Sequence record: PV700625
DNA length: 64,000 nt
Direction: 5' to 3' (one strand)
Source of the DNA: Escherichia phage MET-P1-301
The notes below the pieces were generated by a model. The model was not told where the DNA came from, ran no database searches, and worked only from the letters and a program-made list of their open reading frames with translations. A program made the translations under genes and the position numbers. This document shows, piece by piece, positions 1 to 64,000 of the stretch. Positions within the stretch are counted from its first letter, which is position 1; every line of letters starts with the position of its first letter.

Positions 1-980
1 GTTCCCTTACCATCCCTTTGCAAAATTTTAAAATATCCTTAACAATCTCTTAACAGTTCTCACATCTTCTTAACAACTCTTCAAAGGTCTTAACAGTTTC
101 TTAACAGAACTGACAAGGATGTAACAGTTTTCTAACAAGATTTGATAGGGCTTTACAGAATCTTAACAGATGACTAACAAGAGCTAACAAGTTAATTTTA
201 AAGAGTTATTTTGTTAAGATAATTAACAAGTTCCTAACAAGTGTTTAATCTTTTTAACAAACTATTAACATGGTCACTATCTCTTTCTTATCGTTCCCTT
301 TCTCTCTTAGTGATTCCTTAAACATACCTCTTAAAAGCTCTCTATAGCCCCTTATAAGCTCTTTTAAGCCTCTTCCTAGTAGTTACACCCCAACTATACA
401 GACACCTCTTTATAGAGCTTTACAGGAGCTTTTAAGGCTATGTCAAAGGTTCTTACAAGGCTTTTACGTGGTCTTAACAGAGATTTAACAAGGGGCTAAC
501 AAGTCTCTAACAAGCATAACTATGTAGGGTTTGTTAAGAAATTGTTAAGAAAATGTTAAGGGGCTAGCATTTACGTAACTTTTAAGCTATCTATCACGTA
601 ACTTTATAGCCTCTTTTATGTAACTTTGAAGTGACTTCATAGCCCCCTTTTAGTAGTTCACAAGAATACTAACGAGATGATAAAGCTTACACCCTTATAA
701 GATTCTTTTAAGGCTCTAGGAAGCTCTATAAAGGGCTTTTTAGAGTGGGTTAATATGATTGCTTAAGTTAGGTTGATAAGGCTGTTATAGAGCTTTATAG
801 AGCGTTTTAATGGTTGCCCTTCCCTTTCGGGTTATGGGCTTATATTTAAGTTGATTTGATAAGAGGTTATAGAGTAGACTATAGAGTTATTGCTTTTTAA
901 GGTACGAGATAGATTCTATCGAATTAGTGGGATAGCTTCTAGAAAGGAAAGGGAAAGGGATTGTATAAGGATTCGATAGA
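1..980. repeat. Non-coding region with phased arrays of short repeats; candidate origin / terminal / regulator-binding region
   Basis: No ORF of 60 aa or more. TTAACA[AG]/CTAACAAG occurs more than 15 times in 40-290 and again in 470-520, mostly at 11-12 bp spacing; inverted TGTTAAG x3 at 530-560; GTAACTTT x3 at 580-630; TATAGAG pairs at 780-890. Confidence 0.5.
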
Positions 981-1034
981 CGTAAAAAGCCCCATTTAAG
1001 GGGCTGTAAGGTATCTGGGGCTATTTAGCCCCGC
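981..1034 (-). terminator. Tandem GC hairpins ending the leftward early transcript
   Basis: GGGGCtatttaGCCCC (1017-1032) and AGCCCCatttaaGGGGCT (988-1005); on the minus strand the second is followed by a TTTT run. Lies just downstream of the last leftward ORF. Confidence 0.5.
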
Positions 1035-1042
1035 TGCGTCGA

Positions 1043-1291
1043 TTAGTTGTACCCTTGTTTGCTGTAGTACAGGGAGACAATCAAATCACCCCAATAATGG
1101 TAATGATGTTCATCGTTTAACGCCTCTTTTACTGCATCTTTCCAGAAGTCATCAGTAGGGTTATAATCTGGGATAACTTGCTTGATAACTGTCTTCACTA
1201 ATGAAAAGCATTCATCAGTTCCACCAATATCAAATTTAACGTCCAGAGTGTAGCAGCCATAAGCATTAACAGTAGCGCGGATAGTAGCCAT
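1043..1291 (-). CDS. hypothetical early protein (82 aa)
   Basis: ORF preceded by family-A leader cassette and GGAGA Shine-Dalgarno. Confidence 0.5.
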   Translation of the reverse strand: MATIRATVNAYGCYTLDVKFDIGGTDECFSLVKTVIKQVIPDYNPTDDFWKDAVKEALNDEHHYHYWGDLIVSLYYSKQGYN

Positions 1292-1365
1292 TTTTGAATC
1301 TCCTAGTTTAAGGTATTTATCTAGTGGGAGGTTATTACCTCCCGTTGATTAGTAATTTACTGCAT
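1292..1365 (-). promoter_or_regulatory. Early-gene leader cassette, family A
   Basis: Conserved ~75 nt directly 5' of the ATG: GGGAGG/CCTCCC-type hairpin, then ACTAAATAAAGTCCTTAAACTAGGAGATTC-AAAATG. Confidence 0.55.
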
Positions 1366-1619
1366 GTTGGCGTATGTTGCAAGCCTTTTTCGTTGTATTT
1401 TGTAAGAATCTCACAAGATAAAACATCATATTTTTTAATCGCGTTACCTTTTTCGAGGTCAAAGAATCCGAACGCTTTACCGTCTTTGAATCCGACAACC
1501 TCGTAAGACTCTTTGATGATTTCACCATTGAACAAATCACTTTCGATACGATGGAATAGTGCTACATCCTCTTTGTCGGTTGCAATTTGTAAAAGTGTGG
1601 TCAGTTCGACGTGTTCCAT
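1335..1619 (-). CDS. hypothetical early protein (94 aa)
   Basis: ORF with family-A leader upstream; its C-terminus reads through the hairpin of the next cassette. Confidence 0.5.
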   Translation of the reverse strand: MEHVELTTLLQIATDKEDVALFHRIESDLFNGEIIKESYEVVGFKDGKAFGFFDLEKGNAIKKYDVLSCEILTKYNEKGLQHTPTCSKLLINGR

Positions 1620-1692
1620 TTTGAATCTCCAGTTTAGGATTTTATTTAGTGGGGAAGGTCATTCCCTCCCCGTTGATTGACAATTTACAGAT
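1620..1692 (-). promoter_or_regulatory. Early-gene leader cassette, family A
   Basis: GGGGAAGGtcattCCCTCCCC hairpin plus conserved SD-ATG context. Confidence 0.55.
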
Positions 1693-2215
1693 TTTTGATT
1701 GTCTCGTCAATATCTTTTTCAATATCTTTTAAAGTTTTTTCTAAGTTCTTGATATTGAAAGTTAAACCTTCACCGAGCGTTTTATAGTGACCATTAGGTC
1801 TATGGTCATAGAGTTCGATTTCTTCCACATCGGATAAGTTTACCATCTCACCATTTGCAGCATAGGCTATTGACACAGTATTTTCAGGTGCGTCGTAAAA
1901 CTTATTCAGTGACTTGATAGCACGTTCATAAGCCATTTTATAACCATTTAAAAGGTTTTTAACGTGATTGTGAACGTTTTTACAATCATCTAAGTAAAGA
2001 CCTAAAAACATCGGGAGAAGTTCCGCGACAGCTTGCATAAAGTGAGAGACTACAACGGTGGAAACATTACGACGATGGACGTAATAAGCCCCGTTTTCTG
2101 ATTTGGTAATGGTTGCAAAGTGTACACCATTGCAACGAAATTCATAGGTATCTTTAACAGGCTTAGACATTACAGCATTTGAACGAATGAAGTTGATAGC
2201 TTGAAATTTGTTCAT
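1685..2215 (-). CDS. hypothetical early protein (176 aa)
   Basis: Long ORF with family-A leader upstream. Confidence 0.55.
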   Translation of the reverse strand: MNKFQAINFIRSNAVMSKPVKDTYEFRCNGVHFATITKSENGAYYVHRRNVSTVVVSHFMQAVAELLPMFLGLYLDDCKNVHNHVKNLLNGYKMAYERAIKSLNKFYDAPENTVSIAYAANGEMVNLSDVEEIELYDHRPNGHYKTLGEGLTFNIKNLEKTLKDIEKDIDETIKNL

Positions 2216-2290
2216 TTTAGAATCTCCAGTTTAGGACTTTATTTAGTGGGAGGTTATTGCCTTCCCGTTGATTAGTAATTTACTTGTTTT
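2216..2290 (-). promoter_or_regulatory. Early-gene leader cassette, family A
   Basis: GGGAGGttattgCCTTCCC hairpin plus conserved SD context. Confidence 0.55.
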
Positions 2291-2433
2291 GATAGCTGAT
2301 TGCAAGCAATTTTTTAAGTTTATCTATAAAGAATCTTTTAAGTTAATCCCTTTTAGATAAACCCCTCGAACAAAGTTACCAATGTCAAGGGGAGTTGTCA
2401 ACACTTTTTTAAAAGTTTTTTGTAAGTTGTTGA

Positions 2434-2779
2434 TTAACTGATGAATATTTTTTCAGGTTTTACATAGCTGATACGCTGGCTTTTTAGCAGGTCATCCCAG
2501 ATTAGCGCGGCAATATGAGAATAGCCGGATTCACGTAAAATCTTCATTGTTTTACTTCTCGTTTCAAAACGGCTTGCGTAGTATTCACTGTTCAAGGTAG
2601 TTTTATTCCCTTCGTTATCTGTATGGATGATTTGCATTACCTGAAAGGGCTTACATCCTCGCCTTTGTTCCACTGCTCAAAGTATTTTAGGCACTGCATA
2701 GGCGACATCTTATCACTGACTTGAGTTGACCAAGATGAATCTTCTTTATTGGTAATTACAGTTACATAAGCCATTTTAG
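2434..2779 (-). CDS. hypothetical early protein, interrupted by an apparent frameshift near 2670
   Basis: ATG at 2779 sits directly behind a leader cassette; that 45-aa frame merges into the 79-aa ORF 2434-2673 after a one-base shift at an AAA run. Confidence 0.4.
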
Positions 2780-2853
2780 AATCTCCTAGTTTAAGGACTT
2801 TATTTAGTGGGGAAGGTCATTCCCTCCCCGTTGATTAGTAATTTACAGACTTT
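2780..2853 (-). promoter_or_regulatory. Early-gene leader cassette, family A
   Basis: GGGGAAGGtcattCCCTCCCC hairpin plus SD context, same as the copy at 1620. Confidence 0.55.
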
Positions 2854-2855
2854 TA

Positions 2856-3098
2856 TCAGGCTTGTCTAGTCTTTTCAATGATAATTTCATATTGACCATC
2901 GACGCTATCAAAATAAATGCCGTCGCTATCTTCTGTCTTAAAGTAACATTGTATATCATCACTGGCGGGATAGTCTTGTCTTGCTATCTGGCAAACTTGA
3001 ATAGCATTTTCTTTACTCCCTGTAAACTCCTCAAGCCCTTTAAAATCGCATGAATGACCGTTACAAATAGAAAGGATGAGATAAATGGTTGTCAACAT
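2856..3098 (-). CDS. hypothetical small Cys-containing protein (80 aa)
   Basis: ORF with hydrophobic N-terminus; no leader cassette, sits 68 nt downstream of the previous gene. Confidence 0.4.
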   Translation of the reverse strand: MLTTIYLILSICNGHSCDFKGLEEFTGSKENAIQVCQIARQDYPASDDIQCYFKTEDSDGIYFDSVDGQYEIIIEKTRQA

Positions 3099-3166
3099 GA
3101 TTTAAGCCTTCTAAATGGCCCTGTACGGGCCTTAAGTTGGAAGTTGGTGTCTTTGTACTGATTAGC

Positions 3167-3724
3167 CTAAAAGTCTTTTAAATTGCGTTCTGTGAGGTTT
3201 GCCGTGATTTTATCCAGTAGGTCACAATACACAGAGCAATCCCCGCTATTCTGCACAATTTTCGCCATACTTAACAAATCTTCGTCAATATCTCCTAAAT
3301 TACGGTTAGTTGTATCAGGTACAAAGAAAGGCGCATATATTGCACTAAATTTCGTCGAGTGAAGGCCAACAATCCAATCCTTATCAAAGTATCCGGTAAA
3401 ACTGGCGATATCACTCATGTTGTCACAAGAATAATCGTCTTCTAGCTCTTCCTCTGGGATATCCATTTCAATGACAATCACGTCCTGCGTTTCCATTTGG
3501 AAAGCTGCCGTAATAAGTCCAGACTCTAAAGCGTTTTGAATGCAGCGTTCACGGATGTAAGAATCTTCCTCATCTTCCAGACATTCCGTTTTGATAACCT
3601 TGTTCATTGGGTAAACGTAGAAACAATCGTCCATGTAGGAGCAGTTCCAGATTCCTTCCGGCTTGTCGCCACCATTCAGCAGGTTTACAAAGTTTTTGAG
3701 GGTAGTCCCGTGATAGCATTTCAT
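3167..3724 (-). CDS. hypothetical early protein (185 aa), acidic
   Basis: ORF preceded by family-B leader cassette. Confidence 0.5.
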   Translation of the reverse strand: MKCYHGTTLKNFVNLLNGGDKPEGIWNCSYMDDCFYVYPMNKVIKTECLEDEEDSYIRERCIQNALESGLITAAFQMETQDVIVIEMDIPEEELEDDYSCDNMSDIASFTGYFDKDWIVGLHSTKFSAIYAPFFVPDTTNRNLGDIDEDLLSMAKIVQNSGDCSVYCDLLDKITANLTERNLKDF

Positions 3725-3810
3725 TTTTGAATCTCCAGTTTAGGATTTAGTGGTAAAGCTCTTTATCTGGGGCTTACTTTATCGAACTATAAGCCCCTTG
3801 TAAAGTACTT
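3725..3810 (-). promoter_or_regulatory. Early-gene leader cassette, family B
   Basis: Perfect hairpin GGGGCTTA-13 nt-TAAGCCCC, then AGATAAAGAGCTTTACCACTAAATCCTAAACTGGAGATTCAAAAATG. Confidence 0.55.
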
Positions 3811-4012
3811 TAACGATTATTTTTGACAACTTTTAAAACTGCAAGATAACCTAAGCAATAAGAATCACCGAAGAGAGTTCTACCCATGAAAGAATCCTCT
3901 TTGATATCCTTTGCAGTGACAGTTTTTTCTACGCCGTGGGAAAGGACTACATCCCCAACTTTGATGTCTTTGATGTGTGTTGTTTCAATGGTTAAGCCGT
4001 TAATATTAGCCA
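3810..4012 (-). CDS. hypothetical early protein (start refined to the ATG at 4012, 67 aa)
   Basis: The conserved leader/SD places the start at 4012; the longer track ORF to 4058 would read through the leader cassette. Confidence 0.45.
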
Positions 4013-4088
4013 TTTTAGAATCTCCTAGTTTAAGGATTTTACTTAGTGGGAAGGTCATTCCCTCCCCGTTGATGAGTAATTTAATCTA
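4013..4088 (-). promoter_or_regulatory. Early-gene leader cassette, family A
   Basis: GGGAAGGtcattCCCTCCCC hairpin plus SD context. Confidence 0.55.
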
Positions 4089-4163
4089 TCTAGAAATCAG
4101 TGTCAACAGTTTTTTAGAGTTCTGCGTAAATTGCGTCACAAATATCACGAAAATCATGATTTG

Positions 4164-4516
4164 TTAAATTACGTTGCAACCATGTTGCAAAAAGTCAGCA
4201 ATTGCAAAATTTGCGTCATACTCGACAGATAGCCACACTTTCACGGCAAAACGAAACATTTTTAAATCAAGCTCTTTATTCATTACCTTTGATTTGCCTA
4301 ACATGTCAGCCATTTCATATTGTGCACCGTCTAGCGTGATACCTGCTGCAACGTCAGCCAATGAGTTTTTACACTTTCAACGTCTAAGATAACACTTTGA
4401 ATCTTCCCGATAATATTGTGCAATGTCTCATCAGGTGCTGATGATGTAATAACATTAATCCGGTTAACGGTTAAACGTGCTTTTAAGATTGATAACTCAC
4501 GGTTATTAATAGTCAT
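4164..4516 (-). CDS. hypothetical early protein, two overlapping ORFs probably joined by a frameshift near 4340
   Basis: Track ORFs 4331-4516 and 4164-4361 overlap in different frames; family-B leader sits upstream of 4516. Confidence 0.35.
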
Positions 4517-4600
4517 TTTAGAATCTCCAATTTAGGATTTAGTGGTAAAGCTCTTTATCTGGGGCTTACTTTATCGAACTATAAGCCCCTTGTAAAGTAC
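4517..4600 (-). promoter_or_regulatory. Early-gene leader cassette, family B
   Basis: GGGGCTTA...TAAGCCCC hairpin plus SD context. Confidence 0.55.
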
Positions 4601-4629
4601 TTTATACTAAATGCAGCTTTTACCTTTTA

Positions 4630-4872
4630 CTATGATGTAACTTGCTGCGCTATTGCCGCATACATCTTGATAAATTCTGCGCAAACGGCCTTCGTAGTGG
4701 ACTTTCCAGCTAGTTGGAATCTTTTTCCCGTATCCGGTAGCAGTTTTTGGAGTCCTGCTACTTGCCAATCTAAGATATGTTGCTCAGCTTGTAAATCTTC
4801 AAAGTGCATCACACCATCAACATAGTGACGTAGAGTGACATTTAAAGTACGACCGTTGTTAGTAGTATACAT
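4630..4872 (-). CDS. hypothetical early protein (80 aa)
   Basis: ORF preceded only by the SD part of the cassette (catttttgaatctcctagtttaagg). Confidence 0.45.
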   Translation of the reverse strand: MYTTNNGRTLNVTLRHYVDGVMHFEDLQAEQHILDWQVAGLQKLLPDTGKRFQLAGKSTTKAVCAEFIKMYAAIAQQVTS

Positions 4873-4895
4873 TTTTGAATCTCCTAGTTTAAGGC

Positions 4896-5054
4896 TTATT
4901 TTGACAGTTCACTAATTAAGACATCAAAGATTATATCATTATCTGCTACAGTTGCAACACCAGTGATATAATCAATTTCTAAGATAACAACAACTTTCGT
5001 ACATAAACCGTCATCTATATCATTCCAGACAACTTTATCACCTGCACAAAACAT
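4896..5054 (-). CDS. hypothetical small protein (52 aa, MFCAGDKVVWNDIDDG...)
   Basis: Hand-translated ORF below the 60-aa track cutoff, directly behind a family-A leader at 5055-5132. Confidence 0.4.
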   Translation of the reverse strand: MFCAGDKVVWNDIDDGLCTKVVVILEIDYITGVATVADNDIIFDVLISELSK

Positions 5055-5132
5055 TTTTTGAGTCTCCTAGTTTAAGGACTTTATTTAGTAGGGAGGTTAT
5101 TGCCTCCCCGTTGATGTGTAATTTAATCTATC
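5055..5132 (-). promoter_or_regulatory. Early-gene leader cassette, family A
   Basis: GGGAGGttattgCCTCCCC hairpin plus SD context. Confidence 0.55.
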
Positions 5133-5144
5133 TAAAAATCAGTG

Positions 5145-5477
5145 TCAACAGTTTTGTTTTCGTTTGCTCAATTCTTGAACAATTACAGCGTAGTAGTCTT
5201 TTAAGTCACTGATATTTAAAGCATTTATCAGAGAATTATAATCATCGACTAACTGGAAATCATCCTTGAAGATGTCACTTATCTGATAGGTTTTCGCTTT
5301 GAATCTGAAGCTCATCTCTAGCCGCTTTATTTGCTCATCACTGAGACGCCCTAGAAAGCTCTCTACAAGGTTATTGCTAACCTGCTGTGTGATTGCCTTA
5401 TTTGCTAGATTATAGGCTTTATATGCCTTATATAGCGCGAAAATGGCAATGATTGCAGTGATACCAGTCATTAACAT
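5145..5477 (-). CDS. hypothetical membrane protein (110 aa)
   Basis: N-terminal hydrophobic helix (GITAIIAIFALY). Confidence 0.45.
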   Translation of the reverse strand: MLMTGITAIIAIFALYKAYKAYNLANKAITQQVSNNLVESFLGRLSDEQIKRLEMSFRFKAKTYQISDIFKDDFQLVDDYNSLINALNISDLKDYYAVIVQELSKRKQNC

Positions 5478-5550
5478 GGTGTTTCCTCTTTACGTGATAC
5501 TTTGCCATTTACAGTTATCTCATAAGATTCTAATAAATCGCTTTTAGACT

Positions 5551-5766
5551 TTACAGGGCTTTTAAAAGTATCATCATAAACATTGACTTGCAATACAGGT
5601 TTTTATACTCCCTGCAACTATTCCATAAGCAAATCACTACACGACGGCCTTTGATTTTTCCGTGTAACCATTCCATAACATCATGACTATTCCTTGATGT
5701 TTCAATAAAATCAATTTTGTTGAGTAACTTGCTTAGATTTTCACGGATTTTATTTGATAATTTCAT
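5551..5766 (-). CDS. hypothetical early protein
   Basis: ORF behind a family-B-like leader; C-terminus may be frameshifted. Confidence 0.35.
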   Translation of the reverse strand: MKLSNKIRENLSKLLNKIDFIETSRNSHDVMEWLHGKIKGRRVVICLWNSCREYKNLYCKSMFMMILLKAL

Positions 5767-5850
5767 TTTTGAATCTCCAGTTTAGGATTTAGTGGTAAAG
5801 CTCTTTATCTGGGGCTATCTTAACAGCTTGATAACCCCATGTAAAGAAAT
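5767..5850 (-). promoter_or_regulatory. Early-gene leader cassette, family B variant
   Basis: GGGGCTATC...GATAACCCCA hairpin variant plus the conserved downstream block. Confidence 0.5.
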
Positions 5851-5854
5851 CTAT

Positions 5855-6367
5855 TTAGTTCTTAAAGATATTCATCACTGAATCTTTTAATGATTCCAAG
5901 CGTTCTAACACTTCAGATTCTGCGTCTGCGTTGTTCACTTCCTCTTTTAACCTATCCTCTAAATCATCGCCGTCACTATAGCACCAGTCGAAAGCATAAC
6001 CAATATAAAAGCTATCTAAAACCGTGTTGCCATTTGCATCTACAACTTTCGCGGCAATGTTATACTCTGAAGCCTCTAAATCTCTTTCTAGTTCTTTTTG
6101 TAAGCTTGTATAAGCCTCTTTTGATGGATTTTCCCGGCCTTGTTTTGCGTAGTCACTTGAAAGCTGTTTAAGGCTGTAATGTAAAGGGATTGCATATTTA
6201 AATTCATTATGCTGGCAGTTAGGATTTTTAACAGTCACACCGCCTTGATGGTCATCTGTAAATTCCCAATTATCAAGATTATGGCTTGCTTCAAAGCAAT
6301 TAACAGCTTCATAGATAATAGTGAATTTTTCTTTTACAACTTCAAAGGTAGCGTCTACAGTTTTCAT
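5855..6367 (-). CDS. hypothetical early protein (170 aa)
   Basis: ORF with family-B leader upstream. Confidence 0.5.
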   Translation of the reverse strand: MKTVDATFEVVKEKFTIIYEAVNCFEASHNLDNWEFTDDHQGGVTVKNPNCQHNEFKYAIPLHYSLKQLSSDYAKQGRENPSKEAYTSLQKELERDLEASEYNIAAKVVDANGNTVLDSFYIGYAFDWCYSDGDDLEDRLKEEVNNADAESEVLERLESLKDSVMNIFKN

Positions 6368-6450
6368 TTTTGAATCTCCAGTTTAGGATTGAGTAGTAAG
6401 TTCTTTATCTGGGGCTTAAGATATCAGCTTTTAAGCCCCTGTAAAGTACT
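6368..6450 (-). promoter_or_regulatory. Early-gene leader cassette, family B
   Basis: GGGGCTTAagatatcagcttTTAAGCCCC hairpin plus conserved block. Confidence 0.55.
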
Positions 6451-6453
6451 TTA

Positions 6454-6744
6454 TCAGTTAATTTTCAGTTTTGCATAGCCTCTCATTGTACGAATGGGGG
6501 ATGTTAAGGCTACGCGTCTAATATATGCCTTTTTCGTGTATACATTTGTCTTCCCGATAGTGTTTACACATGTAAAAAGGTTTATTGGTGAATTTTTTAA
6601 TTTCAACTGTCTATCAGTCTTCACGCCCCATCTTACATCAGATTGTTTTCCGTTGTCAACCACTTTCCCGCCTAACTTTTTCGCCATGATGCGAGCGTCA
6701 TCACGAGTTTTTGCAGGAACTACAACGTTTTTGATAATAGCCAT
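6454..6744 (-). CDS. hypothetical early protein (96 aa), basic
   Basis: ORF with family-B leader upstream. Confidence 0.5.
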   Translation of the reverse strand: MAIIKNVVVPAKTRDDARIMAKKLGGKVVDNGKQSDVRWGVKTDRQLKLKNSPINLFTCVNTIGKTNVYTKKAYIRRVALTSPIRTMRGYAKLKIN

Positions 6745-6830
6745 TTTTGAATCTCCAATTTAGGATTGAGTAGTAAAGCTCTTTATCTGGGGCTTACTTT
6801 ATCGAACTATAAGCCCCTTGTAAAGTACTT
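6745..6830 (-). promoter_or_regulatory. Early-gene leader cassette, family B
   Basis: Near-identical to the copy at 3725-3810. Confidence 0.55.
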
Positions 6831-6832
6831 TA

Positions 6833-7213
6833 TCAGTTAATTTTGAATATTGTCACATAACCATCACTACCAATTATTTGAGACGCTCCAGCTTTCTCCA
6901 CTGAATAGCCCATATTTTCAAGATGGTAAACAGCATCATCATAACCATATGCGCCACCTTGATAACGTCTCTTATTGCAGCTTATCAGGTTTTTACCACG
7001 TCCTGCCAGTGCATTCAGTACGGCTTTTTCACTTGATAACGTACCGTCTATCATTGTTGCCGTGTAATGGTTGATTTTATTCCCGTTGATATCATACTTG
7101 AAATTAAACGAGTGAACAATAATAACGTTACCTTTAAATTTTTCATCAAGTGCCTTCTCCAGTGCGTTGCGGAAGTTGTCTTTGTTGATGAATTTCGGTG
7201 CACGATAAGCCAT
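6833..7213 (-). CDS. hypothetical early protein (126 aa)
   Basis: ORF with family-B leader upstream. Confidence 0.5.
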   Translation of the reverse strand: MAYRAPKFINKDNFRNALEKALDEKFKGNVIIVHSFNFKYDINGNKINHYTATMIDGTLSSEKAVLNALAGRGKNLISCNKRRYQGGAYGYDDAVYHLENMGYSVEKAGASQIIGSDGYVTIFKIN

Positions 7214-7298
7214 TTTTGAATCTCCTAGTTTAAGGTTAATGTAGTAAAGCTCTTTATCTGGGGCTTAAGATATCAGCTTTTAAGCCCCTGTAAAGTAC
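7214..7298 (-). promoter_or_regulatory. Early-gene leader cassette, family B
   Basis: GGGGCTTAagatatcagcttTTAAGCCCC hairpin plus conserved block. Confidence 0.55.
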
Positions 7299-7301
7299 TT
7301 T

Positions 7302-7508
7302 TTATTTATCGTAGTAGTAAATTGCTGTCTGTCTTGTAAACTTCTTAGTGTTTCTTGTAAGGTAGCAATTAGAATTAATAGCCGTTTCTACATAGTTGCA
7401 ATAGTCGGCTTCTGATATTCTGGACCATACGCCACAGATTTTCATGTAAAAACGTTTTGCCTTTGTGTTAACGTTAGTTGTAACCATTAATTCACGATAG
7501 TAAGTCAT
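7302..7508 (-). CDS. hypothetical early protein (68 aa), first gene of the leftward early array
   Basis: ORF behind an SD-only cassette remnant (7509-7560). Confidence 0.45.
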   Translation of the reverse strand: MTYYRELMVTTNVNTKAKRFYMKICGVWSRISEADYCNYVETAINSNCYLTRNTKKFTRQTAIYYYDK

Positions 7509-7744
7509 TTTTGGATTCTCCAGTTTAGGAAGTGGGCTGGCTTGCCCGTCTGATGCAAATATTAGATAACCATACTCAAAGAGTCAATAGGAATTTTAAA
7601 AATATTTTTGCAAAAACTGTAATGAAACGGGCGCACGCGACTACCACAAAACAGAACTACAATCAAGAATTATTTTTCAATCCGCTACAAATTTTTCTGT
7701 TGACTTTTATTTCCAGATGTGGTAGCCTTGTGAGAAATGGCGAC

Positions 7745-7945
7745 ATTCCCACCTGCACCCACCTACCTGCACAATTCTAAAATGATTTTTCTTGCCCGAC
7801 CTGAGCGGGGTCTGCACGTTTTGAAAATGAAAAAGCTCTTTGGAGATTACCTGCACAATTTGAAAATGAATTTTCTCTTTGGAGTTCAAAATTTTCTCTA
7901 CAGATTTCTCTACAGAACTCTACCTGCACAATCCTAAAATAAAAA
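7745..7945. repeat. Three ~25-bp direct repeats (ACCTGCACAAT-NNN-AAAATGA) in a 500-bp non-coding gap; candidate early promoter / operator cluster
   Basis: Copies near 7757, 7848 and 7921; CTCTTTGGAG also duplicated. The gap separates the small-ORF array from the 8015-37323 block. Confidence 0.45.
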
Positions 7946-8014
7946 GCCCTCCTTACCTGAAAAATTTAACAGATAAGAAAGGCTTAGTCTATTGTGAATA
8001 TCCTATAGAGTTTC

Positions 8015-8800
8015 TTAGTTCTTTGCGTCTAAGAAGGTAACTTCCGGTGAAGAGAAAATTTCCTCAACATTCTCATCAGTTCTTGCATAGATATATGTGT
8101 CTGCATCACTGCCAAATGTTACTGCAATTCTGTGATTGCTCTTCGACAGGTGGGTAACTAGAGCGTTACTTAGAGACATCTTTTCAACCGGAGGGTTACT
8201 TTGATGTATCTTGCCTTTTCTTCGTCTGAAGAGGGTAACTGCATCATCAGTGAACGTTACTACACCTGCAAAGTATTCTGGTTCACAGTAGTTCTTCCAA
8301 CCTGAGCGTAACTTGTGGTACATCTCCCCTTCGTAGACATACAGATAGACATCTACATTCTTCATCACCTGATTAATGATAACGGTGACGGCTTGAGGGT
8401 CAAGTCCACCGATGCCTGCACCAATCATAGGTAAACCGACTTTCTTCAACTGATTAACTTCACAGTATCTGTTAAGCTGTTTCAAAGATGATTCTAAAGC
8501 ACTGTATCGGGCATCTTTACCAGTCTTAAGCTGAGTGTAAAGGTTAGCTATACGGCCTTGTTTTAAACGTGCTACAGAGAAATTACCTAGTAAGTTCTCA
8601 CAGGGCTTGTGGCCTATGCCACCTGCATACAGATAAACTTCTGTATCAGTCTCATATGCTTTTGGGTAAAGTTTAGAAATCTTGTCAGCGATACCTGCAC
8701 CCATTAAATTCATACAGTTGCAACCGTGACCAATGACGTCAAACTTACCTTTATCAAATGCGGCAAAGATATCACCATTGATGATTTTTACAATACCCAT
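8015..8800 (-). CDS. Macro-domain protein (TARG1/Poa1p-like ADP-ribose-processing domain) with an unassigned C-terminal extension
   Basis: N-terminal half carries GDIF...DVIGHGCNCMNLMGAGIA...LPMIGAGIGGLDP, matching the TARG1-type macrodomain pattern as I recall it. Confidence 0.6.
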   Translation of the reverse strand: MGIVKIINGDIFAAFDKGKFDVIGHGCNCMNLMGAGIADKISKLYPKAYETDTEVYLYAGGIGHKPCENLLGNFSVARLKQGRIANLYTQLKTGKDARYSALESSLKQLNRYCEVNQLKKVGLPMIGAGIGGLDPQAVTVIINQVMKNVDVYLYVYEGEMYHKLRSGWKNYCEPEYFAGVVTFTDDAVTLFRRRKGKIHQSNPPVEKMSLSNALVTHLSKSNHRIAVTFGSDADTYIYARTDENVEEIFSSPEVTFLDAKN

Positions 8801-9001
8801 TTAACATCTCTCCCAAGATTCTTTATCTTCTGAAGGTTTTACACGTTGTCCTTCATGGTCTACCCAGATACATCCACAACCTTCACAGATTACTGGCATT
8901 GCATAGCCAGCTTTAAAGTCATCTTCAGTGATAAGACCTTTTAAGTCACCTGTATCACGTCCGAACATTTCGATAGCACAGTCTTTGCAGAAGTCAGCCA
9001 T
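8801..9001 (-). CDS. hypothetical Cys-rich small protein (66 aa)
   Basis: CxxC...CEGCGC pattern suggests a zinc-binding fold. Confidence 0.4.
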   Translation of the reverse strand: MADFCKDCAIEMFGRDTGDLKGLITEDDFKAGYAMPVICEGCGCIWVDHEGQRVKPSEDKESWERC

Positions 9002-9227
9002 GAATAATTACCTCTTGAGTGATGATGCCTTTACCACAGCGACTTTTAAAGTCTCCTAATGGTTCAGAGAAGAAGTCACGGAAATGGTTACTGCACTCAC
9101 GTTTCATCACCTTCTTGTAAGTTAACACATCTTCTCCTGTAAACGGGACGACTTCATGTCTCCCTTTGAATACTGCTGAACTTACAATCTTACGTGTCTT
9201 TTTATCTCTGGCTAGTATTACTTTCAT
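8994..9227 (-). CDS. hypothetical protein (77 aa)
   Basis: ORF tightly packed in the operon. Confidence 0.4.
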   Translation of the reverse strand: MKVILARDKKTRKIVSSAVFKGRHEVVPFTGEDVLTYKKVMKRECSNHFRDFFSEPLGDFKSRCGKGIITQEVIIHG

Positions 9228-9242
9228 AGTTTACCTTCTCAG

Positions 9243-9527
9243 TTAGCTCATATAAATCAACATGCTCAATGCTATCAATGTTGATACCAATCTTTTGAAG
9301 CGTTCTATCACTTCGTTGTCAGTCATCCATATCAGACACCAATGATTGTGGATGGATTCTTCAAGGAGGTCAACACAATCTTTAAAAGTTTTTGTATCAC
9401 TTCTTGTTCCTACTACTGCGATTGTGCCATATAGCCACTTACCATTGCCATAAGATATTTGTGCTACACCAACTTCTTTATCTTTCTCGTAGTAAATGGC
9501 TACAAAGTCTCTTCCATTAATCTGCAT
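9243..9527 (-). CDS. hypothetical protein (94 aa)
   Basis: ORF in operon. Confidence 0.4.
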   Translation of the reverse strand: MQINGRDFVAIYYEKDKEVGVAQISYGNGKWLYGTIAVVGTRSDTKTFKDCVDLLEESIHNHWCLIWMTDNEVIERFKRLVSTLIALSMLIYMS

Positions 9528-9529
9528 AG

Positions 9530-9799
9530 TTACTTCCTCGTTTTGAGAACTGCTAAGATTTCTTTAGAGTCTGGTAAGAACCATGTGTAGTGATTCTCTT
9601 TGATTTCTGGATGAGTGTCAACCTTTATTTTGCACTCTTTACCAACGTGCTTAAGCTGTGCTGTGACACCTTGCATAAAGATATGACACATCACATTATC
9701 CATAATGGTTGGTAAGAAGTCAATTCGCATATAAGTTTCTTTTGGTCGTGGTAACAGTAAGTAACCTTCTACGTAAAAAGTATCTTCATTCTCTGTCAT
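9530..9799 (-). CDS. hypothetical protein (89 aa)
   Basis: ORF in operon. Confidence 0.4.
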   Translation of the reverse strand: MTENEDTFYVEGYLLLPRPKETYMRIDFLPTIMDNVMCHIFMQGVTAQLKHVGKECKIKVDTHPEIKENHYTWFLPDSKEILAVLKTRK

Positions 9800-10065
9800 T
9801 GCTGTTTGTTTCCTAATAAAATCATATCAATAAGGTTATTAGCTTTGATTGTGCACTGGTAGAATCCATCACGGTAAAACTCAAGGGCTGCTGCCACATC
9901 ACTACCGGTATTACCTTTGACAGTGAATCTTGACTCCTCTTGAGTGTACTTGTCACTCTCACTTACTTGGGAGTTTTTGAATGTACTGTTCACTTTGTTC
10001 GTTGAACACCCTGACATAATTATCAGTAACACAAACATTATAAAACTCTGGCTTAGTTTTTTCAT
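9796..10065 (-). CDS. o-spanin (Rz1-like outer-membrane lipoprotein), starts inside the i-spanin gene
   Basis: Signal peptide with lipobox (LLIIMSGC); start at 10065 lies within the Rz-like ORF in another frame. Confidence 0.55.
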   Translation of the reverse strand: MKKLSQSFIMFVLLIIMSGCSTNKVNSTFKNSQVSESDKYTQEESRFTVKGNTGSDVAAALEFYRDGFYQCTIKANNLIDMILLGNKQQ

Positions 10066-10306
10066 ATGTTAGTACCTCTTTTGTATGCTTATTCTTAGCA
10101 AGCACATCTTTCAAATCATTTTTGTAATTGGTGCTGAGTGTGGCTAAACCTTCCTGATAAGCATCTTTAGCAACACTTATTAGTTTCTCATTGCTTAACT
10201 CAGCTTCAGCAACTTGGTAGTCTCTGTAAGAGTATCCTCCCCAGACACCTGCCCCAACTAAGAAAACAATTATGAAAGTAGCTTGACAGAACTCTTTAAA
10301 TGTCAT
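9959..10306 (-). CDS. i-spanin (Rz-like)
   Basis: N-terminal transmembrane helix (FIIVFLVGAGVWGG) followed by a charged coiled-coil-like region; overlapped by the lipoprotein ORF. Confidence 0.55.
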   Translation of the reverse strand: MTFKEFCQATFIIVFLVGAGVWGGYSYRDYQVAEAELSNEKLISVAKDAYQEGLATLSTNYKNDLKDVLAKNKHTKEVLTYEKTKPEFYNVCVTDNYVRVFNEQSEQYIQKLPSK

Positions 10307-10320
10307 TTAACAATCTCCTG

Positions 10321-10347
10321 AAATGAAAAAGGCTCCCGAAGGAGCCT
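10321..10347 (-). terminator. Intrinsic terminator (UUCG-tetraloop hairpin plus U-run on the minus strand)
   Basis: AGGCTCCcgaaGGAGCCT; minus-strand reading gives hairpin then TTTTTCATTT. Confidence 0.6.
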
Positions 10348-10358
10348 GTATCTTAACC

Positions 10359-10838
10359 TTAACCGAGGACTTTAGCAAGGATATTTGCAGCCATCGAAGA
10401 AGCTTTTGCAGCAGCAACTACGCCAGCTTTGACAGTGCTATCCTTAATAGCAGATACCGTTGCAGCATCAGTAAAGAGATAAGTGATTGTTTTAGAACCA
10501 CTCGTAAAGGAAAGCATAAGAGTAGTTTCCAGATTGAAAGAGCGATACGGAGCACCTTCTTTAACGATACCTTCAGCACCTAACTCTGAAGCCTTACCCA
10601 TATCATAGATAGTCATCAGGTTTTCTTTGTGTGCAGTCGTTGAACCAGCACCTTTTACGTGCTTCTTAACGTTCAACAATGCACGATATTCACGAATACT
10701 GCCATCAGCTTTTACATTAACAGCACGGAAAATTTTACCTTCAAAGTTACCTTGAATCATTTTACGAACTACTTCAGATTTGTTTGCCGTATCGTCCAGT
10801 GCTACCGTAATGATATTGTTCATAAGTTTTTCTCTCAA
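10359..10838 (-). CDS. hypothetical protein (159 aa)
   Basis: ORF; no motif recognised. Confidence 0.45.
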   Translation of the reverse strand: MREKLMNNIITVALDDTANKSEVVRKMIQGNFEGKIFRAVNVKADGSIREYRALLNVKKHVKGAGSTTAHKENLMTIYDMGKASELGAEGIVKEGAPYRSFNLETTLMLSFTSGSKTITYLFTDAATVSAIKDSTVKAGVVAAAKASSMAANILAKVLG

Positions 10839-11530
10839 TGTTTAACTAACATGGTTTTAATGTGTGGAAGGATTCTGTTAACCTTGTGAACATTCTTCTC
10901 TGTATCTTCTATAAAGCATACTATATTAAAATAAGGAAGAATGCAAGACTGAATCATCCTCACTTTTAAACTTTCTGCACTTATAGAGTTAGTTCCAAAA
11001 CCACGCATAAAAAGCATGTAATCATGTTCTATGTTATGCCTTAAAAACATCTCAGTAGGTATTCTCTGAGATTCACCTCTCGCTGTCAAGAGTCCAATGG
11101 CAGCATGATTAGCAATTGCATCAATAATACTAAAAACATATGTTGGTTTTGCTCTTACAGAGTCAAGAAGATTAGTGTACTGTGAGAATGACCCATCAGT
11201 CAATTCCGTTGAGCAATCTTCGTGATTAAAATTTGTAAGAACACCATCAATATCTGCTAAGATGAGGTTACCTTTTTCTACAAGGTCTTTATTGACTATA
11301 ACTAAACTATCACGCCTTACACCTATAGCTTGTCCAGTCTCTTTGTCCACGACGTTCACAATTGGTTCTGATGTGTGAAACTCTTCAAGTGAACATACAA
11401 CTTCTCTTGCAGTGTCTTCAAAATCCCTGCACTGTTCTGGAGTCCATACACAGGAATCAAGACCTAACTCATGAGGATGCAAGTCATAAGCGTGGCACAG
11501 GACTTCATCAGACTTTCTTAATTTTTTCAT
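10835..11530 (-). CDS. HAD-superfamily phosphatase / nucleotidase-like protein
   Basis: HAD motif I LILADIDGVL in the C-terminal half. Confidence 0.45.
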   Translation of the reverse strand: MKKLRKSDEVLCHAYDLHPHELGLDSCVWTPEQCRDFEDTAREVVCSLEEFHTSEPIVNVVDKETGQAIGVRRDSLVIVNKDLVEKGNLILADIDGVLTNFNHEDCSTELTDGSFSQYTNLLDSVRAKPTYVFSIIDAIANHAAIGLLTARGESQRIPTEMFLRHNIEHDYMLFMRGFGTNSISAESLKVRMIQSCILPYFNIVCFIEDTEKNVHKVNRILPHIKTMLVKH

Positions 11531-12055
11531 GATTTACCTTAGAAATGTTTGTTGCAAATTCACATTGAGCGATAACTTTCATATTGTTATAGACATCTTG
11601 AGAGTATTTCTTAGCTTTAGGAATTTTGTACGAATACCCAGCATTATATGATGCTAAAACTTTTGTAAAGTCTTCTTTGACTTTGGCTGACCATGCACCT
11701 TTGTCCAAAACTCAAGCTCTTTATGTGTCTCTTTTGCTGCATAGTCAAAATCTTTTAAGAGTTTCTTTTTAGCCACATTAGGACTAATTTTGTTACGCTT
11801 TACAACAGTCTTCAAGTGATTCTGGAAAATACCATAGTCGTGGGTCTTTTTATTCTCTACCTTCAGACCTAACTCTGACTCTTGTAAGGCTATAGCTACT
11901 AGAGTAATACCCCAGCCTTTCCCCATATTATTCTCACCATACTGGTAAGCTTTTAACATGTTAACTTTTTGGCTAATTGATAGCTCTGGGCAGTCAACTG
12001 CATAAGATAAGTGTGCTGTAAACATTAAGCACAAGCCTAGAATCAATTTCTTCAT
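11508..12055 (-). CDS. Lytic transglycosylase (SLT domain) with signal peptide, candidate endolysin; apparent frameshift near 11700
   Basis: Signal peptide MKKLILGLCLMFTAHLSYA; SLT motifs ALQESELG, GIFQ and, in the overlapping 66-aa ORF, AYNAG. Confidence 0.55.
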
Positions 12056-12118
12056 TGGTTCTCCTGTTTAGTTCATCGTGACAACAATTATACAGCACTC
12101 TGCACAAAATACAAATAA

Positions 12119-12146
12119 AAAGGCCGCCGAAGCAGCCTTTTAAGAA
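12119..12146 (-). terminator. Possible weak terminator hairpin after rIIB
   Basis: Imperfect GC hairpin AGGCCGCCgaaGCAGCCT flanked by A/T runs. Confidence 0.3.
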
Positions 12147-12154
12147 ATTACTTA

Positions 12155-13264
12155 TTAGATTTCACGTTTACGTTGAGAGATAAGTTCACCAGCAGTGCCA
12201 ACGATGACATGCAAAGCTTCAGTCTTACCATCCCATACTTTCAGCACTTTACGTTGATTATCAACGATTGCTGCAACTTCATAACGAGAGGAACGCATCT
12301 TCATATCGTTGTAATCAGTTGGAACAGATACAACATCTCGTGGATGGACACGAACCTTCAGGATGGTATCACCTGAGAAGCAACGAACATAATCCCAAGC
12401 ACCAACATGAAGACCTTGAGAGCAAGTTACGTTACGGTTGTTATCAACCATCCAACGTGGCATCTCTACAATGTTACCTAAATCATTAGGTACTTTGTAG
12501 GTGTGAGAGTCAACCAGCTTGCCTTCACGAGTAGAGACTTTCTTCCAACCAATGATGTAGCCTTCTTCATCAATTTCAACATCAAGGTGAGATACAAATC
12601 CCCAAAGTTGTTCTACAGAATCTTTAGATGGGTTTTCCATCAGTTTTTCGAAGAACATTACAAGTCGTTCAAAACCTTTATCACCAGTTTTCATCATGTG
12701 AAGAATACGGTCAACCAGAGTAGAACGCATCTCAACAGCACCGTAGAAGAGCTTGTCACCTTTGATTGTGATAGCACCCTGAGTGAAGTTTTCGATAGAC
12801 TTACGAATGTTCATCAGTTCAAATGCTTTCTTGAACTCACCTTTCACAACATGAACTACAATTTCTTGATAGTTCGGATGAGTAGACTCAACAATTTCAG
12901 ATTCTGAACCGTAAGTCATAATTACAGAGTCGCCAGTAATCATGTACTCAATCTTGTCATCTTTCTGCATAGCTTCGTGCAGTTTATTTACTGGAGCTTT
13001 CTGTACAGCGTCTTTAACTACCTTTTCAACTGGTTTGTCAGCTTTCTTCTTAAAGGTCTTAGCAACTTGCTTCAAAGTCTTCGTAGCTGGTGTAGAAGCA
13101 ACCTTTTTCTTACCTTTTAAGGTTGCTTCATGACGCTCTACAGCACGACCAACTGAACGGGTTGAAGTATTAAATTTCTGTGCAATAGCTGTTTTAGTCA
13201 GCTTACCTTCTTTAACCAGTTTGTAAATTTCTGCGTCAATCTGTGCTTTAGTTTTAGTAGTCAT
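12155..13264 (-). CDS. rIIB: rIIB-like protein
   Basis: C-terminal two-thirds matches recalled T4 rIIB blocks (LFYGAVEMRSTLVDRIL, ENPSKDSVEQLWGF, TCSQGLHV, KVRVHPRDVVSVPTDYNDMKMR); sits directly downstream of the rIIA-like gene. Confidence 0.8.
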   Translation of the reverse strand: MTTKTKAQIDAEIYKLVKEGKLTKTAIAQKFNTSTRSVGRAVERHEATLKGKKKVASTPATKTLKQVAKTFKKKADKPVEKVVKDAVQKAPVNKLHEAMQKDDKIEYMITGDSVIMTYGSESEIVESTHPNYQEIVVHVVKGEFKKAFELMNIRKSIENFTQGAITIKGDKLFYGAVEMRSTLVDRILHMMKTGDKGFERLVMFFEKLMENPSKDSVEQLWGFVSHLDVEIDEEGYIIGWKKVSTREGKLVDSHTYKVPNDLGNIVEMPRWMVDNNRNVTCSQGLHVGAWDYVRCFSGDTILKVRVHPRDVVSVPTDYNDMKMRSSRYEVAAIVDNQRKVLKVWDGKTEALHVIVGTAGELISQRKREI

Positions 13265-13343
13265 CTTATTACTCTCTCTTGTTAGTTAATAAATCATTTT
13301 GTAAGGCTATTCTAAGGGGCTTTGAAGCCCCTTGTCAAACACT

Positions 13344-15709
13344 TTAATCGTAAACTGTAGTTCCTTCTGGAACACACTTCACATCAAAGCCTAAGAACTT
13401 ACTCACTTCGATGGGTGACACTTTATTCCAATCTAAATGAGAAAGCAAGAAGTTTTCTTGTTTTCTTTTTGAAAGGTAGTTTGTCACCTTAATAACCATA
13501 CGGTCACCAGCTTTCTTAATTTTCTTGTAAAGCTTTGTATCGTTGTCAAGACAGTCTTTCAAAGTTTTCAATACACTAATAGTATAAGTGTATGCAAATG
13601 GTGCAGCAACGTATTGGATTTTACCGAACATTGCCTCTACAGCCTCTTCATTACCTTCTAGGAAGATAGTTTTGTTTGTATCCCGTGAATAGCAATAACC
13701 ACGAGAAATCTTCCTATTATTGAATGTAAAGTTTCTGGCAATAATCCAGCTACTTGTAAGGTCAAGAACACCATTCATATAGATGCGTGTCATATACCTG
13801 TTATGATTAATCCAATGAACATCAGTTAAGCTGTCGTTCAAGAGCTTCTCATCTACTTCAATCCAGTCTTCTGGTATCTTTTTCCAATTTGCTTTTCGGA
13901 AAACATAGACTGTCTTTCCAATAACATTAGCAACTGACTTAGCTACATCTTCTGGGGATGAGCAAAAACATTCACCATCAACTGTGTCACCAATTGCCTT
14001 AATGTAAAGCTGAGGTTCTTCAATTGTGTCTAAGTCCTCTGACACCTCTTTGTAGGAGGCTACACCTTCTGCTGGAACAGCTTTCCAGAGTTTTACAACA
14101 CCTCTTACAGCTTCTTTACGCTGGTAATGGTGTTCCTTATCAGACATTTTCACAATCTTTAACAAGCTTTTATCAAGTTTGTGCAGATTGATTAAGTCAT
14201 CTAACTCTTTTTCAGTCGAGAATACAAAGACAATACCATTGTATCTGTGAAACAGACTTGACTCACTGGCATAGTCTCGACATGCACCACGCAAGATTTG
14301 GTTGCGTCCTACAGTCTTCTCAGTACCATTTTTATTGCGACGGTCATTTATAACAAACAAAAACTGTTCAATTTGGCTTTTACGCATTGCGCCAAAGATA
14401 TTGAACATACTTGCCTCTTGAGTGTAGGAAAGTGCTGTTGCACGAATCTTACTCTCTAAAGAGTTGAACTTGACATAAGCAACTGGGTCATAAAGATAAT
14501 CTACTTTAGGGATGTTGTTTCCGTTCCTATCAACCTTAATATTACCTTTACCGTCACGTTCATAAATGACTGAGCCGTCTTCTGCGTAGATAATTCCACG
14601 ACGAATGTTTAGTAATTCTTCTTCCAGAGAATCAAGCTTAACGCCTCCCCACTCTAACTTTGGACACACAGCATTAAACATCTCTCGTGAGTTCAAACGT
14701 AACTCAGCATAAGCCTGTGCAGCATCCATGAGTGTAGGTTGACTGTTAACTTTCTTGATAACATCCTTTGTAATTGCTTCAGTTATCTTTTAGTAGCCTC
14801 AATGATAACATTTTTTGTCGTGTCATTCATCTGCAATGCTTCACGAGAAGCTGCAATAGCGACTGAACCAATAGGCATGTAGATGTTTACAAGGTCTACG
14901 CTCCTACGGAAAAATTCTGGCAATACTTTGAAGAAATCATCACCAAGTAATGCTTCCATGTTAACAGGGTAGGCAATGTTACCCATCACCACATTAAACT
15001 CTGTCCTGTTACCACTAGAACGCCAGCTTTGCTTATGAATCATGGCATCATAAACACCCTCTTCACGGGCAATGACGTTCATATCTGCTAATACATCGTC
15101 GTACACAATATTACTTTCTGGTTTTACAGCAAAGTATGAGTATACATTACCAGCTTCTTCAAAGAACTTTGAGATACGGTGGTCAGCAACTGCCACACGT
15201 ACAGCTAAACCATTAGGTTCTTTTGTTGGGTTAGTGGTCAGCTTAGTTACTTGAGGAATACCATTCTCAAGATAAACAGAGTACTTATTAACAACACCAT
15301 CAACATAGCTAGATACTGTGAATGACTGAGCAATTGCAAATGGTGACTTTGAGCCGATACCCATTGCACCAATGTAATCATTGGAGTCATTCTTCGTAGA
15401 AGCTCCGTAGTTCAGATACAAACTCATTACTTTGTCATGGGTTAAACCAGTTCCAAAGTCACGGACTTCAAAGTAAGGCTCAAAACGAGTAGGTAAATGC
15501 ACATGGAACGGGATGTTCTCTTTTCCAGCTTCTTTCTGAGCATCTACTGCGTTACATGACAGTTCACGAATCACTGCCCTTTCTTTAAAGGTATATACAC
15601 CAGAACTCAAAAGGCTGAACATCTCAGGTGTCATTGTAATCTGTGCTTGAGACGTCTCTAAAGAAGTTGAACTCTTAATCACTTCTGCGTGGTCATTTAC
15701 CATGCGCAT
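13344..15709 (-). CDS. rIIA: rIIA-like protein (N-terminal GHKL ATPase fold), two ORFs probably joined by a frameshift near 14730-14785
   Basis: 14783-15709 has GHKL-type motifs (RELSCNAVDA, RDFGTGL, YIGAMGIGSKSPF, AIAASREAL) recalled from T4 rIIA; 13344-14729 continues; combined ~780 aa; rIIA-rIIB synteny. Confidence 0.7.
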
Positions 15710-15737
15710 AATACTTTCCTCTTAGTTTACTGTTAAA

Positions 15738-15914
15738 TTACTTATTAAACATTTTACCAGAACCACCACACATAGGGCAACAACCTGCTCTTGTATACCC
15801 TTCTCCGTTACAGTAGTCACACTTCTTGTGTTCTGCAAAGTACTTACAAAGAAGGTAAACAAGGACTGCTACACTACCAAGTGACAGTAAAATTTCTACC
15901 CAATATGCTTGCAT
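15738..15914 (-). CDS. small membrane protein with C-terminal zinc-finger-like repeat (58 aa)
   Basis: Hand-translated: MQAYWVEILLSLGSVAVLVYLLCKYF...CDYCNGEG...CPMCGGSG. Confidence 0.4.
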   Translation of the reverse strand: MQAYWVEILLSLGSVAVLVYLLCKYFAEHKKCDYCNGEGYTRAGCCPMCGGSGKMFNK

Positions 15915-15924
15915 GACTCACCTC

Positions 15925-16230
15925 TCATGTTTTTGTAAAGGATAAAGCTTCTGTCATGGACGATACTTGTAGATACTGCAAAGTTACTTTCAAGCATCTG
16001 TTTGTTTGGATTGTAGAAGCTTTCTTTAAACTCGTCAAGTGCAAATTGGTGATTGTCTGGAAGACCTTTACACACACCTTTATTGTGATTGCTGCTGCAA
16101 TCTTCCCAGTCAGTTCTTCTTTAGCTGCTACTAAGATTTTGTTGAGGAACTTATGACCATTTTCAGGCTTCTTGATGTTCTCCCAACGCTCTTCTAAGAC
16201 AATGTTGATGTTCATCTCTTTGATTTTCAT
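15925..16230 (-). CDS. hypothetical protein, possibly frameshifted
   Basis: ORF between nadV and the zinc-finger ORF. Confidence 0.35.
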   Translation of the reverse strand: MKIKEMNINIVLEERWENIKKPENGHKFLNKILVAAKEELTGKIAAAITIKVCVKVFQTITNLHLTSLKKASTIQTNRCLKVTLQYLQVSSMTEALSFTKT

Positions 16231-16244
16231 AATTTTCTCCAGAA

Positions 16245-16269
16245 ATTAAAAAGGCTCCCGTAGGAGCCT
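16245..16269 (-). terminator. Intrinsic terminator downstream of nadV
   Basis: AGGCTCCcgtaGGAGCCT followed on the minus strand by TTTTTAATTT. Confidence 0.6.
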
Positions 16270-16283
16270 ATTATCATATACTT

Positions 16284-18064
16284 TTAAAGCTGCTTGTCAA
16301 TATTATTTCGAATATCGCCAAGAGTTGTGTAGCCGAACTGCTCAGAGTCGCTAAAGACTAAACGTAAAGCACAAGCTGGATGCTCAAGTGCATCTGCAAA
16401 ACTCTGGAATCCATAGCCATCTACAGCTTTCAGATTCTCACCATCCCACATAGGGGCTACACCACCAAAAGCGGACTTCTTAATACCACTATCTGTTTTA
16501 GGGTCTTTTGCAAGCATAATCTCTTTACCACCAATGCTTGCAAGAGTTGCTTTGACAGCAAATGCAAAGGTGTCACGAGTCATGTACTGGTAAGTGTAAG
16601 AACCTACACCAAACACTACGTTAGAGCTTGCAAAACCCATTTCATACAAACGCTTCAGGATTTCGTTTGCACGTTCCAACGTGATAGAGTCACCATAGAT
16701 AAGGCCAATGTGCTCATCCAGTACCTTAAACCCTTTAGAGTTGATAGTTCCTCCAAAGATGTTATACAGGGTCTTAATGGCCCCATCAATCTCTGCTACA
16801 GGACGTGTTACAACGTTTGCAGAACCAACCATATAAGCATTTTTCAACATCACTGTATCAGCAACTTCAAAGTCTTCTCTGTCAACAACCATTTCGTAGC
16901 CTTCTGACAGTAGCCATCCAGCAATACCATAGTTGATGTTTTCAAGCTTCATGTTCAGAACAGCATTCAACATTGTGTCACTGGCTTCCAGCTTGCTTAG
17001 GTGCTCGTAATAAGCCTTCTTAGCACATTCTAAGTGGATTGCTTTATAACCTGTGACAATATGTACAGGGTCTCCAGAGTCAGGACGAATTACCAGTTTG
17101 CCATCACGTTCCATAATTTCTTTACGAAGTGCTGGTAAAATTTCTGACACAGTTCTCCAGAAGTTATAAGTGTCTGAAACAACACTTGCAATGCCAGTTG
17201 GGTAAGTTTCTGTTAAGAAACGACGGAAGGTTTGTAACTCACCTTTAAAGCGTCTTTCTTCTTCAATCAACTCATTACCACCTTCCCAAGCAATGTTTGC
17301 ACACATTACAGAGTGCTCAGTGGCTGGTACAGAACTACCAATATCAGAAATTGGGTAAGACTGTCCATAGATTCGTTTAGCCGTATACACAGCAGGAAAG
17401 CTATCAGTTCCTTTAAAGCTTGTTAAGTGACCTACAGCATTAAATGCGTCATCGGTAAAGCCGGACATACCACGCATAGCAAAGTCATGGCACTGATAAG
17501 GTAAATGTAATTCATTGTCGCAAGTAAGGTCAGCCCACTTCTTACAGATACGTTTGTAGTGCAATGCAATAGTCGCAATAGTGCAAGCCTTCCAAATCTC
17601 AGCAGAGAAAGCATCTTCCAGATAACCTGCTACCCAATGGAATCCTGAAACAGTGTTCTGGAAGACAATCATTGGGACACGCATCGGAACAACTGTGCCT
17701 TCTTCTACAGCGTATACTTCGACTGGCAGATAACCTAAGTCGTGAAGTGCTTCCCAATGCTCTCGACCAATAGCATCTTTGCCCAGAACACCGTTCATGA
17801 CTTCTAAGATTTCGTCAATTGCTTCTTTTTATCACGTTCAAAGAAAGTGGCATTCCAGTGGTCTATCAAGTAATCTTTAACAAAACGTTGAATACCAAAA
17901 GCTACTACACCGTCAATTGCTAAGGGGCTGTTAAACCATTTATCACTACGTGGTGTCAGGTTGAACATCAAGTACTCTGTTGCGCTAGGATACTGGTAAA
18001 CATGACCAGATTTGTAAGCATCTGCATTTAAACCTGCTGGTACTGCATAAAGTGATTTAGTCAT
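16284..18064 (-). CDS. nadV: Nicotinamide phosphoribosyltransferase (NadV/NAMPT), interrupted by an apparent frameshift at 17798-17830
   Basis: ORFs 17804-18064 and 16284-17798 together read as a full-length NAMPT-like protein (~590 aa); the junction sits in an A5 run (gataaaaagaag). Confidence 0.8.
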
Positions 18065-18109
18065 CTTTTAATCTCTCTCAAAATGGGGCTTGGAAGCCCC
18101 TATAAAGTT

Positions 18110-19005
18110 TTAATCAAGGTTTGCTACAGTAACTTGGCTATAATGTGTTAAGCCACGGTCTTTAGCTTCTCCTAAAGAGTTTGTAGTGTAGATATGGTCG
18201 ATACCATTGTCAAGAAGGTTTTCAACATCTTTAGAGAAGATACCATGTGTTACATAGAGTTCCACACGTTTTGCACCCACTTCACGAAGATGTTTAGCTG
18301 CTTCTATGAAGGTTCGACCACCATCACAGATATCATCCAGAATCATGACGGTTTTATCTGTCAAATCAACATCATCAAGGATTCGCATACCAGTAATTTC
18401 ACCAGTCTTAAGGTTGCGTACTTTAGACATTGTGATGTATGGTTTATCCACCTCTTTAGCGGTCTCTGCAACCTTCTTAGCAGCACCTGCATCTGGGGCT
18501 ACTAAGTAATCAACCAGTGGGTCATTTGCATAGTGGACTGCAATCTCCTTTGAGGAATACTCTGGAAGCAGTTAAACAGGTTATCTGGAACGTAACTGTG
18601 AGGGTCAACTGCACAGACTGCACCAAATCCCATTGCATTTACCTGTTTAGCAAAAACCTTTAAAGCTGCTGCGTCGCCTTTAAACATGTGACGGTCATAT
18701 CGTGCATTTGGTAAGTAGTAAAAGATGACAGTCTTTAAAGCATAATCATGAGGAATTAAATCATCAATTGCTTCTTTAGCAAGTGCCACAGCAAACAAAG
18801 TGTCCTTATCATAACCTTTTACAATCATAATCACATTGTTGATGGATGATGCTGCATAAGCGGTGAAATCAACAAACTCTGGTGAAAAGTGTCCACCAAT
18901 CTCACCAGAAGGGAATTGGATGATGTTAAACTCTTCTTCATGAGTCCCTTTAGTTGGTGAATGAACTGTAACACGGATAGATGTCTTCATAGTTTTCTCT
19001 CTCAA
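18110..19005 (-). CDS. prs: Ribose-phosphate pyrophosphokinase (PRPP synthetase), interrupted by an apparent frameshift near 18450-18560
   Basis: N-terminal piece has FPSGE and YLPNARYDRH; C-terminal piece has the PRPP-binding loop VMILDDICDGGRT. Confidence 0.75.
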
Positions 19006-19280
19006 TCAAAAGTTACGTTTGTTACTGCCATTGCAGTTTTGCATTTTGCAGGGTCTACAACGTGATAAAGTACACTACAGTTACCTGTGCTGTCTGGTAC
19101 AGGTTTAACCCATTGTTGCTTGACAGTTGGTTCGCCTAAGTCTTTGTAAGAACCATCTGTAAAGTTGTTTACCATCTCAAGTGCAATTGGCTCTGGAACA
19201 TGACCACGTATCATGTACATTTCACAACCATTACCTCCTTCACTGACTAATGGTAAAATCTCCCACTTTTCTTTAGCCAT
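19002..19280 (-). CDS. hypothetical protein (92 aa)
   Basis: ORF overlapping prs start. Confidence 0.4.
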   Translation of the reverse strand: MAKEKWEILPLVSEGGNGCEMYMIRGHVPEPIALEMVNNFTDGSYKDLGEPTVKQQWVKPVPDSTGNCSVLYHVVDPAKCKTAMAVTNVTFD

Positions 19281-19788
19281 TATAAGTTGCCCTATAAACT
19301 GTCTCGAACTTCAACAGGAGAGATATTGCCAAATCTGTATAGTTGTTGTCAAGCACATCTGGCATATTATTTTTGATATATCTCTCTTGCTCTTCATAGG
19401 TCATCTTAGGGGCACTTAAAAGGCTATCTCCTTGCTTCTGGTTATCAGCTTTAGTCTGAATAAACCAGTTTGCACAGTGATGTTCACCACCTTTTGTAAC
19501 AGGTTTGTGGTGGCCTAATGTGAAGGATTGACTGCCTGTGTATCTGCAAAGTTTATTGAGTACTGTAATGGTGTTCTTCACAACAAAACATTCATACAGG
19601 TTGTCTATGGTGTAGTGTGGATAATATCGAAATAATGCTCTTTCACGAGTACTCTCACGATTCCAGAGAATCATGTGATTGGAGTTGGAAGGGTCGTATT
19701 GGTGGGAGTCAATGAACTCTTGACGTTCCTCAAAACTGAGTCTTAACACTGACATTGCAGCAGAACGTTTCAGATTTGACAGATACAT
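19273..19788 (-). CDS. HNH-family homing endonuclease (free-standing)
   Basis: HNH-like core GHHKPVTKGGEHHCANWFIQTKADN. Confidence 0.5.
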   Translation of the reverse strand: MYLSNLKRSAAMSVLRLSFEERQEFIDSHQYDPSNSNHMILWNRESTRERALFRYYPHYTIDNLYECFVVKNTITVLNKLCRYTGSQSFTLGHHKPVTKGGEHHCANWFIQTKADNQKQGDSLLSAPKMTYEEQERYIKNNMPDVLDNNYTDLAISLLLKFETVYRATYNG

Positions 19789-19796
19789 ATTATCTC

Positions 19797-19826
19797 CAAA
19801 ATAAAAGGGAACCTTTACAGTTCCCT
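19797..19826 (-). terminator. Intrinsic terminator
   Basis: GGGAACtgtaaagGTTCCC followed by TTTTATTTT on the minus strand. Confidence 0.6.
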
Positions 19827-19838
19827 TATAGTATCTGC

Positions 19839-20159
19839 TTACTGAGCTACTTTCAAGATTCTTGTGAATGGAATTTCACTTTCTTCCATTAACTCTCTAG
19901 TTTCTTTGGTAACTTTCACAAAGTTATCTAGGCAGATAATCTTCTTATCTTTCTTACTATAGGTTAATTTAACCTTTTCAATATCTTTCTCAGAGCTTTT
20001 CTCTTCATTGAAGAGTTTTACAGCCTCTTTGAATGGGAGATATGAGCCATCATTATCACTAATGAATCCTGTACCACAATAGTAGGAGTTATGCTCTCTA
20101 GCCATAAACTGGCACAGTAAGAAAATCTGTAATTTACGAGTGTTATAAACTTTGCTCAT
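19839..20159 (-). CDS. hypothetical protein (106 aa)
   Basis: ORF. Confidence 0.4.
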   Translation of the reverse strand: MSKVYNTRKLQIFLLCQFMAREHNSYYCGTGFISDNDGSYLPFKEAVKLFNEEKSSEKDIEKVKLTYSKKDKKIICLDNFVKVTKETRELMEESEIPFTRILKVAQ

Positions 20160-20161
20160 GA

Positions 20162-20428
20162 TTATTTAGCCTTCTTATTACGTTTACGGTTACGAGCTTT
20201 CTTAGCTGCTCGTTTAATAGCTGCTGCACCAGACGGACGGTGGGCTTGTTTCTTACCACCTTTGCCACGGCCTACATAGATGTAAGGCTGCTGTTCAATT
20301 TGGCTTGTAAGAACTTGTGCAACTGCTGAAGCATCTACACCAACCTGCTTTCCAGTCATAGAAATGATTGCTGCTGCTTTTGCCAGTGCCTTCAAGAATC
20401 CAGCTTTCATATTACCTAAAATTCCCAT
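20162..20428 (-). CDS. hypothetical highly basic protein (88 aa, Lys/Arg/Ala-rich C-terminus)
   Basis: Compositional bias suggests nucleic-acid binding. Confidence 0.4.
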   Translation of the reverse strand: MGILGNMKAGFLKALAKAAAIISMTGKQVGVDASAVAQVLTSQIEQQPYIYVGRGKGGKKQAHRPSGAAAIKRAAKKARNRKRNKKAK

Positions 20429-20443
20429 TTTTAGTCTCTCTCA

Positions 20444-20764
20444 TTAAAGTTTAATACAGAACTTATGAAGTTCTTCTTCAGTAACTGTGACAACTTTATC
20501 ATCAACACGTAAGTTTGTCGCGTAAAAATTTGAGAAATGCGCTTTGTGTTTTACTTTAAATACTCCAGCAGCCTCAATACATTTCAATGCTTCCATACCA
20601 GTGGAGTCAAACAGACTTTTAGTATAGACTTTCCACTCTTCAATGGTTTCTGGATTTACTTTGTAACTACCAAATAGTGACATGTTACAGTACGACATAA
20701 CAAACTCACCGCGTTTGAATCCACCGCTACTCTGCTCTCCATTGACAGTCACCTTGCCAGCCAT
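20444..20764 (-). CDS. hypothetical protein (start set at internal Met to avoid nrdG overlap)
   Basis: Track ORF 20444-20845 overlaps the nrdG 3' end by 119 nt. Confidence 0.35.
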   Translation of the reverse strand: MAGKVTVNGEQSSGGFKRGEFVMSYCNMSLFGSYKVNPETIEEWKVYTKSLFDSTGMEALKCIEAAGVFKVKHKAHFSNFYATNLRVDDKVVTVTEEELHKFCIKL

Positions 20765-21212
20765 ATTCTTTTCTCCACAAGTTTTGGTTGTCTGAACCAC
20801 GATATGGTTTATTCGTTGGTTTAGAAGCATCATACTTACCATCAATCACCACGTCAACATATTTCATCACATCTAAGTGGATTTTTTCGTGCAGTTGAAA
20901 ACCTGTCCAAAGCCATATAGACTTTTCTGGATAAACAGTTTTAATACGCTTGCATATGTTGGTAACCTCTTGAATATTTCTATCATCCAGAGGCTCTCCA
21001 CCGAGTATTGACAACCCACTGATGGCCTCATCATCCATTAACTTAATGATACCGTAGAGGTTTGCATAAGTAAACTCTTTACCAGCATTAAACTTCCAAG
21101 ACTCCCTGTTAAAGCAGCCTTCACAGTGATGCTTACAACCAGCTACGAAGAGGCTTACACGAACCCCTTCACCATTAGCTGTGTCAAATGGCCTAATCTC
21201 CATGTAATTCAT
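20727..21212 (-). CDS. nrdG: Anaerobic ribonucleotide reductase activating protein (radical SAM)
   Basis: CKHHCEGC cluster near the N-terminus; size ~160 aa; adjacent to nrdD. Confidence 0.8.
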   Translation of the reverse strand: MNYMEIRPFDTANGEGVRVSLFVAGCKHHCEGCFNRESWKFNAGKEFTYANLYGIIKLMDDEAISGLSILGGEPLDDRNIQEVTNICKRIKTVYPEKSIWLWTGFQLHEKIHLDVMKYVDVVIDGKYDASKPTNKPYRGSDNQNLWRKEYGWQGDCQWRAE

Positions 21213-21221
21213 CTAGTTACC

Positions 21222-21521
21222 TCACCAATACATATAAGTGTTCTTAGCAGCTTTCTTTGGAGACTTACTATCAATGTCAAAGTCTTCATCTAAGAAGGAT
21301 GTCTTAGAAAGCTGTCTTATTTGTGTTCTTGTAAGACGTTTAGTAGCCTTCTTAATCTCTCTACAAGGCTGGCTTGTAAAGTCATAAGAGCCACCTTTTC
21401 TGGACATCATATCAGAATGGAAGTAGACATCTGAAGCATTTTCTCTGTTACGTACCTCATTTCTCCACTCATAGAGTCCATGAACGTTCTTTAAACCTTT
21501 TCTTCGAATTGTTTTACTCAT
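21222..21521 (-). CDS. hypothetical protein (99 aa)
   Basis: ORF. Confidence 0.4.
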   Translation of the reverse strand: MSKTIRRKGLKNVHGLYEWRNEVRNRENASDVYFHSDMMSRKGGSYDFTSQPCREIKKATKRLTRTQIRQLSKTSFLDEDFDIDSKSPKKAAKNTYMYW

Positions 21522-21913
21522 TCAAACACCACCTGACAAGGAACCTGTTTAGTAATAAACTCTTCACAGTGCTCTTTAATAAAGTTTTGTAATGGCACAC
21601 AATCTTGTGCGCAAGTCATTAGCATAATGTACTCTGGATTCATGATGTTTTCAAGACTGTAGAAGACAACATCATCAGATAGTTCGTGACCATCTTCTTC
21701 AGACCAAGTTCCAGTGACTACAGCTAATTTGTCAAGCAATTCATTAGGTAATGCTACACCATCTTCTACAGAATCACTTAGAACATTGTCGCCGATATAC
21801 AATGTGAAGACCGTGTGGAATGTTGAGTATCTTACGTGATTCTTTTCACAAGAGCCACACTCTGAGGCATAATCTTTAATCCACTCTAACTGTTTTTGGC
21901 TCAACTTAATCAT
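21518..21913 (-). CDS. hypothetical protein (131 aa)
   Basis: ORF. Confidence 0.4.
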   Translation of the reverse strand: MIKLSQKQLEWIKDYASECGSCEKNHVRYSTFHTVFTLYIGDNVLSDSVEDGVALPNELLDKLAVVTGTWSEEDGHELSDDVVFYSLENIMNPEYIMLMTCAQDCVPLQNFIKEHCEEFITKQVPCQVVFE

Positions 21914-22110
21914 AATTTCACCTTAGTTGGTAATGCACTGAATGCTATGACTAACCCTAAAAATGGTTTGAAGCATGACCATAAATCCATCTGACCATGA
22001 TATGAGAAACTCCATTGTGGGTCTGAAAAACCCCATACCATAACACTAACCCCAAAGAAGAAGACTAGAATATGGAGTATGTATATCAACGCCTTTGATA
22101 TCTTAAACAT
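21910..22110 (-). CDS. hypothetical small membrane protein (66 aa)
   Basis: Two hydrophobic segments. Confidence 0.4.
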   Translation of the reverse strand: MFKISKALIYILHILVFFFGVSVMVWGFSDPQWSFSYHGQMDLWSCFKPFLGLVIAFSALPTKVKL

Positions 22111-22262
22111 TTTAACTTGCCTCTCAACTCACAATAAGAGAGTCCTAAAAGAACCCTAGTAAGACAGAACCTATGAACAACCCAATAATACTCTCTGCCA
22201 TATCTAACATCCAATAAAAAGGTGATGTAAGCCTATCAAGACCCGCATCACCTTGTCAAGTT

Positions 22263-24406
22263 TTACATAGAGACTCTATCACGAATCTCAGCGATTTTTG
22301 CATCGTTCATTCGGGATTCACCTTTAATCTTAGTCCATCCAAGATACCCACACACCCTGTTAATCACAGAGATATCATGTGAATGGCAAACCTCACATTC
22401 TTCAACATCAGCCTTTGGTCTGTTACCACAATGCTCACAGATTGCTAAGTCGAAGTTAAGCCCCTGATAGAAACCTTTCAACATCCCTCTTGTGATACAA
22501 CTTTTAAGTGCTGTTAAGTTTTCTGGGTTAGCTACCCTGACATACTGGATTCTCCCACCTCTACAGATATGGAAGAATGGCTCTTCTAAGTCCTGCTTCT
22601 CAAATGGTGAGATGTCTGCTGCAACATTCATATGGAAACTGTTTGTAAAGTATTCCTTATCAGAAACACCTTTGATAACGCCAAACATATCTCTGAACTG
22701 TTTTAGCTGAGTTCCGCAAAGTGATTCTGCTGGAGTACCATAGACGGCATATAAGAAGCCATCTTCATTTTTAAACTCTTCAGTTTTCATGTTGATGTAT
22801 GCCAGAACATCGTATGCAAAACTACAGCTTCCAACTTCATGAAGTCGTTTACCTTCAGCAAGAACAGATAGCTCATCAAGCGCAGTAACCCCAAAAGAAG
22901 CTGTGAAGGACTTCACAATATCCCAACCAACCTTGTCAGTAGGTTTCTTAGTTCCTTTGTACAGACCACCTTGTGTGAATGCAAGAGGGTTAGAACTTGC
23001 TGGCATATTAGCAATCATTTCGTAGCGTTTCTTGTGGAAGCTGCGAATCATCTCTAGGTACTTATCAAGCTCTTTCCAGAAATCTAAACCACTCTCTTTA
23101 GAATACTGGTAAATCATCGGTAAGTTCAAAGATACAGCACCAATGTTAGCACGACCAACATAGAACTCTTCCCCATCCTCATTAAGATATGGAGATAAGA
23201 AGGCTCTGCAACCCATCGGTGAAATTACCTTGCCAGAACGCTCAAAAGCCTCTGCTACAGCACCATGACCAGATACACTTAAGAAGTCTGGATACATTGC
23301 TTTAGAGCAACACTCAATGGCTTTACTGTACAGGTGTCCTTGACAGATATTTTCATCATGTCTCTTCTGGTCATAAATATAAACCAGTTTAGGAAATACA
23401 ACAGGCTTCTTGCTCTTACCTTGTCCATTCATACGAACATCTAGGAGAGTACTTGCAATCATGTATTGTAATCGGTTGTCTTCATTAGACATGTCTGAGT
23501 CAAGTAACCCAAATGTTAAAGTTGTGAATGCAAAATCCCCACGACTACAAGGTACAGTGTTTAGTTTCATTTCAAGTGACTGGAAACCTTGAGTTAATTC
23601 AATCTGTAACTGCTCCATGACATAATTATGGTAATGTTCTTTAGGAATACCATAAGATGTTGCTTTCTCAGCATGATAGCGTAGAGACTTCTTAGCATAC
23701 GGTACAAGTACCTTGTCAATCTCTGCTAAAGTAAAGCCACCAAATTGCTGTGCAGTTGCTGAAAGAACTACGTCACCAATAACTTGTAAGGCCGACAGCA
23801 CAGACTTCGGTTCACAATATTCGATGCCAGACATTTCAAAGCCACCTTTCAGTACTTTACCAATGTCAAACAGACAACAGTTAATACCACCAAAAATTAG
23901 GTCTCTTAAGTCATGGATGTAGATAAACCCTTTTTCAATGGCTTCAAGTTCCTCTGGTGTTAAATGGTACTGTTTAAAGATTTCTTTAGTCAGATAACCA
24001 CGAATAATTGAACCTTTTGTAGAAATTAAACTGCTGTCAAAGTTAGCATTCTCTCTGTCACCTAAGAAGAGTGTATCTTTGGTCTTCTGGTAAAGTTCAT
24101 CCCAATTTTGAGCAACTTCTTTACGGTAATTTCTATATGTTGAGTAAGACTCATAAATCTCGTGATTGACTTCTGCCAAAGCACCCTCAACAATACTGTG
24201 AATATCATTTACTGAGATTAGCAAATTATTCTGTTTAGTAGATTTTACCAGAATCCTCATAAATGCTGACTCAAGAGCTTGGGTAACATCTGGTGGGAGT
24301 TCTTTATACCCAACCCTATTAGCTGACTTTGTGACTGCTGCTAAAACTTTTTGATATCAGGTTCTTCGAGTGAGCCATTCTTTTTAATAATCTGTACTTT
24401 GTTCAT
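22263..24406 (-). CDS. nrdD: Anaerobic ribonucleoside-triphosphate reductase (class III), N-terminal ATP-cone reached by a frameshift near 24340
   Basis: C-terminal glycyl-radical motif RVCGYLG and Cys-rich zinc site; upstream ATG at 24406 encodes MNKVQIIKKNGSLEEPDIKK, joined through a shift at an AAAAAG/TTTT run. Confidence 0.85.
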
Positions 24407-24425
24407 TATTGCCCCTTTACATGCT

Positions 24426-24458
24426 AAAAGGTCTCCGAAGAGACCCTTTCATTTTAAA
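24426..24458 (-). terminator. Hairpin with UUCG loop upstream of nrdD
   Basis: GGTCTCcgaagaGACC flanked by T runs on both strands. Confidence 0.4.
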
Positions 24459-24660
24459 TCTTTTTAGAAAACTTCGAAACGAGTTTTCTTAGTTTTTCAG
24501 TGATGCCTAGCTGTATCTCTAATATTTCAAAGATAACCCATAATAGCATGGCTCCAAACAATGAACCTTGTTCAAAATCAGTAAATAGGTTAACAACAAG
24601 CATACCAATCACAATGGCTGGTGCATCAACAACCAAACCTTCCCAAATGCGTTTAAGCAT
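24454..24660 (-). CDS. hypothetical small membrane protein (68 aa)
   Basis: Hydrophobic helices. Confidence 0.4.
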   Translation of the reverse strand: MLKRIWEGLVVDAPAIVIGMLVVNLFTDFEQGSLFGAMLLWVIFEILEIQLGITEKLRKLVSKFSKKI

Positions 24661-24895
24661 TATTCACCTCTGCCATAAAATTCTGTAGCGTACCAACAGG
24701 TTTTAGGTTTTGTCCATCAGTTTTCATGATGAACGGCATCTGACGAACTGGCATCTGTGCAATATCCATCAGGTCTGATAGCTCATAGTCCTGCCCTAAC
24801 ATTCTCACAACATGGTCAATACCGCGAGCTTTTGCAAAATTCTTTGCAGTCTCACACTGAGGGCATCCAGTTTTGGAGTAAATTACATAAGTCAT
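24653..24895 (-). CDS. Glutaredoxin/NrdH-like redoxin
   Basis: 80 aa with CPQC active site near the N-terminus; adjacent to nrdB. Confidence 0.75.
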   Translation of the reverse strand: MTYVIYSKTGCPQCETAKNFAKARGIDHVVRMLGQDYELSDLMDIAQMPVRQMPFIMKTDGQNLKPVGTLQNFMAEVNNA

Positions 24896-25966
24896 TAAGG
24901 AACCTCTAAAAATCCACTATTCAAATCATCTACAACAGTATTCAACAGGTACGCACCATTCTGTTGCTCCTGATTAGCATTCTGCTCTTTATCAATTTCC
25001 ATCTTCTTAATCATGTACTTCAAAGGTGGTTCTTTAGGAGCTACAAAATCTCTGGGAATGCCAAACATATCATACAGTGGGGCAGCATTATAGTAAACCC
25101 ACTCATGAAGAAGCTTTGTATTTAAACCAACTACAGCACGTCCTTCGGAGAAGATATAATACGACCATTTTTCTTCACTTTCAACTACTTCATCTAAGAT
25201 TACTTTAATCTCTGGAAGAATTTGTTGGAAAGCTTTTGCCACTCATCATCTCTTAAAGTTTCTTTTAAAACTTCAATATCAATTTTAGTGTGAAGGATTT
25301 CGTCAAGCATAATTTTCTGGACAGCTTGAGCAATACCCTGAAATTTATCTTGAGCATCAAGTGCAAAAGTACATGCAAAGGATGCCATAAAAGATATACC
25401 TTCAAGTGCAGTCACTGCAAACAACCCTTTCAGAATCACTTTATGGAAGTGTAAAGGGTCTTTGTCCAGAAGTGAGTCACGCACATAACTCAGACGGTAG
25501 TTTATACCTTCATCCAGCAATTCTTCAAGAACACGATTCACAGTTTTTAATCGGTCTTGTACAGCAATGTTCTGGTTAATCTCATCTAAGATTGTTTCAG
25601 GGTTTTTAATACATTGCCTTACAATCTCTGAGTAAGTCAGAGCATGTAAGTTTTCAATCTCAGACTGCTTCATAATTGCAGTTGCATAAATGTCATCAGA
25701 GATGAATGGTGCAAAAGCAAACGCTAAACTCTTAGCAACTTGGGTATCTGCTTCCCACTGCCACTTAAGAATCTCAAGCATTACACCTGACATTGATGCT
25801 GGCACACTCTCAAAATCAAGACGTGATTGTTCAAAAGGGAACTCATCTTCTGACCAGTCTTGCGCTTTTTGTTGTTTATATAGCTCAAAGATTTTTGGGT
25901 AGTGCTTGTTAAGTGAGTCAAATGTCTTTCTCTCACCACCTAAAAGATTGGGTGTTGGTTAATCAT
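24895..25966 (-). CDS. nrdB: Ribonucleotide reductase class Ia beta subunit, interrupted by apparent frameshifts near 25220 and 25945
   Basis: Middle and C-terminal pieces carry R2-like helices; the C-terminal piece lies in a different frame with a ~40-nt overlap; N-terminal ATG at 25966 needs a further shift. Confidence 0.75.
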
Positions 25967-26304
25967 AATGTGATTTCTCCTTTCTTTATCATCTCTAAGG
26001 CTTGTTTTCTGTCTAAAACTTCCCAATTTTCTTTATTAAACATGTCATAAGGTCTTGCATAGATTTTACCATCTGCTGTAGAGATGTAAGAGACGCCATC
26101 GACCCATGAGTCATCATTTTGTTTTATCATCATGTCTGTGCTACTCACATAGTACAGCGTTTTTCGAGGTTTGTGGAGCAAGTATATAGGCCATTCATGG
26201 TTTGCTATTAAATCTTTCATAGTCTCTCCAAAGTTAATTTTAGAGGGTCTTTTACGACCCTCATAGTTATTAAAACTAAACACCACAACCCTCGCAATAG
26301 GCAT
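25963..26304 (-). CDS. hypothetical protein between nrdA and nrdB (113 aa)
   Basis: ORF overlapping the nrdA 3' end. Confidence 0.4.
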   Translation of the reverse strand: MPIARVVVFSFNNYEGRKRPSKINFGETMKDLIANHEWPIYLLHKPRKTLYYVSSTDMMIKQNDDSWVDGVSYISTADGKIYARPYDMFNKENWEVLDRKQALEMIKKGEITL

Positions 26305-28510
26305 CTTGCAGTGCAGACTTACCTACACCGATGCGACTGTTAAGGTAGTACATGGTTTTCATACCTACCGAGTTAGCGTAAATCATGTATTTTAAAGCTT
26401 GAGCCAATGATACCTTCTTAGCTTTTGCGTAGTCAACATAGAAATCTGAAGAGATAGCTTGACCAGTGAACTTTTGGACAATTGCATAACAATCAATCAG
26501 GTCAAAGGTGTCAATATCCCAAGCAATTTCATAGACATACTTCAACTCTTCATAATCTGGAACAATAAACAGTACGTTACCAGTTGCAGACTTTTTAGTT
26601 AAAATAAAGTCACGAATTGGGTACAAGCCATTTGTCGTATTAGTTGCTAGTGAAGAACTCTCATTAGGCATATAAGCCTCAAGTACAGAGTTTCGGATGC
26701 CACCATTTTCTTTGATACGTTGTGCTAAGTCATCCCAATCATATCTTAGTTTTGCATCATGCTTCTCATCAATCTTCTTGTTAGCTGTCTTCGGAGGAAC
26801 CCATCCTTCAGGGTACTTAGTGAACTTCATGTATTCAGGTACACCACGCTCTTTAGCAAGTCTTAGAGAAGCTTCATGCAGATAGTAAGAGTGCATCTCT
26901 GCAAGTTCGTGAAGCTTTGTCTTACCAGCCCTTGAAGAGTAGTTCACGTAGTTCTTCGCAAGGTAATGAGCCACATTTGTAAGGCCAATGCCAACAGAGC
27001 GACGCTTCTGAACATGGTTACGCATCGACGGATACGGATAATCCATAAGGTCAATAACGGAGTCAACCATTGCAAGAGCATAATAAGCAACGTCAGCGTA
27101 TTCATCTTCTGAAATTCTCCCTGCAACCAAACTAGCTAGGAAGCAAAGAGCTACCTCACCATCCTCCTTCACAGCATCGTCTCTGTAAAGGTCTGTCTCT
27201 TTCTCAAAGCCGTACACTGGCAACACAATTTCCATGCAAAGATTTGACATCTTCAAAGGCTCTTTAAATGGTGTATGTGTGTTTGCATTGTTTGTGAAGA
27301 ATGGGTACACACGACCTGTTGCATAACGCTGCTGGATAAACAGTTTAGCAATTTCACGAGCCTTTACTCGTCTGTGCTTAACACCTGCATGTACTGCGTG
27401 ACCAACTGCCATAGCAAACTCATCAGCAGATGCGGTGTAGAACATATCATAAAGTTTTGGTGCATCTTTGTAAGAGAATAGCAACCAATCTGTATCATAC
27501 TGAACACACTGCCAGAAATAATCATTTGTACCAAATGAGTAGTCCATCTCGTTAATACGTTTAGAAGGAACCGTTGTAGGGTGCTTCAAACGTAGTAAAT
27601 CTTCAATCTGCGGGTCTAGAGCGGTGTAGAAGTTGTTAGCTGAACCACCACGACTCTTCTGTTTATTTGCCTCTACAGATGAACGTACAAGCTTGTAATA
27701 AGGTAGTTTACCCATGTGTTCGATAGTGTTTTGACGGATACCATCACCAATAGTACGGGTCTCCATCAGCATACCAATACCAGCTTGCTTCGTAGTCATA
27801 TCATAAGCAACCTTTGCAGCAATACCAAGTGACTCAGCAGTATCATTTGCCTTAATCAAACAGCATGACGCATAACCTGACTTAGTAGCACGTAAACCAT
27901 TCAGATAAGGTGTAGGAGCATTAATCTTCAGGTCAGATAGGTAAGTGTACAGCTTAATAACATCTTGCAGTCTACGGTGCTTTGGTTGCTTCTCAAAGGC
28001 TTTCATAGCCATACCCATAAACATAAATTGTGGTGACTCAAAAAGTCTTCCCGTTTTAATATCACGGATACCATATTTATCTCTGAACTGTTTCAACACT
28101 GCATAGCCGTAAGAGATATCTTTTGAGTGCACGATGTAGCCTTGCAGGTATTCAAGTTCTTCCTGTGAATAATCCATCTTCTCCCAAAGTCCTGCTCTCT
28201 CCATATTTTTAACGAAGGTAACCAGCGTAGGAACCTTAGTAAAGCCTCCAAAGGCTTCTTTGTAGATAATACCCAGAAGTAGCCGTCCAGCCATGTCTGA
28301 GTACTCTTGAGTTTGTTTATCAACACAAACATCAATCATAGCTTGGTGCATCTCTTTTGTAGTGCAACCTTCATAGACACGCTTCATAGCTTCCATAGTG
28401 ACTTCTGACCAGATAATTCCACGCTTATCTGCCCATGATGCCCACTTATTCAGTCTTTCTGGGTCAAAGCTTACTACTGTACCGTTTGATTTTTTAATTG
28501 TCTTAATCAT
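26276..28510 (-). CDS. nrdA: Ribonucleotide reductase class Ia alpha subunit
   Basis: 744 aa with N-terminal ATP-cone-like region and active-site block NLCMEIVLP. Confidence 0.9.
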   Translation of the reverse strand: MIKTIKKSNGTVVSFDPERLNKWASWADKRGIIWSEVTMEAMKRVYEGCTTKEMHQAMIDVCVDKQTQEYSDMAGRLLLGIIYKEAFGGFTKVPTLVTFVKNMERAGLWEKMDYSQEELEYLQGYIVHSKDISYGYAVLKQFRDKYGIRDIKTGRLFESPQFMFMGMAMKAFEKQPKHRRLQDVIKLYTYLSDLKINAPTPYLNGLRATKSGYASCCLIKANDTAESLGIAAKVAYDMTTKQAGIGMLMETRTIGDGIRQNTIEHMGKLPYYKLVRSSVEANKQKSRGGSANNFYTALDPQIEDLLRLKHPTTVPSKRINEMDYSFGTNDYFWQCVQYDTDWLLFSYKDAPKLYDMFYTASADEFAMAVGHAVHAGVKHRRVKAREIAKLFIQQRYATGRVYPFFTNNANTHTPFKEPLKMSNLCMEIVLPVYGFEKETDLYRDDAVKEDGEVALCFLASLVAGRISEDEYADVAYYALAMVDSVIDLMDYPYPSMRNHVQKRRSVGIGLTNVAHYLAKNYVNYSSRAGKTKLHELAEMHSYYLHEASLRLAKERGVPEYMKFTKYPEGWVPPKTANKKIDEKHDAKLRYDWDDLAQRIKENGGIRNSVLEAYMPNESSSLATNTTNGLYPIRDFILTKKSATGNVLFIVPDYEELKYVYEIAWDIDTFDLIDCYAIVQKFTGQAISSDFYVDYAKAKKVSLAQALKYMIYANSVGMKTMYYLNSRIGVGKSALQDAYCEGCGV

Positions 28511-28556
28511 TTTTGAATCCTACAGATGAGAAGAGCCTCCGAAGAGGCTCCCTAGT

Positions 28557-28889
28557 TTAAATCTTGAAAATTTGCTCATTCTGCCACATATCGTAAAACT
28601 TATCACTTACCTTTGTGACTGACGAAGTGTGCATACAATTGACGAACCATGATATATTACTATTCATAATTATTTCAAGCTGTTTTGTGACATCCACATT
28701 CATGTCTTCAACAACGTAATTACCTCGCATCTTGCAAACAACTCTTCCAAACAAGATTGCACTTCTGCCTCTTCGGTCGTCACAGTACATAACTGTGTCT
28801 CCGTGCTTAACATCTTGTCCGATACTATCAACACCTAATTTAGCACCTGAGATAATGTCATCATAAGATAACTTTTTTGCTTTAGACAC
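28557..28889 (-). CDS. hypothetical protein (110 aa)
   Basis: ORF. Confidence 0.4.
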   Translation of the reverse strand: MSKAKKLSYDDIISGAKLGVDSIGQDVKHGDTVMYCDDRRGRSAILFGRVVCKMRGNYVVEDMNVDVTKQLEIIMNSNISWFVNCMHTSSVTKVSDKFYDMWQNEQIFKI

Positions 28890-29214
28890 GGTATTTCTCC
28901 AAGTTTCTTTTTAGATATAACCAACCATAGTCAGTTCTTTCTACACCCATGAAGAGTGGAGCCATTACAACTTTACCAAAAGTATTCCTGTGTTGACAGA
29001 TTTCAAAAGAATACTCTTTCTCAATATCAATCCCGTATTTGTACAGGACTGCTTTTAAAACTTGTTCATTATCCAGAAGTGTATCTGGAGTCTCACCATA
29101 CTTCTCAAGTAACGGGTCATTCATAAACACCGTCATAGAAATATTGTAGTTTGAGAAGTGGCTCTTCTGAGCCACACCTTCTTTATTAATGTTCTGTGAA
29201 TCCATTATAACCAA
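28882..29214 (-). CDS. hypothetical protein (110 aa)
   Basis: ORF. Confidence 0.4.
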   Translation of the reverse strand: MVIMDSQNINKEGVAQKSHFSNYNISMTVFMNDPLLEKYGETPDTLLDNEQVLKAVLYKYGIDIEKEYSFEICQHRNTFGKVVMAPLFMGVERTDYGWLYLKRNLEKYRV

Positions 29215-29851
29215 CCCCTTTTAACCAGCACTTCAGGTTATTAGCATCATAATTCAGTTTCGGGTATGAGGTTACATGGAACTGCTCACCATCATAGTAG
29301 ACAATATCTGCAATCCATAGTCCATTCTCTTTACAGAAATCTTTATCTGCTTTAGAGGTAATTGGATTAACTTCTACAAAACCATCTACACCCAAATCCT
29401 TTAAGCTACATACAATACCTTTGCAGATAACGCATGTCTCAGATACTACCACAAAAAGTTCTTGGCTTTCAAGCTCTACAATGTATTCACCAAGCTGTAC
29501 TTTAGGGAGATTTGATTGCTTCATAATCTTCCCATCGGCTGCACGAACAATCGCATACCACTCTTTACCATCAACTACTGACATTCTGATGATACACTCT
29601 TGACCAGTACGCTTCTCAATATCTGCAAGACGCTTTAAAGCTTCTTCATAGTCGTCTGTATACTTCAGGTCATTATTATGGCAAACAGCTTCCATAGCAC
29701 CATTATGGTCATGTTGTGACAGGTAAATCAAACCGTCAAGGACATATTGCAAATCTGCCTGAGCATCAAGTGTCTCAATGGGGTCTTTCTCTTCAATTGC
29801 TTTTACAAGCTCTTTTGCTTCTTCAAGCATACATAGAGATTGAGATTTCAA
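29186..29851 (-). CDS. hypothetical protein (221 aa)
   Basis: ORF. Confidence 0.45.
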   Translation of the reverse strand: MKSQSLCMLEEAKELVKAIEEKDPIETLDAQADLQYVLDGLIYLSQHDHNGAMEAVCHNNDLKYTDDYEEALKRLADIEKRTGQECIIRMSVVDGKEWYAIVRAADGKIMKQSNLPKVQLGEYIVELESQELFVVVSETCVICKGIVCSLKDLGVDGFVEVNPITSKADKDFCKENGLWIADIVYYDGEQFHVTSYPKLNYDANNLKCWLKGVGYNGFTEH

Positions 29852-29915
29852 AGATTCCCAATACTCATTACTGTAAGGTTGCTTTTGAGTGTTCCCACAA
29901 CGAAGATTCCAGTTT

Positions 29916-30179
29916 TTACTGATTCTCTTGAGTTAAACATTTGGACTCCTTAAAATATCTGTTAACCTTTAGCTCTCGTGTTTCAATATATTCCAGATGC
30001 TCACGTAGCTCTTGACGTTTAAGCATTAGGTGCTGCATTTGAGATTCAACAGCTTCAACTTCTCTAATTATTGACTCTCTGGCATTTGCAAGAATGCGCC
30101 CAAGTTCTTCAATCTTGCTGTCAACTTTTGCTACATGACTCACAGCTTTACTTTTGTTAAACATTTTATTCTCTCTCAA
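29916..30179 (-). CDS. hypothetical coiled-coil protein (87 aa)
   Basis: Charged helical sequence. Confidence 0.4.
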   Translation of the reverse strand: MRENKMFNKSKAVSHVAKVDSKIEELGRILANARESIIREVEAVESQMQHLMLKRQELREHLEYIETRELKVNRYFKESKCLTQENQ

Positions 30180-30398
30180 TAGTTATCAAGCACAATTTGC
30201 TTTCATTACCTTATGGATTCTTTTTTCAGCATCTTCATAAGTTTCTTTAGTAATAAACTTAATTGCTGCAATATTGGCATTGTAGAAGAGTCTGAGCTTA
30301 GAGTCAATCCTTTTGTCATTACATCGAATTTATGTTGAAGGTTTGCTTCACCATAAACTAGCCCACCTTTTGTGCAGTAGGTCTGGATAATGTAAAAG

Positions 30399-30680
30399 TC
30401 AAAAATTCTTTTCCAAAGCTCTCAATATCTTTTTAATATACTCAGAAGAAGTCTCATAAGTCATCCAATCGCTTTCCTTAGTGACTACCTTCTTCCGAGT
30501 CTTCCCAGCAACTTTTCTTTTGGTCACACTATTAAGCTGTTTCTTTCCGATATAATATTGCCCAGTCTTCTTACAGTGTACTAAATAGACAAAGCCAAAA
30601 TGTTTAGTGGGGTCAACTTTCCCACATAAAGATACCCAATGACCGTAGGTAGGGCAATTGCCAAATCCTTTAATCTTCAT
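30399..30680 (-). CDS. GIY-YIG homing endonuclease (catalytic domain), likely continuing to ~30200 after a frameshift at a TTTTT run
   Basis: GIY-YIG core FGFVYLVHCKKTGQYYIGKK; the next frame continues 30200-30398 as DFYIIQTYCTKGGLVYGEANLQHKF... Confidence 0.6.
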   Translation of the reverse strand: MKIKGFGNCPTYGHWVSLCGKVDPTKHFGFVYLVHCKKTGQYYIGKKQLNSVTKRKVAGKTRKKVVTKESDWMTYETSSEYIKKILRALEKNF

Positions 30681-30773
30681 TCATACACGGCTCCCAATTA
30701 TATTTCTTGAAAGAGAAATTATCTTTTGGATTTCTCTCTTGATAAGCTATCCAGAAATGCTGTTCCATTAGCT

Positions 30774-31709
30774 CTAACGGTGTCTTTGTAACAGTCTGTC
30801 CATCCCATGATACATAGGTGTAAGAGTCTTTTTAGCATAGAGTTCATAGATAGCATCAAGACACTCTTTGTAGGTCTCTTTACCATCTAAAGCATTCATC
30901 ACAGCTACTTTACCAGCACCTTTAAGTCCGAAGTAGTTGTCTGCATTATCTCCAGCAACAGCCTGATAGCACAAGAACTTAAAACCTACACCAACTGTTT
31001 TTGCAGCTTTTGGTTTTGATTTGATAGGACAATCCCAGATATCACCAACATTATTATCAGCAATAAAGATTAGTGGTGATTTTTCATAAGTCATATCAAT
31101 ACAATAAGTTCCTTCAGCTTGTCGAAGGTCTTTGTCAATACTCATAAGAGCAGCCTTCTTACCCATCTTTTCAGCTTTAGCAATTACGATTGAATCGGCT
31201 TCGAATCCTCCCTTTAAGAGTTTGAACTCTGGTCTTGACAGAAGGTATTCACGACAAGCGACTAAGTGTGTTGGTGTGACAGCATCTTTACGGTTACCTT
31301 GATATTGGTGCTCAAGACCTTTAATGTCTTTATGTTTATGCACACCTTTCTCTGTTAAATAACCTACCCAAGTTCTCTCTTTACCAACCACCTTAAGCCA
31401 TTCCTGAAGAACCTGTTGAGTAGCCATGATAGCTTCTTTCTCACTCTTAGCTTCTTTCCAAGTCTGTCTTTCCCATTCATCTTCATCAAATGTCAGTCCA
31501 AGTTCTTCCACAAGGATTCTCTGGTCTGCTAACCATCTTGCAGCATCTTTCGCATTATCAAATGGCTCAGATTCTTCTGCTGTGAGTTTATTGACATATT
31601 TATATTTTGCTTTCTCAACTACACAAGCACCTTTATAGGCAATACTGTCAGAGTCAATAAAGACATGTGTAACTGAATCGGGAAGCTTTGTTAATGTGTA
31701 CTTCTCCAT
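30774..31709 (-). CDS. 5'-3' exonuclease (T7 gp6-like)
   Basis: Acidic metal-site blocks (VFIDSDSIAY; IFIADNNVGD...AGDNADNYFGLKGAG) and placement in the replication module. Confidence 0.5.
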   Translation of the reverse strand: MEKYTLTKLPDSVTHVFIDSDSIAYKGACVVEKAKYKYVNKLTAEESEPFDNAKDAARWLADQRILVEELGLTFDEDEWERQTWKEAKSEKEAIMATQQVLQEWLKVVGKERTWVGYLTEKGVHKHKDIKGLEHQYQGNRKDAVTPTHLVACREYLLSRPEFKLLKGGFEADSIVIAKAEKMGKKAALMSIDKDLRQAEGTYCIDMTYEKSPLIFIADNNVGDIWDCPIKSKPKAAKTVGVGFKFLCYQAVAGDNADNYFGLKGAGKVAVMNALDGKETYKECLDAIYELYAKKTLTPMYHGMDRLLQRHR

Positions 31710-31770
31710 TATGGCTCTCCATATGAAAAAGCCCCATACTAAGTACAGGGCTTTAAAGTAACTTTAGAGA

Positions 31771-32628
31771 TTAGTCTTCTGTATCGAAGTCTTCATCTTC
31801 TTCGTCATCTGGGTCTGGCAAATCTTCATCATCACCATCATCAGAATCATTCGAAGATTTATGGTCTGTTGCGTCTTCTTCAGTGATTTCACCGTTATCT
31901 TCGACACCATCAAGACCAAGCATAGCCAGTTCGTCTTCATCCAGTTCAGGTTCACCGTTAGCACCGTTACCACCAGTGTAAGGTACAAGAGTATCAATGA
32001 TAAACTGTTCCTGAATAGGTTTTGTCAGAACATTGTTCTCAAAAGTGTAGAAGTGAGTAGAAAGAATCACACTACCAAAAGAACCATTACCAACTGCAAT
32101 ATCTGGATGAATTACATCATAGTTCTTATCATCTTCATGTTTATCAGATGCTTGAGCTTTGATTTTCTTCATCGGCTGCTTAACAGCTACACGCTTACCA
32201 TTTACTTCTTCAATAAGCATAACAGGGAATGACTGTTTAGCTGTCCACACAGCACCATCTTTATAAGCTGCTGCACGACTCACTTTCAAGATGTAGTAAG
32301 TGTCTGCTTCAAATGGTGGTTTGCAACCAAACTTCTCTTCGAAGTCGTCTGCATCAACTGCTTCAGTAGTAACTTTATCCCAACCTTCTGGGTTTTTCTT
32401 AGACTTAGTAAACTCTTTAAACAGTTTGTTACCGTCTTCTGCAAGAATTGATACACTGTAGTTACAGTCTTTTCCTGGGAATTTCTTATCAATAGACTTA
32501 CCTTTTCCCGGACGTGGTGAAGTGTTCAGGTAATAAAACCAGACATCTTTCAGCAGGTAACGCAGAGTTTGGCGTTCAGTACCATTGTACTTCTCTACCG
32601 GAGCTTTCATTTTAACAACTTTAGACAT
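31771..32628 (-). CDS. Single-stranded DNA-binding protein (T7 gp2.5-like) with acidic C-terminal tail
   Basis: 285 aa ending in a long Asp/Glu-rich tail; sits next to the primase-helicase. Confidence 0.5.
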   Translation of the reverse strand: MSKVVKMKAPVEKYNGTERQTLRYLLKDVWFYYLNTSPRPGKGKSIDKKFPGKDCNYSVSILAEDGNKLFKEFTKSKKNPEGWDKVTTEAVDADDFEEKFGCKPPFEADTYYILKVSRAAAYKDGAVWTAKQSFPVMLIEEVNGKRVAVKQPMKKIKAQASDKHEDDKNYDVIHPDIAVGNGSFGSVILSTHFYTFENNVLTKPIQEQFIIDTLVPYTGGNGANGEPELDEDELAMLGLDGVEDNGEITEEDATDHKSSNDSDDGDDEDLPDPDDEEDEDFDTED

Positions 32629-32845
32629 TATTTAAACCTCTATCTCAATTTATGAAGAGTACCAATTCTAATTTGTTGATACTCTATTGTCAAACATTAA
32701 TTACTGGAAGTTGTGCTTATCTTTAGAAGCTGCTTTACGTGCAGTTTTTCCAGTTCTTACACGCTTCTCTTCATAGTATTTTGCTGGTTTTCCAGCAGTG
32801 GCTTTAAGGAATCCCCAAAAACTTTTTCAAATGCTTTAGAGTGTT

Positions 32846-33055
32846 TCATGATATTCTCCGATATACTTGATATTCAAACACATTTTCTTTAATTATAAAT
32901 AACCAACCAATATTATGCTCAGGTAGAGTAACGGTGACTGTAATTATGCTTTGATGGAACTGCTCTTCTATTTCAACTTCTCCATCGCATTTCATGTAGA
33001 GCATTATATAGAACCTATCAATCTTTGTCAAACACTCTGCTTGAAATTGATTCAA
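32846..33055 (-). CDS. hypothetical protein (69 aa)
   Basis: ORF. Confidence 0.35.
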   Translation of the reverse strand: MNQFQAECLTKIDRFYIMLYMKCDGEVEIEEQFHQSIITVTVTLPEHNIGWLFIIKENVFEYQVYRRIS

Positions 33056-33099
33056 ACTTTTTCTTCAAAGAAGGGTGTGAACCCCTCTCTTTGTAACTA

Positions 33100-35091
33100 T
33101 CACTCAGTTTCGAATGGGCAGTCATCTGCATCCTCACTTAATACAGGTGGAATCGTTGAGCTTTGACGCTGCTCTTCAGTATAGACTTCACCAGTCTCAC
33201 GGTCAAACACTTCATCCTCATAATGTGGCAAAGAGTCATCGTAATGGTCTTCAGCTTCGCCAATACCAAACTGTTGGCGAATATTTTCTGCTGCACCATC
33301 AATGTCAACCCCACAACCAGATGCTTTGATGAGGCGTCCTGTATCTGGATTGTACCAAGTATGACCAGCAATACCAGTTGACTTACCATGACGACGACAT
33401 TTAGTTAACTTGATTTTTGTCAAGTTTTTCTTAACAGGGTCTGGGTCAACCTTGTTACGCATTAACAGAATGTTGTTCATAGAAATCTGGAAATACGCAC
33501 CAGAGCCTTTAATATCCTCTTCAGAGATATCTCCACCTTCAGAGTTGGCTTTCTGACCACCTGCGCTCTTACGAACGTGACAGACGTTCACCTGTGCATA
33601 CTGGTAGCGTTTGCAACGGCGCAATAGCTCAGACAAAACTTCCTCTTCATCCGTATCTGAACGTGACAGAGCCAACGTAATAGGGTCAAGAATAATAATC
33701 TTACAGTCTAAACTGTTAACAAGATAATCAACAAATTCCAGCAGGTTATCTTGGTCAATTGCCCCTTGATGGTCTACGATGTGGATACGACGACCTTTAG
33801 ACAGTTCTGCATGTGCTTCCTTCAATTCATCCCAATCACGTTCGTCATAAGGAATCTCAGAAATCTGCTTGCTGAGGTGGATTGCACAGAGCATCTCCAT
33901 CAACTCTTCATAGGTATCTTCGACCGGAATTACACCAATATTGTAATCGGTATCTTTCCAAGCAGTATAAATCATTTCACGAGTGTATGCTGATTTACCC
34001 ACTGAAGATGGTGCTGCCAGAGTTGTAATCTCACCTAAACCATAACCACCGTAAGTCAGTCTGTTTAAATCCCCGAAAGATTCTGGGAAAGGAATCAATG
34101 GAATCTGACCACGATTCTTCATTGCCTCAAAACCATCTGCGAAGTTCTTGATACCAGCAGGGCAGTAACGGGGCGCATTGTAGATACGCTGCTTAAACCC
34201 TTCAAGAACTGTGTCTTTCTCTTTATAGAACTTTGTCCACCATTCGTTAAGGTCTTTTACACCTTCTGGATACTGGAATAAACGAACCTTCTCAATAGGT
34301 AGGATACCAGCAGCCTCTTTGGTAGCTTTAGCACCTGCTTCATCATTATCAAAGCACAAGTAAATCTCATCAAATGATGTGATGTACTGATAGTTGTCTT
34401 TGATAGACTTAATGTTTGCACCTGACGGAACAGATACGTGACAGTAATTCTTACGACGAGACTTATCTTTAATCGCCAAAGAAGTCATGTAGATTGCTGT
34501 CGCACATTCCATCTCACCTTCCCAGATGAATAGACGGTTACCACCTTCTGGAGCAATCCATGAGCCGAACATTGCCAGTTCACCTTTAATGTCTCCAACA
34601 CCACCAGAAAAGTCTTTTAGTTTACCACGTAGGTGCTCTTTTGGATGGTCTTCTGGGTAACGGTGACGAACACGGTAGCCAACATGTTCTAGCTTACCAT
34701 CTTCATTACGTTTGTAAGTTGGATAGAAGTGCGCATCAATTTCACCGTCACTGTCAATGTCAACCTTGATACCTAAGCGTTCAAGGACTTTTGCAGGAAT
34801 CTTCCTATCTTTCAAGTCCATTGCTTCTAGGTTTTCTTTTACATCGTCTAAATCCATTCCACGGAAAGTACGGTTTTTATTGTCTGAACCAGTAGAATAA
34901 GTGCTCACGATTTGCCCTTTATCAAAATCCCACTCTGGGAAACCCTTGTTACAACTAAAGCAAGTCATTGAATAAGAATCATCGTCATGATGATAGATTG
35001 AACCAGCATCTGATGAACCACAACGTGGACATGCGCAATGACCAACAAACTGACCAGCCTCTTTCAATTTACGACCTTTAGACATTAGCAC
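33100..35091 (-). CDS. Bifunctional DNA primase-helicase (T7 gp4-like)
   Basis: N-terminal Cys4 zinc ribbon (CPRCGSSD...CFSCNKG), TOPRIM (LCFDNDEAGAKA), Walker A (LAAPSSVGKSA) and Walker B (IIILDPITLA). Confidence 0.85.
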   Translation of the reverse strand: MLMSKGRKLKEAGQFVGHCACPRCGSSDAGSIYHHDDDSYSMTCFSCNKGFPEWDFDKGQIVSTYSTGSDNKNRTFRGMDLDDVKENLEAMDLKDRKIPAKVLERLGIKVDIDSDGEIDAHFYPTYKRNEDGKLEHVGYRVRHRYPEDHPKEHLRGKLKDFSGGVGDIKGELAMFGSWIAPEGGNRLFIWEGEMECATAIYMTSLAIKDKSRRKNYCHVSVPSGANIKSIKDNYQYITSFDEIYLCFDNDEAGAKATKEAAGILPIEKVRLFQYPEGVKDLNEWWTKFYKEKDTVLEGFKQRIYNAPRYCPAGIKNFADGFEAMKNRGQIPLIPFPESFGDLNRLTYGGYGLGEITTLAAPSSVGKSAYTREMIYTAWKDTDYNIGVIPVEDTYEELMEMLCAIHLSKQISEIPYDERDWDELKEAHAELSKGRRIHIVDHQGAIDQDNLLEFVDYLVNSLDCKIIILDPITLALSRSDTDEEEVLSELLRRCKRYQYAQVNVCHVRKSAGGQKANSEGGDISEEDIKGSGAYFQISMNNILLMRNKVDPDPVKKNLTKIKLTKCRRHGKSTGIAGHTWYNPDTGRLIKASGCGVDIDGAAENIRQQFGIGEAEDHYDDSLPHYEDEVFDRETGEVYTEEQRQSSTIPPVLSEDADDCPFETE

Positions 35092-35278
35092 CTCTTCGTT
35101 GTAGTTCTGCCTTCAATCCATTTTCAATCTTGTCCAGTTCATGAATTTCATCTGCAATCTCTTTCCTTCGTGATTCAACTCTCTTAAGACGTTCAATCAT
35201 TACCTCATTGGAAAGAGATGAGAGTTCCACTAAACGGTGGTCAATAACTTTAAAATTGTCTTTTACTCTCATCTTCAT
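35078..35278 (-). CDS. hypothetical coiled-coil protein (66 aa)
   Basis: ORF overlapping the primase-helicase start. Confidence 0.35.
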   Translation of the reverse strand: MKMRVKDNFKVIDHRLVELSSLSNEVMIERLKRVESRRKEIADEIHELDKIENGLKAELQRRGANV

Positions 35279-35306
35279 TCTCTCTTTTAAACTTTAATGA
35301 TGGCTC

Positions 35307-36027
35307 TTAGCTTGTTCTCAAGGTCTGCAAGAGTACCATTATTATGAATAATGTCACGCTCATATTTTGTAGAAATCCCATTTTCTGACACATGTGATGA
35401 AACTTTGTCCACATTGTCTCTTTTACTTCAATAGTTTGGTGTGCAAATCTGCTCAGCCACTCAGCTTCAGAGTCAAATCTTAAATCACTGATTAAGACAA
35501 AACCATATTGATTTCTAAGTGAGCACATTTCATGGAATCTAACCATTCTTTTTCAAGGTCTTTAGACCAGAACTTGTCGCCCATTACTTTACGGACAACT
35601 TCAGTACCCCAAATCTGTTGAATTTGTCTTGATGAGAATTTATACTTTTGCTAAACCCCAGACGTGTCAATAGAGTCGGTTTAGCAACCTTCTTAAGCTC
35701 CATGATTAATCGTCCGGTTAACTCTGACATAAGCTTGAAGTCCATATGGTAACGTTCATCTCTGAAGGTGAACTCCATAGCTTCCGTAACTTTAAACATC
35801 AGTTCAGGATATGATAAGTCAAATACCTGCGGAGCCTCTTTAGTTTCACCGTACAGGTCATTCCAAGTCAAGTCAAATATCTTTGATGCAGATAGTTTAA
35901 GGTTGTCTGCAAAGGCCATTACTGCAACATTGTAGCCGTGCTCATCCTCTAAGATGTTCTTCACAATAGAACATGAGGTGTCTTTTCCAGAACGTGCCTT
36001 TCCAGTAAATGCTATAATATTACTCAT
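35307..36027 (-). CDS. Deoxynucleoside monophosphate kinase (T4 gp1-like), interrupted by apparent frameshifts
   Basis: N-terminus IIAFTGKARSGKDT recalls the T4 Dnk P-loop; downstream ORF 35307-35546 (FVLISDLRFDSEAEW) is the likely continuation. Confidence 0.6.
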
Positions 36028-36087
36028 TTTATCTCCATTAATTACTAAAAGCCCCCAACTAAGGAGGCTTGTAAGATTTATAAAGAC

Positions 36088-36899
36088 TTAGTGCAGTTGC
36101 TCAGTATTAATCTGTGAGTGTTCTTTTTCAGCCATAGCTGAGATTTGCTTCACAAAATCATCACCAAAGTTAATGCGAAGCTTCTCTTCAATGATTGAAG
36201 CACCAATGTTTACCAAAACATCATTGATTGCTTGCATACTCACACCGCCAGTCATTTCCTCAACGAACTCAATGGTTACTCCCAACATCTGAGAAAGTTG
36301 GATTAGTGCAACGATATTCATCATTGTAGAAATAGCTGGAATCATCAGAGCAACCTTCACCTGTAGTGGTTCTACATCAGCTACAGAATCATCTTTCACA
36401 GCTTCTTCTAAAGAATCTTTAGTTTGCTGGATAATCTCTTTGATTCGTGGGTTTAACTCTTCTACACCCCAATCAAGTTTTTCATACCGTGACAGCTTCT
36501 CTTCCATTCGCTTCTCAAGAGCAGCCATAACAGCACTCGTTGACGAAATTAACAGGTCAACTAGCTCATTATTATCTAAGAGCAGTAGCGAGTCTTTTTC
36601 TTCAGAGGTCATGGCAATATAGTCATTTTTCTGCATCTCATAAAAATGAACTCTGCAAGAGCATCAACACCTACAACAATAGATGCTAAAGCAAGTGTTT
36701 TGTCGCACAGCATCATATTAACCTGTTCTGCAAAAGCAACGTTATCAGACTTGTCTTTAGGCAGGTTATAGCTTGCAGGCATAAACTGTTCTGTGTAGTT
36801 GTTTCCACGAAGAATCATAGCCATGCTTTCTACGGCATTGATTAAGAAAGCTTCGTCAATACCTTTTTCTTCAAGCATCTGGTCTACAGTAGTATTCAT
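36088..36899 (-). CDS. hypothetical protein, two ORFs probably joined by a frameshift near 36620
   Basis: ORFs 36609-36899 and 36088-36636 overlap in different frames at an A5 run. Confidence 0.4.
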
Positions 36900-36900
36900 A

Positions 36901-37323
36901 TTATTTCTCTCTCAGTTGGTTAAGTTTCTTTCTAGAACATTTTAAGTTTTCTGATGAAGAAAAGTCAAGTGTCTTTTCAGAACGTGGATAATAGTGCCTA
37001 TCCCAAGAAGTTTCAACATCGTTAATCAGTGACGCTAGATTACACAGGTCTGTACCACTTTGCAACCTCTTTTTAAGAGAATCTAGTAAAGCAACTGTGT
37101 CTTTAGCTTTACGTCTAGCTGTAGCAACATCTTTCATATGCTCAAATACAGAGCATTTTAAGTCATCTTCATAGTTTTCAGACAACTCTATTTCATGTTG
37201 TATATCAACCATTCTCCTGTGATGGTGAGCATATTCCCGTTGAGCAGCAATGTCAAGTTCTTCCAACTTCTGCAAAGCTCTAACAAAGTCAGCTATGTCT
37301 GGGTGAACAAACATTTTCTGCAT
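36901..37323 (-). CDS. hypothetical protein (140 aa), first gene of the leftward block
   Basis: ORF adjacent to the divergent intergenic region. Confidence 0.45.
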   Translation of the reverse strand: MQKMFVHPDIADFVRALQKLEELDIAAQREYAHHHRRMVDIQHEIELSENYEDDLKCSVFEHMKDVATARRKAKDTVALLDSLKKRLQSGTDLCNLASLINDVETSWDRHYYPRSEKTLDFSSSENLKCSRKKLNQLREK

Positions 37324-37548
37324 GTAAGCCTCTTTTAAGTAACTATTAAGTTTTAATCTTTTATCTTAACGTATTCTATACGTTATACTTTAAAGCTTTT
37401 TAAAAGCTATTAAATAATCTTTTAAGAGTTTTAAAGTATCTGTATAGTTAAACTGTTAAGTAACCTTTTAAGTAAAAACCCACTTCGCAAAGATTAACAC
37501 CTTGTCAAGTGTATTGTCAACTTGCTTTTATAATTTTTGCAGTAATGT
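37324..37548. promoter_or_regulatory. AT-rich divergent intergenic region, candidate bidirectional promoter
   Basis: 225-bp gap between divergent genes; contains TTGTCA/TTGACA-like hexamers and an exact TATAAT, plus GAGGGAG SD before the polymerase ATG. Confidence 0.45.
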
Positions 37549-40275
37549 ATGGGGTTAATGATTTTAGAGGGAGTAAAAATGGAAAACGTAGATTTTAAAA
37601 ACTTACATTTGGTTGGTGATACAGAAACTGATGGTTTACTCCTTGAGTTCACTAAAGTTCACGTAATGGCCTTTGCAGACTATAAATCTGACGATGAAGA
37701 GCCACCTGTATGGGTCTTTACAGATGAGCCTATCCTCGGTCACAAGTACACTAAGTACATTAAGGGTGGTTTACGTGAAGGTGTTGAGTTTGCGTTAAAG
37801 GCAAAACGACTTTGTATCCATAACGGCCTCGGTTATGACTGGTGGGTCTTCAATCACATTGCACCGGATTTATGGAACTTTGATAATCCAAAATGTAAGC
37901 CGTGGAGTAATTTCTTTCAGGATTCTCTTATTCAGTCTCGTGTTCAGTGGATGGATAGACCAACTCCAAAGGGTTATAAAGGTGCTCATGGTTTGGCTGC
38001 ATGGGGTGCTCGCGTTGGTGTTCGTAAGCCAGAGATTGAGCATTGGGGTGTGTGGAATGCAGAAATCTTCACTCGTGTTGTAGAAGATATTCGTATTAAC
38101 GCCAAAACTAAACGTGCACTTGATAATGAGTATCTCAAGCTTAAGAAGTGTGGCATAGACACTTATGAGACTTACATGCGAGCTAAAGAAACATCTTTCT
38201 GGATGAGTCAACAGGCTATTAATGGCTGGAAAGCTGATAAAGAGCTTATGGAGTTCCATGTGAAGGAACTTGACAAATTGACTAATGAGCTTGCTTCAGA
38301 GGTTGAACCACATCTACCTCCAACTATTAAGACCAAAGGTAAAGTCACTGGAGAAGAGTTTGCAAAAGCTTGGAATGAGTATGTTGAAGCATTCGGTCAT
38401 GCAGATGGACTGAAGAGAATTACCAAGTACCCTAAGACAAAGTACCGTCAGCAGGTACGTAACGGTGAGATGCAGACATACGAAATCAAGCCATTTGGTA
38501 AGCCAACTACAAAGATTTTTAACATTGAAAAGAGGAATTGCTATACACCAACCAACTCTGTAACTGGTGAAGAGTACAAGGAAGGTTTTGTAGCAATGAA
38601 GGATGCTCGTGCAATTTGCAATGAGTTGAACGCAAAGATTGGTAAGAAATGCAAAGACTGGAAGCCAGTAAAAACAGTCAAAACTGTGAAGTACTATAAC
38701 AGTCATGTTGTTAACCACTTTGAGCTTGAGTCAAGTCGCTACACAGGATTGATTGATGCACCATATACACCAATTGAGTTTGAAGTTTCTCGTATGACTC
38801 AGGTAGCAGTTGTTAAAGACTACTTGAAGTCAGTTGGTTGGATTCAGATGACTGGAACTACAAGAAAGATTCAGACGGTCGTCCTGTCAAAGTTTGTCGT
38901 TTCAAAGACAACAAAAGATGATTACAAAGCATCCTAAGTGGCAGGAGATGGTTGAACGGTGTGGCTTGAGTTATGTTGAACATGAAGGTGTCCAGTACAT
39001 TGAGCATAACTGGTCTGTGAAGAAATACACAGATTTGCTTGAGCCTTGCTTAATCCGTACTTCACCAAAACTTACTGAATCTTCTTATGATACGATTGAA
39101 GGTGAGCTTGGACAGAAGATTGCTAAATACTATACTTTGATGCACCGACGCAGAACTATTGAGAACTCAAAGGATGATGAAAAAGGTTGGTTGAATCAGA
39201 TTCGTCCTGATGGTCGCCTTAGTGCTGGTGCAATGGTATTTGGTACTTCAACTGGACGTATGACACAATATGGTATTGTAAACGTACCGTCTGGTGCTGC
39301 TGTCTATGGGGAACCAATGAGGGCAGTGTGGATTTGTGAAGAAGGTACTAACGTTGTCTCTGTAGACATGAACTCAGCCCAGCTAGTTCTCCTTTGTAAC
39401 TTTATGGGTGACAAAGACTTCACCAAAGCAGTAACGCAAGGTAAAGAAGAGATTGAGTTCATTCGTCAAGAAGATGGACGCTATTACTGCAAACATTTTG
39501 ATGAGTACCTCAACCCAGAGATTGATAAGTACCTTCGTTATGACTCTGAGAATGACCTGTACGTTGTCTATTCAGGGACTGATGCACATACACTGAACAG
39601 TATTTACTTTAGCTTGAATGATGAGCAGGATATCTTGACTTGTCGAGCTACTCAGGATGAGAACCTTCTCCATGAGATTAGTAAGGGTCGTAAGAAAGCT
39701 AAGAATGGTATCTATGCACTGCTGTTCGGTGCAGGTGATGAGAAGTTTGCTAAGACGATTAAAGCTGCAACTACTCAGGAAGGCGCACTGACTAAACAGA
39801 CTTACTTTATTCGTTTACCTAAAATTAAGAAGCTGTTAGATGACTTGGAAGCTGACTACAAAGCAACTAAAAAGGCACTTGAAGAGGTGTTTGGTAAGAC
39901 TGCTGCAATCTCTAAAGGGGTTTTGTAAAGGTTGCTGGAGCTTGGTTGTGGTGTAAATCTCCACATAAGCTATTGAATTATTTGCTTATGGGTTCGGAGG
40001 CTCAGATTCAAAACGAGGCAATTAACCTTGCTTGTCGTCGTATGATTGACGAAGGTTTGATGAAGTTGAATGGTCGTCAACCAGCTATTGGTGCTCGTTT
40101 GCTCTGCGCATATCACGATGAAACAAGCTGGGAATGTCCAGAAAGTATGACGGCAGAAGTGAAAGCAGTTACTGACTGGTATTATGGACAAGCTTCTAAG
40201 AACTTAGGTCTTAAGAAAGAAACACTTGTTACAGGTACTGGTAAGGTTGGTAAAAGCTGGCTTGAGGTTCACTAA
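37549..40275 (+). CDS. Family-A DNA polymerase (T7-like) with 3'-5' exonuclease domain, encoded as three consecutive ORFs separated by apparent frameshifts
   Basis: Exo I motif VGDTETDGL; fingers/palm blocks STGRMTQYG, LLFGAGDEKFAKTI, LLCAYHDETSW (motif C); junctions at 38894-38937 and 39926-39946 (GGGGTTTT run). Confidence 0.85.
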
Positions 40276-40336
40276 TTAGTATTGACAAGGTGCTCATGGA
40301 AGAGTACCTTATACAATATCTTATATAGGAGCGATT

Positions 40337-40546
40337 ATGAGCCACCGTGGAAGAACCCATGCAGCAATGATGAAAGGTGCTTCAAAGGAAACTATCAAGA
40401 ATCGTAAGCAGAAGTTGTTTGAGAGAATAAACAGGTTGATTGACAATTCATCTCTTTCAGGTTCTGAGAAGGTTTTCTTGAAAGGTAATCTGAAAAGCAT
40501 TGCACAAGAGCTTGTAGATATTGAATATTGGAGACATCAAAAATGA
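40337..40546 (+). CDS. hypothetical protein (69 aa)
   Basis: ORF. Confidence 0.4.
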   Translation: MSHRGRTHAAMMKGASKETIKNRKQKLFERINRLIDNSSLSGSEKVFLKGNLKSIAQELVDIEYWRHQK

Positions 40547-40761
40547 CACTTGCAGACGTTATTCAGCAACTTCATGATAACTGCTACACTCCAGAGTTAA
40601 TTCAGGAGATGTCCATTGTAGTCATGCCTAGCAAGTTCGTAAAAACCTTTAACAACGACGCTTTAAGGTCTACACACATCCTTATCGTTGACGGTAAGAT
40701 TGCAAAAGACCGTACAGGTGTTCTTAAGGGTGAACGTATTGATATTCTGGAGTTGCTATGA
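40528..40761 (+). CDS. hypothetical protein (77 aa)
   Basis: ORF. Confidence 0.4.
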   Translation: METSKMTLADVIQQLHDNCYTPELIQEMSIVVMPSKFVKTFNNDALRSTHILIVDGKIAKDRTGVLKGERIDILELL

Positions 40762-40893
40762 AGAAGATGTACAGTCTCTGGGGAAGGGTTGGTAAAGGTT
40801 TTGACTGGACACTTCTTCGTTCAAACGTTAAACGTAGTGAATTACCAGAACTCATCACTCACTATTTAAAAACATACAGAGAGGTAGACTATC

Positions 40894-41151
40894 GTGAACA
40901 ATAAGGTTAAGAGTTGTGTGAAAGCAATGGTTGCACTTGGAGTAATTTTTCTGGCTGGCTGCAACCCATCTTATGAAAACAAAGATGCTTCTTACAGCCT
41001 CCCTCCAGAGATGCAAGACTGCAAAATCTACAAACTCAATGGTGATGCTATAAGCAGAGATATTGTTGTTGTCAGATGCCCAAACTCTCAAACAACAACA
41101 TCTTATAGCTATGGCAAAAATGGTCAATCACATACCACGGTTATTGAGTGA
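40894..41151 (+). CDS. small lipoprotein (85 aa)
   Basis: Signal peptide with lipobox (VIFLAGC). Confidence 0.45.
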   Translation: MNNKVKSCVKAMVALGVIFLAGCNPSYENKDASYSLPPEMQDCKIYKLNGDAISRDIVVVRCPNSQTTTSYSYGKNGQSHTTVIE

Positions 41152-41161
41152 GGTTTTTACG

Positions 41162-41368
41162 ATGGAAGTATTAGTAAACTATATCTATCGTTATGATGTT
41201 GTTCACTCCACTACAACTGTAGCTCAACGAAATCCAATAGTTCCACGAGAAGGTGAGCTTGTTCGCATTGATGGTTGGACTTACACTGTGGAAAGCATCA
41301 TTCATAAGTTTGATGTTGCTGGTGATGTTCAAGTTATCGACGTGGAAATTGGTGGTAAGAGAAAATGA
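41162..41368 (+). CDS. hypothetical protein (start taken at the ATG at 41162)
   Basis: Track ORF 41063-41368 overlaps the lipoprotein; the internal ATG is non-overlapping. Confidence 0.35.
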   Translation: MEVLVNYIYRYDVVHSTTTVAQRNPIVPREGELVRIDGWTYTVESIIHKFDVAGDVQVIDVEIGGKRK

Positions 41369-41523
41369 AATCTAAGCAAACAATGACAGATGCAATCTTC
41401 ACAGTACACAGTTTCGAAAGGTTGCACATTAAAGATGTAAAAATACACCAAAATGCGTTGTACATTTCATTAAAAGACGTAGTGAGAGGTCTTATATAAA
41501 ATCTGACACAGGCGAGAGTACAA

Positions 41524-41742
41524 ATGGGTAAAGATAATAAATTTCAGAACGCAGTTCTTACAGAAGATGGTGAGCTTGAAACATTCATTCTTCGTGTTGA
41601 TGGTAAGTTATTCCGGTGTCGTTGTGGGTCAAACTGTTTCCATAAACCAGATAAAAACGACTTAGAGCTTTACGCATGTAATGCTTGCAACACTTGGTAT
41701 CACTCAGAGGTTAAAAATGACAATTCTGTACAAACAAAATAA
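41524..41742 (+). CDS. hypothetical Cys-rich zinc-ribbon protein (72 aa)
   Basis: CRCGSNC...CNACNTW. Confidence 0.4.
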   Translation: MGKDNKFQNAVLTEDGELETFILRVDGKLFRCRCGSNCFHKPDKNDLELYACNACNTWYHSEVKNDNSVQTK

Positions 41743-42817
41743 AGATGGTTCCTTCAACGTCTGGTCATGTGTTGCTGTAGGCGACAAAGTTATTACAACC
41801 TATGGTAAAGAAAATGGCAAGATGATGTTTGAAGAGTACACAGCAGAACCTAAAAACATCGGTAAAAAGAATGAGCGTAATGCTGAACAGCAAGCTCTCT
41901 TTGAAGTTGCTGCTAAGTATAAAAAGCAAGTTAACCGTAAAGGTTATGCTTACACAAAAGAGTCTGCACAGAATACTGAGAAGGTAGGTGTACAACTTGC
42001 TCATGATGCTGCAAAGGTTAGTCATGCAAAGTATCTGAAGTTCCCTGCTGATGCCCAACCAAAACTTGATGGTGTCCGTTGTAGAATTTCAAGAGATGCT
42101 GATTCAGTTAGTTTCACGGCTTATTCTCGTGAGAATACTGTTTACAACGTTCCAACAGAACTAATCCCAGATTTGCTTTTGTTGCTTAAATTACATCCAC
42201 AAGTTGAAGACTTTGATGGTGAGATTTATGCTCATGGTTGGGACTTAGAAGATATTGTATCTATGATTAAGAATGCTGACAATCCAGACCGTCACCTTCT
42301 TAAATTCTACTGGTATGATATCTGTGACAATTCAAAATCTTGGCCTGAGCGTCGTGAAGTTATTGATAACTCACCTATTGTTGAGCTTGGGGATACCTGT
42401 AGAGTTGTTCCTGTGCAGACTATCCGTGTAAATTCTTGGGAAGAGTTTGATGAAGCTCATGATAAGTGGGTTGAAGCTAAGTTTGAAGGTGCAATGTACC
42501 GCTCAATCTCTGAAGAATCTTTCTACGAGTGTGGTCACCGTTCATACTTCTTGATTAAGCACAAGAAGATGCACACTGAAGAGTTTAAAGTGACTGGTGT
42601 AAAGACCGATAAACGTGGTCATGGCAAGTTCGTTGTAGAGACTCTTCCTAACGTCTTTGTAGATGTCTCATGGAAGACCACTCATGAGAAGAAACAGTAT
42701 CTTGCTGAACACCCTGAAGAGTTTATCGGGAAGCCTTTAACGGTTCAGTTCCAGAAGATGACTCGTAAGGGGTCTTTGCAGTTCCCTGTCGGGCTAGTTA
42801 TTAGGGATTATGAATAG
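41681..42817 (+). CDS. ATP-dependent DNA ligase
   Basis: Adenylation motif I PKLDGVRC; ~370 aa. Alternative start at 41717. Confidence 0.8.
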   Translation: MLATLGITQRLKMTILYKQNKDGSFNVWSCVAVGDKVITTYGKENGKMMFEEYTAEPKNIGKKNERNAEQQALFEVAAKYKKQVNRKGYAYTKESAQNTEKVGVQLAHDAAKVSHAKYLKFPADAQPKLDGVRCRISRDADSVSFTAYSRENTVYNVPTELIPDLLLLLKLHPQVEDFDGEIYAHGWDLEDIVSMIKNADNPDRHLLKFYWYDICDNSKSWPERREVIDNSPIVELGDTCRVVPVQTIRVNSWEEFDEAHDKWVEAKFEGAMYRSISEESFYECGHRSYFLIKHKKMHTEEFKVTGVKTDKRGHGKFVVETLPNVFVDVSWKTTHEKKQYLAEHPEEFIGKPLTVQFQKMTRKGSLQFPVGLVIRDYE

Positions 42818-43004
42818 TGAAAGAGAGATTATCAAGTTTACCAATCCGGGTAGCTGTTGTCCGGTTCATGATAAGTATCCTAGTAATACTTACAAGAATA
42901 GGCGCTCTATCAAGAAGAGGTCACTCTTTATTAAGAAAGAGCACAGGCATGTGAGGCGGGTTGTTAAGCAAAATCTTCATAAAACTTTATTAGAAAGTTG
43001 TTGA

Positions 43005-43994
<990 letters not shown>

Positions 43995-43996
43995 TT

Positions 43997-44437
43997 ATGA
44001 ATACAAAAGCATTAGCAGCAAAGTTTAGTTACGGTGACACTGTATCACACTCTGAGATGGATACCTTCTTAGGTATTGTGAAGCCAACTTATCAAGGTGA
44101 CATTGTTAAGTACGAAGATGAAATGAAGGCTTATGCACTTACACGTCTAAACCGACTTGAGAAGTTTATTGAGAAGCTTCTTAAAGAAGAGAAGATTTAT
44201 CTGGTTGCTTCAATGGGTGTTGGTTATCGTGTGGTTGAACCTAAGCATCAAGCAACTATTGCAAAACGTAAAATGTCTGGTAAGATTGGTCGTGCTTTAA
44301 AGCAAGCCACCCAAGCAATTGAGAATGTGAATACTATGGCACTTAGTCATCAAGAACGTTCACGACTGATTGAACAGCAAAACCATTTAGCTGCTATGAA
44401 AGCTAACATTAACAAGCAACGCAGAAAACCTTTCTAA
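43997..44437 (+). CDS. hypothetical protein (146 aa) inside repeat-bracketed cassette
   Basis: ORF; basic C-terminus. Confidence 0.45.
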   Translation: MNTKALAAKFSYGDTVSHSEMDTFLGIVKPTYQGDIVKYEDEMKAYALTRLNRLEKFIEKLLKEEKIYLVASMGVGYRVVEPKHQATIAKRKMSGKIGRALKQATQAIENVNTMALSHQERSRLIEQQNHLAAMKANINKQRRKPF

Positions 44438-44446
44438 GTTGACTAG

Positions 44447-44472
44447 GTAGCCTCTTCGGAGGCTCCTTTTTA
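44447..44472 (+). terminator. Intrinsic terminator
   Basis: AGCCTCttcgGAGGCT (UUCG tetraloop) followed by CCTTTTT. Confidence 0.7.
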
Positions 44473-44475
44473 AAA

Positions 44476-44800
44476 GGTCTTTAAGAGGGTCTTTTAATAA
44501 GGTGGGGTGGGGTGTGGTGAGGTTTGGTTTGGTGTAGTCAGGTAAGGTATGGGTAGTTAGTCTCAGCTACATTAAAATGAGACTTACCTTTTAAAAGGTC
44601 TTTAAGAGGGTCTTTTAATAAGGTGCTGTATGGTGGGGTAAGGTAGGGTTAGGCGAGGTCAGGTGAGGTTTGGTATGGAAGGATGGCAGTAGCCTTATAA
44701 AAATCTGCCAAATAAGCTATAAAATCTGTTGACAAGTCAGGTGTTATAGCTTATTTTTATACCCAATGTAATACAAAATTTAATATAACTTTGAGGTCAT
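44476..44800. repeat. Second copy of the G/T-rich tracts plus ~80-bp conserved unit (44550-44630), followed by a promoter-like TTGACA
   Basis: Same unit as 43146-43226 with a partial third copy at 44468-44505; TTGACA-N17-TATTTT precedes the next gene. Confidence 0.6.
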
Positions 44801-44801
44801 T

Positions 44802-45185
44802 ATGAAAAAGATTTTATTAGCTGCTGCAATGGTTATGGCAATGAATTCACCAGTCAATGCAACAGAACTCCCAAATGTGGACTTATCAGGTGTTTCAGAA
44901 GACACTTGCCAGATTGTAAAAGGCGTTGCCCTAGCTAATGGTGAGTTACTTAAACCCATCTCTGAAGAGTCTTTGACAGAGATGACTGATAAGGTGACTG
45001 ACTACCAGTATCGTGTTCTTGCAGAGTATTTCCTGCAATCTGCAAACATTAAAGAGAAACACCATGACGATATTGATGTACAGGCTATGCTCAACCACCG
45101 TATCCAGTTTAAAGAAGATTTGATGCAAAAAGCTATGTATGGTGTTGAGTATTTCTTAGAAAACAGAAGCTGCACAGGTATTTGA
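44802..45185 (+). CDS. hypothetical secreted protein (127 aa)
   Basis: N-terminal signal peptide MKKILLAAAMVMAMNSPVNA. Confidence 0.45.
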   Translation: MKKILLAAAMVMAMNSPVNATELPNVDLSGVSEDTCQIVKGVALANGELLKPISEESLTEMTDKVTDYQYRVLAEYFLQSANIKEKHHDDIDVQAMLNHRIQFKEDLMQKAMYGVEYFLENRSCTGI

Positions 45186-45186
45186 T

Positions 45187-45399
45187 ATGGCTCTTAAAAA
45201 GTTACATCCCAGAAGCGGTTATGGTAAGATAATTGACGATACAGACGGCTTTACAGTCTTTACAGTCATCTGTCAAGATGATTCACAGATTGAAAAGGCT
45301 CTTGATGATTATCTTAACGATGAACGTGAAAAGGTTAGGGCTACAAACATTGATTCATTGATTGACACTTCACGCAAACGGAAGAAGAAAGATGAATGA
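45187..45399 (+). CDS. hypothetical protein (70 aa)
   Basis: ORF. Confidence 0.4.
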   Translation: MALKKLHPRSGYGKIIDDTDGFTVFTVICQDDSQIEKALDDYLNDEREKVRATNIDSLIDTSRKRKKKDE

Positions 45400-45691
45400 A
45401 GCTTTTGACCCTTATGCCCCACAAGATGATTGGGAGGCTGATAGAGAGGCTGAAATGGAGAGTTATATTTGTCCAATGGATGTAGACGAAATGAGAGATT
45501 TCGTTGCACATCGTTTTAAGAGAGAGATTAAATCCAGAGGTCTTTCTCAAGAGCAAGTTGCTAAAATTTGTGGTATCTCTCAAGCTCGTGTATCCAACAT
45601 AATCCACCTCACTGGGAATGTTTCCCTTGAGTATATGTTGGAAGTATGTGAAAAATTTGGTGTTAATTTTAATTTAAGGTTGGCAGATTAA
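45362..45691 (+). CDS. HTH (XRE/Cro-like) DNA-binding protein
   Basis: Helix-turn-helix LSQEQVAKICGISQARVSNI. Alternative start at 45392. Confidence 0.55.
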   Translation: MTLHANGRRKMNEAFDPYAPQDDWEADREAEMESYICPMDVDEMRDFVAHRFKREIKSRGLSQEQVAKICGISQARVSNIIHLTGNVSLEYMLEVCEKFGVNFNLRLAD

Positions 45692-45692
45692 T

Positions 45693-46052
45693 ATGAAACG
45701 TGAAAACATTATCCACTCTGAAAACTTCGCATTAGGCTTTTACGGTGTTCCTACTCACCTTGAAAAGTATTATGGTGTGAAGATTCTCTCCAATCTCATT
45801 ATGGCTTACAAAGATGGTAAGATTAAGCATACTGAGAAGAAACGTGTCATGGGCTATATGGCTGTAGGTTCAGCAATCTCGAACATTAAGCTGGAAACAA
45901 CTAGCAGTCAGATTGTGAAAGACCACTTCATTAAAGAGCTTTACCAGAATCTTGATGGTGTAGATGTTCAGGCTGTTTGGTTGGATGTTGATGGTCACAA
46001 CTACACGAGTTTTGTTTTCAAAAACGATGACATTAAGTGTCTATTCCCATAA
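45693..46052 (+). CDS. hypothetical protein (119 aa)
   Basis: ORF. Confidence 0.4.
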   Translation: MKRENIIHSENFALGFYGVPTHLEKYYGVKILSNLIMAYKDGKIKHTEKKRVMGYMAVGSAISNIKLETTSSQIVKDHFIKELYQNLDGVDVQAVWLDVDGHNYTSFVFKNDDIKCLFP

Positions 46053-46127
46053 TAGGTGATTAACTATGATTGATGTCTACTTACAAGATGCTCATGCAGA
46101 TTTCCTTAAAGAGATGCTTAAAAGTTT

Positions 46128-46580
46128 ATGGCTTCACAGTATGAGAATGAAGCATCTTTTAAAATAGTTACATGTGGCGACGAAGCTGGTTTTGTTGAGA
46201 TTGAACATGAAGGTACTGGAAAGACTGTTTGTAAGCTCCCTGATAGTATGTTCTCTAGTGCATTCTTAACAAAGACTAGTATAAATGTTAAGCTTGTACC
46301 GCAGATTGAAACATATTCTGGTACAGATTATCCTAAAGGTTTTAAGTCATTGATGAAGTACTTCTTAGATGACTTTGTAGGTAATCTTCTGAGGGAGGTA
46401 AAAGAAAGTCGTACAGTGTTAACTGTAGAGAACATGGGAGGAACTATAAAGGTTACTTCTGACTGTTTTGTGATGAGCCTCTTCGACTTCGTTCCTAAGA
46501 ACTTTGAGGGTATTCTGGATGAAGAAGATGACTGTGTAGACTTTATATTGGTTCTTGAACCAGTTTTTGAGGTTAAATAA
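46128..46580 (+). CDS. hypothetical protein (150 aa)
   Basis: ORF. Confidence 0.4.
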   Translation: MASQYENEASFKIVTCGDEAGFVEIEHEGTGKTVCKLPDSMFSSAFLTKTSINVKLVPQIETYSGTDYPKGFKSLMKYFLDDFVGNLLREVKESRTVLTVENMGGTIKVTSDCFVMSLFDFVPKNFEGILDEEDDCVDFILVLEPVFEVK

Positions 46581-46841
46581 ATGAAAATTGAACACTGCTA
46601 TGAGTCTGATGGAACACCTATCCGATGTCCACATTGTGGATGTACAGACTTGCAAGGTGAGGTAAGTGAGATAGTCAACGGTCATATCGCTGAAGAGAGT
46701 ACAAGGTGTACAGGGTGTAATGAAATCATTGCTTTCTGGGCTTATGGTTCATACCAACCTGCACCACACTTAATCTACCATAGCAATAAAGCTGTGAAGA
46801 ATGTTATCAACTGGTTCATTAAGAAAGGATTTACAAAATGA
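46581..46841 (+). CDS. hypothetical zinc-ribbon protein (86 aa)
   Basis: CPHCGC...CTGCN. Confidence 0.4.
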   Translation: MKIEHCYESDGTPIRCPHCGCTDLQGEVSEIVNGHIAEESTRCTGCNEIIAFWAYGSYQPAPHLIYHSNKAVKNVINWFIKKGFTK

Positions 46842-47383
46842 TTAAATTAATCTTTGCAAGTGGTGAAAATGGGGAGTTTGGTACTCCAACTGGTATGCCG
46901 TGGCCTCGACATAAACAGGATATGCAAGAGTTTAAGAGACTCACTAAAAACAACTTAGTAGTAATGGGGAATGAGACTTTCAAGACTCTGGGTAGTAAAC
47001 CTTTACCAGAACGTGCAAACCTCATCTTAACAAATTCTGTACCATACTTAGGCATAGACTTTGGCAAAGATGAGGTAATGTATGCTAAGGCTAGTAAAGA
47101 GTCCTTTGGAGCATTTTTGAAGTATCTTGATAGCTCTATTGATGAAGATGTCTTTGTAATTGGTGGTGCAGGTGTTCTTGTCGATGCTTTGCCGTATGCT
47201 GGTGTAGTTTTCCATACAGTTTTCCATAAAGTTACTGAAGAGGCCACTGTGTATTTACCTTTTGAAAACTTCTTTGAGAAGCTGTATGATAACCGTGTAT
47301 TTACAAAGGTACAGTCAAAACCATCAGAGGATGGTAAAGCCACCTTTGAAATTTATGTTCCACAAGTAAAAGGGCACTTTTGA
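46838..47383 (+). CDS. folA: Dihydrofolate reductase
   Basis: N-terminus IFASGENGEFGTPTGMPW and LVVMGNETFK resemble DHFR; sits directly upstream of thyA. Confidence 0.75.
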   Translation: MIKLIFASGENGEFGTPTGMPWPRHKQDMQEFKRLTKNNLVVMGNETFKTLGSKPLPERANLILTNSVPYLGIDFGKDEVMYAKASKESFGAFLKYLDSSIDEDVFVIGGAGVLVDALPYAGVVFHTVFHKVTEEATVYLPFENFFEKLYDNRVFTKVQSKPSEDGKATFEIYVPQVKGHF

Positions 47384-47384
47384 T

Positions 47385-48283
47385 ATGTCACAAGCAGATA
47401 CAAGTTACAAAAATATCCTGAACCATGTTTTATCAGTCGGTGAACTGCGTACTACACGAACTGGAGATGTTATCTCTGCATTTGCTCCACCTAAGTTTCG
47501 TTTTGATATGCGAACTGGTTTCCCGCTCTTAACATCTAAACAGGTGTTTACACGGCAAGTTATTGGGGAAGCTTTATGGTTCCTGAACGGTGAGAATAAG
47601 CTTGGTGAACTCCGTTACCGTACTTGGGGTGAAAATGATGGGGAACGCTGGACTATCTGGTCAGATGATTTTAAACGCTGGTTAAGTTCTAATTATTCTT
47701 CTGAACAAGATTGGTTAGAAGATGCAGGTGGGAGAATCTATGGGGTTCAGTGGAGAAACTTTGAAGGTCATAATGGTTGTGTTGTAGACCAGCTAGATAC
47801 CTTAGTAACGAAGATGAAGGGTGATATCACAGACCGTTACATGCTTGTTAATGCTTGGAATGCAGCAGATATTGCAGCAAACTCAATGGCTTTAGCACCT
47901 TGTCATGTTCTGTTTCAGATTTATATCACTAATGAGGGTGAAGTTGACTTACAGTGGTATCAACGTTCAGTAGACACCTTTTAGGACTTCCGTTTAATAT
48001 TGCGTCTTATGGTTTCATCTTAGAAGTTCTTTGTAAGATGACTGGATACACTCCACGGTACTTGATAGGTGTCTTTGGGGATACCCAGATTTATCAGAAC
48101 CATATGAAGCAGGTTTATGAACTGATGAACAATGAAGAGTTCCATGCACCTACTTTTGAGATTGGTGTACCACTTAACACACTAAGTGACCTAAAACACC
48201 TTACTGCAAGTGATTTTATTGGTGGCATTTACAACTACCAACATGCAGGAAAGATTGAAGCACCTCTGTCAGTAGGTAAGTAA
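47385..48283 (+). CDS. thyA: Thymidylate synthase, interrupted by a single-base frameshift in a T4 run at ~47975-47984
   Basis: ThyA blocks LAPCHVLFQ and, in the next frame, LGLPFNIASYG; restoring one T gives ...QRSVDTFLGLPFNIASY... Confidence 0.85.
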
Positions 48284-48325
48284 AAACAAAAAGGCTCCTT
48301 TTACGGGAGCCTTAAAATTTTATTT
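48280..48325. terminator. Bidirectional intrinsic terminator at a convergent gene junction
   Basis: AAGGCTCC-loop-GGAGCCTT hairpin with T runs on both strands, between thyA and the leftward late operon. Confidence 0.65.
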
Positions 48326-48691
48326 TTCAGTATTCTTTGTGTTCTTTTCAGTAATAGCTTGCAAGGCTGATACTGATTGGGCCAGATTGTTCACACTGTC
48401 AGAGAATTTATCAAGAGTTTTGGTAAGTTTCGCATTCTCACCCTTAACATTCTCTAACTGGACTTTCTGGTTCTCCATCCCTAGCTGAATCAGTCTCATG
48501 TCAGACTGTAAATCACGAATAGCTGAATAGTTACTTTTGGAATAATTATCTAGCTGCTGTAACTTTGTTGTGACAGACACTTCTTGCTTACCACTTGAAA
48601 CTTGCATAGTGGTATACATCCCGATAACACTAAAAATACCAACTACAATTGCACCAATATTATTTTTAAAAGCTTCCTCTAGCCACTTCAT
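48320..48691 (-). CDS. membrane-anchored coiled-coil protein (123 aa)
   Basis: N-terminal transmembrane helix then coiled-coil-like region; last gene of the tail-fibre operon. Function open. Confidence 0.4.
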   Translation of the reverse strand: MKWLEEAFKNNIGAIVVGIFSVIGMYTTMQVSSGKQEVSVTTKLQQLDNYSKSNYSAIRDLQSDMRLIQLGMENQKVQLENVKGENAKLTKTLDKFSDSVNNLAQSVSALQAITEKNTKNTEK

Positions 48692-48964
48692 TTATTTCTC
48701 CCCCTTAAAAGCTTTTTCTAAGTTATCTACGAACTCATCATCAATAGGTGTGTCTGTTTTACTCGCAAGGTATCTTGCAAGCTTAAAGAACACTTTCTCA
48801 ATCATGTATTCACTCAGAAGGGATAAAATGAGTTTCCAGAAGAAGCTACCTAGATTTTTAGAAGAATTGCTAGGATTGTAGGCATTTAATCACCTCATCA
48901 GCCAAGATGGTGAGAATACCAATAAAGAATATTAACACCATCTTAACAATCAGTCAACAAGGGA

Positions 48965-51325
48965 TTAAGCAGTTCTTACCCAAGCCATTAACTTATAGAA
49001 CTGGTTAGTAACACTAAATGCTGAACCAGAACCAGTACCACCTGTGTTACCACTAACTGTGTGGCTGTGAGCACCAATACCAACAGTGTGGCTGTGGTTA
49101 CCTGTTGTATTCGTTACACCAGACCAGTTTCTTGATGCGTTGAAGTTGACAGGGATACCATTAGTAAAGTTGTTACCAGTATACCCTTTAGAACCTGCCT
49201 GACTACCGAGGTAGAATGCACCACTTGCTGTGTAGAAGCTACTAGCGTCACTTCTGAAGTAACCAAATGAACCAGTAATCTCCATAGTACCTCTGTTGTG
49301 GTTGTGGTTACCAGTTGTGCTAGAGGTCTTAGTACCATAGTCAAATGATGAAGTGGTAGCAGAGAAACTGTGTGTATGTGAAGGTAAGTTACCAACAGAT
49401 AACGTTACAGAGTCTGAACCACCAGTTGTAGCAACATCTGAACCGTTTGCTGCTGCAATTCTAATAGTTCTACCAACACCATTGTTCAGGTACGTCCAAG
49501 TTAGACCAGGAAGTGCTGTATTAGGGTTAACATTACTGTTAAACCACGTTACAATACCTACTGGATAGATTTTATTCAGGTCTGTAGAGTCACTTACTGC
49601 CTGTGCAATCCTCTGGTCAGTTTCAGCTTTAGTGTATGCACCGATATCTGAAGGTGTTGGTTTATCTTTGTCTGTATAGATTTTAGACCAAGCACTCTCA
49701 AAACCATAACCGTCTCTTGCTGACCTATACCAAAAACCACCATTGTTGTAGTTAAATTTTAGCTGAGCCGCTGGTGTAGAACTGCTACCCTGATACATAT
49801 GGTAGACCAGTTGTGTTGAACCACCAGATTTCCCTGTAACATTATACAGACCAGTTTTAGCATTCCAAGCAATGCCATCACTATCACCTACCTCTGTACC
49901 AGTGCCAGAAGAATAAGCAAGCATATACCTAGAGTTTGCGGTAGATTGCGTGTAATATCTAGCATCTAGGTTAGAGAAATCTGAAGGTTGAACTTGACCA
50001 GTGATTGCTAAAGTTGCATTCATTTCGAATGATGAACCAATGTTAAGCCCTTTACCTGTCTTGTAGTTATACAGGTTTAAGATGTCGCTGGCATCACCAT
50101 TCCCAACATACCACTTGCTAGTTCCATCAGCAGATTTACCTCTAATAAACAATGACGTTACAGTTTTTGCTTGTAACGCAAGGGCTTCGCCATCAGAGTT
50201 AATAATCTGCTGCGCAGAGAATGTGTTAACAGCATTAGTTCTTGCAATCGTACTTAATGTTGCTGCCGGAATATATCTAGAGTCAATGTTAGCCCAATCT
50301 GAAGGTTGGACTTGTCCAGTGATTTGCACAGTTTTATTGATACCAATAGTAGTACCTAGCGAAACCTGTGAACCTGCAAGGTAGTTATAAATATTTAGAC
50401 GTGTCTCGTCAGAATCTGTACCAACATACCATTTATTTGTTCCATCAGACTTCTTACCGAGAATGTAAAGTGCTGTACTTGCATCAGTATTCTGCAAAGT
50501 AATAGCATTAGCATTCTTCTTAGCAACAAGGTTAGTGAAAGTGTTAGCACCTGTAAAAGTGTTATTACCAGCTAACTGTGCAAATCTCTGATTAGCAACT
50601 GTCTGAGTAAAGTATCTAGCATCTAAGTTAGAGAAATCTGAAGGTTGAACTTGTCCAGTGATTGCTAAAGATTTATTAACAGAGATGTTGCTTGCAATAG
50701 TCAAGGCTGAATTGTATTTGTTATTATACAACTTCACTTCATCAGAGCCATTACTACCAATACCAACCCACCATCTAGCCGAACCATCTAGGTTTACACC
50801 TTCGATATATTGTGCATTATTTGCATTTTGGTTTCTAAGGCGAAGTAAGTTAGCATCACCTTGAATATTTTGAGTTCCAGAGAATGTGTTTGTGATAGCA
50901 ATTCTTGCGTATCTTGCATCATTCTCTTCATTAGTTCTCATACCAAGCTCATTAGGACTTGGCTTATTCAGAGTATGATAAACAGTTGCTGACCTTGAAG
51001 CATCTGCAATAGTTAGTTTAAGACCATTTGCGTTAATTTTAAAAGTCTTTAAAATATCCCCAATAGTAATCTCAGAAGAGCCTGTAGGGTCAAATACAGC
51101 CTTACCACCATAAAGTAACTTGACAATACCTAAATCCCCAGTCATAGTGCTTCCAGCAATCTGAACAAACCTTTCTAGTTTGAAGGAAGCTAAGAAGTCT
51201 TGATAGGTCATTCTACGGTCTTCATCACCCAACATTTCAGGTCTTTTCTTAACTCTGATGTGCAATAGGTCTTCTGAACGAATTGTGTCGATTGAGTTTA
51301 ACTGACTCAATTTGTAATCTGCCAT
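48965..51325 (-). CDS. Tail fibre protein (786 aa) with C-terminal His-x-His repeats
   Basis: Repetitive beta-rich sequence with NLDARY repeats; C-terminal HTHSFSATT, GNHNHNRG, GNHSHTVGIGAHSHTVSG recall T4 gp37-type tips. Confidence 0.7.
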   Translation of the reverse strand: MADYKLSQLNSIDTIRSEDLLHIRVKKRPEMLGDEDRRMTYQDFLASFKLERFVQIAGSTMTGDLGIVKLLYGGKAVFDPTGSSEITIGDILKTFKINANGLKLTIADASRSATVYHTLNKPSPNELGMRTNEENDARYARIAITNTFSGTQNIQGDANLLRLRNQNANNAQYIEGVNLDGSARWWVGIGSNGSDEVKLYNNKYNSALTIASNISVNKSLAITGQVQPSDFSNLDARYFTQTVANQRFAQLAGNNTFTGANTFTNLVAKKNANAITLQNTDASTALYILGKKSDGTNKWYVGTDSDETRLNIYNYLAGSQVSLGTTIGINKTVQITGQVQPSDWANIDSRYIPAATLSTIARTNAVNTFSAQQIINSDGEALALQAKTVTSLFIRGKSADGTSKWYVGNGDASDILNLYNYKTGKGLNIGSSFEMNATLAITGQVQPSDFSNLDARYYTQSTANSRYMLAYSSGTGTEVGDSDGIAWNAKTGLYNVTGKSGGSTQLVYHMYQGSSSTPAAQLKFNYNNGGFWYRSARDGYGFESAWSKIYTDKDKPTPSDIGAYTKAETDQRIAQAVSDSTDLNKIYPVGIVTWFNSNVNPNTALPGLTWTYLNNGVGRTIRIAAANGSDVATTGGSDSVTLSVGNLPSHTHSFSATTSSFDYGTKTSSTTGNHNHNRGTMEITGSFGYFRSDASSFYTASGAFYLGSQAGSKGYTGNNFTNGIPVNFNASRNWSGVTNTTGNHSHTVGIGAHSHTVSGNTGGTGSGSAFSVTNQFYKLMAWVRTA

Positions 51326-51371
51326 TATGAATTTTCCTCTTAAAAGGGGCTATAAAGCCCCTGTAAAGAAA

Positions 51372-52547
51372 TTAAGCTGTTCTCTGCCACACATACACTA
51401 CAAAAGATGGCTGCTCAACACTGAAAGCTTGACCACCACCAACAGAACCAGATGTCCCTGAGTGTGTATGCTCAGAGCTAGAAACAGTAACAGTGCCTGT
51501 ATGACTGTGCGAACCAATATTAACAGTGTGGCTGTGAGCACCAATTGCGACAGTATGGCTATGAGCACCAGATGATGCAGTTGTACCTGAGAAGCTATGG
51601 GTGTGAGCACCAGCTAAATCAGTATACATAGCATTACCAACACCAGCATCAGCAGATGCAGTAATAGCGTTTGTGCCACCCCTATCATTACCCCTCATAG
51701 GGACTCTATGGTTGTGGTTACCAGCATTACTTGTTGTGCCACTAAACGTGTGAGTGTGAGCACCAGCACTATTAGTCGTTTTTGTACCGTAATCAAAAGT
51801 TGATGTACTTTTTGAACCATAATCAAAACTAGAGATAGATACACTTGCAGAGTGTGTATGACCACCACCTGTTAGATAGATAGAGTGAGTATGTGCTGGT
51901 AAATTATTATTTGTTAATGCTACAGTCTGAGAACCAAACGTTGAACCAACAGGTCTGGAATCTGTATCATAACCAACTAGTGCTCTACCTTTAGAAACTA
52001 ACTCCCAAGTACCTCCACAAAGCAAGTAAGTGGATGGGTTAGCAGAGTTAACAGACAGATGAATAGTCCCCACTGGATATGATGCTTGGATAGCTTTGTA
52101 TAAATTATTAACTGCTTTCGCGGTAGCATATTTATCAGCATCTTCATTGTACAGATTGGATGTTGTCCAGTTCTGAACATTACTTAAACCGACCTGTGCT
52201 TTCGTTGTGTTATGTGGGTTACTTTTGTCGTCAATATGTTGCTGAATTAAGTTATTCACTTCCTCTGACGACATAATTTGTAGATTTGCTCTTGCCTCAG
52301 CAACATTTACAATGTCTGACAAGTTATTAGCTGCAACTAATTGAAGAGAGTTAATAACATTATCAAGACCTACTTGCGATTTCGTTACACCATGAGGGTT
52401 ATTCCTCAAAGATGCGTGAGGTGCTAACAACTGTTCAAGCGTACATCTTTTATCCTCAACACCTTGCTTAAGATGGAAGATATCACTCAAATCAATTGGT
52501 AAGGCCGCTTGTGGCAAGGCACTAATTTGAATTTCACCTACTGCCAT
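51372..52547 (-). CDS. Tail fibre protein (391 aa) with His-x-His repeats
   Basis: AHTHSIYLTGGGHTHS, GAHTHTFSGTT, GNHNHR, GAHSHTVAIGAHSHTVNIGSHSHTG. Confidence 0.65.
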   Translation of the reverse strand: MAVGEIQISALPQAALPIDLSDIFHLKQGVEDKRCTLEQLLAPHASLRNNPHGVTKSQVGLDNVINSLQLVAANNLSDIVNVAEARANLQIMSSEEVNNLIQQHIDDKSNPHNTTKAQVGLSNVQNWTTSNLYNEDADKYATAKAVNNLYKAIQASYPVGTIHLSVNSANPSTYLLCGGTWELVSKGRALVGYDTDSRPVGSTFGSQTVALTNNNLPAHTHSIYLTGGGHTHSASVSISSFDYGSKSTSTFDYGTKTTNSAGAHTHTFSGTTSNAGNHNHRVPMRGNDRGGTNAITASADAGVGNAMYTDLAGAHTHSFSGTTASSGAHSHTVAIGAHSHTVNIGSHSHTGTVTVSSSEHTHSGTSGSVGGGQAFSVEQPSFVVYVWQRTA

Positions 52548-52549
52548 TA

Positions 52550-52852
52550 TTAAGCTCCTACATATTCATATGTGTAAAGGTTTCTTGTACTTGTTGATGC
52601 AGTCCCTGTCTCAGACTTAATGAGATTCCAACCATTAGCCACTAAATCTGGTTGCTCAGTTGCATATGAACGAACTTCACCAACAGTGCCATTTACTTTA
52701 TTCAGCAGGTAGTTGATAATATAGTTGAACCACTGTCTACCCATAGGTTCACCCTTTAAAAGACCTGTCTCTTGAACTTCCGGTGGTGGTAAAACTTTTA
52801 ACTGATTACCATCAGTATCTACTTCGTTTGTAGACCAATTTAGAACTGCCAT
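52550..52852 (-). CDS. hypothetical tail/baseplate-associated protein (100 aa)
   Basis: Position between baseplate and fibre genes. Confidence 0.4.
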
Positions 52853-53706
52853 TAAGAATTTCCTTCTTGTTGTGATTTATCTTTTCTGCCTTTGACAATT
52901 TGCGCAACCTCAGCCATGATTCCGTATGCACCACCTGCAATAGCTTCTTTACCAACGATGAAATAACCACTATTATTAGACCTATCTACAGTCATATAAT
53001 CATCGCTCTGCGAGTTTGCTGTTCTGTCAACCTTAAAGTAACCATCAATAACACCAGCATCTGCAAGGCTACCTACTAAGTTGGACTCCAGAGAGCCACC
53101 AGTATTATTTGTGACAAGACCTCTGTTAGCATCAGTTACAAACCAGTTCTCTTTATCATCAACAATAGCAAGTGATGAATCAGCAACCTCTACAGGTGTC
53201 CAAGCAGTCCCATTTAAAGTAACATCTCTTAAGATAACAGCGGAGCCAGTAGTTGTTGCAGAAATCTTTGACAGCGTATATGCAGCATCTAGAACGCTTT
53301 TTCTAGTGTTGATACGGATAACGATACCACCAGTCTTAGGAGTAATATGCTCAAAAATCTGAGAGAAAGTTGCACCATATAGTGTCATAATTGCTTTTTG
53401 CAAGAATGTTGGGGTGGTGTCAGAGCGTCTTAGGAAGATTTGGATATAAAGCATAGCTCTATATGTTTCATCATCTGCACCTAAAGGTCTAGGAACTTTA
53501 ATCAGTGAGCCAATATTATCAAGTTGTTGGCCTACTGACGTCCTGATATTTCTCTCTGTGTGCATCTGCCAGCAAACATCCTCTAATGTTTGTAGCTCAT
53601 CAGTGATTGCTTTCAAGATACTTGTATAGATAAATTTATCTTTAAACTGTGTTACAGTCCTTTCATCAAGTGTTTTATAATAAACACTATCAATCTTTTC
53701 AAACAT
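52852..53706 (-). CDS. Baseplate protein (P2 gpI-like position)
   Basis: Synteny downstream of the gpJ-like gene. Confidence 0.45.
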
Positions 53707-53708
53707 TA

Positions 53709-55177
53709 TTACTCCTTAGTGATGGTATACTGGCTACTTTCCCAAACAGTATATTGGTCACCGTCAACAGTAATTCTTGCTGTAGTATATTGTCCGTCAC
53801 TAGGTGGAACTGATTGGCTGTTTGATAATGCTACTTTCACCTCATTAATCTCAATACCTTTAATTACATCATAGATATATCCGTAGATTCTGTTAGGGAT
53901 AACGTCATTACCAACCTTAAGAGTTCTTCCGTAGGCATTAATACCTTGTACAATACTGTCTCTGATATCCTCTTCAGGGATTGTCAAGCTTTCTTCGTCA
54001 TATAATGAGTAAGATACTTTAACAAATGCGTATTTTGGTGTTGGTCTGCTAAAGTAAATATTATGTGCTAAACCACCTAAATCATGGGCTGTACCAAAAA
54101 TTGAGCCGTAAGCTCTAATACCAGCAGGTTTTGTATCCCAGATTGCTTGAGCAACATTATCATTTTGACCACCGACTACGACAATCTTAAAAGATTTTGG
54201 TGGAAGACCTTCTGAGTTCGTCTCTTCAGTATCATTTTCAACACCTGAAGCATCTGAGACACCTTGAACCCTTTTAACAGCAGCTACAATTGCATCCAAA
54301 GTCCCTACACCAGTAACTGCTAAGGATTCTAAATACCTCTGTCTAAGTTCTGTGTCAGTTTCTTCGTTTCTACCAGTTGTTAAGTCATACCTGTTATAGA
54401 TGCTGTCAAGGCCATCAACAGTGGTTTCAATCTCAATAAGAGTCCCAGCTAAAGCAGGAATAGCACCAACCTCTTCAGCTACTACATCTGAGATAGTTGT
54501 AATCTTTGTAAATGTCAGAAACGTTGTCGCAGTAACAACCATAGGGTTTGTTCTTGCAATAATATCACCCTCATCTTTATAGACTCTTAATGAGGCTCCA
54601 TCATTGATAACTTCTGCTTTTGCTACAATACCACCATTAATAGCCTCTGCTAATTTAGTTAGTAGTGTGGTAATTGTGTCTGATGAGGTTGGTTTATATG
54701 AGAAAATAACGTTATCAATAATAATAACATAATCTGCATCAGTTCGTAAAGAGTTAACTTCAAGAACAGCTTCAACACAATATGATGGGGTAAGGGTAAT
54801 ATTGTTAACTGGATAAAAGATATTTCCAGCAGTACTTCTCAATCTTGTTGTTGAAGAGATGGTAGCACCAGTTGTTCCAGTGAACTCAACCTGACCCCTT
54901 GTTGCCTGAGCAACATATCTGTATACAGCATTCAAAGCTGTGATATCATCAAGGTTAAATCCTTCAGCCTTGTCAATTGTCCCACCGTCATAGATTTCTG
55001 ATAGAATCTCATGTGTATCTGCTAAAGACCTTGCAATTGAAGCTAGGAAGAGACCTAATTGGCTATCTTCAGAAACGTCAAGGTTTGGTGAAATATCTCT
55101 AAGAAGTCTTGATTTGATATTATCAAAAATTTCCTGATATCTTAGAGTTTGTAATCCTGTTGTAGTTAATCCTGCCA

Positions 55178-55178
<1 letters not shown>
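53709..55178 (-). CDS. Baseplate J-like protein (T4 gp6 / P2 gpJ family)
   Basis: Size (489 aa) and position between gpW-like and gpI-like genes. Confidence 0.5.
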
Positions 55179-58653
<3,475 letters not shown>

Positions 58654-60557
58654 TGGTCTTTTGGGTTTGTAATATTTGCAACAGCATTTTCAAATGGTTT
58701 TGGAAGTGTAACTTCACTGTAGTTTTTAGCAGCATTTGGGTCTGTAGAACCTCTTAGCATCAATGCAGAGCCAACAGTACCAAGTGCCATTCTCGTTGCT
58801 GTAACTCCACCTGCCGCTGCGGCTGCTTCTCCTGCTGCTGCTGTACCTGCTGCACTAACACCAAGTCTTTGTAAGATTTTACCAAAGATGCCACCACCGA
58901 CCAAACCACTTAGGAGCTTGACTGATTTTGATACTACAGCAACTGCACCACCAATTGTCACGACTGTTCCCAGAAATTCACCAGCACTTTTGATTAGCTT
59001 TTGCTGACTGTTGTCAAGGTCTTTATACCAAGCTCTTGCATAGTAATACAATGCAGATGTTCTGTACATGAAGTCTGTAACGAAGTCAAGCAGATTACTA
59101 GCACCTTTTAACAGGTTTCCAATCACAACACCCAAAGCTTGTGTACTACCCAAAGAACCTTGTAAGAACATTGCAACAGAGTTAGATAACTGTGAAATAC
59201 CATCACTAGAGTTGTTGAACAGTGCTACAAGCGTGTTGTCCCACATTGCCTTAGCTTGACCCATTGACGTAGCAGTCTGCTTAGATACGGCGTTCATACC
59301 ACCTGCTTGTTTGACAAGCTCAGCCATTCTTTCAGACACTTTAGGCAGAACGTCTTGAGCAAGAAGTTTCCCGTCTTGCATCATCTTATCAAGTTCTTGT
59401 GGAGTCTTCCCAATAGCATCAGCGAATAGCTGCACAGCACCTGCTAAACGGTCACCTAACTGTCCACGAAGTTCTTCTGCCTGAACTTTACCTTTTGATG
59501 CCATCTGCTGGAATGCAACCATGATACCTTTCAAGTCTTCATCAGTAGCACCCCTGATACGGGCAAACATTGCAGCATTCTTATAGAACTCTTGAGTACC
59601 CTGAAAACCAAGTGTTGGTTGAGCACCAGCAGCAAAGTTTGAGTACTGCTTCATGGTATCTGTGTAGTTCTGACCAATCTGGTGTGCGAATGATGCAGCG
59701 AACATTCTGGCTTGCTGTGTATCTGCTCCAAAGATAGCTGTAGAGGCTAACTGTGCAGATTGTCTTTTACACCAGCCTCAATAGTCTTTTGTGATAGTTC
59801 CAGTAAAGCGTAAGCTGAAACAAAACCACCAACTAATTGACGTAATGATGCGTTAGCTCTATCCTGTAGCCAAGCTGATTCTTTAACTGATTTTAGTCTA
59901 GCATTTTCTGCAATAACCCAACGTTTGGTTACGTCGATGAGCTTTTTAACTTCCATCTCATACTCACCAACCTTACCAGTACCTTTATATCTGTTGTAGA
60001 TATTTTGCAAGCTCCCTCTGAAAGAGGCTGCCATTTGGTTACCTTGACCACCGATTGTTTCCAGTCTACGGGTTAACCCTGAATAGAAGTTATTATTAAA
60101 CATTCTTTCCATTTGTCTCTGAGCAACATCTACTCTCGGACCTCTGGGTGCTCCACCACCAACAGGAGGAATGTTCTGTCCACCTCTTCCTCTACCTGTC
60201 TTGATAGTAACTTTACCGTCAACCTTCATAGCATCTTTTAAAGACTTGTTAATACCCTTTGCAGTCTTTTTTGCTTGAGTTTCAAGTCTCTTAAGAGATT
60301 TAACACCTTGTGAATCAAGGTTCAAGGAACTGTTGAGTGCTTTATTGATTCTGCCCGAAGCAGACTGAGCATTTTTACAATTCTATTAAGTGCTTCCTGA
60401 GAACTTTTATTAGGCTTCACATCAAAGGCTTTATTAATATTTCTCTCAATACGTTGAGCAGCTTGCATAGACATCTTCTCAACTCTTTGCAAGCCCTTAA
60501 TAACCTTTTCACTGAAACCAAGTTCCACAATGAAGCTATCAACTGTATATTGTGCCA

Positions 60558-61196
60558 TTACATTTTTCCTGCTCTTCTAAGTTCGTTGTAAGCAATTTCC
60601 TCTTTATACGACCTCTGAATCTCAAGAAATTGTCTCAATGATAATAAATCAGAGAATGTCATAGCAAAGAGTTGGTCAAGTGTTTCTTTACACCCTTCCA
60701 TACCATAAATAGCAAGCACAAATTTCATCTCGTCTGCTTCTTCATAGGTTGCCTCTACAGCAGCATCAGTCAGTGGTGTCTGTAGAGTATTGCCTATGTT
60801 TACTGAGAAGTTAGGCTTTTGAAAATGCTTGCTTCGAAAACTTCCGAAGTTTGCCTCCAGCGCAAATGCTAAGTAATCAATAAACTCGCCGTAGTTTGCT
60901 TGGAAGTACGTATCAATATTAAGTGGGAAGTCATCAACAGTTGCCCCTTGAAATAGTAATGTAGCCATTTCTTCAAGGTTAATTTCTTCAATTCTGTCAA
61001 AACAAGCTTCAACAAGTTCTTTAAATGGAACCATTGGAGCTTCTTTCTTGTCTTTATCAGTCAGACTTGACAGCATCTGTGCAAAGGTTGGGACAACAAT
61101 TTTACCCAACTTCATAGACATCTTAATACCATCTCTTGCCCCAAGCAGAACAATATTTACTTTCTTACCATTAATTACTCTAGATTCTGTTTTCAT
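60558..61196 (-). CDS. Tail assembly chaperone-like protein
   Basis: 212 aa between tube and tape measure (P2 gpE position). Confidence 0.4.
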   Translation of the reverse strand: MKTESRVINGKKVNIVLLGARDGIKMSMKLGKIVVPTFAQMLSSLTDKDKKEAPMVPFKELVEACFDRIEEINLEEMATLLFQGATVDDFPLNIDTYFQANYGEFIDYLAFALEANFGSFRSKHFQKPNFSVNIGNTLQTPLTDAAVEATYEEADEMKFVLAIYGMEGCKETLDQLFAMTFSDLLSLRQFLEIQRSYKEEIAYNELRRAGKM

Positions 61197-61267
61197 TGTG
61201 ATTCCTTAATACTTTTAAAAGAAACAAAAAAGGGAAGACCTTTTAAAGTCTCCCCTTATAGGATTTA

Positions 61268-61678
61268 TTAAACACTTGACGCTGGAATTGTAGAAGTGTA
61301 GTCTAGCTTCTCACAACCAAAAATCCAAGTTTTAGAGTTCTGGTCACGACCAAGTTCAATCTGCAGTAATTCCTGCAACCAAGCATTAATACCAGTTGCC
61401 AGAACAGAGCCTGATGGGTCGTAGATTACGAAGTTAGAAGAGATATCTTCTTCAAGTTCCATATTGTCTTGTTTAGCTTGAATTGCAGAAAGCATCTGGT
61501 TAGAGAGAGAAGTCTGCATTAGCTCAATCTCAATAGTACCTGTCTTGTCTGCATTTCTTGTCAGAGCAACTTGACCACCCGCACCTACAACTGGTGTCAC
61601 AAGTGGTGATGTTCTCTGTAGACGTAAGAATGAGTCTGGGGCAAAGCCTTCAATGGCAATACCATTCCAGCTACACAC
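61268..61678 (-). CDS. Tail tube protein
   Basis: 136 aa directly downstream of the sheath gene (P2 FII position). Confidence 0.5.
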   Translation of the reverse strand: MCSWNGIAIEGFAPDSFLRLQRTSPLVTPVVGAGGQVALTRNADKTGTIEIELMQTSLSNQMLSAIQAKQDNMELEEDISSNFVIYDPSGSVLATGINAWLQELLQIELGRDQNSKTWIFGCEKLDYTSTIPASSV

Positions 61679-61728
61679 AACGTCTTTAGGGAATATTGCT
61701 GATACATAGCCATTCCAATTTACCTCTA

Positions 61729-63081
61729 TTATTCGTAAGCCACTGTACCTTTCAAGTCAACATCCAAGATAGCCCCTGCTAAGATACCTGAGAAGGTAAC
61801 GTCTTTCAGGATACGAGCTTTCTTGTCTGCTAAAGCAACTTGAGAGGCTTTAGGAACATTAACTGTGTAAGATGACAGGAAGTTTCTGTTGACTGCTCTT
61901 TGCAGAGAGGTTTCAATGACTTGACGAATACGGGTAATACCAGTATCATCATAAGTAATCTTACCACCCTTCTGATTAATTAGCAAGTCTCTCAGAGAAG
62001 TTTTCAGGTCTGATTCTAACCAGTCAACACCACGGATGATATCAATCCATTCCCCACCAGAAGTAATACCTCTGCGAACCACTGGAACACCACCATCAAG
62101 GTCAATAAAGTTACAGTGACGTGCATCTAAAGCTGACTTCTGAATACTTGTCAGAGGTCTCTGATTAGATGGCTGTAGAGAAGCAGCTACGCCAGTTAAC
62201 TGTGCATTACCCCAAGCAATTGAACCTGCATCATACGGAGCACCATAAGCGATGTATGCCATTTCTGGATAGTCTTCTGCTGCTGTGTGATGCCACAAGC
62301 AAACGGTACGAGTGTACTGACTCTTAGCAAGCTGTGCTGGAACATCGTTTGCACTAGCTAATTCTGTGCCTTGTAGGGCTGTTACATCGGAGTTAGCTGT
62401 AAAGAAAATCTTCTTACGAGCTTGAATCTCAGAAGCCATTGCTAAGACAAACTGTTGAGTTCTGTCTTCTGCTGCAATGAAATACCAGTCAGTTGAATAA
62501 GCTTCAATAGCTGCCAGAGCAGTCGATGCTGTGTCAGCAGTTGTGCTTGCAATTGACACTGTTTGTGCTGTAGTAGTAACCTTCACGAAGTCATTGTCGC
62601 CAGCTTTGGTGATTACCATTGTTGCTGAACCGCCAGCACCAGTTACATTGACAGTAACAAGGTCTTTTACAGAAGGTTCCGCTTCAATCTGAGTTTTAAG
62701 CTGCTGTAGCACCTTCTCAGCAGTATCTTCTGACTGTGAAGTGTACTGGAATGGCTGAGAGATTCCACCGCTCACAGCTACAGTCAAAGAATAATCGGTG
62801 CTCTCAGTAACTTCATCAGGAATTGATACAGTGTACTGCATAGCACGTCTACCAATATAAAGCTGAGTTACTTTAGGAGTCTGACTCCAAAGTTGTTTAG
62901 CAGCCTTATATGCAGCAGAGTTTTCATCGAAATCTTCAGCAACTTCAGTTAAGGAAGTGTAACCACGGACTCTTTCTTCAAAGTTATCTGTTGAAGCTAA
63001 AAATAGTGGCAGCCCAAAACCTTCTCTTGTAGTTCCTGCGGTGTTCAATGTAATATCTACATTAACAATTGGATTCCACAT
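61729..63081 (-). CDS. Contractile tail sheath protein
   Basis: 450 aa, Thr/Ala-rich, upstream of the tube gene (P2 FI position). Confidence 0.6.
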   Translation of the reverse strand: MWNPIVNVDITLNTAGTTREGFGLPLFLASTDNFEERVRGYTSLTEVAEDFDENSAAYKAAKQLWSQTPKVTQLYIGRRAMQYTVSIPDEVTESTDYSLTVAVSGGISQPFQYTSQSEDTAEKVLQQLKTQIEAEPSVKDLVTVNVTGAGGSATMVITKAGDNDFVKVTTTAQTVSIASTTADTASTALAAIEAYSTDWYFIAAEDRTQQFVLAMASEIQARKKIFFTANSDVTALQGTELASANDVPAQLAKSQYTRTVCLWHHTAAEDYPEMAYIAYGAPYDAGSIAWGNAQLTGVAASLQPSNQRPLTSIQKSALDARHCNFIDLDGGVPVVRRGITSGGEWIDIIRGVDWLESDLKTSLRDLLINQKGGKITYDDTGITRIRQVIETSLQRAVNRNFLSSYTVNVPKASQVALADKKARILKDVTFSGILAGAILDVDLKGTVAYE

Positions 63082-63681
63082 TTATTTTACCCCTTTGGAG
63101 TCTACATCTAGATGGATAGTATATTCTGGTGGCTCTTGTCCTTCTTCGTAAACTAATTCACCATCAACAATGACACGCTCAATAATACTTCCACGTTCAT
63201 CTTTCAGGACTGAATTTTTTACAAGAGTTACAACAAGAGGTGCAGAATTTTCGAAATCTGTATTAAGATAAGTGTAGTCATTTGGGATAGCTCCAGTGTC
63301 TAGAACTGTAGCTCCTGTCTCTTCAAGAATTAAATCCCTGACTGAACTCATCTCTAATCGTTGTTTAAGCTCAAGCATAATACTGTGAGCACCTTTACCA
63401 TTCACCGTAATTAGTACAGGAATCTGAAAAGCAATTCTGTAGCAAACTACATCATCCTCAACAAACTTATCAAGAACCCAACCATAAGGTGTTGCAGCAT
63501 CTTGACAATATACGGTAATAAATGGCTGGTCAGGTTTTAAACCTTTGTCATTTGAGTTATCAGAAGGGTAAGCTCTAATTACATTTGGTCTATTATTTTT
63601 ATCACGAGCTAGTCTGTGACCAATAACATCCACTAAGGTTCTAACTAGACCTTTTTCAAGTTCTGCTGTTTCTAACTGCAT
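63082..63681 (-). CDS. hypothetical virion/tail protein (199 aa)
   Basis: ORF coupled to the sheath gene. Confidence 0.4.
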   Translation of the reverse strand: MQLETAELEKGLVRTLVDVIGHRLARDKNNRPNVIRAYPSDNSNDKGLKPDQPFITVYCQDAATPYGWVLDKFVEDDVVCYRIAFQIPVLITVNGKGAHSIMLELKQRLEMSSVRDLILEETGATVLDTGAIPNDYTYLNTDFENSAPLVVTLVKNSVLKDERGSIIERVIVDGELVYEEGQEPPEYTIHLDVDSKGVK

Positions 63682-64000
63682 TCATTTTATCCCTTCTAAT
63701 AATGATATATTCATAATGGGACGTATGGGCTAATTGCTGTGACCAATCCATAGTCATAAATACTTCATACTCATGACCATCAATCATAACAATGTCAGAC
63801 TCATTCCACTCTACATCATCTGAAGTTCTAAGTTTATATGTAGTATACAGGATTCTTGTATCGGTAAGCCTGATACCTTCCGGTAAAGCAATCTGTGTAC
63901 CATTCTTTACAGAACCTTTGATATATGGCTGGATATTACCTTTGCAGTTAACCTCTACAATATCTTGTGAAGCTACCCAATCACCATCATCATTGTAGTA
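63682..64000 (-). CDS. hypothetical structural protein, 3' portion only (truncated by window edge)
   Basis: Open minus-strand frame runs to the window end with no start inside. Confidence 0.3.

Follow-up and report, generated by a model that had tools for sequence, protein, structure and literature searches.

A helically phased, outward-pointing array of ArcA-type TGTTA boxes in the direct terminal repeat of a Felix O1-like phage

The DNA analyzed here, referred to as the window, is a stretch of 64,000 nucleotides from Escherichia phage MET-P1-301 (sequence record PV700625). Homology to relatives with mapped or duplicated genome ends identifies window positions 1–564 as the short direct terminal repeat (DTR) of a Felix O1-like phage, lacking its first ~12–14 nt. 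Within this repeat, one 5-bp element, TGTTA, recurs in phase with the DNA helix and in the arrangement of the direct repeats recognized by ArcA-P. The existence of a terminal repeat is already known for Felix O1-like phages. That it is built from phased ArcA-type boxes which point outward appears to be undescribed: the UAB_Phi87, Pr103Blw and Felix O1 genome papers mention neither an internal repeat architecture nor a ligand, and the papers that deal with the DTR give its length and existence only. We consider it probable, on sequence grounds, that the DTR is built as a cooperative protein array marking the genome ends, the ligand being either ArcA-P or a phage protein. In this picture the 570-bp repeat is a phased array of a single 5-bp element that is conserved over four genera, is bounded exactly by both cuts and is oriented to them.

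The terminal repeat and its boundaries

Judging from its sequence, the window is ~64 kb out of the ~88-kb genome of a Felix O1-type myovirus. A total of 255 phage records matched positions 1–1100, and 228 of them span most of this region at ~87–90% identity. The matching records belong nearly all to Felixounavirus and related Ounavirinae, with Escherichia, Salmonella, Shigella and Citrobacter as hosts, and the first 12 kb of the window gave the same match pattern. The large ORFs of the window encode rIIA, NadV, NrdD, NrdA, primase-helicase, DNA polymerase, tail fibre, baseplate, tape measure and sheath; the large terminase is absent from the 64 kb. The Felix O1 homologue of the region is a gene-free gap of ~1.6 kb with convergent gene arrays on either side, both of which are transcribed towards the region. 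No ORF of at least 30 aa precedes position 1043. Terminator hairpins at 985–1035 on the minus strand, with an intrinsic terminator at 1005–988, close the leftward gene array, whose first gene ends at 1043. A first-pass annotation, made from the sequence alone, had described the first 980 bp as free of ORFs and as lying just beyond the terminator of a gene array, and both descriptions are correct. Its suggestion of a silenced early promoter region was abandoned because promoter matches are at the level of shuffled sequences (5 matches in a sigma-70 scan vs 3.8 in shuffles, with no promoter cluster) and both gene arrays read towards the region.

The same annotation had raised the possibility of a genome end, and this suggestion proved correct. 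Relatives whose ends were determined with PhageTerm or by Bal31 digestion and run-off sequencing, or whose records carry exact end duplications, are homologous to positions 1–564, and the assignment of this segment to the DTR is based on that homology. In Pr103Blw a 581-bp direct terminal repeat is annotated at the homologous place, with ends determined by PhageTerm. In UAB_Phi87 the DTR was reported to be 608 bp, and its ends were mapped by Bal31 digestion and run-off sequencing. Exact end duplications were found in the records of Pr103Blw (581 bp), SPJ41 (613 bp) and NBEco005 (651 bp), and all of them map to the DTR interval. The UAB_Phi87 segment 15166–15771 (606 bp) aligns with window 3–570, and 614 bp lie between the boundary motifs of that phage as compared to the published 608 bp.

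The boundaries can be placed to the nucleotide in the relatives (a slash marks the boundary in the sequences that follow). In Pr103Blw, SPJ41 and NBEco005 the last base of the DTR corresponds to window position 564, in the context TGTTAAGGGGC/TAGC, that is, …TGTTAAGGGG(G)C/TAGCATTTACGTAAC…. The right boundary therefore occupies 561–568, with the presumed terminase cleavage between 564 and 565 (GGGGC/TAGC), and the same context is present in three genera. The first base of the DTR in the same three phages is the G of GGTAGCCCTTAACA, ~12–14 nt ahead of window position 1, and the left boundary reads ...ATATCTGCTT/GGTAGCCCTTAACA. The window starts inside the repeat, so that the left boundary motif GGTAGCCC... 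is outside its view. Both boundary contexts are kept in Felixounavirus, Suspvirus and Mooglevirus. The segment shares with the DTRs of UAB_Phi87 and Pr103Blw homologous sequence, the right boundary motif …TGTTAAGGGGGC/TAGC… and the site, between two convergent gene arrays; the left motif of these relatives, …CTGCTT/GGTAGCCC…, would precede the start of the window. A single DTR copy is found within the 64-kb window of the ~88-kb genome; from the relatives we infer its duplication at both ends of the present genome. Given the conserved boundary motifs, assemblies of Felix-like phages can be opened at their true ends. The flagged region has two parts, a division that the first-pass annotation had missed: the DTR (1–564) is followed at 565–1040 by a unique non-coding spacer that extends from the DTR as far as the terminator of the leftward genes.

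Phasing, orientation and conservation of the TGTTA units

The plus strand between positions 39 and 513 carries ten copies of TTAACA[AG] and six of CTAACAAG, a total of 16 YTAACAR, while the density in the rest of the window is 0.6 per kb. More than 15 copies had been claimed, in agreement with this count. All six CTAACAAG copies of the 64 kb fall in 39–513. The two strands of the window together have 97 YTAACAR matches, of which 19 are located in the first 550 bp; the other 78 are about as many as chance would give, the expectation for the whole window being 68. The inverted form TGTTAAG, previously reported as three copies, occurs four times, at 212, 532, 543 and 554. On the opposite strand TTAACAR reads TGTTA, and ~22 such core units are confined to the DTR.

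Neighboring units are separated by 10, 11, 20, 31 or 39 bp, and the distance is exactly 11 bp in 10 of the 17 neighbor spacings among the 22 TGTTA cores. The 14 units of the first cluster have a period of 10.2–10.3 bp with a Rayleigh R of 0.93, and none of 20,000 random placements was as good. These results demonstrated that the helical phasing is real and equal to the repeat of B-DNA. The earlier claim of helical phasing stands, and the ~11–12 bp spacing that accompanied it has to be replaced by the distances given above.

The units are organized in three arrays. Array I (36–270, minus strand) consists of 14 TAACA cores, or TGTTA when read on the minus strand, at positions 40, 51, 71, 91, 102, 122, 133, 164, 175, 185, 224, 235, 255 and 266, with ArcA-type boxes of 14–20 bits. 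Degenerate units are found in phase at 61 (TCACA), 112 (TGACA) and 153 (TTACA), and a super-period of 31 bp, or three turns, is superimposed on the array. Array II (471–513, minus strand) has four consecutive units in exact 11-bp steps (475, 486, 497 and 508) with a 17.9-bit box at 474, and its copy number differs among relatives in 11-bp steps. Array III (531–560, plus strand) is formed by three TGTTAAG units at 11 bp, ends 4 nt from the right DTR boundary and is kept in 13 of 13 relatives, where its best box scores 20.5–24.1 bits. The central segment of the DTR (271–470) has no TGTTA boxes. It contains instead octamers CTTWWAAG and CTNTATAG at ~10–11 bp spacing, and in the relatives it is a hot-spot of 22- and 50-bp insertions. 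The orientation of the units is related to the two ends. Read as TGTTA, ~18 units face the left boundary and the three consecutive strong units at 531–560 face the right one. An outward-facing unit is located 8 bp from the left cut (TGTTAAGGGCTACC/ on the complementary strand) and another about 4–6 bp from the right cut (TGTTAAGGGG(G)C/).

The most AT-rich stretch, at 185–229 (85% AT over 185–224), is also among the most conserved, with 88% invariant columns in the bin 201–225, and contains the single inverted unit; the stretch forms the palindrome TTGTTAAGATAATTAACAA. Phased direct repeats adjoining a highly conserved 40-bp stretch of this composition could be taken for a replication origin, in which iteron-like repeats bind an initiator beside an AT-rich unwinding element, as the first-pass annotation had also suggested. 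The region is gene-free, transcription converges on it, and ArcA-P is known to bind oriC. Yet neither DnaA boxes (up to one mismatch) nor the IHF consensus nor iterons of 17–22 bp were found in the region, where the AT-rich 40-mer was the sole feature of this kind. The cores are 5–7 bp long and recur every turn, unlike 17–22 bp iterons, and GC skew follows gene orientation only. Moreover, the array fills the interval between the two cuts exactly and stops there, which fits end biology better. An origin is therefore improbable. With regard to the layout of its repeats, the DTR is reminiscent of parC of plasmid R1, a centromere-like array of the ParR-type system in which ten or more 11-bp direct repeats, one per turn, are bound by a cooperative filament. 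The phage, in contrast, is lytic and has no partition genes, and the motifs are unrelated.

Conservation was evaluated in an alignment of 14 sequences from three genera. Invariant columns make up 80% of the TAACA cores, 41% of the positions between neighboring cores and 49% of all non-core positions (Fisher p = 1e-9 for core vs all non-core columns), and invariance falls to 22–50% directly outside the five-base core. The length differences among relatives are almost only indels of 11, 22 or 50 bp, the helical register is kept, and core positions are nearly superimposable across genera. This non-coding repeat is 79–93% identical in relatives whose adjacent 82-aa protein is 48–63% identical. ArcA-type two-repeat boxes of at least 10 bits number 14–17 per DTR in 13 relatives, as opposed to 0–3 in the flanks (600 bp on the left and 450 bp on the right), and there are none in window 565–1040.

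The comparison could be extended to the distantly related Erwinia phage phiEa21-4 (Kolesnikvirus), in which the syntenic gap of 1.2 kb shows no alignment at the DNA level. Within ~400 bp of this gap there are ~27 TGTTA/TAACA units that form 18 boxes, six of them at 18–20.4 bits, and the units point outward, those of the left half being on the minus strand and those of the right half on the plus strand. The TGTTA element and its layout are therefore older than the split of the four genera. A CTTCTAA family of nine copies adjoins the phiEa21-4 array.

The steps of 11 and 22 bp in copy number among relatives would also be produced if the repeats were not binding sites at all, that is, if they arose by 11-bp replication slippage and were kept as a homologous, perhaps curved, spacer for concatemer formation. 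The heptamer arrays at the end of T7 are likewise without a proven function. Several observations make this explanation very hard to accept. In three genera the conservation of the cores is twice that of the spacers, phiEa21-4 keeps the same 5-mer and spacing in a region that otherwise cannot be aligned, the neighboring protein is less conserved than the non-coding DNA, and the orientation of the units is organized relative to both boundaries. T7 is also an enterobacterial DTR phage, and ~15 copies of CCTAAAG are clustered at its left end, in and next to the 160-bp terminal repeat. However, the T7 units are 13 bp apart, which is not helical, 12 of the 15 are located outside the repeat, their motif is unrelated to TGTTA, and the array has no evident outward-pointing symmetry. 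The TGTTA units described here have a 10.3-bp phase and lie inside the repeat. The DTR thus differs from a T7-type array in motif, in spacing and in position with respect to the repeat.

The phasing, the higher conservation of cores than of spacers and the 11- and 22-bp indels together point to cooperative binding of a protein along one face of the DNA, which is what had been supposed from the first reading of the repeats.

Likeness to ArcA operators and the candidate ligands

The published ArcA element is ATGTTAAAAA, with the core TGTTA; it is repeated directly two to five times, with the centres 11 bp (or 22 bp) apart. ArcA binds these repeats cooperatively and in a phosphorylation-dependent manner but does not bind them at a spacing of 12 bp, and the natural weak variants of the core include TGTAA and TGTCA. 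That the repeats, when read on the opposite strand, are ArcA-type TGTTA direct repeats had escaped the first-pass annotation. Weight matrices were derived from 115 of the 128 ChIP-seq boxes listed by Park et al. 2013 (Table S3). These E. coli training sites average 15.7 ± 2.7 bits and reach 21.5 at most. The highest ArcA-type scores of the whole window, 22.5 and 22.7 bits, belong to two boxes at the right boundary, at 531 and 542, and exceed those of every E. coli site. The further boxes in the DTR score 20.4, 17.9, 15.9, 15.3, 15.2, 15.0, 14.8 and 14.1 bits, which brings the number of boxes of at least 14 bits to 10. At a threshold of at least 10 bits there are 16 boxes in window 1–570 vs 47 in the remaining 63 kb, and dinucleotide shuffles of the repeat contain 0.76 such boxes on average with a maximum of 6. 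The single-repeat ArcA matrix was discarded as a density measure for being uninformative in AT-rich DNA (27 matches vs a background maximum of 24 per 570 bp).

Core, direct orientation and 11-bp spacing in the DTR agree with the direct-repeat box of ArcA-P. On the ArcA strand, the degenerate in-phase units read TGTGA, TGTCA and TGTAA, which are variants present in real ArcA sites. Like the DTR, the operators of icdA, astC, acs and other genes in E. coli and Salmonella, two bacteria whose ArcA proteins are 99.6% identical, consist of directly repeated TGTTA cores in 11-bp steps, to which further repeats are added 11 or 22 bp away. They tolerate the same weak variants (TGTAA, TGTCA and TGTGA), and the scores of the DTR boxes, which are predicted sites, equal or exceed those of bound chromosomal sites. 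The chromosomal sites, on the other hand, consist of 2–5 repeats that overlap promoters, whereas the DTR has ~22 units and is promoter-free.

The likeness does not extend to the positions that surround the core. The flank preference of ArcA (W at position 1, A/T at positions 8–10) is not followed by the phage units, which differ significantly from ArcA-P operators at positions 1 and 8. Position 8 is G in 20 of 43 phage units (47%) vs 7% of the exact-core E. coli elements (p = 2e-12), and position 1 is C in 30% of the phage units vs 5% in the E. coli elements (p = 6e-8). An extended consensus, YTGTTAAGA, is common to the Felix group and phiEa21-4. This deviation points to a ligand that prefers flanks of its own, or else to a further constraint on the sequence. 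The sites of other response regulators were also compared with the units: the PmrA site (CTTAAK N5) is at odds with the CTAACAAG units, the TorR site (CTGTTCATAT) disagrees at the invariant A that follows TGTT, and the OmpR half-sites (GxxAC) need a G that the phage units lack.

Flank preferences shared by the Felix group and phiEa21-4 and unlike those of ArcA are what a co-inherited phage protein would produce. It is quite possible, although we would not rate it above even, that the units are recognized by such a protein (a small terminase subunit or an early end-binding protein) and that the likeness to ArcA sites is a coincidence or the result of convergence. Repeat clusters beside cleavage sites, such as the hexamers of P1 pac and the R sites of lambda cosB, are typical of terminase recognition. 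The published annotations of Felix-like phages list the large terminase only. A small subunit is neither annotated nor recognizable beside the large one, which leaves the DNA-recognition component of the Felix-like inventory unaccounted for. No candidate for the protein emerged, however. The ten genes that adjoin the repeat have no Pfam DNA-binding match and belong to PHROGs of unknown function, and the ORF that precedes the large terminase, in Bas63 a 66-aa acidic protein of unknown family, has no DNA-binding signature either. A tblastn search of more than 250 Felix-like genomes detected no homologue of the OmpR/PhoB family. In addition, a phage protein would have to match the core, orientation and 11-bp spacing of ArcA sites by chance, for which we estimate ~1–3%, counting one 5-mer among the known direct-repeat regulators.

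A host DNA-binding cofactor next to the cut, as in lambda cosB, which uses IHF, and in P1 pac, with 4+3 hexamers and IHF/HU, offers a possible parallel to the DTR since short repeats flank the cut in these systems as well. They are nevertheless of 100–200 bp with 3–7 repeats and serve cos or headful packaging, while the DTR lacks an IHF consensus and belongs to the exact-DTR type of packaging.

Considering both sets of evidence, ArcA-P and a phage protein with the same core specificity appear about equally likely as the ligand. ArcA-P is the leading named candidate, at somewhat less than even chances, and not a finding. Our more specific proposal, that the ends of Felix O1-type genomes carry ~22 high-affinity ArcA sites, more numerous and stronger than at any bacterial promoter, and that ArcA-P coats the DTR, is tentative. 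An obligatory role of ArcA-P in packaging is unlikely, since aerated laboratory cultures support good growth of Felix O1-like phages although most of the ArcA in them is unphosphorylated. A literature search for ArcA or oxygen effects in Felix O1-like phages returned nothing relevant. The pattern was also searched for beyond this group. A scan of IMG/VR for four perfect TGTTA at 11 bp returned at least 120 contigs. Among the matches listed, 9 are Felix-like, and the others comprise tandem repeats rich in AT, bins of giant viruses and unknown phages; no sequenced phage matches the two arrays that most resemble the DTR. Because the same arrays are present in unrelated environmental viral contigs and giant-virus bins, the 11-bp TGTTA pattern cannot serve as a diagnostic for a host factor of enterobacteria.

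The proposed cooperative array at the genome ends could operate as follows. The DTR, of which each concatemer junction has one copy and the packaged chromosome one at either end, would act as a protein-binding scaffold of ~22 TGTTA units, one per helical turn. Most of the units are direct repeats at 11 bp, an architecture recognized by winged-helix response regulators of the OmpR/PhoB type. A protein of the winged-helix type would bind the direct repeats and polymerize cooperatively on one face of the whole repeat. With the ends of this nucleoprotein array fixed a few bp from each cut, the terminase could find the junction and place the two cuts. After injection the array would cover both chromosome ends, with a bound site beside each terminus. 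Placement of the cuts, protection of the ends, synapsis of the two repeats and titration of the regulator are all candidate roles, among which the sequence cannot decide.

Felix O1 is a classic phage for the typing of Salmonella, and related phages find wide use in biocontrol and therapy. If ArcA-P is the ligand, these would be the first lytic phages whose chromosome ends have the response regulator of a two-component system as their structural partner. End protection, recognition of the concatemer junction or packaging would be tied to the oxygen state of the gut host, and maturation of the phage DNA or take-over of host metabolism would be linked to anaerobiosis, the normal gut condition. 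The array could also titrate ArcA-P from its regulon, with hundreds of genome copies each carrying ~22 sites. Differences in yield that depend on oxygen and arcA would be predicted, and these would be relevant to therapy. If the ligand is instead a phage protein, the array would provide a handle on the missing DNA-recognition component of the packaging system.

Repeat families in the unique spacer

Three copies of GTAACTTT are located at 575, 598 and 620, as the first-pass annotation had noticed. The three TTTAYGTAACTTT repeats at 565–640 (plus strand), with a spacing of 22–23 bp, follow immediately after the DTR; of these the first is conserved, and their number varies among relatives. A unique non-coding block at 676–900 (plus strand) is highly conserved, with 70–80% invariant columns. 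RNA structure prediction for this block gave no significant signal (z about -1), RNA and DNA folding of 690–830 and 1–570 gave z of -1 to -1.9 and no structured element, and the sole match in an Rfam scan of 1–1400 was MIR390, a plant miRNA, at chance level (25 bits vs a gathering score of 77). The octamer CTTWWAAG of the central DTR segment is found 7 times in the first kilobase vs 0.46 per kb elsewhere. The conserved block itself includes two modules of the form TTGATAAG..TATAGAG..TATAGAG, at 763–803 and 846–886, that are promoter-like (TTGATA, 17–18 nt, TATAGA). TATAGAG occurs at 411, 786, 796, 868 and 880, which confirms the pairs noted at first reading (786/796 and 868/880), and together with CTCTATA it accounts for 7 occurrences in the first kilobase vs 3 in the other 63 kb.

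Conserved and variable elements of the junction

The unique non-coding DNA between positions 676 and 900 of the window is 70-80% invariant over the three aligned genera (Felixounavirus, Suspvirus and Mooglevirus). It includes two copies of a promoter-like module (763-803 and 846-886), each consisting of TTGATA, a spacer of 17-18 nucleotides, TATAGA and then another TATAGAG. Both copies are directed towards the converging gene array's terminator and could be the source of a short transcript or, alternatively, protein sites.

The junction, i.e., the gene-free DNA between the two convergent gene arrays, also includes variable elements. In some relatives it carries one to three copies of a 22-bp palindromic insert, GGGATTGGTAACAATACCAATT, at varying places: position 842 in L006, 1693 in L010, 1690 and 2307 in L015, and 1992, 2041 and 2509 in L018 (L-numbers designate the loci of other phages that were compared). 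Other relatives contain a different palindromic insert, GTGGTTGTTTACAAACACAAC, about 22 bp in length. Every one of these inserts, without exception, adds two helical turns, and both kinds behave like tiny mobile elements. The palindromic inserts were seen in the junctions of relatives only, and none is present in the window.

The heptamer CTTCTAA occurs nine times, with many copies about 11 bp apart, at 10600-10920 of L141, the locus from Erwinia phage phiEa21-4, where it occupies that part of the syntenic gap which lies left of the TGTTA array. These heptamers belong to a family different from that of the TGTTA units; therefore, at least two repeat families are present at the junction in that genus too.

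Repeats elsewhere in the window

Almost identical copies of an element some 65 bp long (1292-1334, 1620-1684 and 2216-2285) are located upstream of the small minus-strand genes, one before each. The element combines a Shine-Dalgarno sequence with a hairpin (GGGAGG…CCTCCC), reads …cccactaaataa.tcctaaactggagattc.aaATG on the coding strand, and looks like a repeated expression cassette.

Outside the terminal repeat, the matrix scan identified a single multi-repeat ArcA-type site in the window, composed of three TGTTA repeats at 11 bp on the minus strand (48932-48960; boxes of 16.7 and 15.1 bits). This site lies in a short gap that has the rightward gene block on one side and, on the other, the tail-fibre gene (48965-51325), whose 3′ end borders it.

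Missing restriction sites and doubtful records

The window (1-64000) has no GATC site, compared to 187 ± 13 in shuffled sequences, and the 6-bp palindromes ATCGAT, ATGCAT and AGATCT are each absent where about 21 were expected. GATC was likewise missing from the relatives' loci examined (L003, L014, L015, L141, L143 and L144), including the 16 kb scanned of phiEa21-4. This pattern suggests that restriction sites, including those of the Dam/MboI type, are strongly avoided throughout the subfamily.

Some database matches look like chimeric or contaminated entries. GU169904 (match H51), a 147-kb record named Staphylococcus phage SA1, includes a Felix-like terminal repeat (91.9% identity), and several short "phage" records such as OR851333 and OR845458 (H148-H155) are plainly bacterial contigs with arcA or torR.

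Follow-up and report, generated by a model that had tools for sequence, protein, structure and literature searches.

A run of small leftward genes in Escherichia phage MET-P1-301, a Felix O1-like Felixounavirus (Ounavirinae), is punctuated by repeated cassettes that are quite probably portable units, each joining a host sigma-70 promoter to a GC-rich stem-loop and a standard ribosome-binding site, and serving both early expression and recombination. The window analysed is a 64,000-nucleotide stretch of record PV700625. What the analysis shows by computation is the geometry of the promoters and how well it is conserved, the structures with their covariation, the bias toward one strand and the association of breakpoints with cassettes; promoter activity, start sites and stem-loop function are what we infer.

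The array and its shared leader

Sixteen small genes (read here as 45-185 aa) occupy positions 1043-7508 on the minus strand, the strand of all the features located below. The first-pass annotation had put the number of small early ORFs at about 18; the count is 16 gene units, three of them frameshifted in this sequence. All 10 of the array genes that were tested fall into PHROG families of unknown function or into none, and Pfam gave no match for any of these 10. Canonical terminators lie at both borders. One, the intrinsic terminator AGCCCCTTAAATGGGGCT followed by TTTTT (988..1005), closes the array and corresponds to t23 of Felix O1; the other, with the hairpin GCCTTTCTTATCTG..CAGGTAAGGAGGGC and a T-run (7946..7983), belongs to the preceding operon, corresponds to t13 of Felix O1 and forms the upstream border of the array.

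The leader AAACTNGAGATTCNAAAATG recurs in 13 copies (≤3 mismatches; 0.16 expected by chance), all of them minus-strand and within 1289-7526, and no copy was found in the rest of the 64 kb, which bears out the original observation of a repeated cassette. A 14th, more diverged copy is at ATG 5054. The same Shine-Dalgarno (SD) leader is shared by 14 of the 16 genes; those starting at ATG 3098 and ATG 5477 lack a cassette and are the exceptions to the earlier statement that one precedes almost every ORF. Thirteen leaders are preceded by a hairpin, six of family A, six of family B and one of a third type (GGGCAAGCCAGCCC, cassette 7508). The cassette at 4872 consists of the leader only; it and cassette 7508 were missing from the first inventory. 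Measured from the -35 element (in family B, from the 5' arm of the outer helix described below) to the ATG, the conserved unit is ~82-97 nt long, rather than ~75 nt as initially proposed. The upstream gene's stop codon lies within some cassettes, as had been remarked: TAA 1687-1685 is the first half of the -10 hexamer in the cassette of ATG 1619, TGA 5147-5145 falls within the -35 of the cassette of ATG 5054, and TAA 3812-3810 opens the outer arm of the family B cassette of ATG 3724. Compared with shuffled sequence the hairpins are the more stable folds (z -2.8 to -4.3), the whole cassette of ATG 3724 reaching -24.2 kcal/mol (z -4.3); folding is weaker for the 7508 leader (z -2.0) and for two full-length family A cassettes (z -1.4 and -1.5).

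Promoter geometry and stem-loops of the two families

A -35 and a -10 hexamer, spaced by 16-17 nt, are present in 13 of 13 cassettes, several of which were also picked up by a consensus scan, and ~200 distinct copies from relatives keep both elements in variable surroundings. The six family A copies precede ATGs 1291, 1619, 2215, 2774, 4013 and 5054. On the gene strand a TTGACA-like -35 is followed, after 17 nt, by TAAATT, then by a predicted start at CA and a hairpin at about +4 to +24. The copy at 5052..5148 has TTGACA at 5148-5143, TAAATT at 5125-5120, its predicted start at ~5112, the hairpin at 5109-5090, SD 5067-5064 and ATG 5054. The others have the same elements in the same order: 4011..4106 (TTGACA 4106-4101, TAAATT 4083-4078, predicted start ~4070, hairpin 4067-4048, ATG 4013); 2772..2868 (TAGACA 2868-2863, TAAATT 2845-2840, predicted start ~2832, hairpin GGGGAGGGAATGACCTTCCCC 2829-2809, ATG 2774); 2213..2305 (TTGCAA 2305-2300, TAAATT 2282-2277, predicted start ~2269, hairpin 2266-2248, ATG 2215); 1617..1710 (TTGACG 1710-1705, TAAATT 1687-1682, predicted start ~1674, hairpin 1671-1651, ATG 1619); and 1289..1382 (TTGCAA 1382-1377, TAAATT 1359-1354, predicted start ~1346, hairpin GGGAGGTAATAACCTCCC 1343-1326, ATG 1291).

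A single family A hairpin had been reported in six copies. The number of copies stands, but the exact GGGGAGGG/CCTTCCCC stem occurs only at ATGs 1619 and 2774; the stem at 4013 is shorter by one C and the stems of the remaining three vary (GGGAGGT/ACCTCCC, GGGAAGGC/CCTCCC and GGGGAGGC/CCTCCCT). These stems are 6-8 bp long and have no consistent outer helix, and all 33 of the hairpin variants with different stem sequences fold. Each of the 97 distinct copies from relatives has TAnnnT as its -10, and in 95 of them a -35 (TTGnnn or TAGACA) precedes it by exactly 17 nt, the surrounding sequence not being conserved; an A-tract lies further upstream of the -35. The first cassette of the array (7506..7587) is of the third, A-like type, with TTGACT at 7587-7582, TAATAT at 7564-7559, a predicted start at ~7551, the 5' hairpin at 7547-7534, SD 7521-7518 and ATG 7508.

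Family B precedes ATGs 3724, 4516, 5766, 6367, 6744 and 7213. Here too the reported six copies were recovered; the perfect GGGGCTTA-N13-TAAGCCCC hairpin is found in five, and the copy of ATG 5766 is a covarying variant, GGGGTTATC-N10-GATAGCCCC. The gene-strand layout is an invariant TTTACA, 17 nt and TAnnnT, with the -10 enclosed by the hairpin loop; transcription is predicted to start at the first base past the stem. The copy at 7211..7302 has TTTACA at 7294-7289, TATCTT in the loop at 7272-7267, the inner hairpin at 7288-7260, a predicted start at ~7259, SD 7225-7222 and ATG 7213, with the upstream stop TAA at 7304-7302. At 6742..6832, TTTACA (6824-6819), TAAAGT (6801-6796) and the inner hairpin (6817-6789) are framed by the outer arms TAAAGTACTTTA and TAAAGAGCTTTA, with a predicted start at ~6788 and ATG 6744. 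The remaining copies are at 6365..6453 (TTTACA 6445-6440, 16-nt spacer, TATCTT 6423-6418, inner hairpin 6439-6411, predicted start ~6410, ATG 6367); 5764..5853, the covarying variant (outer 5' arm TAGATTTCTTTA, TTTACA 5845-5840, TAAGAT 5822-5817, inner hairpin 5838-5811, predicted start ~5810, ATG 5766); 4514..4604 (TTTACA 4596-4591, TAAAGT 4573-4568, inner hairpin 4589-4561, predicted start ~4560, ATG 4516); and 3722..3812 (TTTACA 3804-3799, TAAAGT 3781-3776, inner hairpin 3797-3769, predicted start ~3768, ATG 3724).

In 100 distinct family B copies from relatives TTTACA is invariant and the 17-nt spacer is kept in 96, while the loop offers 11 different hexamers, all with TA...T. The flanks form a second helix on the gene strand, joining the -35 flank to +4 to +15 and bringing the interrupted whole to ~20 bp. 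The check for covariation across copies that had been suggested was run, and it found compensatory changes in the stems: at positions 3, 7, 8 and 9 of the inner stem, and one GC to UA double change in the outer helix. Pairing in the outer helix reaches 89.5% and drops to ≤53% once the partner is slid, and RNAalifold recovered both helices de novo. The cassette copies are related by descent, probably with gene conversion, so that counts of conserved or covarying copies exaggerate how many events were independent; as few as 2-5 may lie behind the compensatory changes. On the gene strand there are 20 G.U pairs and no A.C pairs in family B, and most hairpin variants that carry G.U are more stable in the sense than in the antisense strand.

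Proposed roles and competing explanations

Read from 5' to 3', a cassette would comprise an AT-rich stretch (usually with the upstream gene's stop), the -35, 17 nt, the -10, a start at CA, the GC-rich stem-loop, the unstructured standard leader and an SD GGAG 8 nt before the ATG, and each would be a self-contained module for early expression of one small gene by host RNA polymerase with sigma-70. RT-PCR shows Felix O1 genes 16, 20, 21 and 22 peaking at 5 min, the first three of them being preceded by these repeats. Gene 19, which follows an A repeat, peaks at 25 min instead, which counts against the early assignment. The literature searched contains no transcript mapping for any Felixounavirus, which makes start sites and promoter use a matter of prediction. 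A suggested role of the hairpins in translational control is not supported: the start codon is free of pairing in the predicted folds, and the SD GGAG is touched, at its first bases, by no more than a marginal helix of 3-4 bp.

In family A and in cassette 7508 the stem-loop would be transcribed, 3-4 nt from the predicted 5' end, and it may shield the mRNA 5' end from decay by RppH and RNase E. Stem-loops at the 5' terminus that stabilize mRNA in E. coli, of the ompA 5' UTR type, were reportedly described by Emory, Bouvet and Belasco in 1992. Family A resembles them in that a stable hairpin lies within a few nt of the predicted 5' end and precedes an unstructured leader and SD; it differs in the ~3 unpaired 5' nt, which are borderline for 5'-end protection and are counted from a predicted start. 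In family B the arms flank the -10 and the predicted start is the base past the stem, so that the structure would be confined to read-through RNA from the upstream gene. There it may attenuate or end upstream transcripts, or mark and protect their 3' end, possibly after cleavage by RNase III, and the same DNA would restart transcription for the next gene. A second -10-like TAAAGT, with no -35 of its own, lies just upstream of the family B -35; an alternative start from it may put the hairpin at the 5' end.

Cleavage by RNase III or RNase E might instead be what the cassettes are for, cutting a polycistronic early transcript into monocistronic mRNAs in the manner of T7, with the conserved flanks serving the nuclease and not RNA polymerase. 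The RNase III sites of the T7 early region are interrupted intergenic hairpins of ~20 bp between early genes and are not promoters; the long form of family B is comparable to them in size and shape (its cleavage here being putative), falls in the size class of RNase III substrates, and cleavage in its lower stem would place a 5' end near the predicted promoter start. The AU-rich, unstructured leader past the hairpins also fits. Family A, however, is far too short, and processing explains neither the invariant TA...T in the otherwise variable family B loop nor a -35 exactly 17 nt upstream in non-conserved family A flanks. As an account of the cassettes this is unlikely. The suggestion of RNase III sites is implausible for family A, and for family B processing could be an added role, not the main reason for the cassettes.

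Somewhat less probable still is that the hairpins are plain intergenic terminators or attenuators, as WebGeSTer annotation in some relatives has it, and that the hexamers are incidental. Family A hairpins are annotated "rho-independent terminator" in ASO1A, KhF2 and KhF3, and the bias toward wobble pairs on the gene strand fits a role at the RNA level. A stem-loop of phage RB49 that likewise lacks a U-run reduced downstream lacZ expression, on its own, as strongly as rrnB T1 (PMC2839356). Yet no cassette hairpin of either family is followed by a U-tract, so that any terminator activity would be non-canonical, and a consensus scan found no terminator in any cassette, as the first-pass annotation had anticipated in denying that they are simple terminators; the genuine Felix O1 terminators all have U-tracts. 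The family A hairpin, moreover, lies downstream of its own promoter and if it terminated efficiently would abort its own transcripts. An A-type hairpin follows the start even at the array's first promoter (in the window, wV8, AYO145A and Mordin), where there is no gene upstream and nothing to terminate. Nor is the conservation of -35 and -10 incidental.

The inverted repeats might also be DNA operators at which a dimeric phage or host protein, bound to GGGGCTTA-N13-TAAGCCCC and TAAAGTACTTTA, shuts off early transcription. The arms do overlap the promoter core, the inner arms are 21 bp apart centre to centre (two helical turns) and TAAAGTACTTTA is a perfect 12-bp palindrome overlapping the -35. 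This is nonetheless very improbable: compensatory arm swaps within one genome (TA to AT, AT to TA, GC to UA) keep pairing and not sequence, variants of the 12-mer lose the internal palindrome but keep complementarity to the downstream 12-mer, and mismatches confined to G.U on one strand (20 against 0) are not predicted by recognition of duplex DNA. Promoters of a phage-specific system, either hairpin promoters like those of the N4 virion RNA polymerase, which a hairpin centred on the -10 region recalls, or promoters dependent on a phage-encoded factor, are hardly credible: promoters were rightly among the candidates first proposed, but the one read in every cassette is of ordinary host sigma-70 type with canonical hexamers and fixed spacing, neither a phage RNA polymerase nor a recognizable specificity factor is reported in the Felix O1 genome paper, and the same design in RB49 is active in uninfected E. 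coli.

Resemblance to cassettes of other phages, and gene shuffling

The host sigma-70 promoter with its stem-loop and leader has a counterpart in the promoter-early stem-loops (PeSLs) of RB49/phi1, and also of PST/T4 and nt-1/KVP40 (Arbiol et al. 2010, PMC2839356; Comeau et al. 2014, PMC4122927). The parts and their order are the same: an AT-rich stretch with the upstream stop, sigma-70 -35 and -10, a polyG/polyC stem-loop with G-T pairs, SD and ATG. In both the stem-loop can sit between -35 and -10 or overlap the -10, and the RB49 sequences show the layouts found here, including the -10 inside the loop. In both, many copies are scattered among small ORFans in a hyperplastic region and bound indels between close relatives. 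The SD contexts are nearly equal (GGAGAATCAAA-ATG in RB49, GGAGATTCAAAAATG here), and the family A variant GGGAGGGATAACCTCCCC is similar to hairpin GGGGAGGATAACTCCCC of RB49_190. The whole PeSL of RB49/phi1 gives very high lacZ expression (PMC2839356). The lineages differ (Ounavirinae here, Straboviridae for the PeSLs), and so do some details: the position of the family A hairpin past the predicted start is outside the five PeSL subclasses, the family B outer helix is an extra, and one standard 5' UTR is common to all cassettes here, unlike in PeSLs. An nhmmer comparison of the window's cassettes with RB49 PeSLs gave E ~0.1, homology thus not being demonstrable; the match is one of architecture, and promoter, terminator and mini-circle activities of the cassettes here are putative.

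The "direct repeats" of Felix O1 (PMC3185647) and wV8 (NC_012749, DR_1 to DR_9) are the same sequences as the cassettes, the 57-bp repeat of Felix O1 being the family B core and its 39-bp repeat the family A promoter. They were recorded as repeats only: the Felix O1 paper does not include them in its promoter list and states that promoters of the region were not found (PMC3185647), and the wV8 paper does not discuss them.

Being long and near-identical, the repeats would also be sites of recombination. Among relatives, 29 of 33 distinct synteny breakpoints fall within cassettes, against 28% expected (p ~1e-12), a test whose outcome follows in part from the exchange of whole genes, with cassettes taking up the space between them. 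One module, a 52-aa ORFan (4896..5054), is flanked by two leader copies, the second being the leader-only CCTTAAACTAGGAGATTCAAAAATG (4870..4892), and is absent from most relatives; the ORF is ~100% identical in 25 records, and the 7-kb region is ~92% identical to its best match. A TTGCAA-16-TATAAT match lies within this inserted ORF, at 4957-4930. The cassettes may thus be where related phages gain, lose and swap gene modules, in a PeSL-like architecture that had not previously been reported for Felix O1-like phages.

The early gene cluster and its leader cassettes

The segment 1000-8000 matches Escherichia phage vB_EcoM_Shy over its full length with 92% identity and has matches in 256 phage records, which are essentially all Felix O1-like (Felixounavirus). 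Every gene of 1043-7508 lies on the minus strand and the cassettes (promoter, stem-loop and Shine-Dalgarno (SD) leader in front of a small early gene, each named here by the position of its ATG) must therefore be read from the complementary strand of the window. With three or fewer mismatches allowed, the SD leader occurs 13 times between 1289 and 7526 (0.16 occurrences expected), each time directly before a minus-strand ATG; a more diverged 14th copy precedes ATG 5054. The 14 copies are clustered within 6.3 kb, there are none elsewhere in the 64 kb, and the distance from GGAG to ATG is 8 nt in all but one, the leader of ATG 1619, where it is 7 nt.

The first-pass annotation had counted some 18 small ORFs, almost all with a cassette in front. 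The number of gene units comes down to 16; the shared leader holds for 14 of them, and two (ATG 3098 and ATG 5477) have no cassette. The division into two hairpin families of six copies each is borne out: family A precedes ATGs 1291, 1619, 2215, 2774, 4013 and 5054, and family B precedes ATGs 3724, 4516, 5766, 6367, 6744 and 7213. The first cassette (ATG 7508) has a third type of hairpin, and the copy at 4872 is a leader without any hairpin. Stop codons of upstream genes, already remarked on in some copies, are seen in several cassettes: in 9 of the 13 that bear promoters the stop is inside the cassette or no more than 3 nt from its 5' edge. Of the other four, 2215 and 4516 have their stops farther upstream, about 130 and 28 nt before the cassette edge; at 4013 the upstream gene is frameshifted and its stop cannot be assigned, and 7508 has no upstream gene.

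Ten proteins of the cluster that were tested belong to PHROG families of unknown function or to no family, and have no Pfam matches. Three small genes are broken by single-base deletions relative to phage AYO145A (at about 2649, at about 4365 and about 4191, and at about 5604); these homologues of AYO145A_025, _021 and _018 (342, 405 and 297 nt when intact) represent either sequencing errors or real pseudogenes.

There are also repeats of other kinds. Four copies of CTGCAC(A/G)(A/T)TTnnAAAAT lie at 7767-7940 on the plus strand (with a weaker match at position 18), within a gene-poor gap of ~400 bp that runs from the upstream terminator to the first cassette promoter and in which relatives annotate a small opposite-strand gene. 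Dense short repeats occupy 1-560, including (C/T)TTAACA(G/A), nine times on the plus and three times on the minus strand, and CTAACAAG, six times. This field lies in the non-coding stretch that follows the cluster terminator, and relatives are gene-free here over 1.4-1.6 kb; possible readings are an origin, a packaging region and a terminal region.

Predicted promoters of the two families

Both sigma-70 hexamers are present in each of the 13 promoter-bearing cassettes. Family A consists, in order, of the -35 element (TTGACA, TTGCAA, TTGACG or TAGACA), a 17-nt spacer, the -10 element TAAATT, ACTAAT, CAAC and the hairpin, followed on its 3' side by an A-rich spacer, CCT(T)AAACT(A)GGAGATTC, 4-5 nt (AAAA, TAAA or AAAAA) and the ATG. 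The usual rule places the predicted transcription start 7-8 nt past the -10 element, on the purine of a CA dinucleotide; the mRNA would then begin AAC-GGGG..., which puts the hairpin ~3 nt from its 5' end. Like family A in layout, the cassette at 7508 differs in its stem.

The order in family B is TAAAGTAC-TTTACA-(N)-GGGGCTTA-loop-TAAGCCCC-AGATAAAGAGCTTTACC...GGAG...ATG. TTTACA is the -35 element; 17 nt downstream, the last six bases of loop and stem constitute the -10 element (TAAAGT, TATCTT or TAAGAT). Transcription is predicted to start at the A directly after the stem, so that the hairpin would lie within the promoter and be absent from that promoter's own transcript. The hairpin overlaps the -10 element in family B and is situated just past the predicted start in family A. 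An upstream TAAAGT might instead be taken as the real -10 element of family B, making its hairpin 5'-terminal like that of family A, but most copies have no -35 element to accompany it, and TTTACA-17-TAnnnT is invariant in the family; the upstream TAAAGT is a possible weak second promoter. Reading the GGCTTA of family B as a T4 MotA box can be set aside: a proper -35 element is present, the spacing to the -10 element is wrong and a MotA-like factor is unreported.

From the early regions of relatives (wV8, Felix O1, AYO145A, ASO1A and IMG/VR contigs; the Mooglevirus phages Mordin, Michonne and Sf14; the Kolesnikvirus phages Tian, SPARTY and SeKF_13) 221 distinct cassettes were extracted. The -10 element of family A is TAnnnT in all 97 distinct copies, with TTGnnn or TAGACA exactly 17 nt upstream in 95 of them; the flanking sequence is nearly information-free, and an A-tract upstream of the -35 element carries 1.0-1.7 bits. 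TTTACA and TAnnnT are found in 100 of 100 distinct copies of family B, separated by 17 nt in 96; the loop varies widely, and there are eleven different -10 hexamers, all of which keep the T, the A and the final T. This conservation of hexamers and spacing, among copies that share ancestry, is the sequence signature of putative sigma-70 recognition. No transcript mapping for Felix O1-like phages was found in the literature searched. By crude RT-PCR, the expression of Felix O1 genes 16, 20, 21 and 22 peaks at 5 min; of these, 16, 20 and 21 sit downstream of the repeats, as does gene 19, which peaks at 25 min.

The stem-loops and what they may do

The stems are of the GGGG...CCCC type and the hairpins fold significantly beyond the expectation for shuffled sequence (z -2.8 to -4.3), more weakly in the 7508 leader (z -2.0) and in two full-length family A cassettes (-1.4 and -1.5). 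The covariation check proposed in the first-pass annotation has been run, and the inner stem of family B is indeed kept paired by compensatory changes: pair 3 goes from GC to UA (in the Erwinia phages), pairs 7 and 8 from TA to AT and from AT to TA, and pair 9 occurs as four pair types among the copies. A compensatory variant of the stem also exists inside the window, at 5766, which argues against a protein recognizing a fixed half-site. The conserved flanks of family B are themselves complementary: TAAAGTACTTTA, which overlaps the -35 element, pairs with TAAAGAGCTTTA (+4 to +15). These flanks are 89.5% paired, a level that falls to 53% or less if the partner is slid; they also contain a GC to UA double change. 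Unguided RNAalifold recovers both helices; the whole family B cassette forms an interrupted helix of ~20 bp (9 + 11 bp with an internal loop; z about -4) in the window and in Erwinia phage Tian. The family A hairpin comes in 33 variants with several unrelated stem sequences (GGGGAGGG/CCUUCCCC, GGGAGG/CCUCCC, GGGGC/GCCCC and GGGA/UCCC are examples), and every variant folds; there is no consistent outer helix among the family A folds.

The non-Watson-Crick stem pairs of family B, read on the gene strand, comprise 20 G.U, no A.C and 3 other mismatches. Folded family A stems have 16 G.U pairs on the gene strand, with a few variants leaving stem positions unpaired, and in most of the G.U-bearing variants the sense strand is more stable than the antisense strand. 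The G.U bias and the greater stability of the sense strand, though stemming from few independent events, point to structures that would act in gene-strand RNA rather than in duplex DNA.

What might these structures do in RNA? That they are not simple terminators had been argued from their lack of U-runs, and the cassettes agree with this: a consensus scan of 9 kb for intrinsic terminators finds two sites, neither of them within a cassette, and the sequence after the hairpins is ACTAAATAAAG in family A and AGATAAAGAG in family B, never a U-run. Genuine Felix O1 terminators, including the pair that bounds the cluster (988-1005 and 7946-7983), all have U-runs. Moreover, the first promoter of the cluster, which has nothing upstream to terminate, carries an A-type hairpin too, in several genera. 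(A separate hairpin at 3117-3131, GGCCCGTACAGGGCC then AUUUAGAA, precedes the cassette-less gene 2856-3098; the wV8 annotation has a rho-independent terminator at the equivalent place.) Translational control, also put forward in the first-pass annotation, fares less well. According to the predicted folds, the leader on the 3' side of the hairpins has almost no structure and the start codon is left unpaired; the sole contact with the SD GGAG is a marginal helix of 3-4 bp at its first bases, so translational masking is unlikely. As for RegB-type cleavage of the GGAG leader, the "RegB" labels in relatives fall on a lysozyme/SLT-like protein. A search of 1-9000 against Rfam 15, up to E = 1, yielded nothing relevant, its sole match being MIR390 by chance (E 0.11).

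Being part of the cassette's own predicted transcript, and present at the first promoter, the family A hairpin is best read as a 5'-terminal structure that would stabilise the message. The family B structure, superimposed on a promoter that would restart transcription, would form only in RNA reading through from the preceding gene; for such upstream messages it might be an attenuator, a processing site or a structure of the 3' end. RNase III sites of the T7 early type comprise about 20 bp or more of double-stranded RNA, in which interruptions are possible; family B reaches 9 + 11 bp, the family A stems only 6-8 bp.

Relation to PeSLs and the shuffling of early genes

The Felix O1 genome paper gives the cassette sequences simply as direct repeats of 57 and 39 bp, without identifying promoters for this region (PMC3185647). 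The wV8 record (NC_012749) labels them DR_1 to DR_9; in the wV8 paper the repeats go unmentioned. Elsewhere, records apply the label "terminator" to the family A hairpin, right behind an annotated promoter. The closest parallel is to the promoter-early stem-loops (PeSLs) of the T4-type phages RB49 and phi1, with which the cassettes have in common a sigma-70 consensus promoter, an AT-rich region upstream in which the preceding gene's stop lies, a stem-loop of polyG/polyC type that includes G-T pairs (placed in PeSLs between the -35 and -10 elements or over the latter), a 3' SD and ATG, and clustering among ORFans. Read directly, the RB49 PeSLs show the same layouts, including a -10 element in the loop with the start right after the stem; they lack a U-run after the stem, and their SD context, GGAGAATCAAA-ATG, is nearly the same. 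Promoter strength, terminator-like activity of the stem-loop, mini-circles and recombination between copies have been demonstrated for RB49/phi1 (PMC2839356, PMC4122927). The demonstrated promoter, terminator and mini-circle activities pertain to RB49/phi1 only.

An nhmmer profile of 15 RB49 PeSLs does not match the family A cassettes of the window significantly (E 0.12-0.17); the same profile matches a cassette of Erwinia phage Tian, of the same subfamily, with E 5e-5. This Tian cassette and RB49_227 share 18 identical bases, CCCATCGAAACGAAACAA. The spacer hairpin upstream of RB49 ORF190, GGGGAGGATAACTCCCC, is nearly the same as a family A variant, GGGAGGGATAACCTCCCC, but lies between the -35 and -10 elements, whereas the family A hairpin follows the predicted start. 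The cassettes are PeSL-type units of predicted promoter, stem-loop and ribosome-binding site in a group of phages that had them recorded only as repeats. They go beyond the published description of PeSLs in two respects: one family has its hairpin in the predicted transcribed 5' end, and in the other the predicted promoter lies inside a foldback of 20 bp.

Set against 15 relatives, the window shows 33 distinct synteny breakpoints, of which 29 lie inside cassettes (28% expected; p about 1e-12). Most relatives lack a 52-aa ORF (4896-5054) situated between two leader copies; 25 records have it with ~100% identity, although no record exceeds ~92% identity to the surrounding 7 kb, which marks the ORF as a recently spread module. 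In Citrobacter phage Mordin (record L005, about 7504-7633) two tandem family B cores are joined at the CTTTAC repeats (...AGATAAAGAGCTTTACCAA|CTTTACATGGGG...), which looks like the scar of recombination between cassettes.

A core, TGCTATAGT-aaCCCC-ATCGAAACGAAAC, with the -10 element in or next to the hairpin and then start and leader, recurs in four phage groups: Kolesnikvirus (Tian, record L006:7296-7366), Krischvirus (upstream of RB49 ORF227, record L131), Drexlerviridae (Shigella phage Sd1 and Klebsiella phage KOX1) and an Aeromonas phage (records L132-L134 for these last). Drexlerviridae and the Aeromonas phage have this core as well, TGCTATAGTaaCCCCATCGAAACGAAAC from the -10 element past the start to the leader, with the -10 element in a hairpin loop. 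The 18-base identity of Tian and RB49, the shared core and the near match of an RB49 hairpin to a family A variant point towards a further proposal: that the cassettes extend past a local family of repeats and are drawn from a pool of promoter, stem-loop and leader modules exchanged between unrelated enterobacterial phage families. As a second part of this proposal, which we consider rather improbable as a whole, the 20-bp structure of family B might double as a nuclease site nested on the promoter. With a site so nested, read-through and newly initiated transcripts would share one 5' end. A blastn search with the 84-nt Tian cassette touched 527 records, mostly at marginal E-values. Felix O1-like cassette sequence with ~90% identity is also found in GU169904 (Staphylococcus phage SA1) and MG065664 (Campylobacter phage A132), suggesting that these database entries may be chimeric or contaminated.

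Identification of the cassettes explains repeats that are annotated as "direct repeats" or mislabelled as "terminators" in more than 250 Felix O1-like genomes, and supplies the missing early promoters, as predictions, for a region in which the Felix O1 genome paper found none. It also takes beyond the T4-type phages the idea behind PeSLs, that ORFans are shuffled by way of mobile regulatory cassettes. The Felix O1-like phages are used in the typing and biocontrol of Salmonella and E. coli; in their genomes the cassettes mark the points at which accessory early genes, probably acting in host take-over, are swapped, and, as compact natural expression units, they could be reused for phage engineering.

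Follow-up and report, generated by a model that had tools for sequence, protein, structure and literature searches.

The 506-bp gap at positions 7509–8014 of the window (the 64,000-nucleotide stretch of Escherichia phage MET-P1-301, record PV700625, that was analysed here) holds four same-direction copies of a bipartite motif, which reads TCATTTY-N6-GTGCA on the sense (minus) strand. The array formed by these copies is genuine, deeply conserved and experimentally tractable, and we consider it, at a probability of roughly 0.7, to be a cis-acting set of protein-recognition sites that would operate at the level of the DNA. We infer the binding of protein, the identity of the binder and a role in replication from the sequence and its pattern of conservation.

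The original prediction described a non-coding gap of about 500 bp with three direct repeats, situated at the head of the early genes. The gap itself is real and is set by two open reading frames (ORFs) on the minus strand:

8015–8800, minus strand: upstream gene, macro-domain protein (“Tk.4-like phosphatase”) of 261 aa, Pfam Macro 1e-07, phrog_335
7302–7508, minus strand: downstream gene, 68 aa, phrog_5293

In every lineage the macro-domain gene flanked the array on its left, with synteny in four genera and in the metagenomic contig L059 described below. In contrast, the phrog_5293 gene is lineage-specific and was not adjacent to the array in all genera, and the genes downstream of the array showed no conservation across lineages. 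Pfam and PHROGs searches of the ten genes flanking the gap identified no initiator, regulator or recognisable DNA-binding domain, and a tRNA scan of the window found none. The region matched many genomes of Felixounavirus (Felix O1-like myoviruses, Ounavirinae) at 93–97% identity, and the genes of the window from about 600 to 36,600 are carried on the minus strand. The designation of the ORF at 7508 as the first early ORF was wrong, as the early block on that strand runs on upstream of the gap through PseT, rIIB and rIIA. This ORF heads only the last sub-block of about 7 kb, which reaches the terminal repeat.

The repeat proved to be real as well, with four copies rather than three. Read along the sense strand, the array comprises:

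7921–7961, minus strand: repeat unit 1, core TTATTTTAGGATTGTGCA at 7942–7925
7893–7916, no strand assigned: 12-bp tandem duplication, TTTCTCTACAGA twice, within an extra stretch of about 35 bp between units 1 and 2
7848–7888, minus strand: repeat unit 2, core TCATTTTCAAATTGTGCA at 7869–7852, with a nearly invariant footprint
7809–7849, minus strand: repeat unit 3, core TCATTTTCAAAACGTGCA at 7830–7813, the copy that had been missed earlier
7764–7804, minus strand: repeat unit 4, core TCATTTTAGAATTGTGCA at 7785–7768

Each copy of the motif sits in a unit of about 38 bp, in which the TCATTTY and GTGCA boxes start 13 bp apart. The sequence TACCTGCACAAT occurred exactly three times in the 64 kb, at 7764, 7848 and 7921, all of them within the gap, and ACCTGCACAAT begins at 7765, 7849 and 7922, at intervals of 84 and 73. 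Some particulars of the original reading did not hold: its first copy had been placed at about 7757 rather than at 7765, the third copy ends in AAAATAA and not AAAATGA, and the motif had been read on the strand opposite to that of the flanking genes. The fourth copy, CTGCACGTTTTGAAAATGA at 7812–7830, was kept by all relatives.

When up to one mismatch to the core was allowed, five matches were found in the 64 kb compared with 0.89 expected, a number that was reached in 0 of 100 shuffles, and four of the five fell inside 175 bp. No further copy of the motif was identified in the remaining 25 kb or so of a sister genome (whole genome about 86 kb). The units in the window are spaced 73, 39 and 45 bp apart, equivalent to 6.95, 3.7 and 4.3 helical turns. 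The extra 35 bp or so between units 1 and 2 is a feature of the Felix-like phages, and the 12-bp duplication within it is absent in the Erwinia phages. The units are asymmetric, with no dyad symmetry, and no large inverted repeats were found.

To describe its conservation, homologous gaps were gathered from more than 40 phages and contigs, representing Felixounavirus, Suspvirus, Mooglevirus and Kolesnikvirus (Erwinia, Hafnia). Nearly all of these relatives had four copies in the same orientation and one sub-lineage had three. Unit spacing was 73/39/45 bp in the Felix-like phages, 75/41/45 bp in Mooglevirus and 37/37/39 bp in Kolesnikvirus, where the units are contiguous (in the Erwinia phages this spacing amounts to 3.5–3.7 helical turns). 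Among 84 distinct instances of the motif, positions A2–T5, G13, T14, G15 and A17 were invariant, and T0 and C16 had one exception each, whereas the six bases between the boxes and the DNA between units varied across relatives. Every unit also had a conserved G at position −6 and either AAAA or TTTT at positions −4 to −1. The flank 3′ of GTGCA differed by clade (GTGCAGGTA versus GTGCATAGG): the Felix, Susp and Moogle phages have GGTA, whereas Kolesnikvirus and L059 have TAGG or TAAG.

The array reaches beyond the named genera. The IMG/VR contig L059 (88 kb) had five copies directly after its macro gene, in the syntenic place, and it shares its gene order with the window at protein identities of only 30–44% (macro 37%, PNK 30%). 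Nucleotide relatives of L059 in the GenBank phage collection amounted to short, weak matches to tk.4-type macro genes. A tandem-motif scan of IMG/VR returned only Ounavirinae-type phages, L059 and a second contig, L051, whose two copies are probably coincidental, and the corresponding scan of metagenomes returned only Ounavirinae-type phages, the remaining matches being generic tandem repeats. The array was in no enterobacterial genome among the 185,579 bacterial and archaeal genomes that were scanned, and the scans of metagenomes and genomes found it only in this phage lineage. In a conservation footprint of 34 distinct Felix, Susp and Moogle sequences, the array and a second block at 7662–7709 were conserved at least as well as the flanking coding DNA. 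No other non-coding sequence of the early region is as strongly constrained as the four-unit array.

Around the array, the gap has the following additional elements:

7934–7985, minus strand: intrinsic terminator of the upstream operon, a hairpin at 7985–7944 with a 16-bp stem, then UUUUUAUUUU
7710–7758, no strand assigned: hypervariable tract, with two alleles in the alignment and footprint
7662–7709, no strand assigned: second invariant non-coding block, AAAAGTCAACAGAAAAATTTGTAGCGGATTGAAAAATAATTCTTGATT, 48 bp, 27% GC
7559–7587, minus strand: early promoter P1, TTGACT-17-TAATAT, preceded by A/T-rich sequence
7547–7508, minus strand: downstream of P1, a 5′-UTR hairpin GGGC..GCCC at 7547–7534, a ribosome-binding site GGAG at 7521–7518 and the ATG at 7508

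The terminator folds at −21.7 kcal/mol (z = −4.9), a stability that 0 of 200 shuffles attained. It is annotated in phages Barry and ASO1B, and its 3′ stem was invariant in 34 distinct sequences. This 3′ stem and the U-tract overlap unit 1, and the array begins directly after this strong terminator. In the hypervariable tract the window allele is GGTGGGTGCAGGTGGGAATGTCGCC..., with an extra partial ACCTGCAC at 7751–7758, while most relatives are C-rich on the sense strand, with G-runs on the plus strand. The block at 7662–7709 was about 100% conserved among the 34 distinct sequences, which belong to three genera; it holds two GAAAAAT-N7/8-GATTG direct repeats and, on the plus strand, an invariant TTGACT at 7701–7706. 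GC content was 22–27% at 7560–7619 and 7640–7699, moderately lower than the approximately 38% of the genome, and the first of these stretches is also the upstream region of P1. The architecture of P1 is that of other early modules in this DNA (e.g., TTGACA-17-TAAATT at 5148, 4106 and 1710), and the ASO1B record has a promoter in the corresponding position. The array lies upstream of P1 at a distance of about 180–220 bp.

Based on the conservation pattern, the four units would each dock one asymmetric, sequence-specific DNA-binding protein, the putative binder being either phage-encoded or a conserved protein of the enterobacterial host. We favour an asymmetric binder because the two invariant boxes are about one helical turn apart with a free spacer between them, and because the A- or T-tract is indifferent to strand while orientation and copy number are fixed. 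A DNA-level function is favoured since the alternation of AAAA and TTTT fits DNA shape better than RNA sequence, and since there is neither an ORF conserved across clades nor a conserved RNA structure. A conserved host protein is a real possibility as the candidate binder, given that the boxes are kept across phages of Escherichia, Salmonella, Citrobacter, Shigella, Erwinia and Hafnia. The clade-specific flank, by comparison, hints at a co-evolving phage protein. The motif was also compared by eye with the consensus sequences of CRP, IHF, Fis and MarA-type sites, of sigma-54, sigma-E, sigma-32 and sigma-S promoters, and of Tus, boxA and type I restriction sites, and we know of no fit to any of them. 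The DnaA box was the one host consensus scanned formally, and it fitted only the Erwinia-phage lineage.

A small protein-coding gene was considered and rejected. Hypothetical proteins are annotated over the array in several GenBank records, and a reading frame does span it in the Felix-like phages, but the Erwinia phages and L059 have no such frame on either strand.

The repeats had originally been put forward as candidate tandem early promoters, a proposal that the analysis does not support. For the units to be promoters they would have to serve either the downstream early genes in the sense direction or antisense transcription through a sigma-70-like element with the −10 sequence nRAAAT on the plus strand. 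The antisense version can point to a TAAAAT or GAAAAT on the plus strand of every unit and to Erwinia phage phiEa21-4, in which two units score 10/12 and 9/12 as TTGCCA-17-TAAAAT/GAAAAT. However, no unit has a −35/−10 pair on the sense strand, and the best −35 on the plus strand reaches at most 3/6 in almost every copy, the exceptions being two Erwinia-phage copies and one copy of the three-copy variant, with 4/6. Nor does the constraint match that of a sigma-70 promoter, which would centre on A-11 and T-7 of the −10 element and leave the spacer free: G occupies the critical −11 position in 22 of the 84 instances, positions −10 to −8, which are not critical, never vary, and the invariant TGCAC would lie in the promoter spacer, a part that sigma-70 does not read. 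In addition, none of the other promoters in the genome carries the motif. Together, these observations make it highly improbable that the units are promoters of either kind.

An RNA-level element is also highly improbable. Such an element could consist of linear protein-binding sites on read-through sense RNA, with a role in antitermination or processing, or of an antisense RNA started from the TTGACT at 7701–7706. The orientation of the units is indeed strict relative to transcription, the array directly follows a terminator and precedes a gene block that has six or more additional terminators, and the plus-strand TTGACT is placed 17 bp before an invariant TA. Yet the −10 on that strand is poor (TAGCCT or TAAGAG), the array is not contained in P1 transcripts, and the AAAA/TTTT alternation beside the first box is hard to explain in RNA. 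Neither strand showed conserved structure or covariation: alifold gave −11.5 and −4.2 kcal/mol with approximately zero covariation, single-sequence folds of the array had z values of about 0 on both strands, and an Rfam scan of 7000–8500 returned chance-level matches only, with no family at its gathering score.

If the array is a set of protein-recognition sites in DNA, the question is what the bound protein would do. Our tentative proposal is that the array may be the iteron-like core of the replication origin of the Felix O1-like phages. The bound array would act jointly with the invariant A/T-rich block at 7662–7709, and the flanking promoter or promoters would help to open the DNA and prime synthesis. 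We favour this reading because at least four direct repeats occupy a locus that is single and unique, within a non-coding gap of unusual size in the early region, because the invariant 27%-GC block and a strong promoter adjoin the array, and because our literature searches turned up no replication origin for this group.

There are also several grounds for caution regarding an origin. No initiator gene or DNA-binding domain was found among the ten neighbours, the spacing of the units is not helically phased (37–45 bp, or 3.5–4.3 turns), and the GC content of the A/T-rich stretches is only moderately lower than that of the genome. A search of GC skew for an origin signal found that the skew only tracks gene orientation, with no inflection at the gap. 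Furthermore, the 100% identity of the boxes at protein identities of about 30–45% is unusual for iterons, which normally co-diverge with the phage initiator. The identity of the boxes over such deep divergence fits a host factor, or another function, better than it fits an iteron.

The main, close rival of the origin reading is a regulatory or boundary array, a reading that we hold to be possible but doubtful. A phage early protein or a host factor would bind the four sites just past the terminator, either forming a roadblock or insulator between the operon that runs from rIIA to the macro gene and the last block of small early genes (about 7 kb), or exerting distant control over P1 or a weaker promoter. 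In all cases the array comes after the macro-gene operon has ended and before the early promoter that follows, with unit 1 overlapping the tail of the terminator, and asymmetric bipartite sites would suit a sequence-specific regulator. The genome paper of Felix O1 states that the passage of transcription through the many terminators, and its temporal regulation, were not known (Whichard 2010, PMC3185647). Against a regulatory array, the sites are 180–220 bp from a recognisable promoter and do not overlap it, they lack dyad symmetry, none of the nearby genes was recognised as a regulator, and a regulator with one target locus in 86 kb would be unusual. The original prediction had offered operators for a repressor that shuts off early transcription. 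Its general idea of protein-binding sites is the one most favoured by the evidence, but the early shut-off operator as such is not supported, given the lack of the motif at the other early promoters, the distance of about 180 bp to the nearest promoter and the lack of dyad symmetry.

The position of the array relative to the end of the genome bears on two further readings. UAB_Phi87, a Felixounavirus, has a 608-bp direct terminal repeat that was sequenced experimentally (Bardina et al. 2016, PMC4837284, Fig. S1). This repeat aligned to window positions 3–557 at 82% identity and, therefore, the start of the window is the physical end of the genome. The terminal repeat and the array are 7.2–7.4 kb apart, and measured from the physical end the array is at about 9%; the distance is similar in an Erwinia-type phage. 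In agreement with this placement, a SpeI fragment of 6568 bp in UAB_Phi87 compares with a calculated 6533 bp (4322 + 2819 − 608), putting the ends about 7 kb from the gap.

One reading of this position is a DNA-entry stop signal like that of T5, with the array ending a first-transferred segment of about 7.7 kb (9%) that holds the last early gene block. A DnaA-like, membrane-associated host factor or a phage protein on the four sites would then hold the DNA until the small host-takeover genes had been expressed. Entry of T5 DNA halts at 7.9%, within a conserved non-coding region that is rich in repeats and has DnaA boxes (Davison preprint, doi 10.1101/866236), and all four of the Erwinia-phage copies of the motif match the DnaA box TTATNCACA at 7/8 positions, as single boxes. 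The window copies, however, all fall below 7/8, there is no evidence in Felix O1-like phages of two-step injection or of this end entering first, the anatomy is far simpler than that of the T5 signal, and in L059 the array directly adjoins a cluster of TTAACA-type repeats resembling the terminal repeat, with no genes between them. Considering these points, both the stop signal and the checkpoint mechanism would be quite remote prospects.

The last reading, to which we give almost no weight, is that the array marks a terminal-repeat boundary or a packaging (pac/cos) site. Three independent assemblies end within 2 nt of one another, just past unit 4 and in the C-rich allele, and in one Erwinia-phage record the two ends are identical over 1232 bp, a stretch that includes the array. 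But the terminal repeat of UAB_Phi87 is a different sequence that maps to window positions 3–557, and the assembly breaks lie in a tract of C/G-runs, where they are probably technical. For Felixounavirus this reading is ruled out by the published end sequencing and the SpeI arithmetic.

The Felix O1 genome paper, whose list of repeats is confined to exact ones of at least 24 bp (PMC3185647), does not describe the array, and no description of it was found in the papers on wV8, UAB_Phi87, comparative Felixounavirus genomics and Bas63 gene essentiality or by full-text searches. The array offers a small and precise target for experiments. Felix O1 is a classical typing phage of Salmonella, and its relatives are widely used in biocontrol and in phage-therapy collections. 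Were the array an origin or a master boundary element, phage engineering could make use of it (interference by a plasmid-borne origin, safe insertion sites) and annotation would benefit, several records having called spurious genes across it.

In kind, the array resembles known iteron or operator arrays. The lambda origin has four O-protein sites beside an A/T-rich region, and the origins of lytic lactococcal phages have several direct repeats in non-coding gaps of the early region. The features shared with these origins are a unique locus, about four direct repeats in the same orientation, and an adjoining A/T-rich conserved block, early genes and a promoter. Unlike them, the array has units of about 38 bp that are not spaced by whole turns, its sites are asymmetric and bipartite rather than dyads, there is no initiator gene among the ten neighbours, and the boxes are identical over deeper divergence.

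The operators OR and OL of lambda and the p4 sites of phi29, which lie between early and late promoters, overlap or abut the promoters they control and are dyad-symmetric. The array is similar to them in having three or four close sites, presumably for one protein, in an intergenic control region, and it differs in that its sites are asymmetric, point in one direction and lie about 180 bp from the promoter. The A1–A3 early promoters of T7 are canonical sigma-70 promoters; the array has in common with them spaced repeats near the start of an early block and close to the genome end, but its units fail the −35/−10 tests on both strands.

The stop-signal region of T5 covers more than 1 kb inside a 10-kb terminal repeat and combines nested inverted repeats and palindromes with DnaA boxes, eight in number and paired (doi 10.1101/866236). 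By contrast, the array is a simple direct array of four units outside a terminal repeat of about 0.6 kb, and two-step transfer as in T5 is not known for the Felix O1-like group. What the two have in common is a conserved, repeat-rich, non-coding sequence located 8–9% from the left physical end and conserved at least as well as the neighbouring genes, with DnaA-box-like sequence on the side of the array in the Erwinia-phage copies only.

A 48-bp A/T-rich block at 7662-7709, in the gap that carries the array of four same-orientation motif units, was ~100% conserved across the 34 distinct sequences from three genera. The block contains two direct repeats, GAAAAAT-N7/8-GATTG, and its plus strand has an invariant TTGACT followed 17 bp on by an invariant TA. 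We consider it possible that the block is a weak antisense or second promoter, or that it forms part of the same cis element.

The tract at 7710-7758 is hypervariable and exists as two alleles, one of them C-rich, with G-runs on the plus strand that could potentially form quadruplexes. Three independent assemblies (L022 and L023, both IMG/VR contigs, and ON210138.1, L041) end within the C-rich allele no more than 2 nt apart (...CTCTTACTCC), and in one of the three the break is followed by Nextera adapter sequence. These coinciding ends are probably a sequencing or assembly artefact; alternatively, a nick or structural block at the C-rich allele may lie behind them. In Erwinia phage BoyaciRG1 (OR125561.1; L039, L040) the first 1232 bp, array included, are identical to the last 1232 bp. 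This looks like a circular-assembly overlap and not a true terminal repeat, because the repeated sequence begins inside the macro-domain gene neighbouring the array. In L025 (IMGVR_UViG_3300045988_004180) the phage sequence stops mid-array after GGTCGGG, at locus position ~3507, beyond which the sequence is unrelated, G+C-rich and apparently bacterial, and the assembly is likely chimeric.

Several GenBank records carry hypothetical-protein annotations for small ORFs over the array (7737-7937, plus strand; equivalents in KT001916, MK562505, JN225449 and JF461087). These ORFs showed no conservation between lineages, and the annotations are probably spurious.

The early region at 1200-7300 is made up of recurring intergenic modules.

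Recurring elements of the intergenic modules at 1200-7300
Shared RBS block, TCCTAAACTGGAGATTCAAAAATG, 8 copies
Terminator-type hairpin, AAGCTCTTTATCTGGGGCTTA...TAAGCCCC, 6 copies
Promoter with 5'-UTR hairpin, TTGACA-17-TAAATT...CATCAACGGGGAGG..CCTCCC, 5-6 copies

Elsewhere, one degenerate motif copy, TTATTTGTATTTTGTGCA (12118-12101, minus strand), lies 3' of the rIIB terminator (region 12087-12141), with a perfect TATAAT 8 nt beyond it (12092-12087, minus strand); the pair may be a coincidence or a relic. The tail of the terminator at 10347-10330 reads TTTTTCATTTC.

Positions 1-560 are densely arrayed with short repeats (CTTAACA, TAACAAG and TTGTTAAG) at periods of ~10-11 and 31 bp. This stretch corresponds to the direct terminal repeat, since the 608-bp repeat published for the Felixounavirus UAB_Phi87 aligns to positions 3-557; the start of the window is therefore a physical genome end.

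L059 (IMGVR_UViG_3300045988_063805), an 88-kb metagenomic phage, had no nucleotide-level relative among GenBank phages; only tk.4-type macro genes gave matches, which were short and weak. Its gene order is nevertheless that of the Felix O1-like phages, with proteins 30-44% identical to theirs. Within 600-1170, five copies of the motif are followed directly by a TTAACA-type repeat cluster that resembles the repeats of the Felix terminal repeat.

Follow-up and report, generated by a model that had tools for sequence, protein, structure and literature searches.

A putative AdfM-type macrodomain protein with an orphan C-terminal domain in Felix O1-like phages

The window analysed here, a stretch of 64,000 nucleotides from Escherichia phage MET-P1-301 (sequence record PV700625), carries on its minus strand (8015..8800) a gene whose orthologs are usually labelled 'phosphatase' or 'macro domain protein' in the databases. 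The locus raises two questions, namely what such an enzyme might do for the phage and what the remainder of the protein, which continues beyond the macrodomain, might contribute. A sequence-only reading had described a TARG1/Poa1p-like macrodomain followed by ~110 aa without a recognisable motif, and had suggested that the protein could reverse DarT-like, ADP-ribosylation-based host defence or degrade ADP-ribose-derived signals. Annotation of the macrodomain is already present in public genomes, its functional class was published in 2025–2026, and the enzyme part is of a known kind; the two-domain architecture of the Ounavirinae proteins is undescribed so far, and their orphan, fast-evolving C-terminal domain is the only truly new part.

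A core gene in the phage early region

Judging from its sequence, the window derives from a Felix O1-like (Felixounavirus-like) myovirus, and the 3-kb stretch around the gene shares 93–95% identity with dozens of Felixounavirus genomes (Escherichia, Salmonella and Shigella). The coding sequence is complete and the reading frame intact, running from an ATG start to a stop codon at 8015–8017 and encoding 261 aa. Its orthologs include bas63_0095 of BASEL phage Bas63 ('putative phosphatase') and WHM52981.1 ('macro domain-containing protein'), and the phrog_335 profile ('phosphatase') matches the protein from end to end (E 6e-113). By tblastn, 257 phage records carry the full-length protein (at least 80% of it covered), on the basis of which the gene is core to the genus; ~2,500 further records, T4-like phages included, align to residues ~3–160 only, and the macrodomain is matched by about 2,800 phage records in total.

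The gene sits in the early region, with NadV and Prs on the same strand. These two genes, which the sequence-only reading had named as context, are indeed both in the window, but each is broken into two ORFs; rIIA is split too, the cause being a 1-nt deletion in an A-run. Directly upstream of the macrodomain gene (8801..9001, minus strand) lies a 66-aa Cys-rich ORF (CxxC...CxxCxC; phrog_2210, function unknown), the stop codon of which abuts the macrodomain-gene start at the junction TAAATG. This arrangement is kept in Mooglevirus, and in the neighbourhoods of distant two-domain homologs that we inspected the Cys-rich ORF was not conserved. Some 2 kb further upstream, a gene for a HAD-type PNK holds its place in conserved synteny, and the distant two-domain homologs show the order rIIB–Dam–HAD-PNK–...–macro; because this synteny is the same, these homologs come from Ounavirinae-like phages, their closest isolates being Pectobacterium phages. 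No darT gene is adjacent, the neighbours being small phage ORFs of unknown function, and Pfam returned no match for any of them. Promoter and terminator scans produced no result above chance, nor did a search of the downstream gap with Rfam.

Macrodomain fold and active site

Residues 1–157 (8330..8800, minus strand) are a genuine macrodomain, as judged from Pfam, a confident structure model and the best fold matches. Specifically, Pfam Macro (PF01661) matches residues 25–141 with 32.3 bits against a gathering cut-off of 22 (E 1e-7), and an AlphaFold2 model of the full-length protein, built from a 19-sequence family alignment (pLDDT 86, pTM 0.85), has the three-layer alpha/beta/alpha macro fold in residues 1–157. 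Foldseek comparison with the PDB yielded 215 chains at E <= 0.001, with human TARG1 (OARD1) on top (E 3.7e-9, TM 0.82 on target) and then DarG macrodomains and yeast Poa1p; the best 50 of the 215 chains are all macrodomains or designed proteins on a macro scaffold. Among PDB sequences, TARG1 was matched at E 2.5e-5 by the single sequence and at 3.8e-11 by the family profile, which also found the DarG proteins of M. tuberculosis (3.6e-9) and T. aquaticus (1.6e-7). The TARG1/Poa1p-like macrodomain proposed from the letters of the DNA is thus confirmed by Pfam, family profile, model and fold search alike. As TARG1 and DarG rank first both by sequence profile and by Foldseek, we place the domain in the ALC1-like (TARG1/DarG) class, and within it in the T4 Tk.4/AdfM subgroup discussed below. 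TARG1 is the best match of solved structure, at an identity of ~24%.

Among defence-system and annotation HMMs, the sole notable matches are two models of DarG (DarG2, the DarTG2 antitoxin), the best defence-family profile match. The PADLOC model (PDLC02990) gives E 2.4e-13 for the window protein versus 5.2e-7 for T4 Tk.4, and the NCBIfam model antitoxin_DarG (NF048014) 1.3e-12 versus 1.5e-6; both matches are confined to the macro part (model positions 14–146 of 329 and profile positions 12–153 of 338, respectively). DarG and the window protein also share a general plan, in which the macrodomain comes first and another domain makes up the C-terminal part. Identification of the window protein as a DarG antitoxin is rejected, as the NF048014 match reaches 47.7 bits versus an equivalog cut-off of 250 bits, covers the macro part only and has no darT neighbour; the two proteins further differ in that the DarT-binding C-terminal domain of DarG is unmatched and its K80 is replaced by Q90.

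The motif pattern quoted in the sequence-only reading for the N-terminal ~150 aa is present in full in the 261-aa ORF, with GDIF at residues 9–12, HGCNC at 25–29, MGAGIA at 33–38 and GAGIGG at 127–132. Two alignments bear on these motifs: one of 19 family members (A1), and one of the window protein with Tk.4, TARG1, two DarG macrodomains and PhiKZ gp104 (A3). In both, the first ADP-ribose-binding loop, HGCNCMNLMGAGIA (residues 25–38; 8687..8728, minus strand), includes HGCNC, MGAGIA and N28, a residue invariant in A1 and aligned in A3 to N23 of PhiKZ AdfM. Within MGAGIA, M33, G34, A35, G36 and A38 are invariant across the 19 members and I37 is nearly so. The second Gly-rich, diphosphate-binding loop is GAGIGGLD (residues 127–134; 8399..8422, minus strand), drawn from alignments that include A1 and A3: G127, A128, G129, I130 and G132 are invariant in the 19 members, position 131 is G or A, and D134 is invariant in the family. 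Both loops align with those of TARG1 and DarG, such that the Gly-rich, ADP-ribose-binding loops on which the macrodomain assignment had depended are conserved. The domain is under purifying selection, with a dN/dS of 0.02–0.10 within Felixounavirus and 0.17–0.21 against Mooglevirus.

The motif NLYTQ (residues 86–90; 8531..8545, minus strand) places Q90 at the position of the catalytic Lys of TARG1 (K84) and DarG (K80) and of the 'FPTK' Lys of PhiKZ AdfM, and a Gln at this position is invariant in the window protein, Tk.4 and the distant two-domain homologs. The Asp of the TARG1 Lys/Asp dyad (D125) is also absent, with G131 aligned in its place. By the TARG1 rule, an enzyme with these two replacements would look inactive. 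This apparent inactivity is resolved by SCO6735 of Streptomyces coelicolor, a member of the same ALC1-like class that is active with a Gln (Gln85) at the Lys position: it cleaves thymidine-linked ADP-ribose from DNA, the substitution Q85A abolishes activity, and both DarG and SCO6735 likewise lack an Asp matching TARG1 D125 (PMC9411070). SCO6735, a bacterial single-domain protein with a weak direct sequence match (5e3b, E 0.44), is the best mechanistic precedent for Q90, the equivalence of which to Gln85 would be transitive, by way of K84 and K80.

Substrate and possible role in counter-defence

The window protein is homologous to Tk.4 of phage T4, named AdfM for anti-DarT factor macrodomain (34% identity, E 3e-25; BLASTP against Tk.4 of the T4-like phage ime09, Tequatrovirus). 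The two have in common HGCNC, MG.G.A, NLYTQ and a Gly-rich second loop (IG.GI.GGD), as well as their location among phage early-region genes, and differ in architecture: the 159 aa of Tk.4 make up one domain only, to which the window protein adds 104 aa at the C-terminus. In a transposon-library passage of T4 on a DarTG2 host, tk.4 was the single significant gene, and a clean knockout rendered T4 sensitive to DarTG2, upon which the gene was named adfM; this evidence is genetic only, and its authors state that enzymatic removal of ADP-ribose from DNA 'seems likely' (bioRxiv 10.1101/2025.11.20.689424).

Biochemical data come from gp104 of the chimallivirus PhiKZ, which was independently named AdfM: it clears a TNTC oligonucleotide of the ADP-ribose attached by DarT2 and relieves the toxicity of DarT2, and mutation of a conserved Asn of the catalytic site (N23A) reduces DNA de-ADP-ribosylation (PMC13309987). 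PhiKZ gp104 is a macrodomain of the same class, and its N23 corresponds to N28 of the window protein. The two are only 23% identical in A3, however, and gp104 is a single-domain protein that is imported into the phage nucleus and retains the DarG-type Lys where the window protein has Q90.

The homology to T4 Tk.4/AdfM, the correspondence of N28 with PhiKZ N23 and the precedent for Q90 in SCO6735 lead us to favour, as somewhat more likely than not, an AdfM-type counter-defence enzyme that would remove DarT2-made ADP-ribose from DNA, with the C-terminal domain acting in cis as a targeting or partner module. During infection, host DarT2 would use NAD+ to place ADP-ribose on thymidines of single-stranded phage DNA, and replication would be blocked. 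The macrodomain would bind the ADP-ribose by means of its two Gly-rich loops, MGAGIA and GAGIGG, and the bond between ribose and base would be hydrolysed by an activated water, in reliance upon Q90 and N28 and not upon the Lys nucleophile of TARG1 and DarG. The lineage-specific, beta-rich C-terminal domain of ~100 residues would work in cis, recognising either the substrate complex or the toxin. That the protein might reverse DarT-like defence, as first suggested, is backed indirectly by the Tk.4 homology, the T4 adfM phenotype and the DarG profiles. Our literature search returned no paper linking Felix O1 or Felixounavirus with a macro domain or DarTG, nor Bas63 with DarTG.

Several observations argue against a DNA eraser. 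Macrodomains of the same class can act on proteins, O-acetyl-ADP-ribose and ADP-ribose-1''-phosphate, and the catalytic residues of TARG1 and DarG are absent here, as described above. A member of the subfamily (P0027) is fused to a cREC_REC domain of the 'cyclic-phosphate processing' type, a sign that some relatives, at least, act on metabolites or in RNA repair. Such a fusion would suit a metabolite enzyme, either an ADP-ribose-1''-phosphate phosphatase like Poa1p or an O-acetyl-ADP-ribose deacetylase, that clears NAD-derived by-products (e.g. of RNA repair) and returns ADP-ribose to salvage by NadV and Prs, which are transcribed in the same direction. The HAD-type PNK in conserved synteny would fit this role, as would relatives annotated 'phosphatase' or 'Poa1p-like', although the 'phosphatase' name is an inherited annotation. 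Its source is yeast Poa1p, an ADP-ribose-1''-phosphate phosphatase with a first loop of the HxCNC...GGGIA type. The Poa1p sequence match is weak and spans only residues ~1–60 (family profile E 6.5e-5), and the Poa1p structure (6lfr), while among the Foldseek matches, ranks below TARG1 and DarG, such that DarG and TARG1 surpass Poa1p by both profile and fold. The Bas63 annotation contains neither an RNA ligase nor a Tpt1/KptA-type 2'-phosphotransferase, and nothing in it suggests a pathway for tRNA-splicing by-products; this is a weak test, given that most Bas63 genes are annotated as hypothetical and that such a pathway could come from the host. Functional data for the subgroup are limited to the T4 tk.4 screen and knockout, which give a DarTG2 phenotype, and we regard a metabolite enzyme as unlikely.

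A macrodomain of this class might instead remove ADP-ribose from RNA or protein, for example against mRNA-modifying (CmdTAC-like) or protein-modifying toxins. The structurally related TARG1 and SCO6735 act on proteins too (PMC9411070), and a fast-evolving C-terminal domain could recognise a protein target; yet nothing specific speaks for such substrates, the Bas63 annotation includes no ADP-ribosyltransferase, and the Tk.4 homolog has its phenotype against DarTG2, whose toxin DarT2 modifies thymidine in DNA. On these grounds an RNA or protein eraser appears rather unlikely.

The other half of the original suggestion, degradation of ADP-ribose-derived signals, found no specific support. Here the protein would cleave or sequester Thoeris-type signals (gcADPR or His-ADPR), as a hydrolase or as a sponge. 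Macrodomains do bind His-ADPR, the type II Thoeris effector ThsA having one, and phage-borne NAD+ salvage through NadV and Prs fits pressure from NAD-consuming defences. Against this, the invariant, catalytic-type N28 and Q90 argue for an enzyme rather than for sequestration, adducts on DNA are the substrate of the closest relatives, and the literature search turned up no phage macrodomain as an anti-Thoeris factor; we consider interference with such signals very improbable.

An orphan C-terminal domain

Beyond the macrodomain, the protein continues for 104 residues (158–261; 8018..8329, minus strand), predicted to form a linker helix, 6–7 beta strands and one C-terminal helix, with conserved positions at P174, G179 and Y236. 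Whether modelled within the full-length protein or alone, this part has a pLDDT of 80–90 and identical secondary structure, and the models thus indicate a genuine domain that folds mainly into beta structure; the pTM of the full-length model (0.85) further suggests that the two domains are held in a fixed arrangement. The domain is under purifying selection, with a dN/dS of 0.15–0.42 within Felixounavirus and 0.38–0.47 against Mooglevirus, yet evolves several times faster than the macrodomain. Distant members share 15–21% identity in the C-terminal domain where their macrodomains share 40–54%, and the charge of the domain is inconsistent among members (pI 4.8–9.7).

Searches for relatives gave no known family or fold match, and the earlier observation that this region has no recognisable motif therefore holds, from Pfam to the largest sequence search and viral structure models. 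A Pfam scan of 15 C-terminal domain sequences produced only scattered single matches at E >= 0.025 and no family. When an HMM of the domain was searched against 1.84 billion representative proteins, the true matches were only macrodomain fusions and two fragments, P0038 and P0032 (the latter a P0009-type copy that is cut short); beta-propeller and other repeat proteins (PQQ, BNR and retrotransposon polyprotein; E 1e-8 to 1e-3) were rejected as noise arising from composition or repeats. Among viral models (BFVD), Foldseek found only a member of the same family, from phage SUSP2. Three specific candidates were likewise rejected: the DarT-binding domain of DarG, as the full-length NCBIfam and PADLOC DarG HMMs match the macro part only, and the cREC part of P0027 and T4 Tk.3 (the product of the gene downstream of tk.4), to neither of which hhalign detected similarity. 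A search with the M. tuberculosis DarG macrodomain, intended for an alignment of the DarG C-terminal part, listed only matches of 139–248 aa, none of them full-length DarG.

The domain is found only fused to a macrodomain of this family, in Ounavirinae-like phages. The ortholog of Erwinia Kolesnikvirus is a protein of 260 aa with the same macro core, the last ~100 aa of which have no similarity to our C-terminal domain profile that hhalign could detect; the C-terminal module has there either diverged beyond recognition or been replaced. As the domain was never found on its own, we infer that it acts in cis with the macrodomain, and its fast divergence and inconsistent charge would fit a protein-partner interface or specificity module better than a generic binder of DNA or nucleic acid. 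Our best guess is that it is most likely a targeting or partner-binding module, its partner being the substrate complex or the toxin.

The latter option is raised by the parallel with DarG2, the second domain of which binds DarT2 (PMC11825919); the DarG C-terminal domain would be analogous to, and not homologous with, the domain described here. It is conceivable, albeit improbable in our estimate, that the domain is an undescribed fold that binds DarT2 or another host ADP-ribosyltransferase directly, such that Ounavirinae would have arrived by convergence at a 'DarG mimic' composed of a Tk.4-type macrodomain and a co-evolving toxin-binding module. Were this so, the divergence among the Felixounavirus, Pectobacterium-phage and Kolesnikvirus types would be a record of an arms race with toxin variants.

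Felix O1-like phages are widely used for typing of Salmonella and E. coli, for biocontrol and for therapy. If the AdfM-type interpretation is correct, these phages carry a built-in eraser of DNA ADP-ribosylation, and their host range among DarTG-bearing strains would become easier to explain and to predict. With a Gln-type active site in common with T4 AdfM and SCO6735, a very large family of phage proteins (about 2,800 records) would then use a second catalytic solution found within the TARG1/DarG class, and the orphan C-terminal domain could reveal how phage erasers are targeted, or how a toxin is disarmed directly.

Genes adjoining and syntenic with the macro gene

The start of the macro gene (window 8015-8800, minus strand) is adjoined, at a TAAATG junction, by a 66-aa cysteine-rich ORF on the same strand (phrog_2210; window 8801-9001), which carries the pattern CxxC...CxxCxC and is probably a zinc ribbon, and for which no match was found in Pfam. 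This arrangement of cysteine-rich ORF and macro gene is preserved in Mooglevirus Michonne, and at the equivalent site in L003, a distant locus with a two-domain homolog, lies a different ORF of 63 aa with the pattern CxxC...CxxC. Synteny is also conserved between the macro gene and a gene annotated in relatives as 'polynucleotide kinase' (phrog_3970; window 10835-11530, minus strand). As this gene has no Pfam match at E ≤ 0.01, and its counterpart in distant loci shows no more than a weak match to HAD_PNKP, its product may be a phosphatase-only PNKP relative.

Repeats downstream of the macro gene

Downstream of the macro gene, a non-coding gap of roughly 500 bp bears repeats (window 7750-7950): it contains three exact copies of TACCTGCACAAT, each inside a longer repeat of ~29 nt, as well as smaller tandem repeats such as TTTCTCTACAGA, present twice. 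When one mismatch was permitted, the search for TACCTGCACAAT yielded four matches in the window, the fourth (49481-49492) with one mismatch, a count reached in none of 100 shuffles. The gap has no Rfam match. In several related phages, a 3-kb query around the macro gene aligns in two or three pieces.

Split rIIA, NadV and Prs genes

Three genes that are intact in the closely related BASEL phage Bas63 are each split into two ORFs here, as seen from the ORFs themselves and from comparison with that phage. The rIIA gene (window 13344-15709; junction near 14729-14783) is read as ORFs of 461 and 308 aa, versus a single 788-aa gene in Bas63, because 1 nt is missing from an A-run (AAAA here, AAAAA in that phage). 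The missing nucleotide reflects either an error in sequencing the homopolymer or a real rII frameshift. The NadV and Prs genes, which the sequence-only reading had cited as context for the macro gene, are indeed both in the window (16284-19005), but neither is whole: NadV is divided into ORFs of 504 aa (NAPRTase) and 86 aa (NAMPT_N), versus 593 aa in Bas63, and Prs into ORFs of 113 and 167 aa, versus 293 aa. These breaks represent either assembly errors or pseudogenes.

C-terminal partners of the macrodomain

The macro gene ortholog of Erwinia phage vEam_PM_27, a Kolesnikvirus (locus L010, 2498-3280), encodes 260 aa, a length matching that of the window protein, and shares the macro core. When its last ~100 residues were compared by hhalign with the C-domain profile of Felixounavirus, no similarity could be detected (probability 0.07), which suggests that the C-terminal module has been replaced or has diverged extremely between these sister genera. 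The metagenomic protein P0027 (339 aa) joins a macrodomain of the NLYTQ subfamily, to which the window protein also belongs, to cREC_REC (PF20274), described as a 'cyclic-phosphate processing receiver domain', and this fusion shows that C-terminal partners differ within the subfamily.

Follow-up and report, generated by a model that had tools for sequence, protein, structure and literature searches.

The rIIA-rIIB pair of a Felix O1-like phage: a very probable counter-defence module whose rIIA gene is split by an apparent sequencing undercall

The closest described counterparts of the locus studied here are the rII genes of other Ounavirinae. In the phage SUSP1, knockdown of either rIIA or rIIB results in sensitivity to RexAB (PMC11879866). 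In the Felixounavirus Bas63, deletion of g84 or g85 reduces plating 1e4- to 1e5-fold on hosts carrying qatABCD, and plating is restored by complementation (PMC11482910). According to the literature, loss of rII function also renders T4 sensitive to Rex-type exclusion or abortive infection. The sequence analysed here, referred to as the window, is a stretch of 64,000 nucleotides from Escherichia phage MET-P1-301 (PV700625), in which the original prediction had recognized a rIIA-rIIB pair and had called it mechanistically unclear. For this phage group, the pair is a less open question than that wording implied, because the consequences of rII loss on Rex-type hosts have already been tested in Ounavirinae relatives (PMC11879866, PMC11482910). 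The region shares 96-97% nucleotide identity with more than 100 Felixounavirus genomes in which rIIA and rIIB are annotated at this position. It is an ordinary, already-annotated rIIA-rIIB pair of a Felix O1-like phage, and its sole oddity is the broken reading frame of rIIA. Very likely, it constitutes the rIIA-rIIB counter-defence module of a Felix O1-like myovirus (genus Felixounavirus), the two products of which are proposed to act as a complex, and the split of rIIA is a sequencing undercall. The finding is of little value as a discovery: over 200 Felix O1-like genomes carry an annotation of the pair at this place, rIIA has already been published as a GHKL protein and the counter-defence role has been tested in Ounavirinae relatives. 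The features of the two genes are as follows.

12118 to 12141, minus strand: intrinsic terminator closing the rII unit, a 10-bp stem followed by a T-run, both of which a terminator requires
12155 to 13264, minus strand: rIIB coding sequence, an intact ORF of 369 aa with the coordinates of the annotated rIIB of relatives
12167 to 12985, minus strand: conserved core of rIIB, residues 94-366
rIIB residues 53-91: basic disordered linker after the helix-turn-helix (HTH) domain
13112 to 13249, minus strand: N-terminal HTH domain of rIIB, residues 6-51
13344 to 14789, minus strand: 3' part of rIIA in the other frame, 481 codons and a stop, lineage-variable C-terminal region
14783 to 15709, minus strand: 5' part of rIIA, 308 codons followed by a premature TAA, GHKL ATPase and transducer-like domain
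14788 to 14791, minus strand: frame-break site of rIIA, a run of four A (A4) on the coding strand where relatives have five (A5)
15347 to 15370, minus strand: glycine-rich ATP lid of rIIA, G114-AM-G117-I-G119-S-K121, with G114, G117, G119 and K121 invariant in 34 homologues
15446 to 15460, minus strand: GHKL motif II of rIIA, D84-F-G86-T-G88, with D84 invariant and G86 and G88 at least 90% conserved in 34 homologues
15542 to 15565, minus strand: GHKL motif I of rIIA, E49-LSC-N53-AV-D56, with E49, N53 and D56 invariant in 34 homologues

The T4-like rIIB gene was correctly placed by the original prediction, with an intact ORF of 369 aa at exactly the coordinates given (12155-13264). Its product is matched by the RIIB lysis inhibitor profile phrog_609 in a PHROG search (E 4.3e-89) as well as by four further RIIB PHROGs, shows 36.6% identity to T4 rIIB over 331 aa (BLASTP, E 4.6e-61) and is 98.1% identical to KhF1 rIIB. 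The N-terminal HTH is of the sigma-region-4-like type (sigma-r4/LuxR-like) and is followed by a C-terminal core containing the blocks ..GLHV.. and ..HPRDVVSxPxDYND.KMR.., which are also recognizable in the T4 sequence. Invariant core residues are F204, N211, G235, K241, M268, R270, C281, G284-L285-H286, P308 and V312. Using tblastn, rIIB-annotated homologues were found in 2910 of 50,697 phage records. The model PF26926 gave no match to rIIB in our Pfam scans, from whose set it may be absent, and is precomputed on all but a few of the 120 homologues listed. No relative of the core was found among solved structures, PDB sequence searches returned no rIIB structure, and an exact-product look-up retrieved no record of the identical rIIB protein.

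For rIIA, predicted at 13344-15709, the outer boundaries stood, as the start at 15709 and the stop at 13344 agree with the annotated rIIA of relatives, but the gene is not intact in this sequence. The interval comprises 2366 nt, which is no multiple of three, and contains two ORFs in different frames instead of a single uninterrupted coding sequence; the break at 14788-14791 had been missed. Within the 3' part, the frame is open from 14789, and the ATG-started ORF spans 13344-14729 (461 aa). As expected for the order of the pair, rIIA directly precedes rIIB, and both are on the same strand. Of the 725 positions of phrog_612, the first rIIA piece covers 1-294 (E 3.2e-134) and the second 316-716 (E 1.6e-42), and BLASTP relates T4 rIIA to the window rIIA with an E value of 8.9e-37, the N-terminal part being 32% identical over 306 aa. 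A profile comparison against the rIIA and rIIB families, which had been proposed as a check, thus yielded PHROG matches for both genes (rounded, E 3e-134 and 2e-42 for rIIA and 4e-89 for rIIB).

The GHKL N-domain ascribed to rIIA could be confirmed: motif I, motif II and the lid are present, in the forms ExxxNxxD, DxGxG and GxxGxG, and the protein has the hallmarks of a Bergerat fold. Domain-level NCBIfam matches were obtained for the HSP90 family (E 2.7e-11) and sacsin (E 1.4e-7). Pfam HATPase_c (PF02518) scored 14.0 bits on rIIA (E 0.071), short of the gathering threshold of 26.4, and a Pfam scan of the three ORFs, i.e., rIIB and the two rIIA pieces, gave nothing above threshold; several rIIA homologues carry PF13589 or PF02518. 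An invariant Lys or Arg of the second domain was not evident in the alignment of homologues, and PDB sequence searches did not find a rIIA structure. Based on the sequence, rIIA is predicted to be a GHKL ATPase of the Hsp90/MORC type. Membership of rIIA in a defence system was considered using PADLOC and rejected, as the only resemblance is at the level of the GHKL domain to TmtA (E 3.6e-9); rIIB, the C-terminal part of rIIA and a 58-aa ORF upstream of rIIA had no PADLOC match.

The break in rIIA almost certainly results from a single-base homopolymer undercall and is no property of the phage, a reading based on the sequences of relatives and on the consideration that a phage in which 13 large genes are broken is implausible. 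All five relatives inspected at this site (KhF1, E9, UAB_Phi87, HY02 and Felix O1) have A5 where the window has A4, and the addition of one base at the break yields a rIIA ORF of 788 aa, which is 99.2% identical to KhF1 rIIA. The window contains 37 clean homopolymer shortenings, E9 none; homopolymer runs of six number 20 in the window versus 51 in E9, and 13 of 49 large ORFs of the window are frame-split, including those for the DNA polymerase (three pieces) and the tape measure protein (four pieces). In the repaired frame, the 3' part of rIIA shows 29:2 to 51:6 synonymous to non-synonymous codon differences from four relatives, ratios which indicate that the codons 3' of the break are under purifying selection and rule out an old pseudogenisation of rIIA. 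Alternatively, the frameshift would be real and the isolate a natural or lab-selected rIIA-null ('r'-type) phage, whose rIIA product would be limited to the GHKL fragment of 308 aa, with a possible restart at the in-frame ATG at 14729 downstream of the break. The rII genes are non-essential where the host lacks the cognate defence, and loss-of-function mutations are readily selected, as exemplified by T6 rIIB frameshifts which escape a gasdermin system (PMC10312443). However, one would have to assume that the same kind of one-base shortening arose 37 times in the window and not once in E9, and similar shortenings disrupt the genes for the DNA polymerase, the tape measure and the baseplate, all of them essential, such that a phage with these breaks would not be viable. 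Together with the strong purifying selection still seen in the downstream codons and the absence of the exact 308-aa product from all public assemblies in the exact-product look-up, this makes a real mutation very unlikely. A programmed -1 ribosomal frameshift or transcriptional slippage, by which full-length rIIA would be made alongside a short protein with the GHKL domain only, has a negligible probability and was rejected. The A-run at the break (ACT AAA AGA TAA) would allow a -1 shift to restore the frame; however, the relatives have an uninterrupted ORF with A5 in five of five cases, such that a shift is neither needed nor conserved, a TAA immediately upstream in the -1 frame narrows the shift window to one or two codons, and the genome-wide pattern of identical errors is the better explanation. 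A run of four A is also too short for efficient transcriptional slippage. With the undercall as the preferred reading, the break says something about the quality of the data and nothing about family membership, since it is judged to be a sequencing artefact, and any 'split gene', 'pseudogene' or 'frameshift' found in this window should be distrusted because of its systematic homopolymer undercalls.

Both genes would be transcribed on the minus strand as one unit, which the strong intrinsic terminator after rIIB would end. This terminator (12118-12141) is annotated in KhF1 and corresponds to t2 of Felix O1, with which the covered part of the terminator table of the Felix O1 genome paper starts and which lies downstream of rIIB (PMC3185647). 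The region between the two genes contains three further features.

13265 to 13343, minus strand: rIIA-rIIB intergenic region, 79 nt
13309 to 13338, minus strand: sigma-70-like promoter candidate facing rIIB, TTGACA-N18-TAGAAT, with 11 of 12 consensus positions
13314 to 13333, minus strand: GC-rich hairpin in the promoter spacer with a stem of 7-8 bp, AAGGGGCTT-CA-AAGCCCCTT (as a whole, AAGGGGCTTCAAAGCCCCTT)

A TTGACA-N18-TAGAAT element with a GC hairpin inside had been noticed on the minus strand between the two genes; promoter candidate (13338..13309) and hairpin (13333..13314) are indeed present, and both are conserved in relatives. The intergenic region has the same length and a near-identical sequence in Felix O1, KhF1, E9, UAB_Phi87, KhF3 and HY02. 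Hexamers at a spacing expected of a sigma-70 promoter (16-18 nt) are found not only here but also in relatives, and the candidate probably provides rIIB with its own transcript. It is possible, though rather doubtful, that the hexamers are incidental, that the hairpin serves as a weak intrinsic terminator or affects RNA stability and that rIIB is expressed only by read-through from upstream promoters. The exact pattern occurs three times in the window versus 0.65 expected, and 3 of 100 shuffles reach three occurrences, which is only mildly unexpected by chance and thus a modest enrichment. Moreover, phiEa21-4 and Arno18 retain the hairpin and lack the hexamers at the same place, and in the part of the Felix O1 genome paper covered, the authors name five candidate promoters, none of which lies in the rIIA-rIIB intergenic region (PMC3185647). 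On the other hand, 11 of 12 positions match the consensus, and both hexamers are kept in the three genera Felixounavirus, Suspvirus and Mooglevirus despite divergence in the rest of the intergenic region and a spacer that goes from 18 to 17 nt.

The hairpin lies 11 nt past the stop codon of rIIA and has a predicted RNA fold of -15.3 kcal/mol (z -2.4). Hairpins of the GGGGCT..AGCCCC type are strongly non-random, with four occurrences in the window against 0.02 expected. A hairpin just after the rIIA stop is present in all five Ounavirinae lineages compared, at the same position; its stem exists in three sequence versions. A canonical terminator would have a U-tract, but none follows the GC-rich stem in the window (the tail is TTAGAATAGCC), and the terminator scan did not call the hairpin. 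An Rfam search of 12000-16400 gave only chance-level matches (E about 0.8), and no description of the promoter and hairpin arrangement was found in the covered part of the Felix O1 genome paper (PMC3185647). The spacer hairpin would occur only in RNA reading through from rIIA and, for this reason, most likely acts on the rIIA mRNA, either as a 3'-end stabiliser or as a leaky pause or termination signal. That the palindrome instead serves as an operator for a protein (the HTH of rIIB or another phage regulator), with control of rIIB at the DNA level and no RNA hairpin, is quite improbable. The palindrome is perfect and centred between the -35 and -10 elements, a common position for repressors, rIIB carries a sigma-r4/LuxR-like HTH, the stem is invariant across three genera without compensatory changes and the GGGGCT..AGCCCC palindrome recurs at three other intergenic sites in the window. 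However, two of these sites (18085 and 51346) have a T-run behind the palindrome and resemble ordinary terminators, variation between close relatives is confined to the loop, and more distant Ounavirinae keep the hairpin without promoter hexamers and with entirely different stems, which argues for selection on structure rather than on a recognition sequence. In Felix-type phages, the hairpin nested in the rIIB promoter spacer might also be a dedicated device that sets the rIIA:rIIB ratio, either as a read-through attenuator combined with an internal promoter or as an autoregulatory operator for the rIIB HTH, but this seems unlikely; if true, the device would connect the control of rII dosage with the fact that RIIB is known to be toxic and is sensed by host defences. 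The arrangement is a small regulatory feature that can be tested.

With regard to function, homology with the tested relatives suggests that the pair would be dispensable on naive hosts, and both genes would be needed together against the abortive-infection systems RexAB and QatABCD. The two proteins are proposed to work as one complex, in which rIIA would be an ATP-driven clamp and rIIB the subunit binding nucleic acid or a partner. A natural chimera, in which the GHKL domain of rIIA is joined to the C-terminus of rIIB (P0026), and a single PHROG profile spanning both rIIA and rIIB were counted in favour of a complex. The rII proteins had been described as membrane-associated, for which the sequence offers no support: the Kyte-Doolittle hydropathy over 19 residues peaks at 1.29 in rIIA and at 0.69 in rIIB, no segment of either protein is hydrophobic enough for a transmembrane helix, and an integral-membrane topology was rejected. 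Against a cytoplasmic mechanism stands that T4 rII proteins are classically found in membrane fractions; the published RexAB and QatABCD models, which invoke membrane depolarisation, also speak against it (PMC11879866, PMC11482910). Cytoplasmic models, which involve nucleic-acid or protein complexes, are nevertheless favoured over a 'membrane protector', because the domain picture is that of a soluble Hsp90/MORC-like ATPase and a HTH protein without transmembrane segments. We infer that the ATP clamp and the HTH protein would target the trigger or sensor of the defence system from within the cytoplasm and would not be seated in the membrane.

Among known systems, the Felixounavirus phages Felix O1 (rIIA gp1, rIIB gp2), KhF1, E9, UAB_Phi87 and HY02 have the same genes in the same order and on the same strand as the window. 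They share rIIA of 788 aa (in the window, after repair), rIIB of 369 aa, the 79-nt promoter and hairpin region and the terminator t2; KhF1 and E9 have 97.6-99.2% protein identity to the rII proteins of the window, and the only difference is the one-base homopolymer deficit of the window, which splits rIIA. By description, g85/g84 of Bas63 (JohannRWettstein) and rIIA/rIIB of SUSP1 belong to the same subfamily as the window and form an identical kind of two-gene module, in which each gene is required against QatABCD (Bas63) or RexAB (SUSP1) and otherwise dispensable (PMC11482910, PMC11879866). T4 has homologous proteins, with rIIA followed by rIIB on one strand, a GHKL N-domain in rIIA and a HTH N-domain in rIIB. 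However, the C-terminal two-thirds of rIIA are detected only by profile and not by pairwise BLASTP, the T4 proteins are shorter (rIIA 725 vs. 788 aa, rIIB 312 vs. 369 aa), the intergenic gap is 11 nt instead of 79 nt with promoter and hairpin, and the small upstream gene rIIA.1 is unrelated to the 58-aa TM/zinc-finger ORF found here upstream of rIIA, a comparison of the two having revealed no similarity. Hsp90/TRAP1/GRP94, MORC, SMCHD1, Topo II/GyrB and MutL share 11-16% identity with rIIA among the full-length top matches. In contrast to these GHKL ATPases, rIIA lacks the Hsp90 C-terminal dimerisation domain, a DNA gate and an endonuclease domain and has a phage-specific variable C-terminal region in their place.

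By megablast, the window comes from a Felix O1-like myovirus of the genus Felixounavirus; the stretch 12100-15800 shares 96-97% identity with KhF1, VpaE1_ev78, E9, UAB_Phi87 and many more phages, with 210 records that span 80% or more of it. At the matching positions, the relatives are annotated with a 1110-nt rIIB, a 79-nt spacer and a single 2367-nt (788-aa) rIIA. A PHROG profile search identified the 369-aa protein as RIIB (phrog_609, E 4.3e-89), and assigned two further ORFs to successive stretches of a single RIIA profile, one to positions 1-294 (E 3.2e-134) and one to positions 316-716 of 725 (E 1.6e-42), so that the gene identities given in the original prediction are right. The pair itself is already known and offers nothing new; rIIB homologues were found in 2910 of 50,697 phage records. 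The module comprises the following features:

12155-13264, minus strand: rIIB ORF, intact, 369 aa (ORF listing)
14783-15709, minus strand: rIIA 5' ORF, 308 aa (ORF listing)
13344-14729, minus strand: rIIA 3' ORF, 461 aa, in another frame than the 5' ORF (ORF listing)
13338..13309, minus strand: promoter candidate TTGACA-AGGGGCTTCAAAGCCCCT-TAGAAT, 11/12 consensus positions, 18-nt spacer
12141..12118, minus strand: canonical terminator after rIIB (terminator scan), corresponding to Felix O1 t2

The original prediction named rIIA at 13344-15709 correctly but missed a break in its frame, which is a data artefact. The interval is 2366 nt long, not a multiple of three; the junction reads ...GCT ACT AAA AGA TAA, and the second frame is open from 14789 (KITEAITKDV...), preceded by an in-frame TAA. 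At this junction (14788-14791), the window has A4, versus A5 in KhF1, E9, UAB_Phi87, HY02 and Felix O1, and the addition of one base yields a 788-aa ORF with 99.2% identity to KhF1 rIIA. Alignment with three relatives revealed that the window is short by one homopolymer base at four sites in 6.7 kb (about 11660, 12116, 14787 and 16066; T5→T4, A6→A5 or T4→T3). When 7500-64000 was aligned to E9 and runs of at least four in an otherwise perfectly matching context were counted, 35 one-base and 2 two-base shortenings were found, all in the window and none in E9; runs of six number 20 in the window versus 51 in E9, and runs of seven 0 versus 2. Other examples of such shortening in the window are at 17832, 24353, 30315-30834, 38846-39921 and 56426-60841. 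Thirteen of the 49 matched E9 ORFs of at least 120 aa are frame-split in the window, among them DNA polymerase (three pieces), the tape measure protein (four), the nicotinamide phosphoribosyltransferase NAmPRT and an exonuclease; breaks in genes such as those for DNA polymerase and the tape measure protein cannot be reconciled with a viable phage. Synonymous to non-synonymous codon differences 3' of the break, counted in the repaired frame against four relatives, are 29:2, 50:8, 39:10 and 51:6, and this overwhelmingly synonymous pattern gives no sign of pseudogene decay. An exact-product look-up found no record of the truncated 308-aa product in any public assembly. Because of the homopolymer, split-ORF, codon and look-up evidence, a genuine rIIA mutation is very improbable, and programmed frameshifting is scarcely credible. 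Any split-gene or frameshift finding from the window is suspect.

The hairpin-promoter nesting between rIIA and rIIB, present as predicted, is the sole mildly new item. The promoter spacer folds into a 7-8-bp GC hairpin (-15.3 kcal/mol, z -2.4). Felix O1 and its close relatives share this arrangement exactly; Suspvirus and Mooglevirus retain both hexamers and the GGGGCT/AGCCCC stem, with a 17-nt spacer, a different loop and diverged remaining intergenic sequence. In distant Ounavirinae, the promoter hexamers are gone and a GC hairpin still lies just past the rIIA stop, built from other stems (GGGCTG-GAAA-CAGCCC in phiEa21-4, TGGTGGC...GCCACCA in Arno18). A position kept while the stems change points to selection on structure, most simply that of an RNA. 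The hairpin lacks a U-tract, and the terminator scan makes no call there. Since a transcript from the candidate promoter would start downstream of it, the hairpin would be present only in RNA arriving from rIIA. On our reading, it stabilises the 3' end of the rIIA message or acts there as a leaky pause/terminator, and a separate rIIB promoter overlaps it. The Felix O1 genome paper (PMC3185647) names five candidate promoters, none of them in the rIIA-rIIB gap, and the part of its terminator table covered here begins at t2, downstream of rIIB.

The palindrome GGGGCT-N4-AGCCCC occurs four times in the window (0.02 expected); the other copies are at 1017-1032, 18085-18100 and 51346-51361, and a second hairpin, AGCCCC..GGGGCT, is found at 988-1005. 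The palindromes at 18085 and 51346 resemble terminators: on the minus strand, each runs into a T-run immediately before the RBS of the following gene. A terminator hairpin with T-run (16269..16252, minus strand) directly adjoins a near-consensus promoter, TTGACA-16-TATGAT (16300..16273, minus strand), in the gap from NAmPRT to the next gene; a transcript from this promoter would start inside the hairpin, making this a second compact terminator/promoter overlap. NAmPRT (16284-18064, minus strand) adjoins the rII module and is split at about 17832 by the same type of homopolymer error. In E9, a ribose-phosphate pyrophosphokinase gene adjoins NAmPRT, and an ORF annotated as NAD synthetase lies about 12 kb further on in the same genome arm; the three resemble a set for NAD salvage, which may also play a part in counter-defence. 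Several intergenic repeats of about 75-105 nt occur in the small-ORF region 1281-7301; they match multiple E9 positions at 89-98% identity and probably represent recurring cassettes with an early promoter or regulatory role.

The GHKL ATPase domain proposed for rIIA was confirmed. Pfam HATPase_c stayed below threshold (E 0.071), and NCBIfam gave significant domain-level matches to the HSP90 family (E 2.7e-11) and the sacsin ATP-binding domain (1.4e-7). Among 34 homologues of 30-79% identity, E49, N53 and D56 (motif I), D84 (motif II) and G114, G117, G119 and K121 of the ATP lid are invariant, and G86 and G88 nearly so, in agreement with Iyer et al. The label "membrane-associated" has no basis in these sequences, since neither rIIA nor rIIB contains a segment of transmembrane-helix-grade hydrophobicity (maximal 19-residue hydropathy 1.29 and 0.69). 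Just upstream of rIIA, a 58-aa ORF (15738-15914, minus strand) encodes a transmembrane helix at its N-terminus and two CxxCxGxG motifs resembling DnaJ-type zinc fingers; its PHROG match is phrog_3931 (unknown function), its annotation in KhF1 reads "putative membrane protein", and T4 rIIA.1 shows no relationship to it. A membrane link of the rII module, if there is one, would make this neighbour a candidate partner.

In T4, rIIA and rIIB are required in the presence of RexAB and dispensable in its absence. The original prediction implied that a Rex-type test was still to be done, which is out of date for this group: knockdown of rIIA or rIIB in SUSP1 (Ounavirinae) lowers plating on RexAB hosts (PMC11879866). 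Deletion of g85 or g84 in the Felixounavirus Bas63 reduces plating on qatABCD hosts 1e4-1e5-fold, a defect that is reversed by complementation (PMC11482910). RIIB of phage T6 sets off a gasdermin defence system and, expressed by itself, is toxic (PMC10312443). P0026, a 244-aa protein from an 8.7 kb Logan assembly contig, has an rIIA GHKL domain, 46% identical to rIIA residues 18-189, followed directly by the C-terminal signature block of rIIB, 49% identical to rIIB residues 290-330, and the PHROG 609 "RIIB" profile, with 1055 positions, spans rIIA-N and rIIB; these are either natural rIIA-rIIB fusions or assembly artefacts. Co-essentiality, conserved adjacency, the P0026 chimera and the profile across both proteins suggest that rIIA and rIIB act as one complex, in which rIIA would be a putative ATP-driven clamp and rIIB may contribute an HTH and a novel core. 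The site of action of such a complex would be the cytoplasm, and its target the trigger or sensor of abortive-infection systems; it would not be an integral membrane component.

As natural fusions, P0026 and PHROG 609 would be reminiscent of the T4 r1589 deletion. The likeness of rIIB to its T4 counterpart, pointed out in the original prediction, was borne out by the actual T4 sequence (36.6% identity over 331 aa, E 4.6e-61); the N-terminal 300 residues of rIIA are 32% identical to T4 rIIA (E 8.9e-37), and its C-terminal part has no detectable pairwise similarity to the T4 protein. The Bas63 PhageMaP paper puts g85/g84 at ">80% sequence homology" with T4 RIIA/B (PMC11482910), a figure that cannot be percent identity, since the identity between Felixounavirus and T4 proteins came to only 32-37% here. 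The rIIA-rIIB pair of the window and Felix O1 gp1/gp2 represent one module, orthologous to T4 rIIA/rIIB though divergent.
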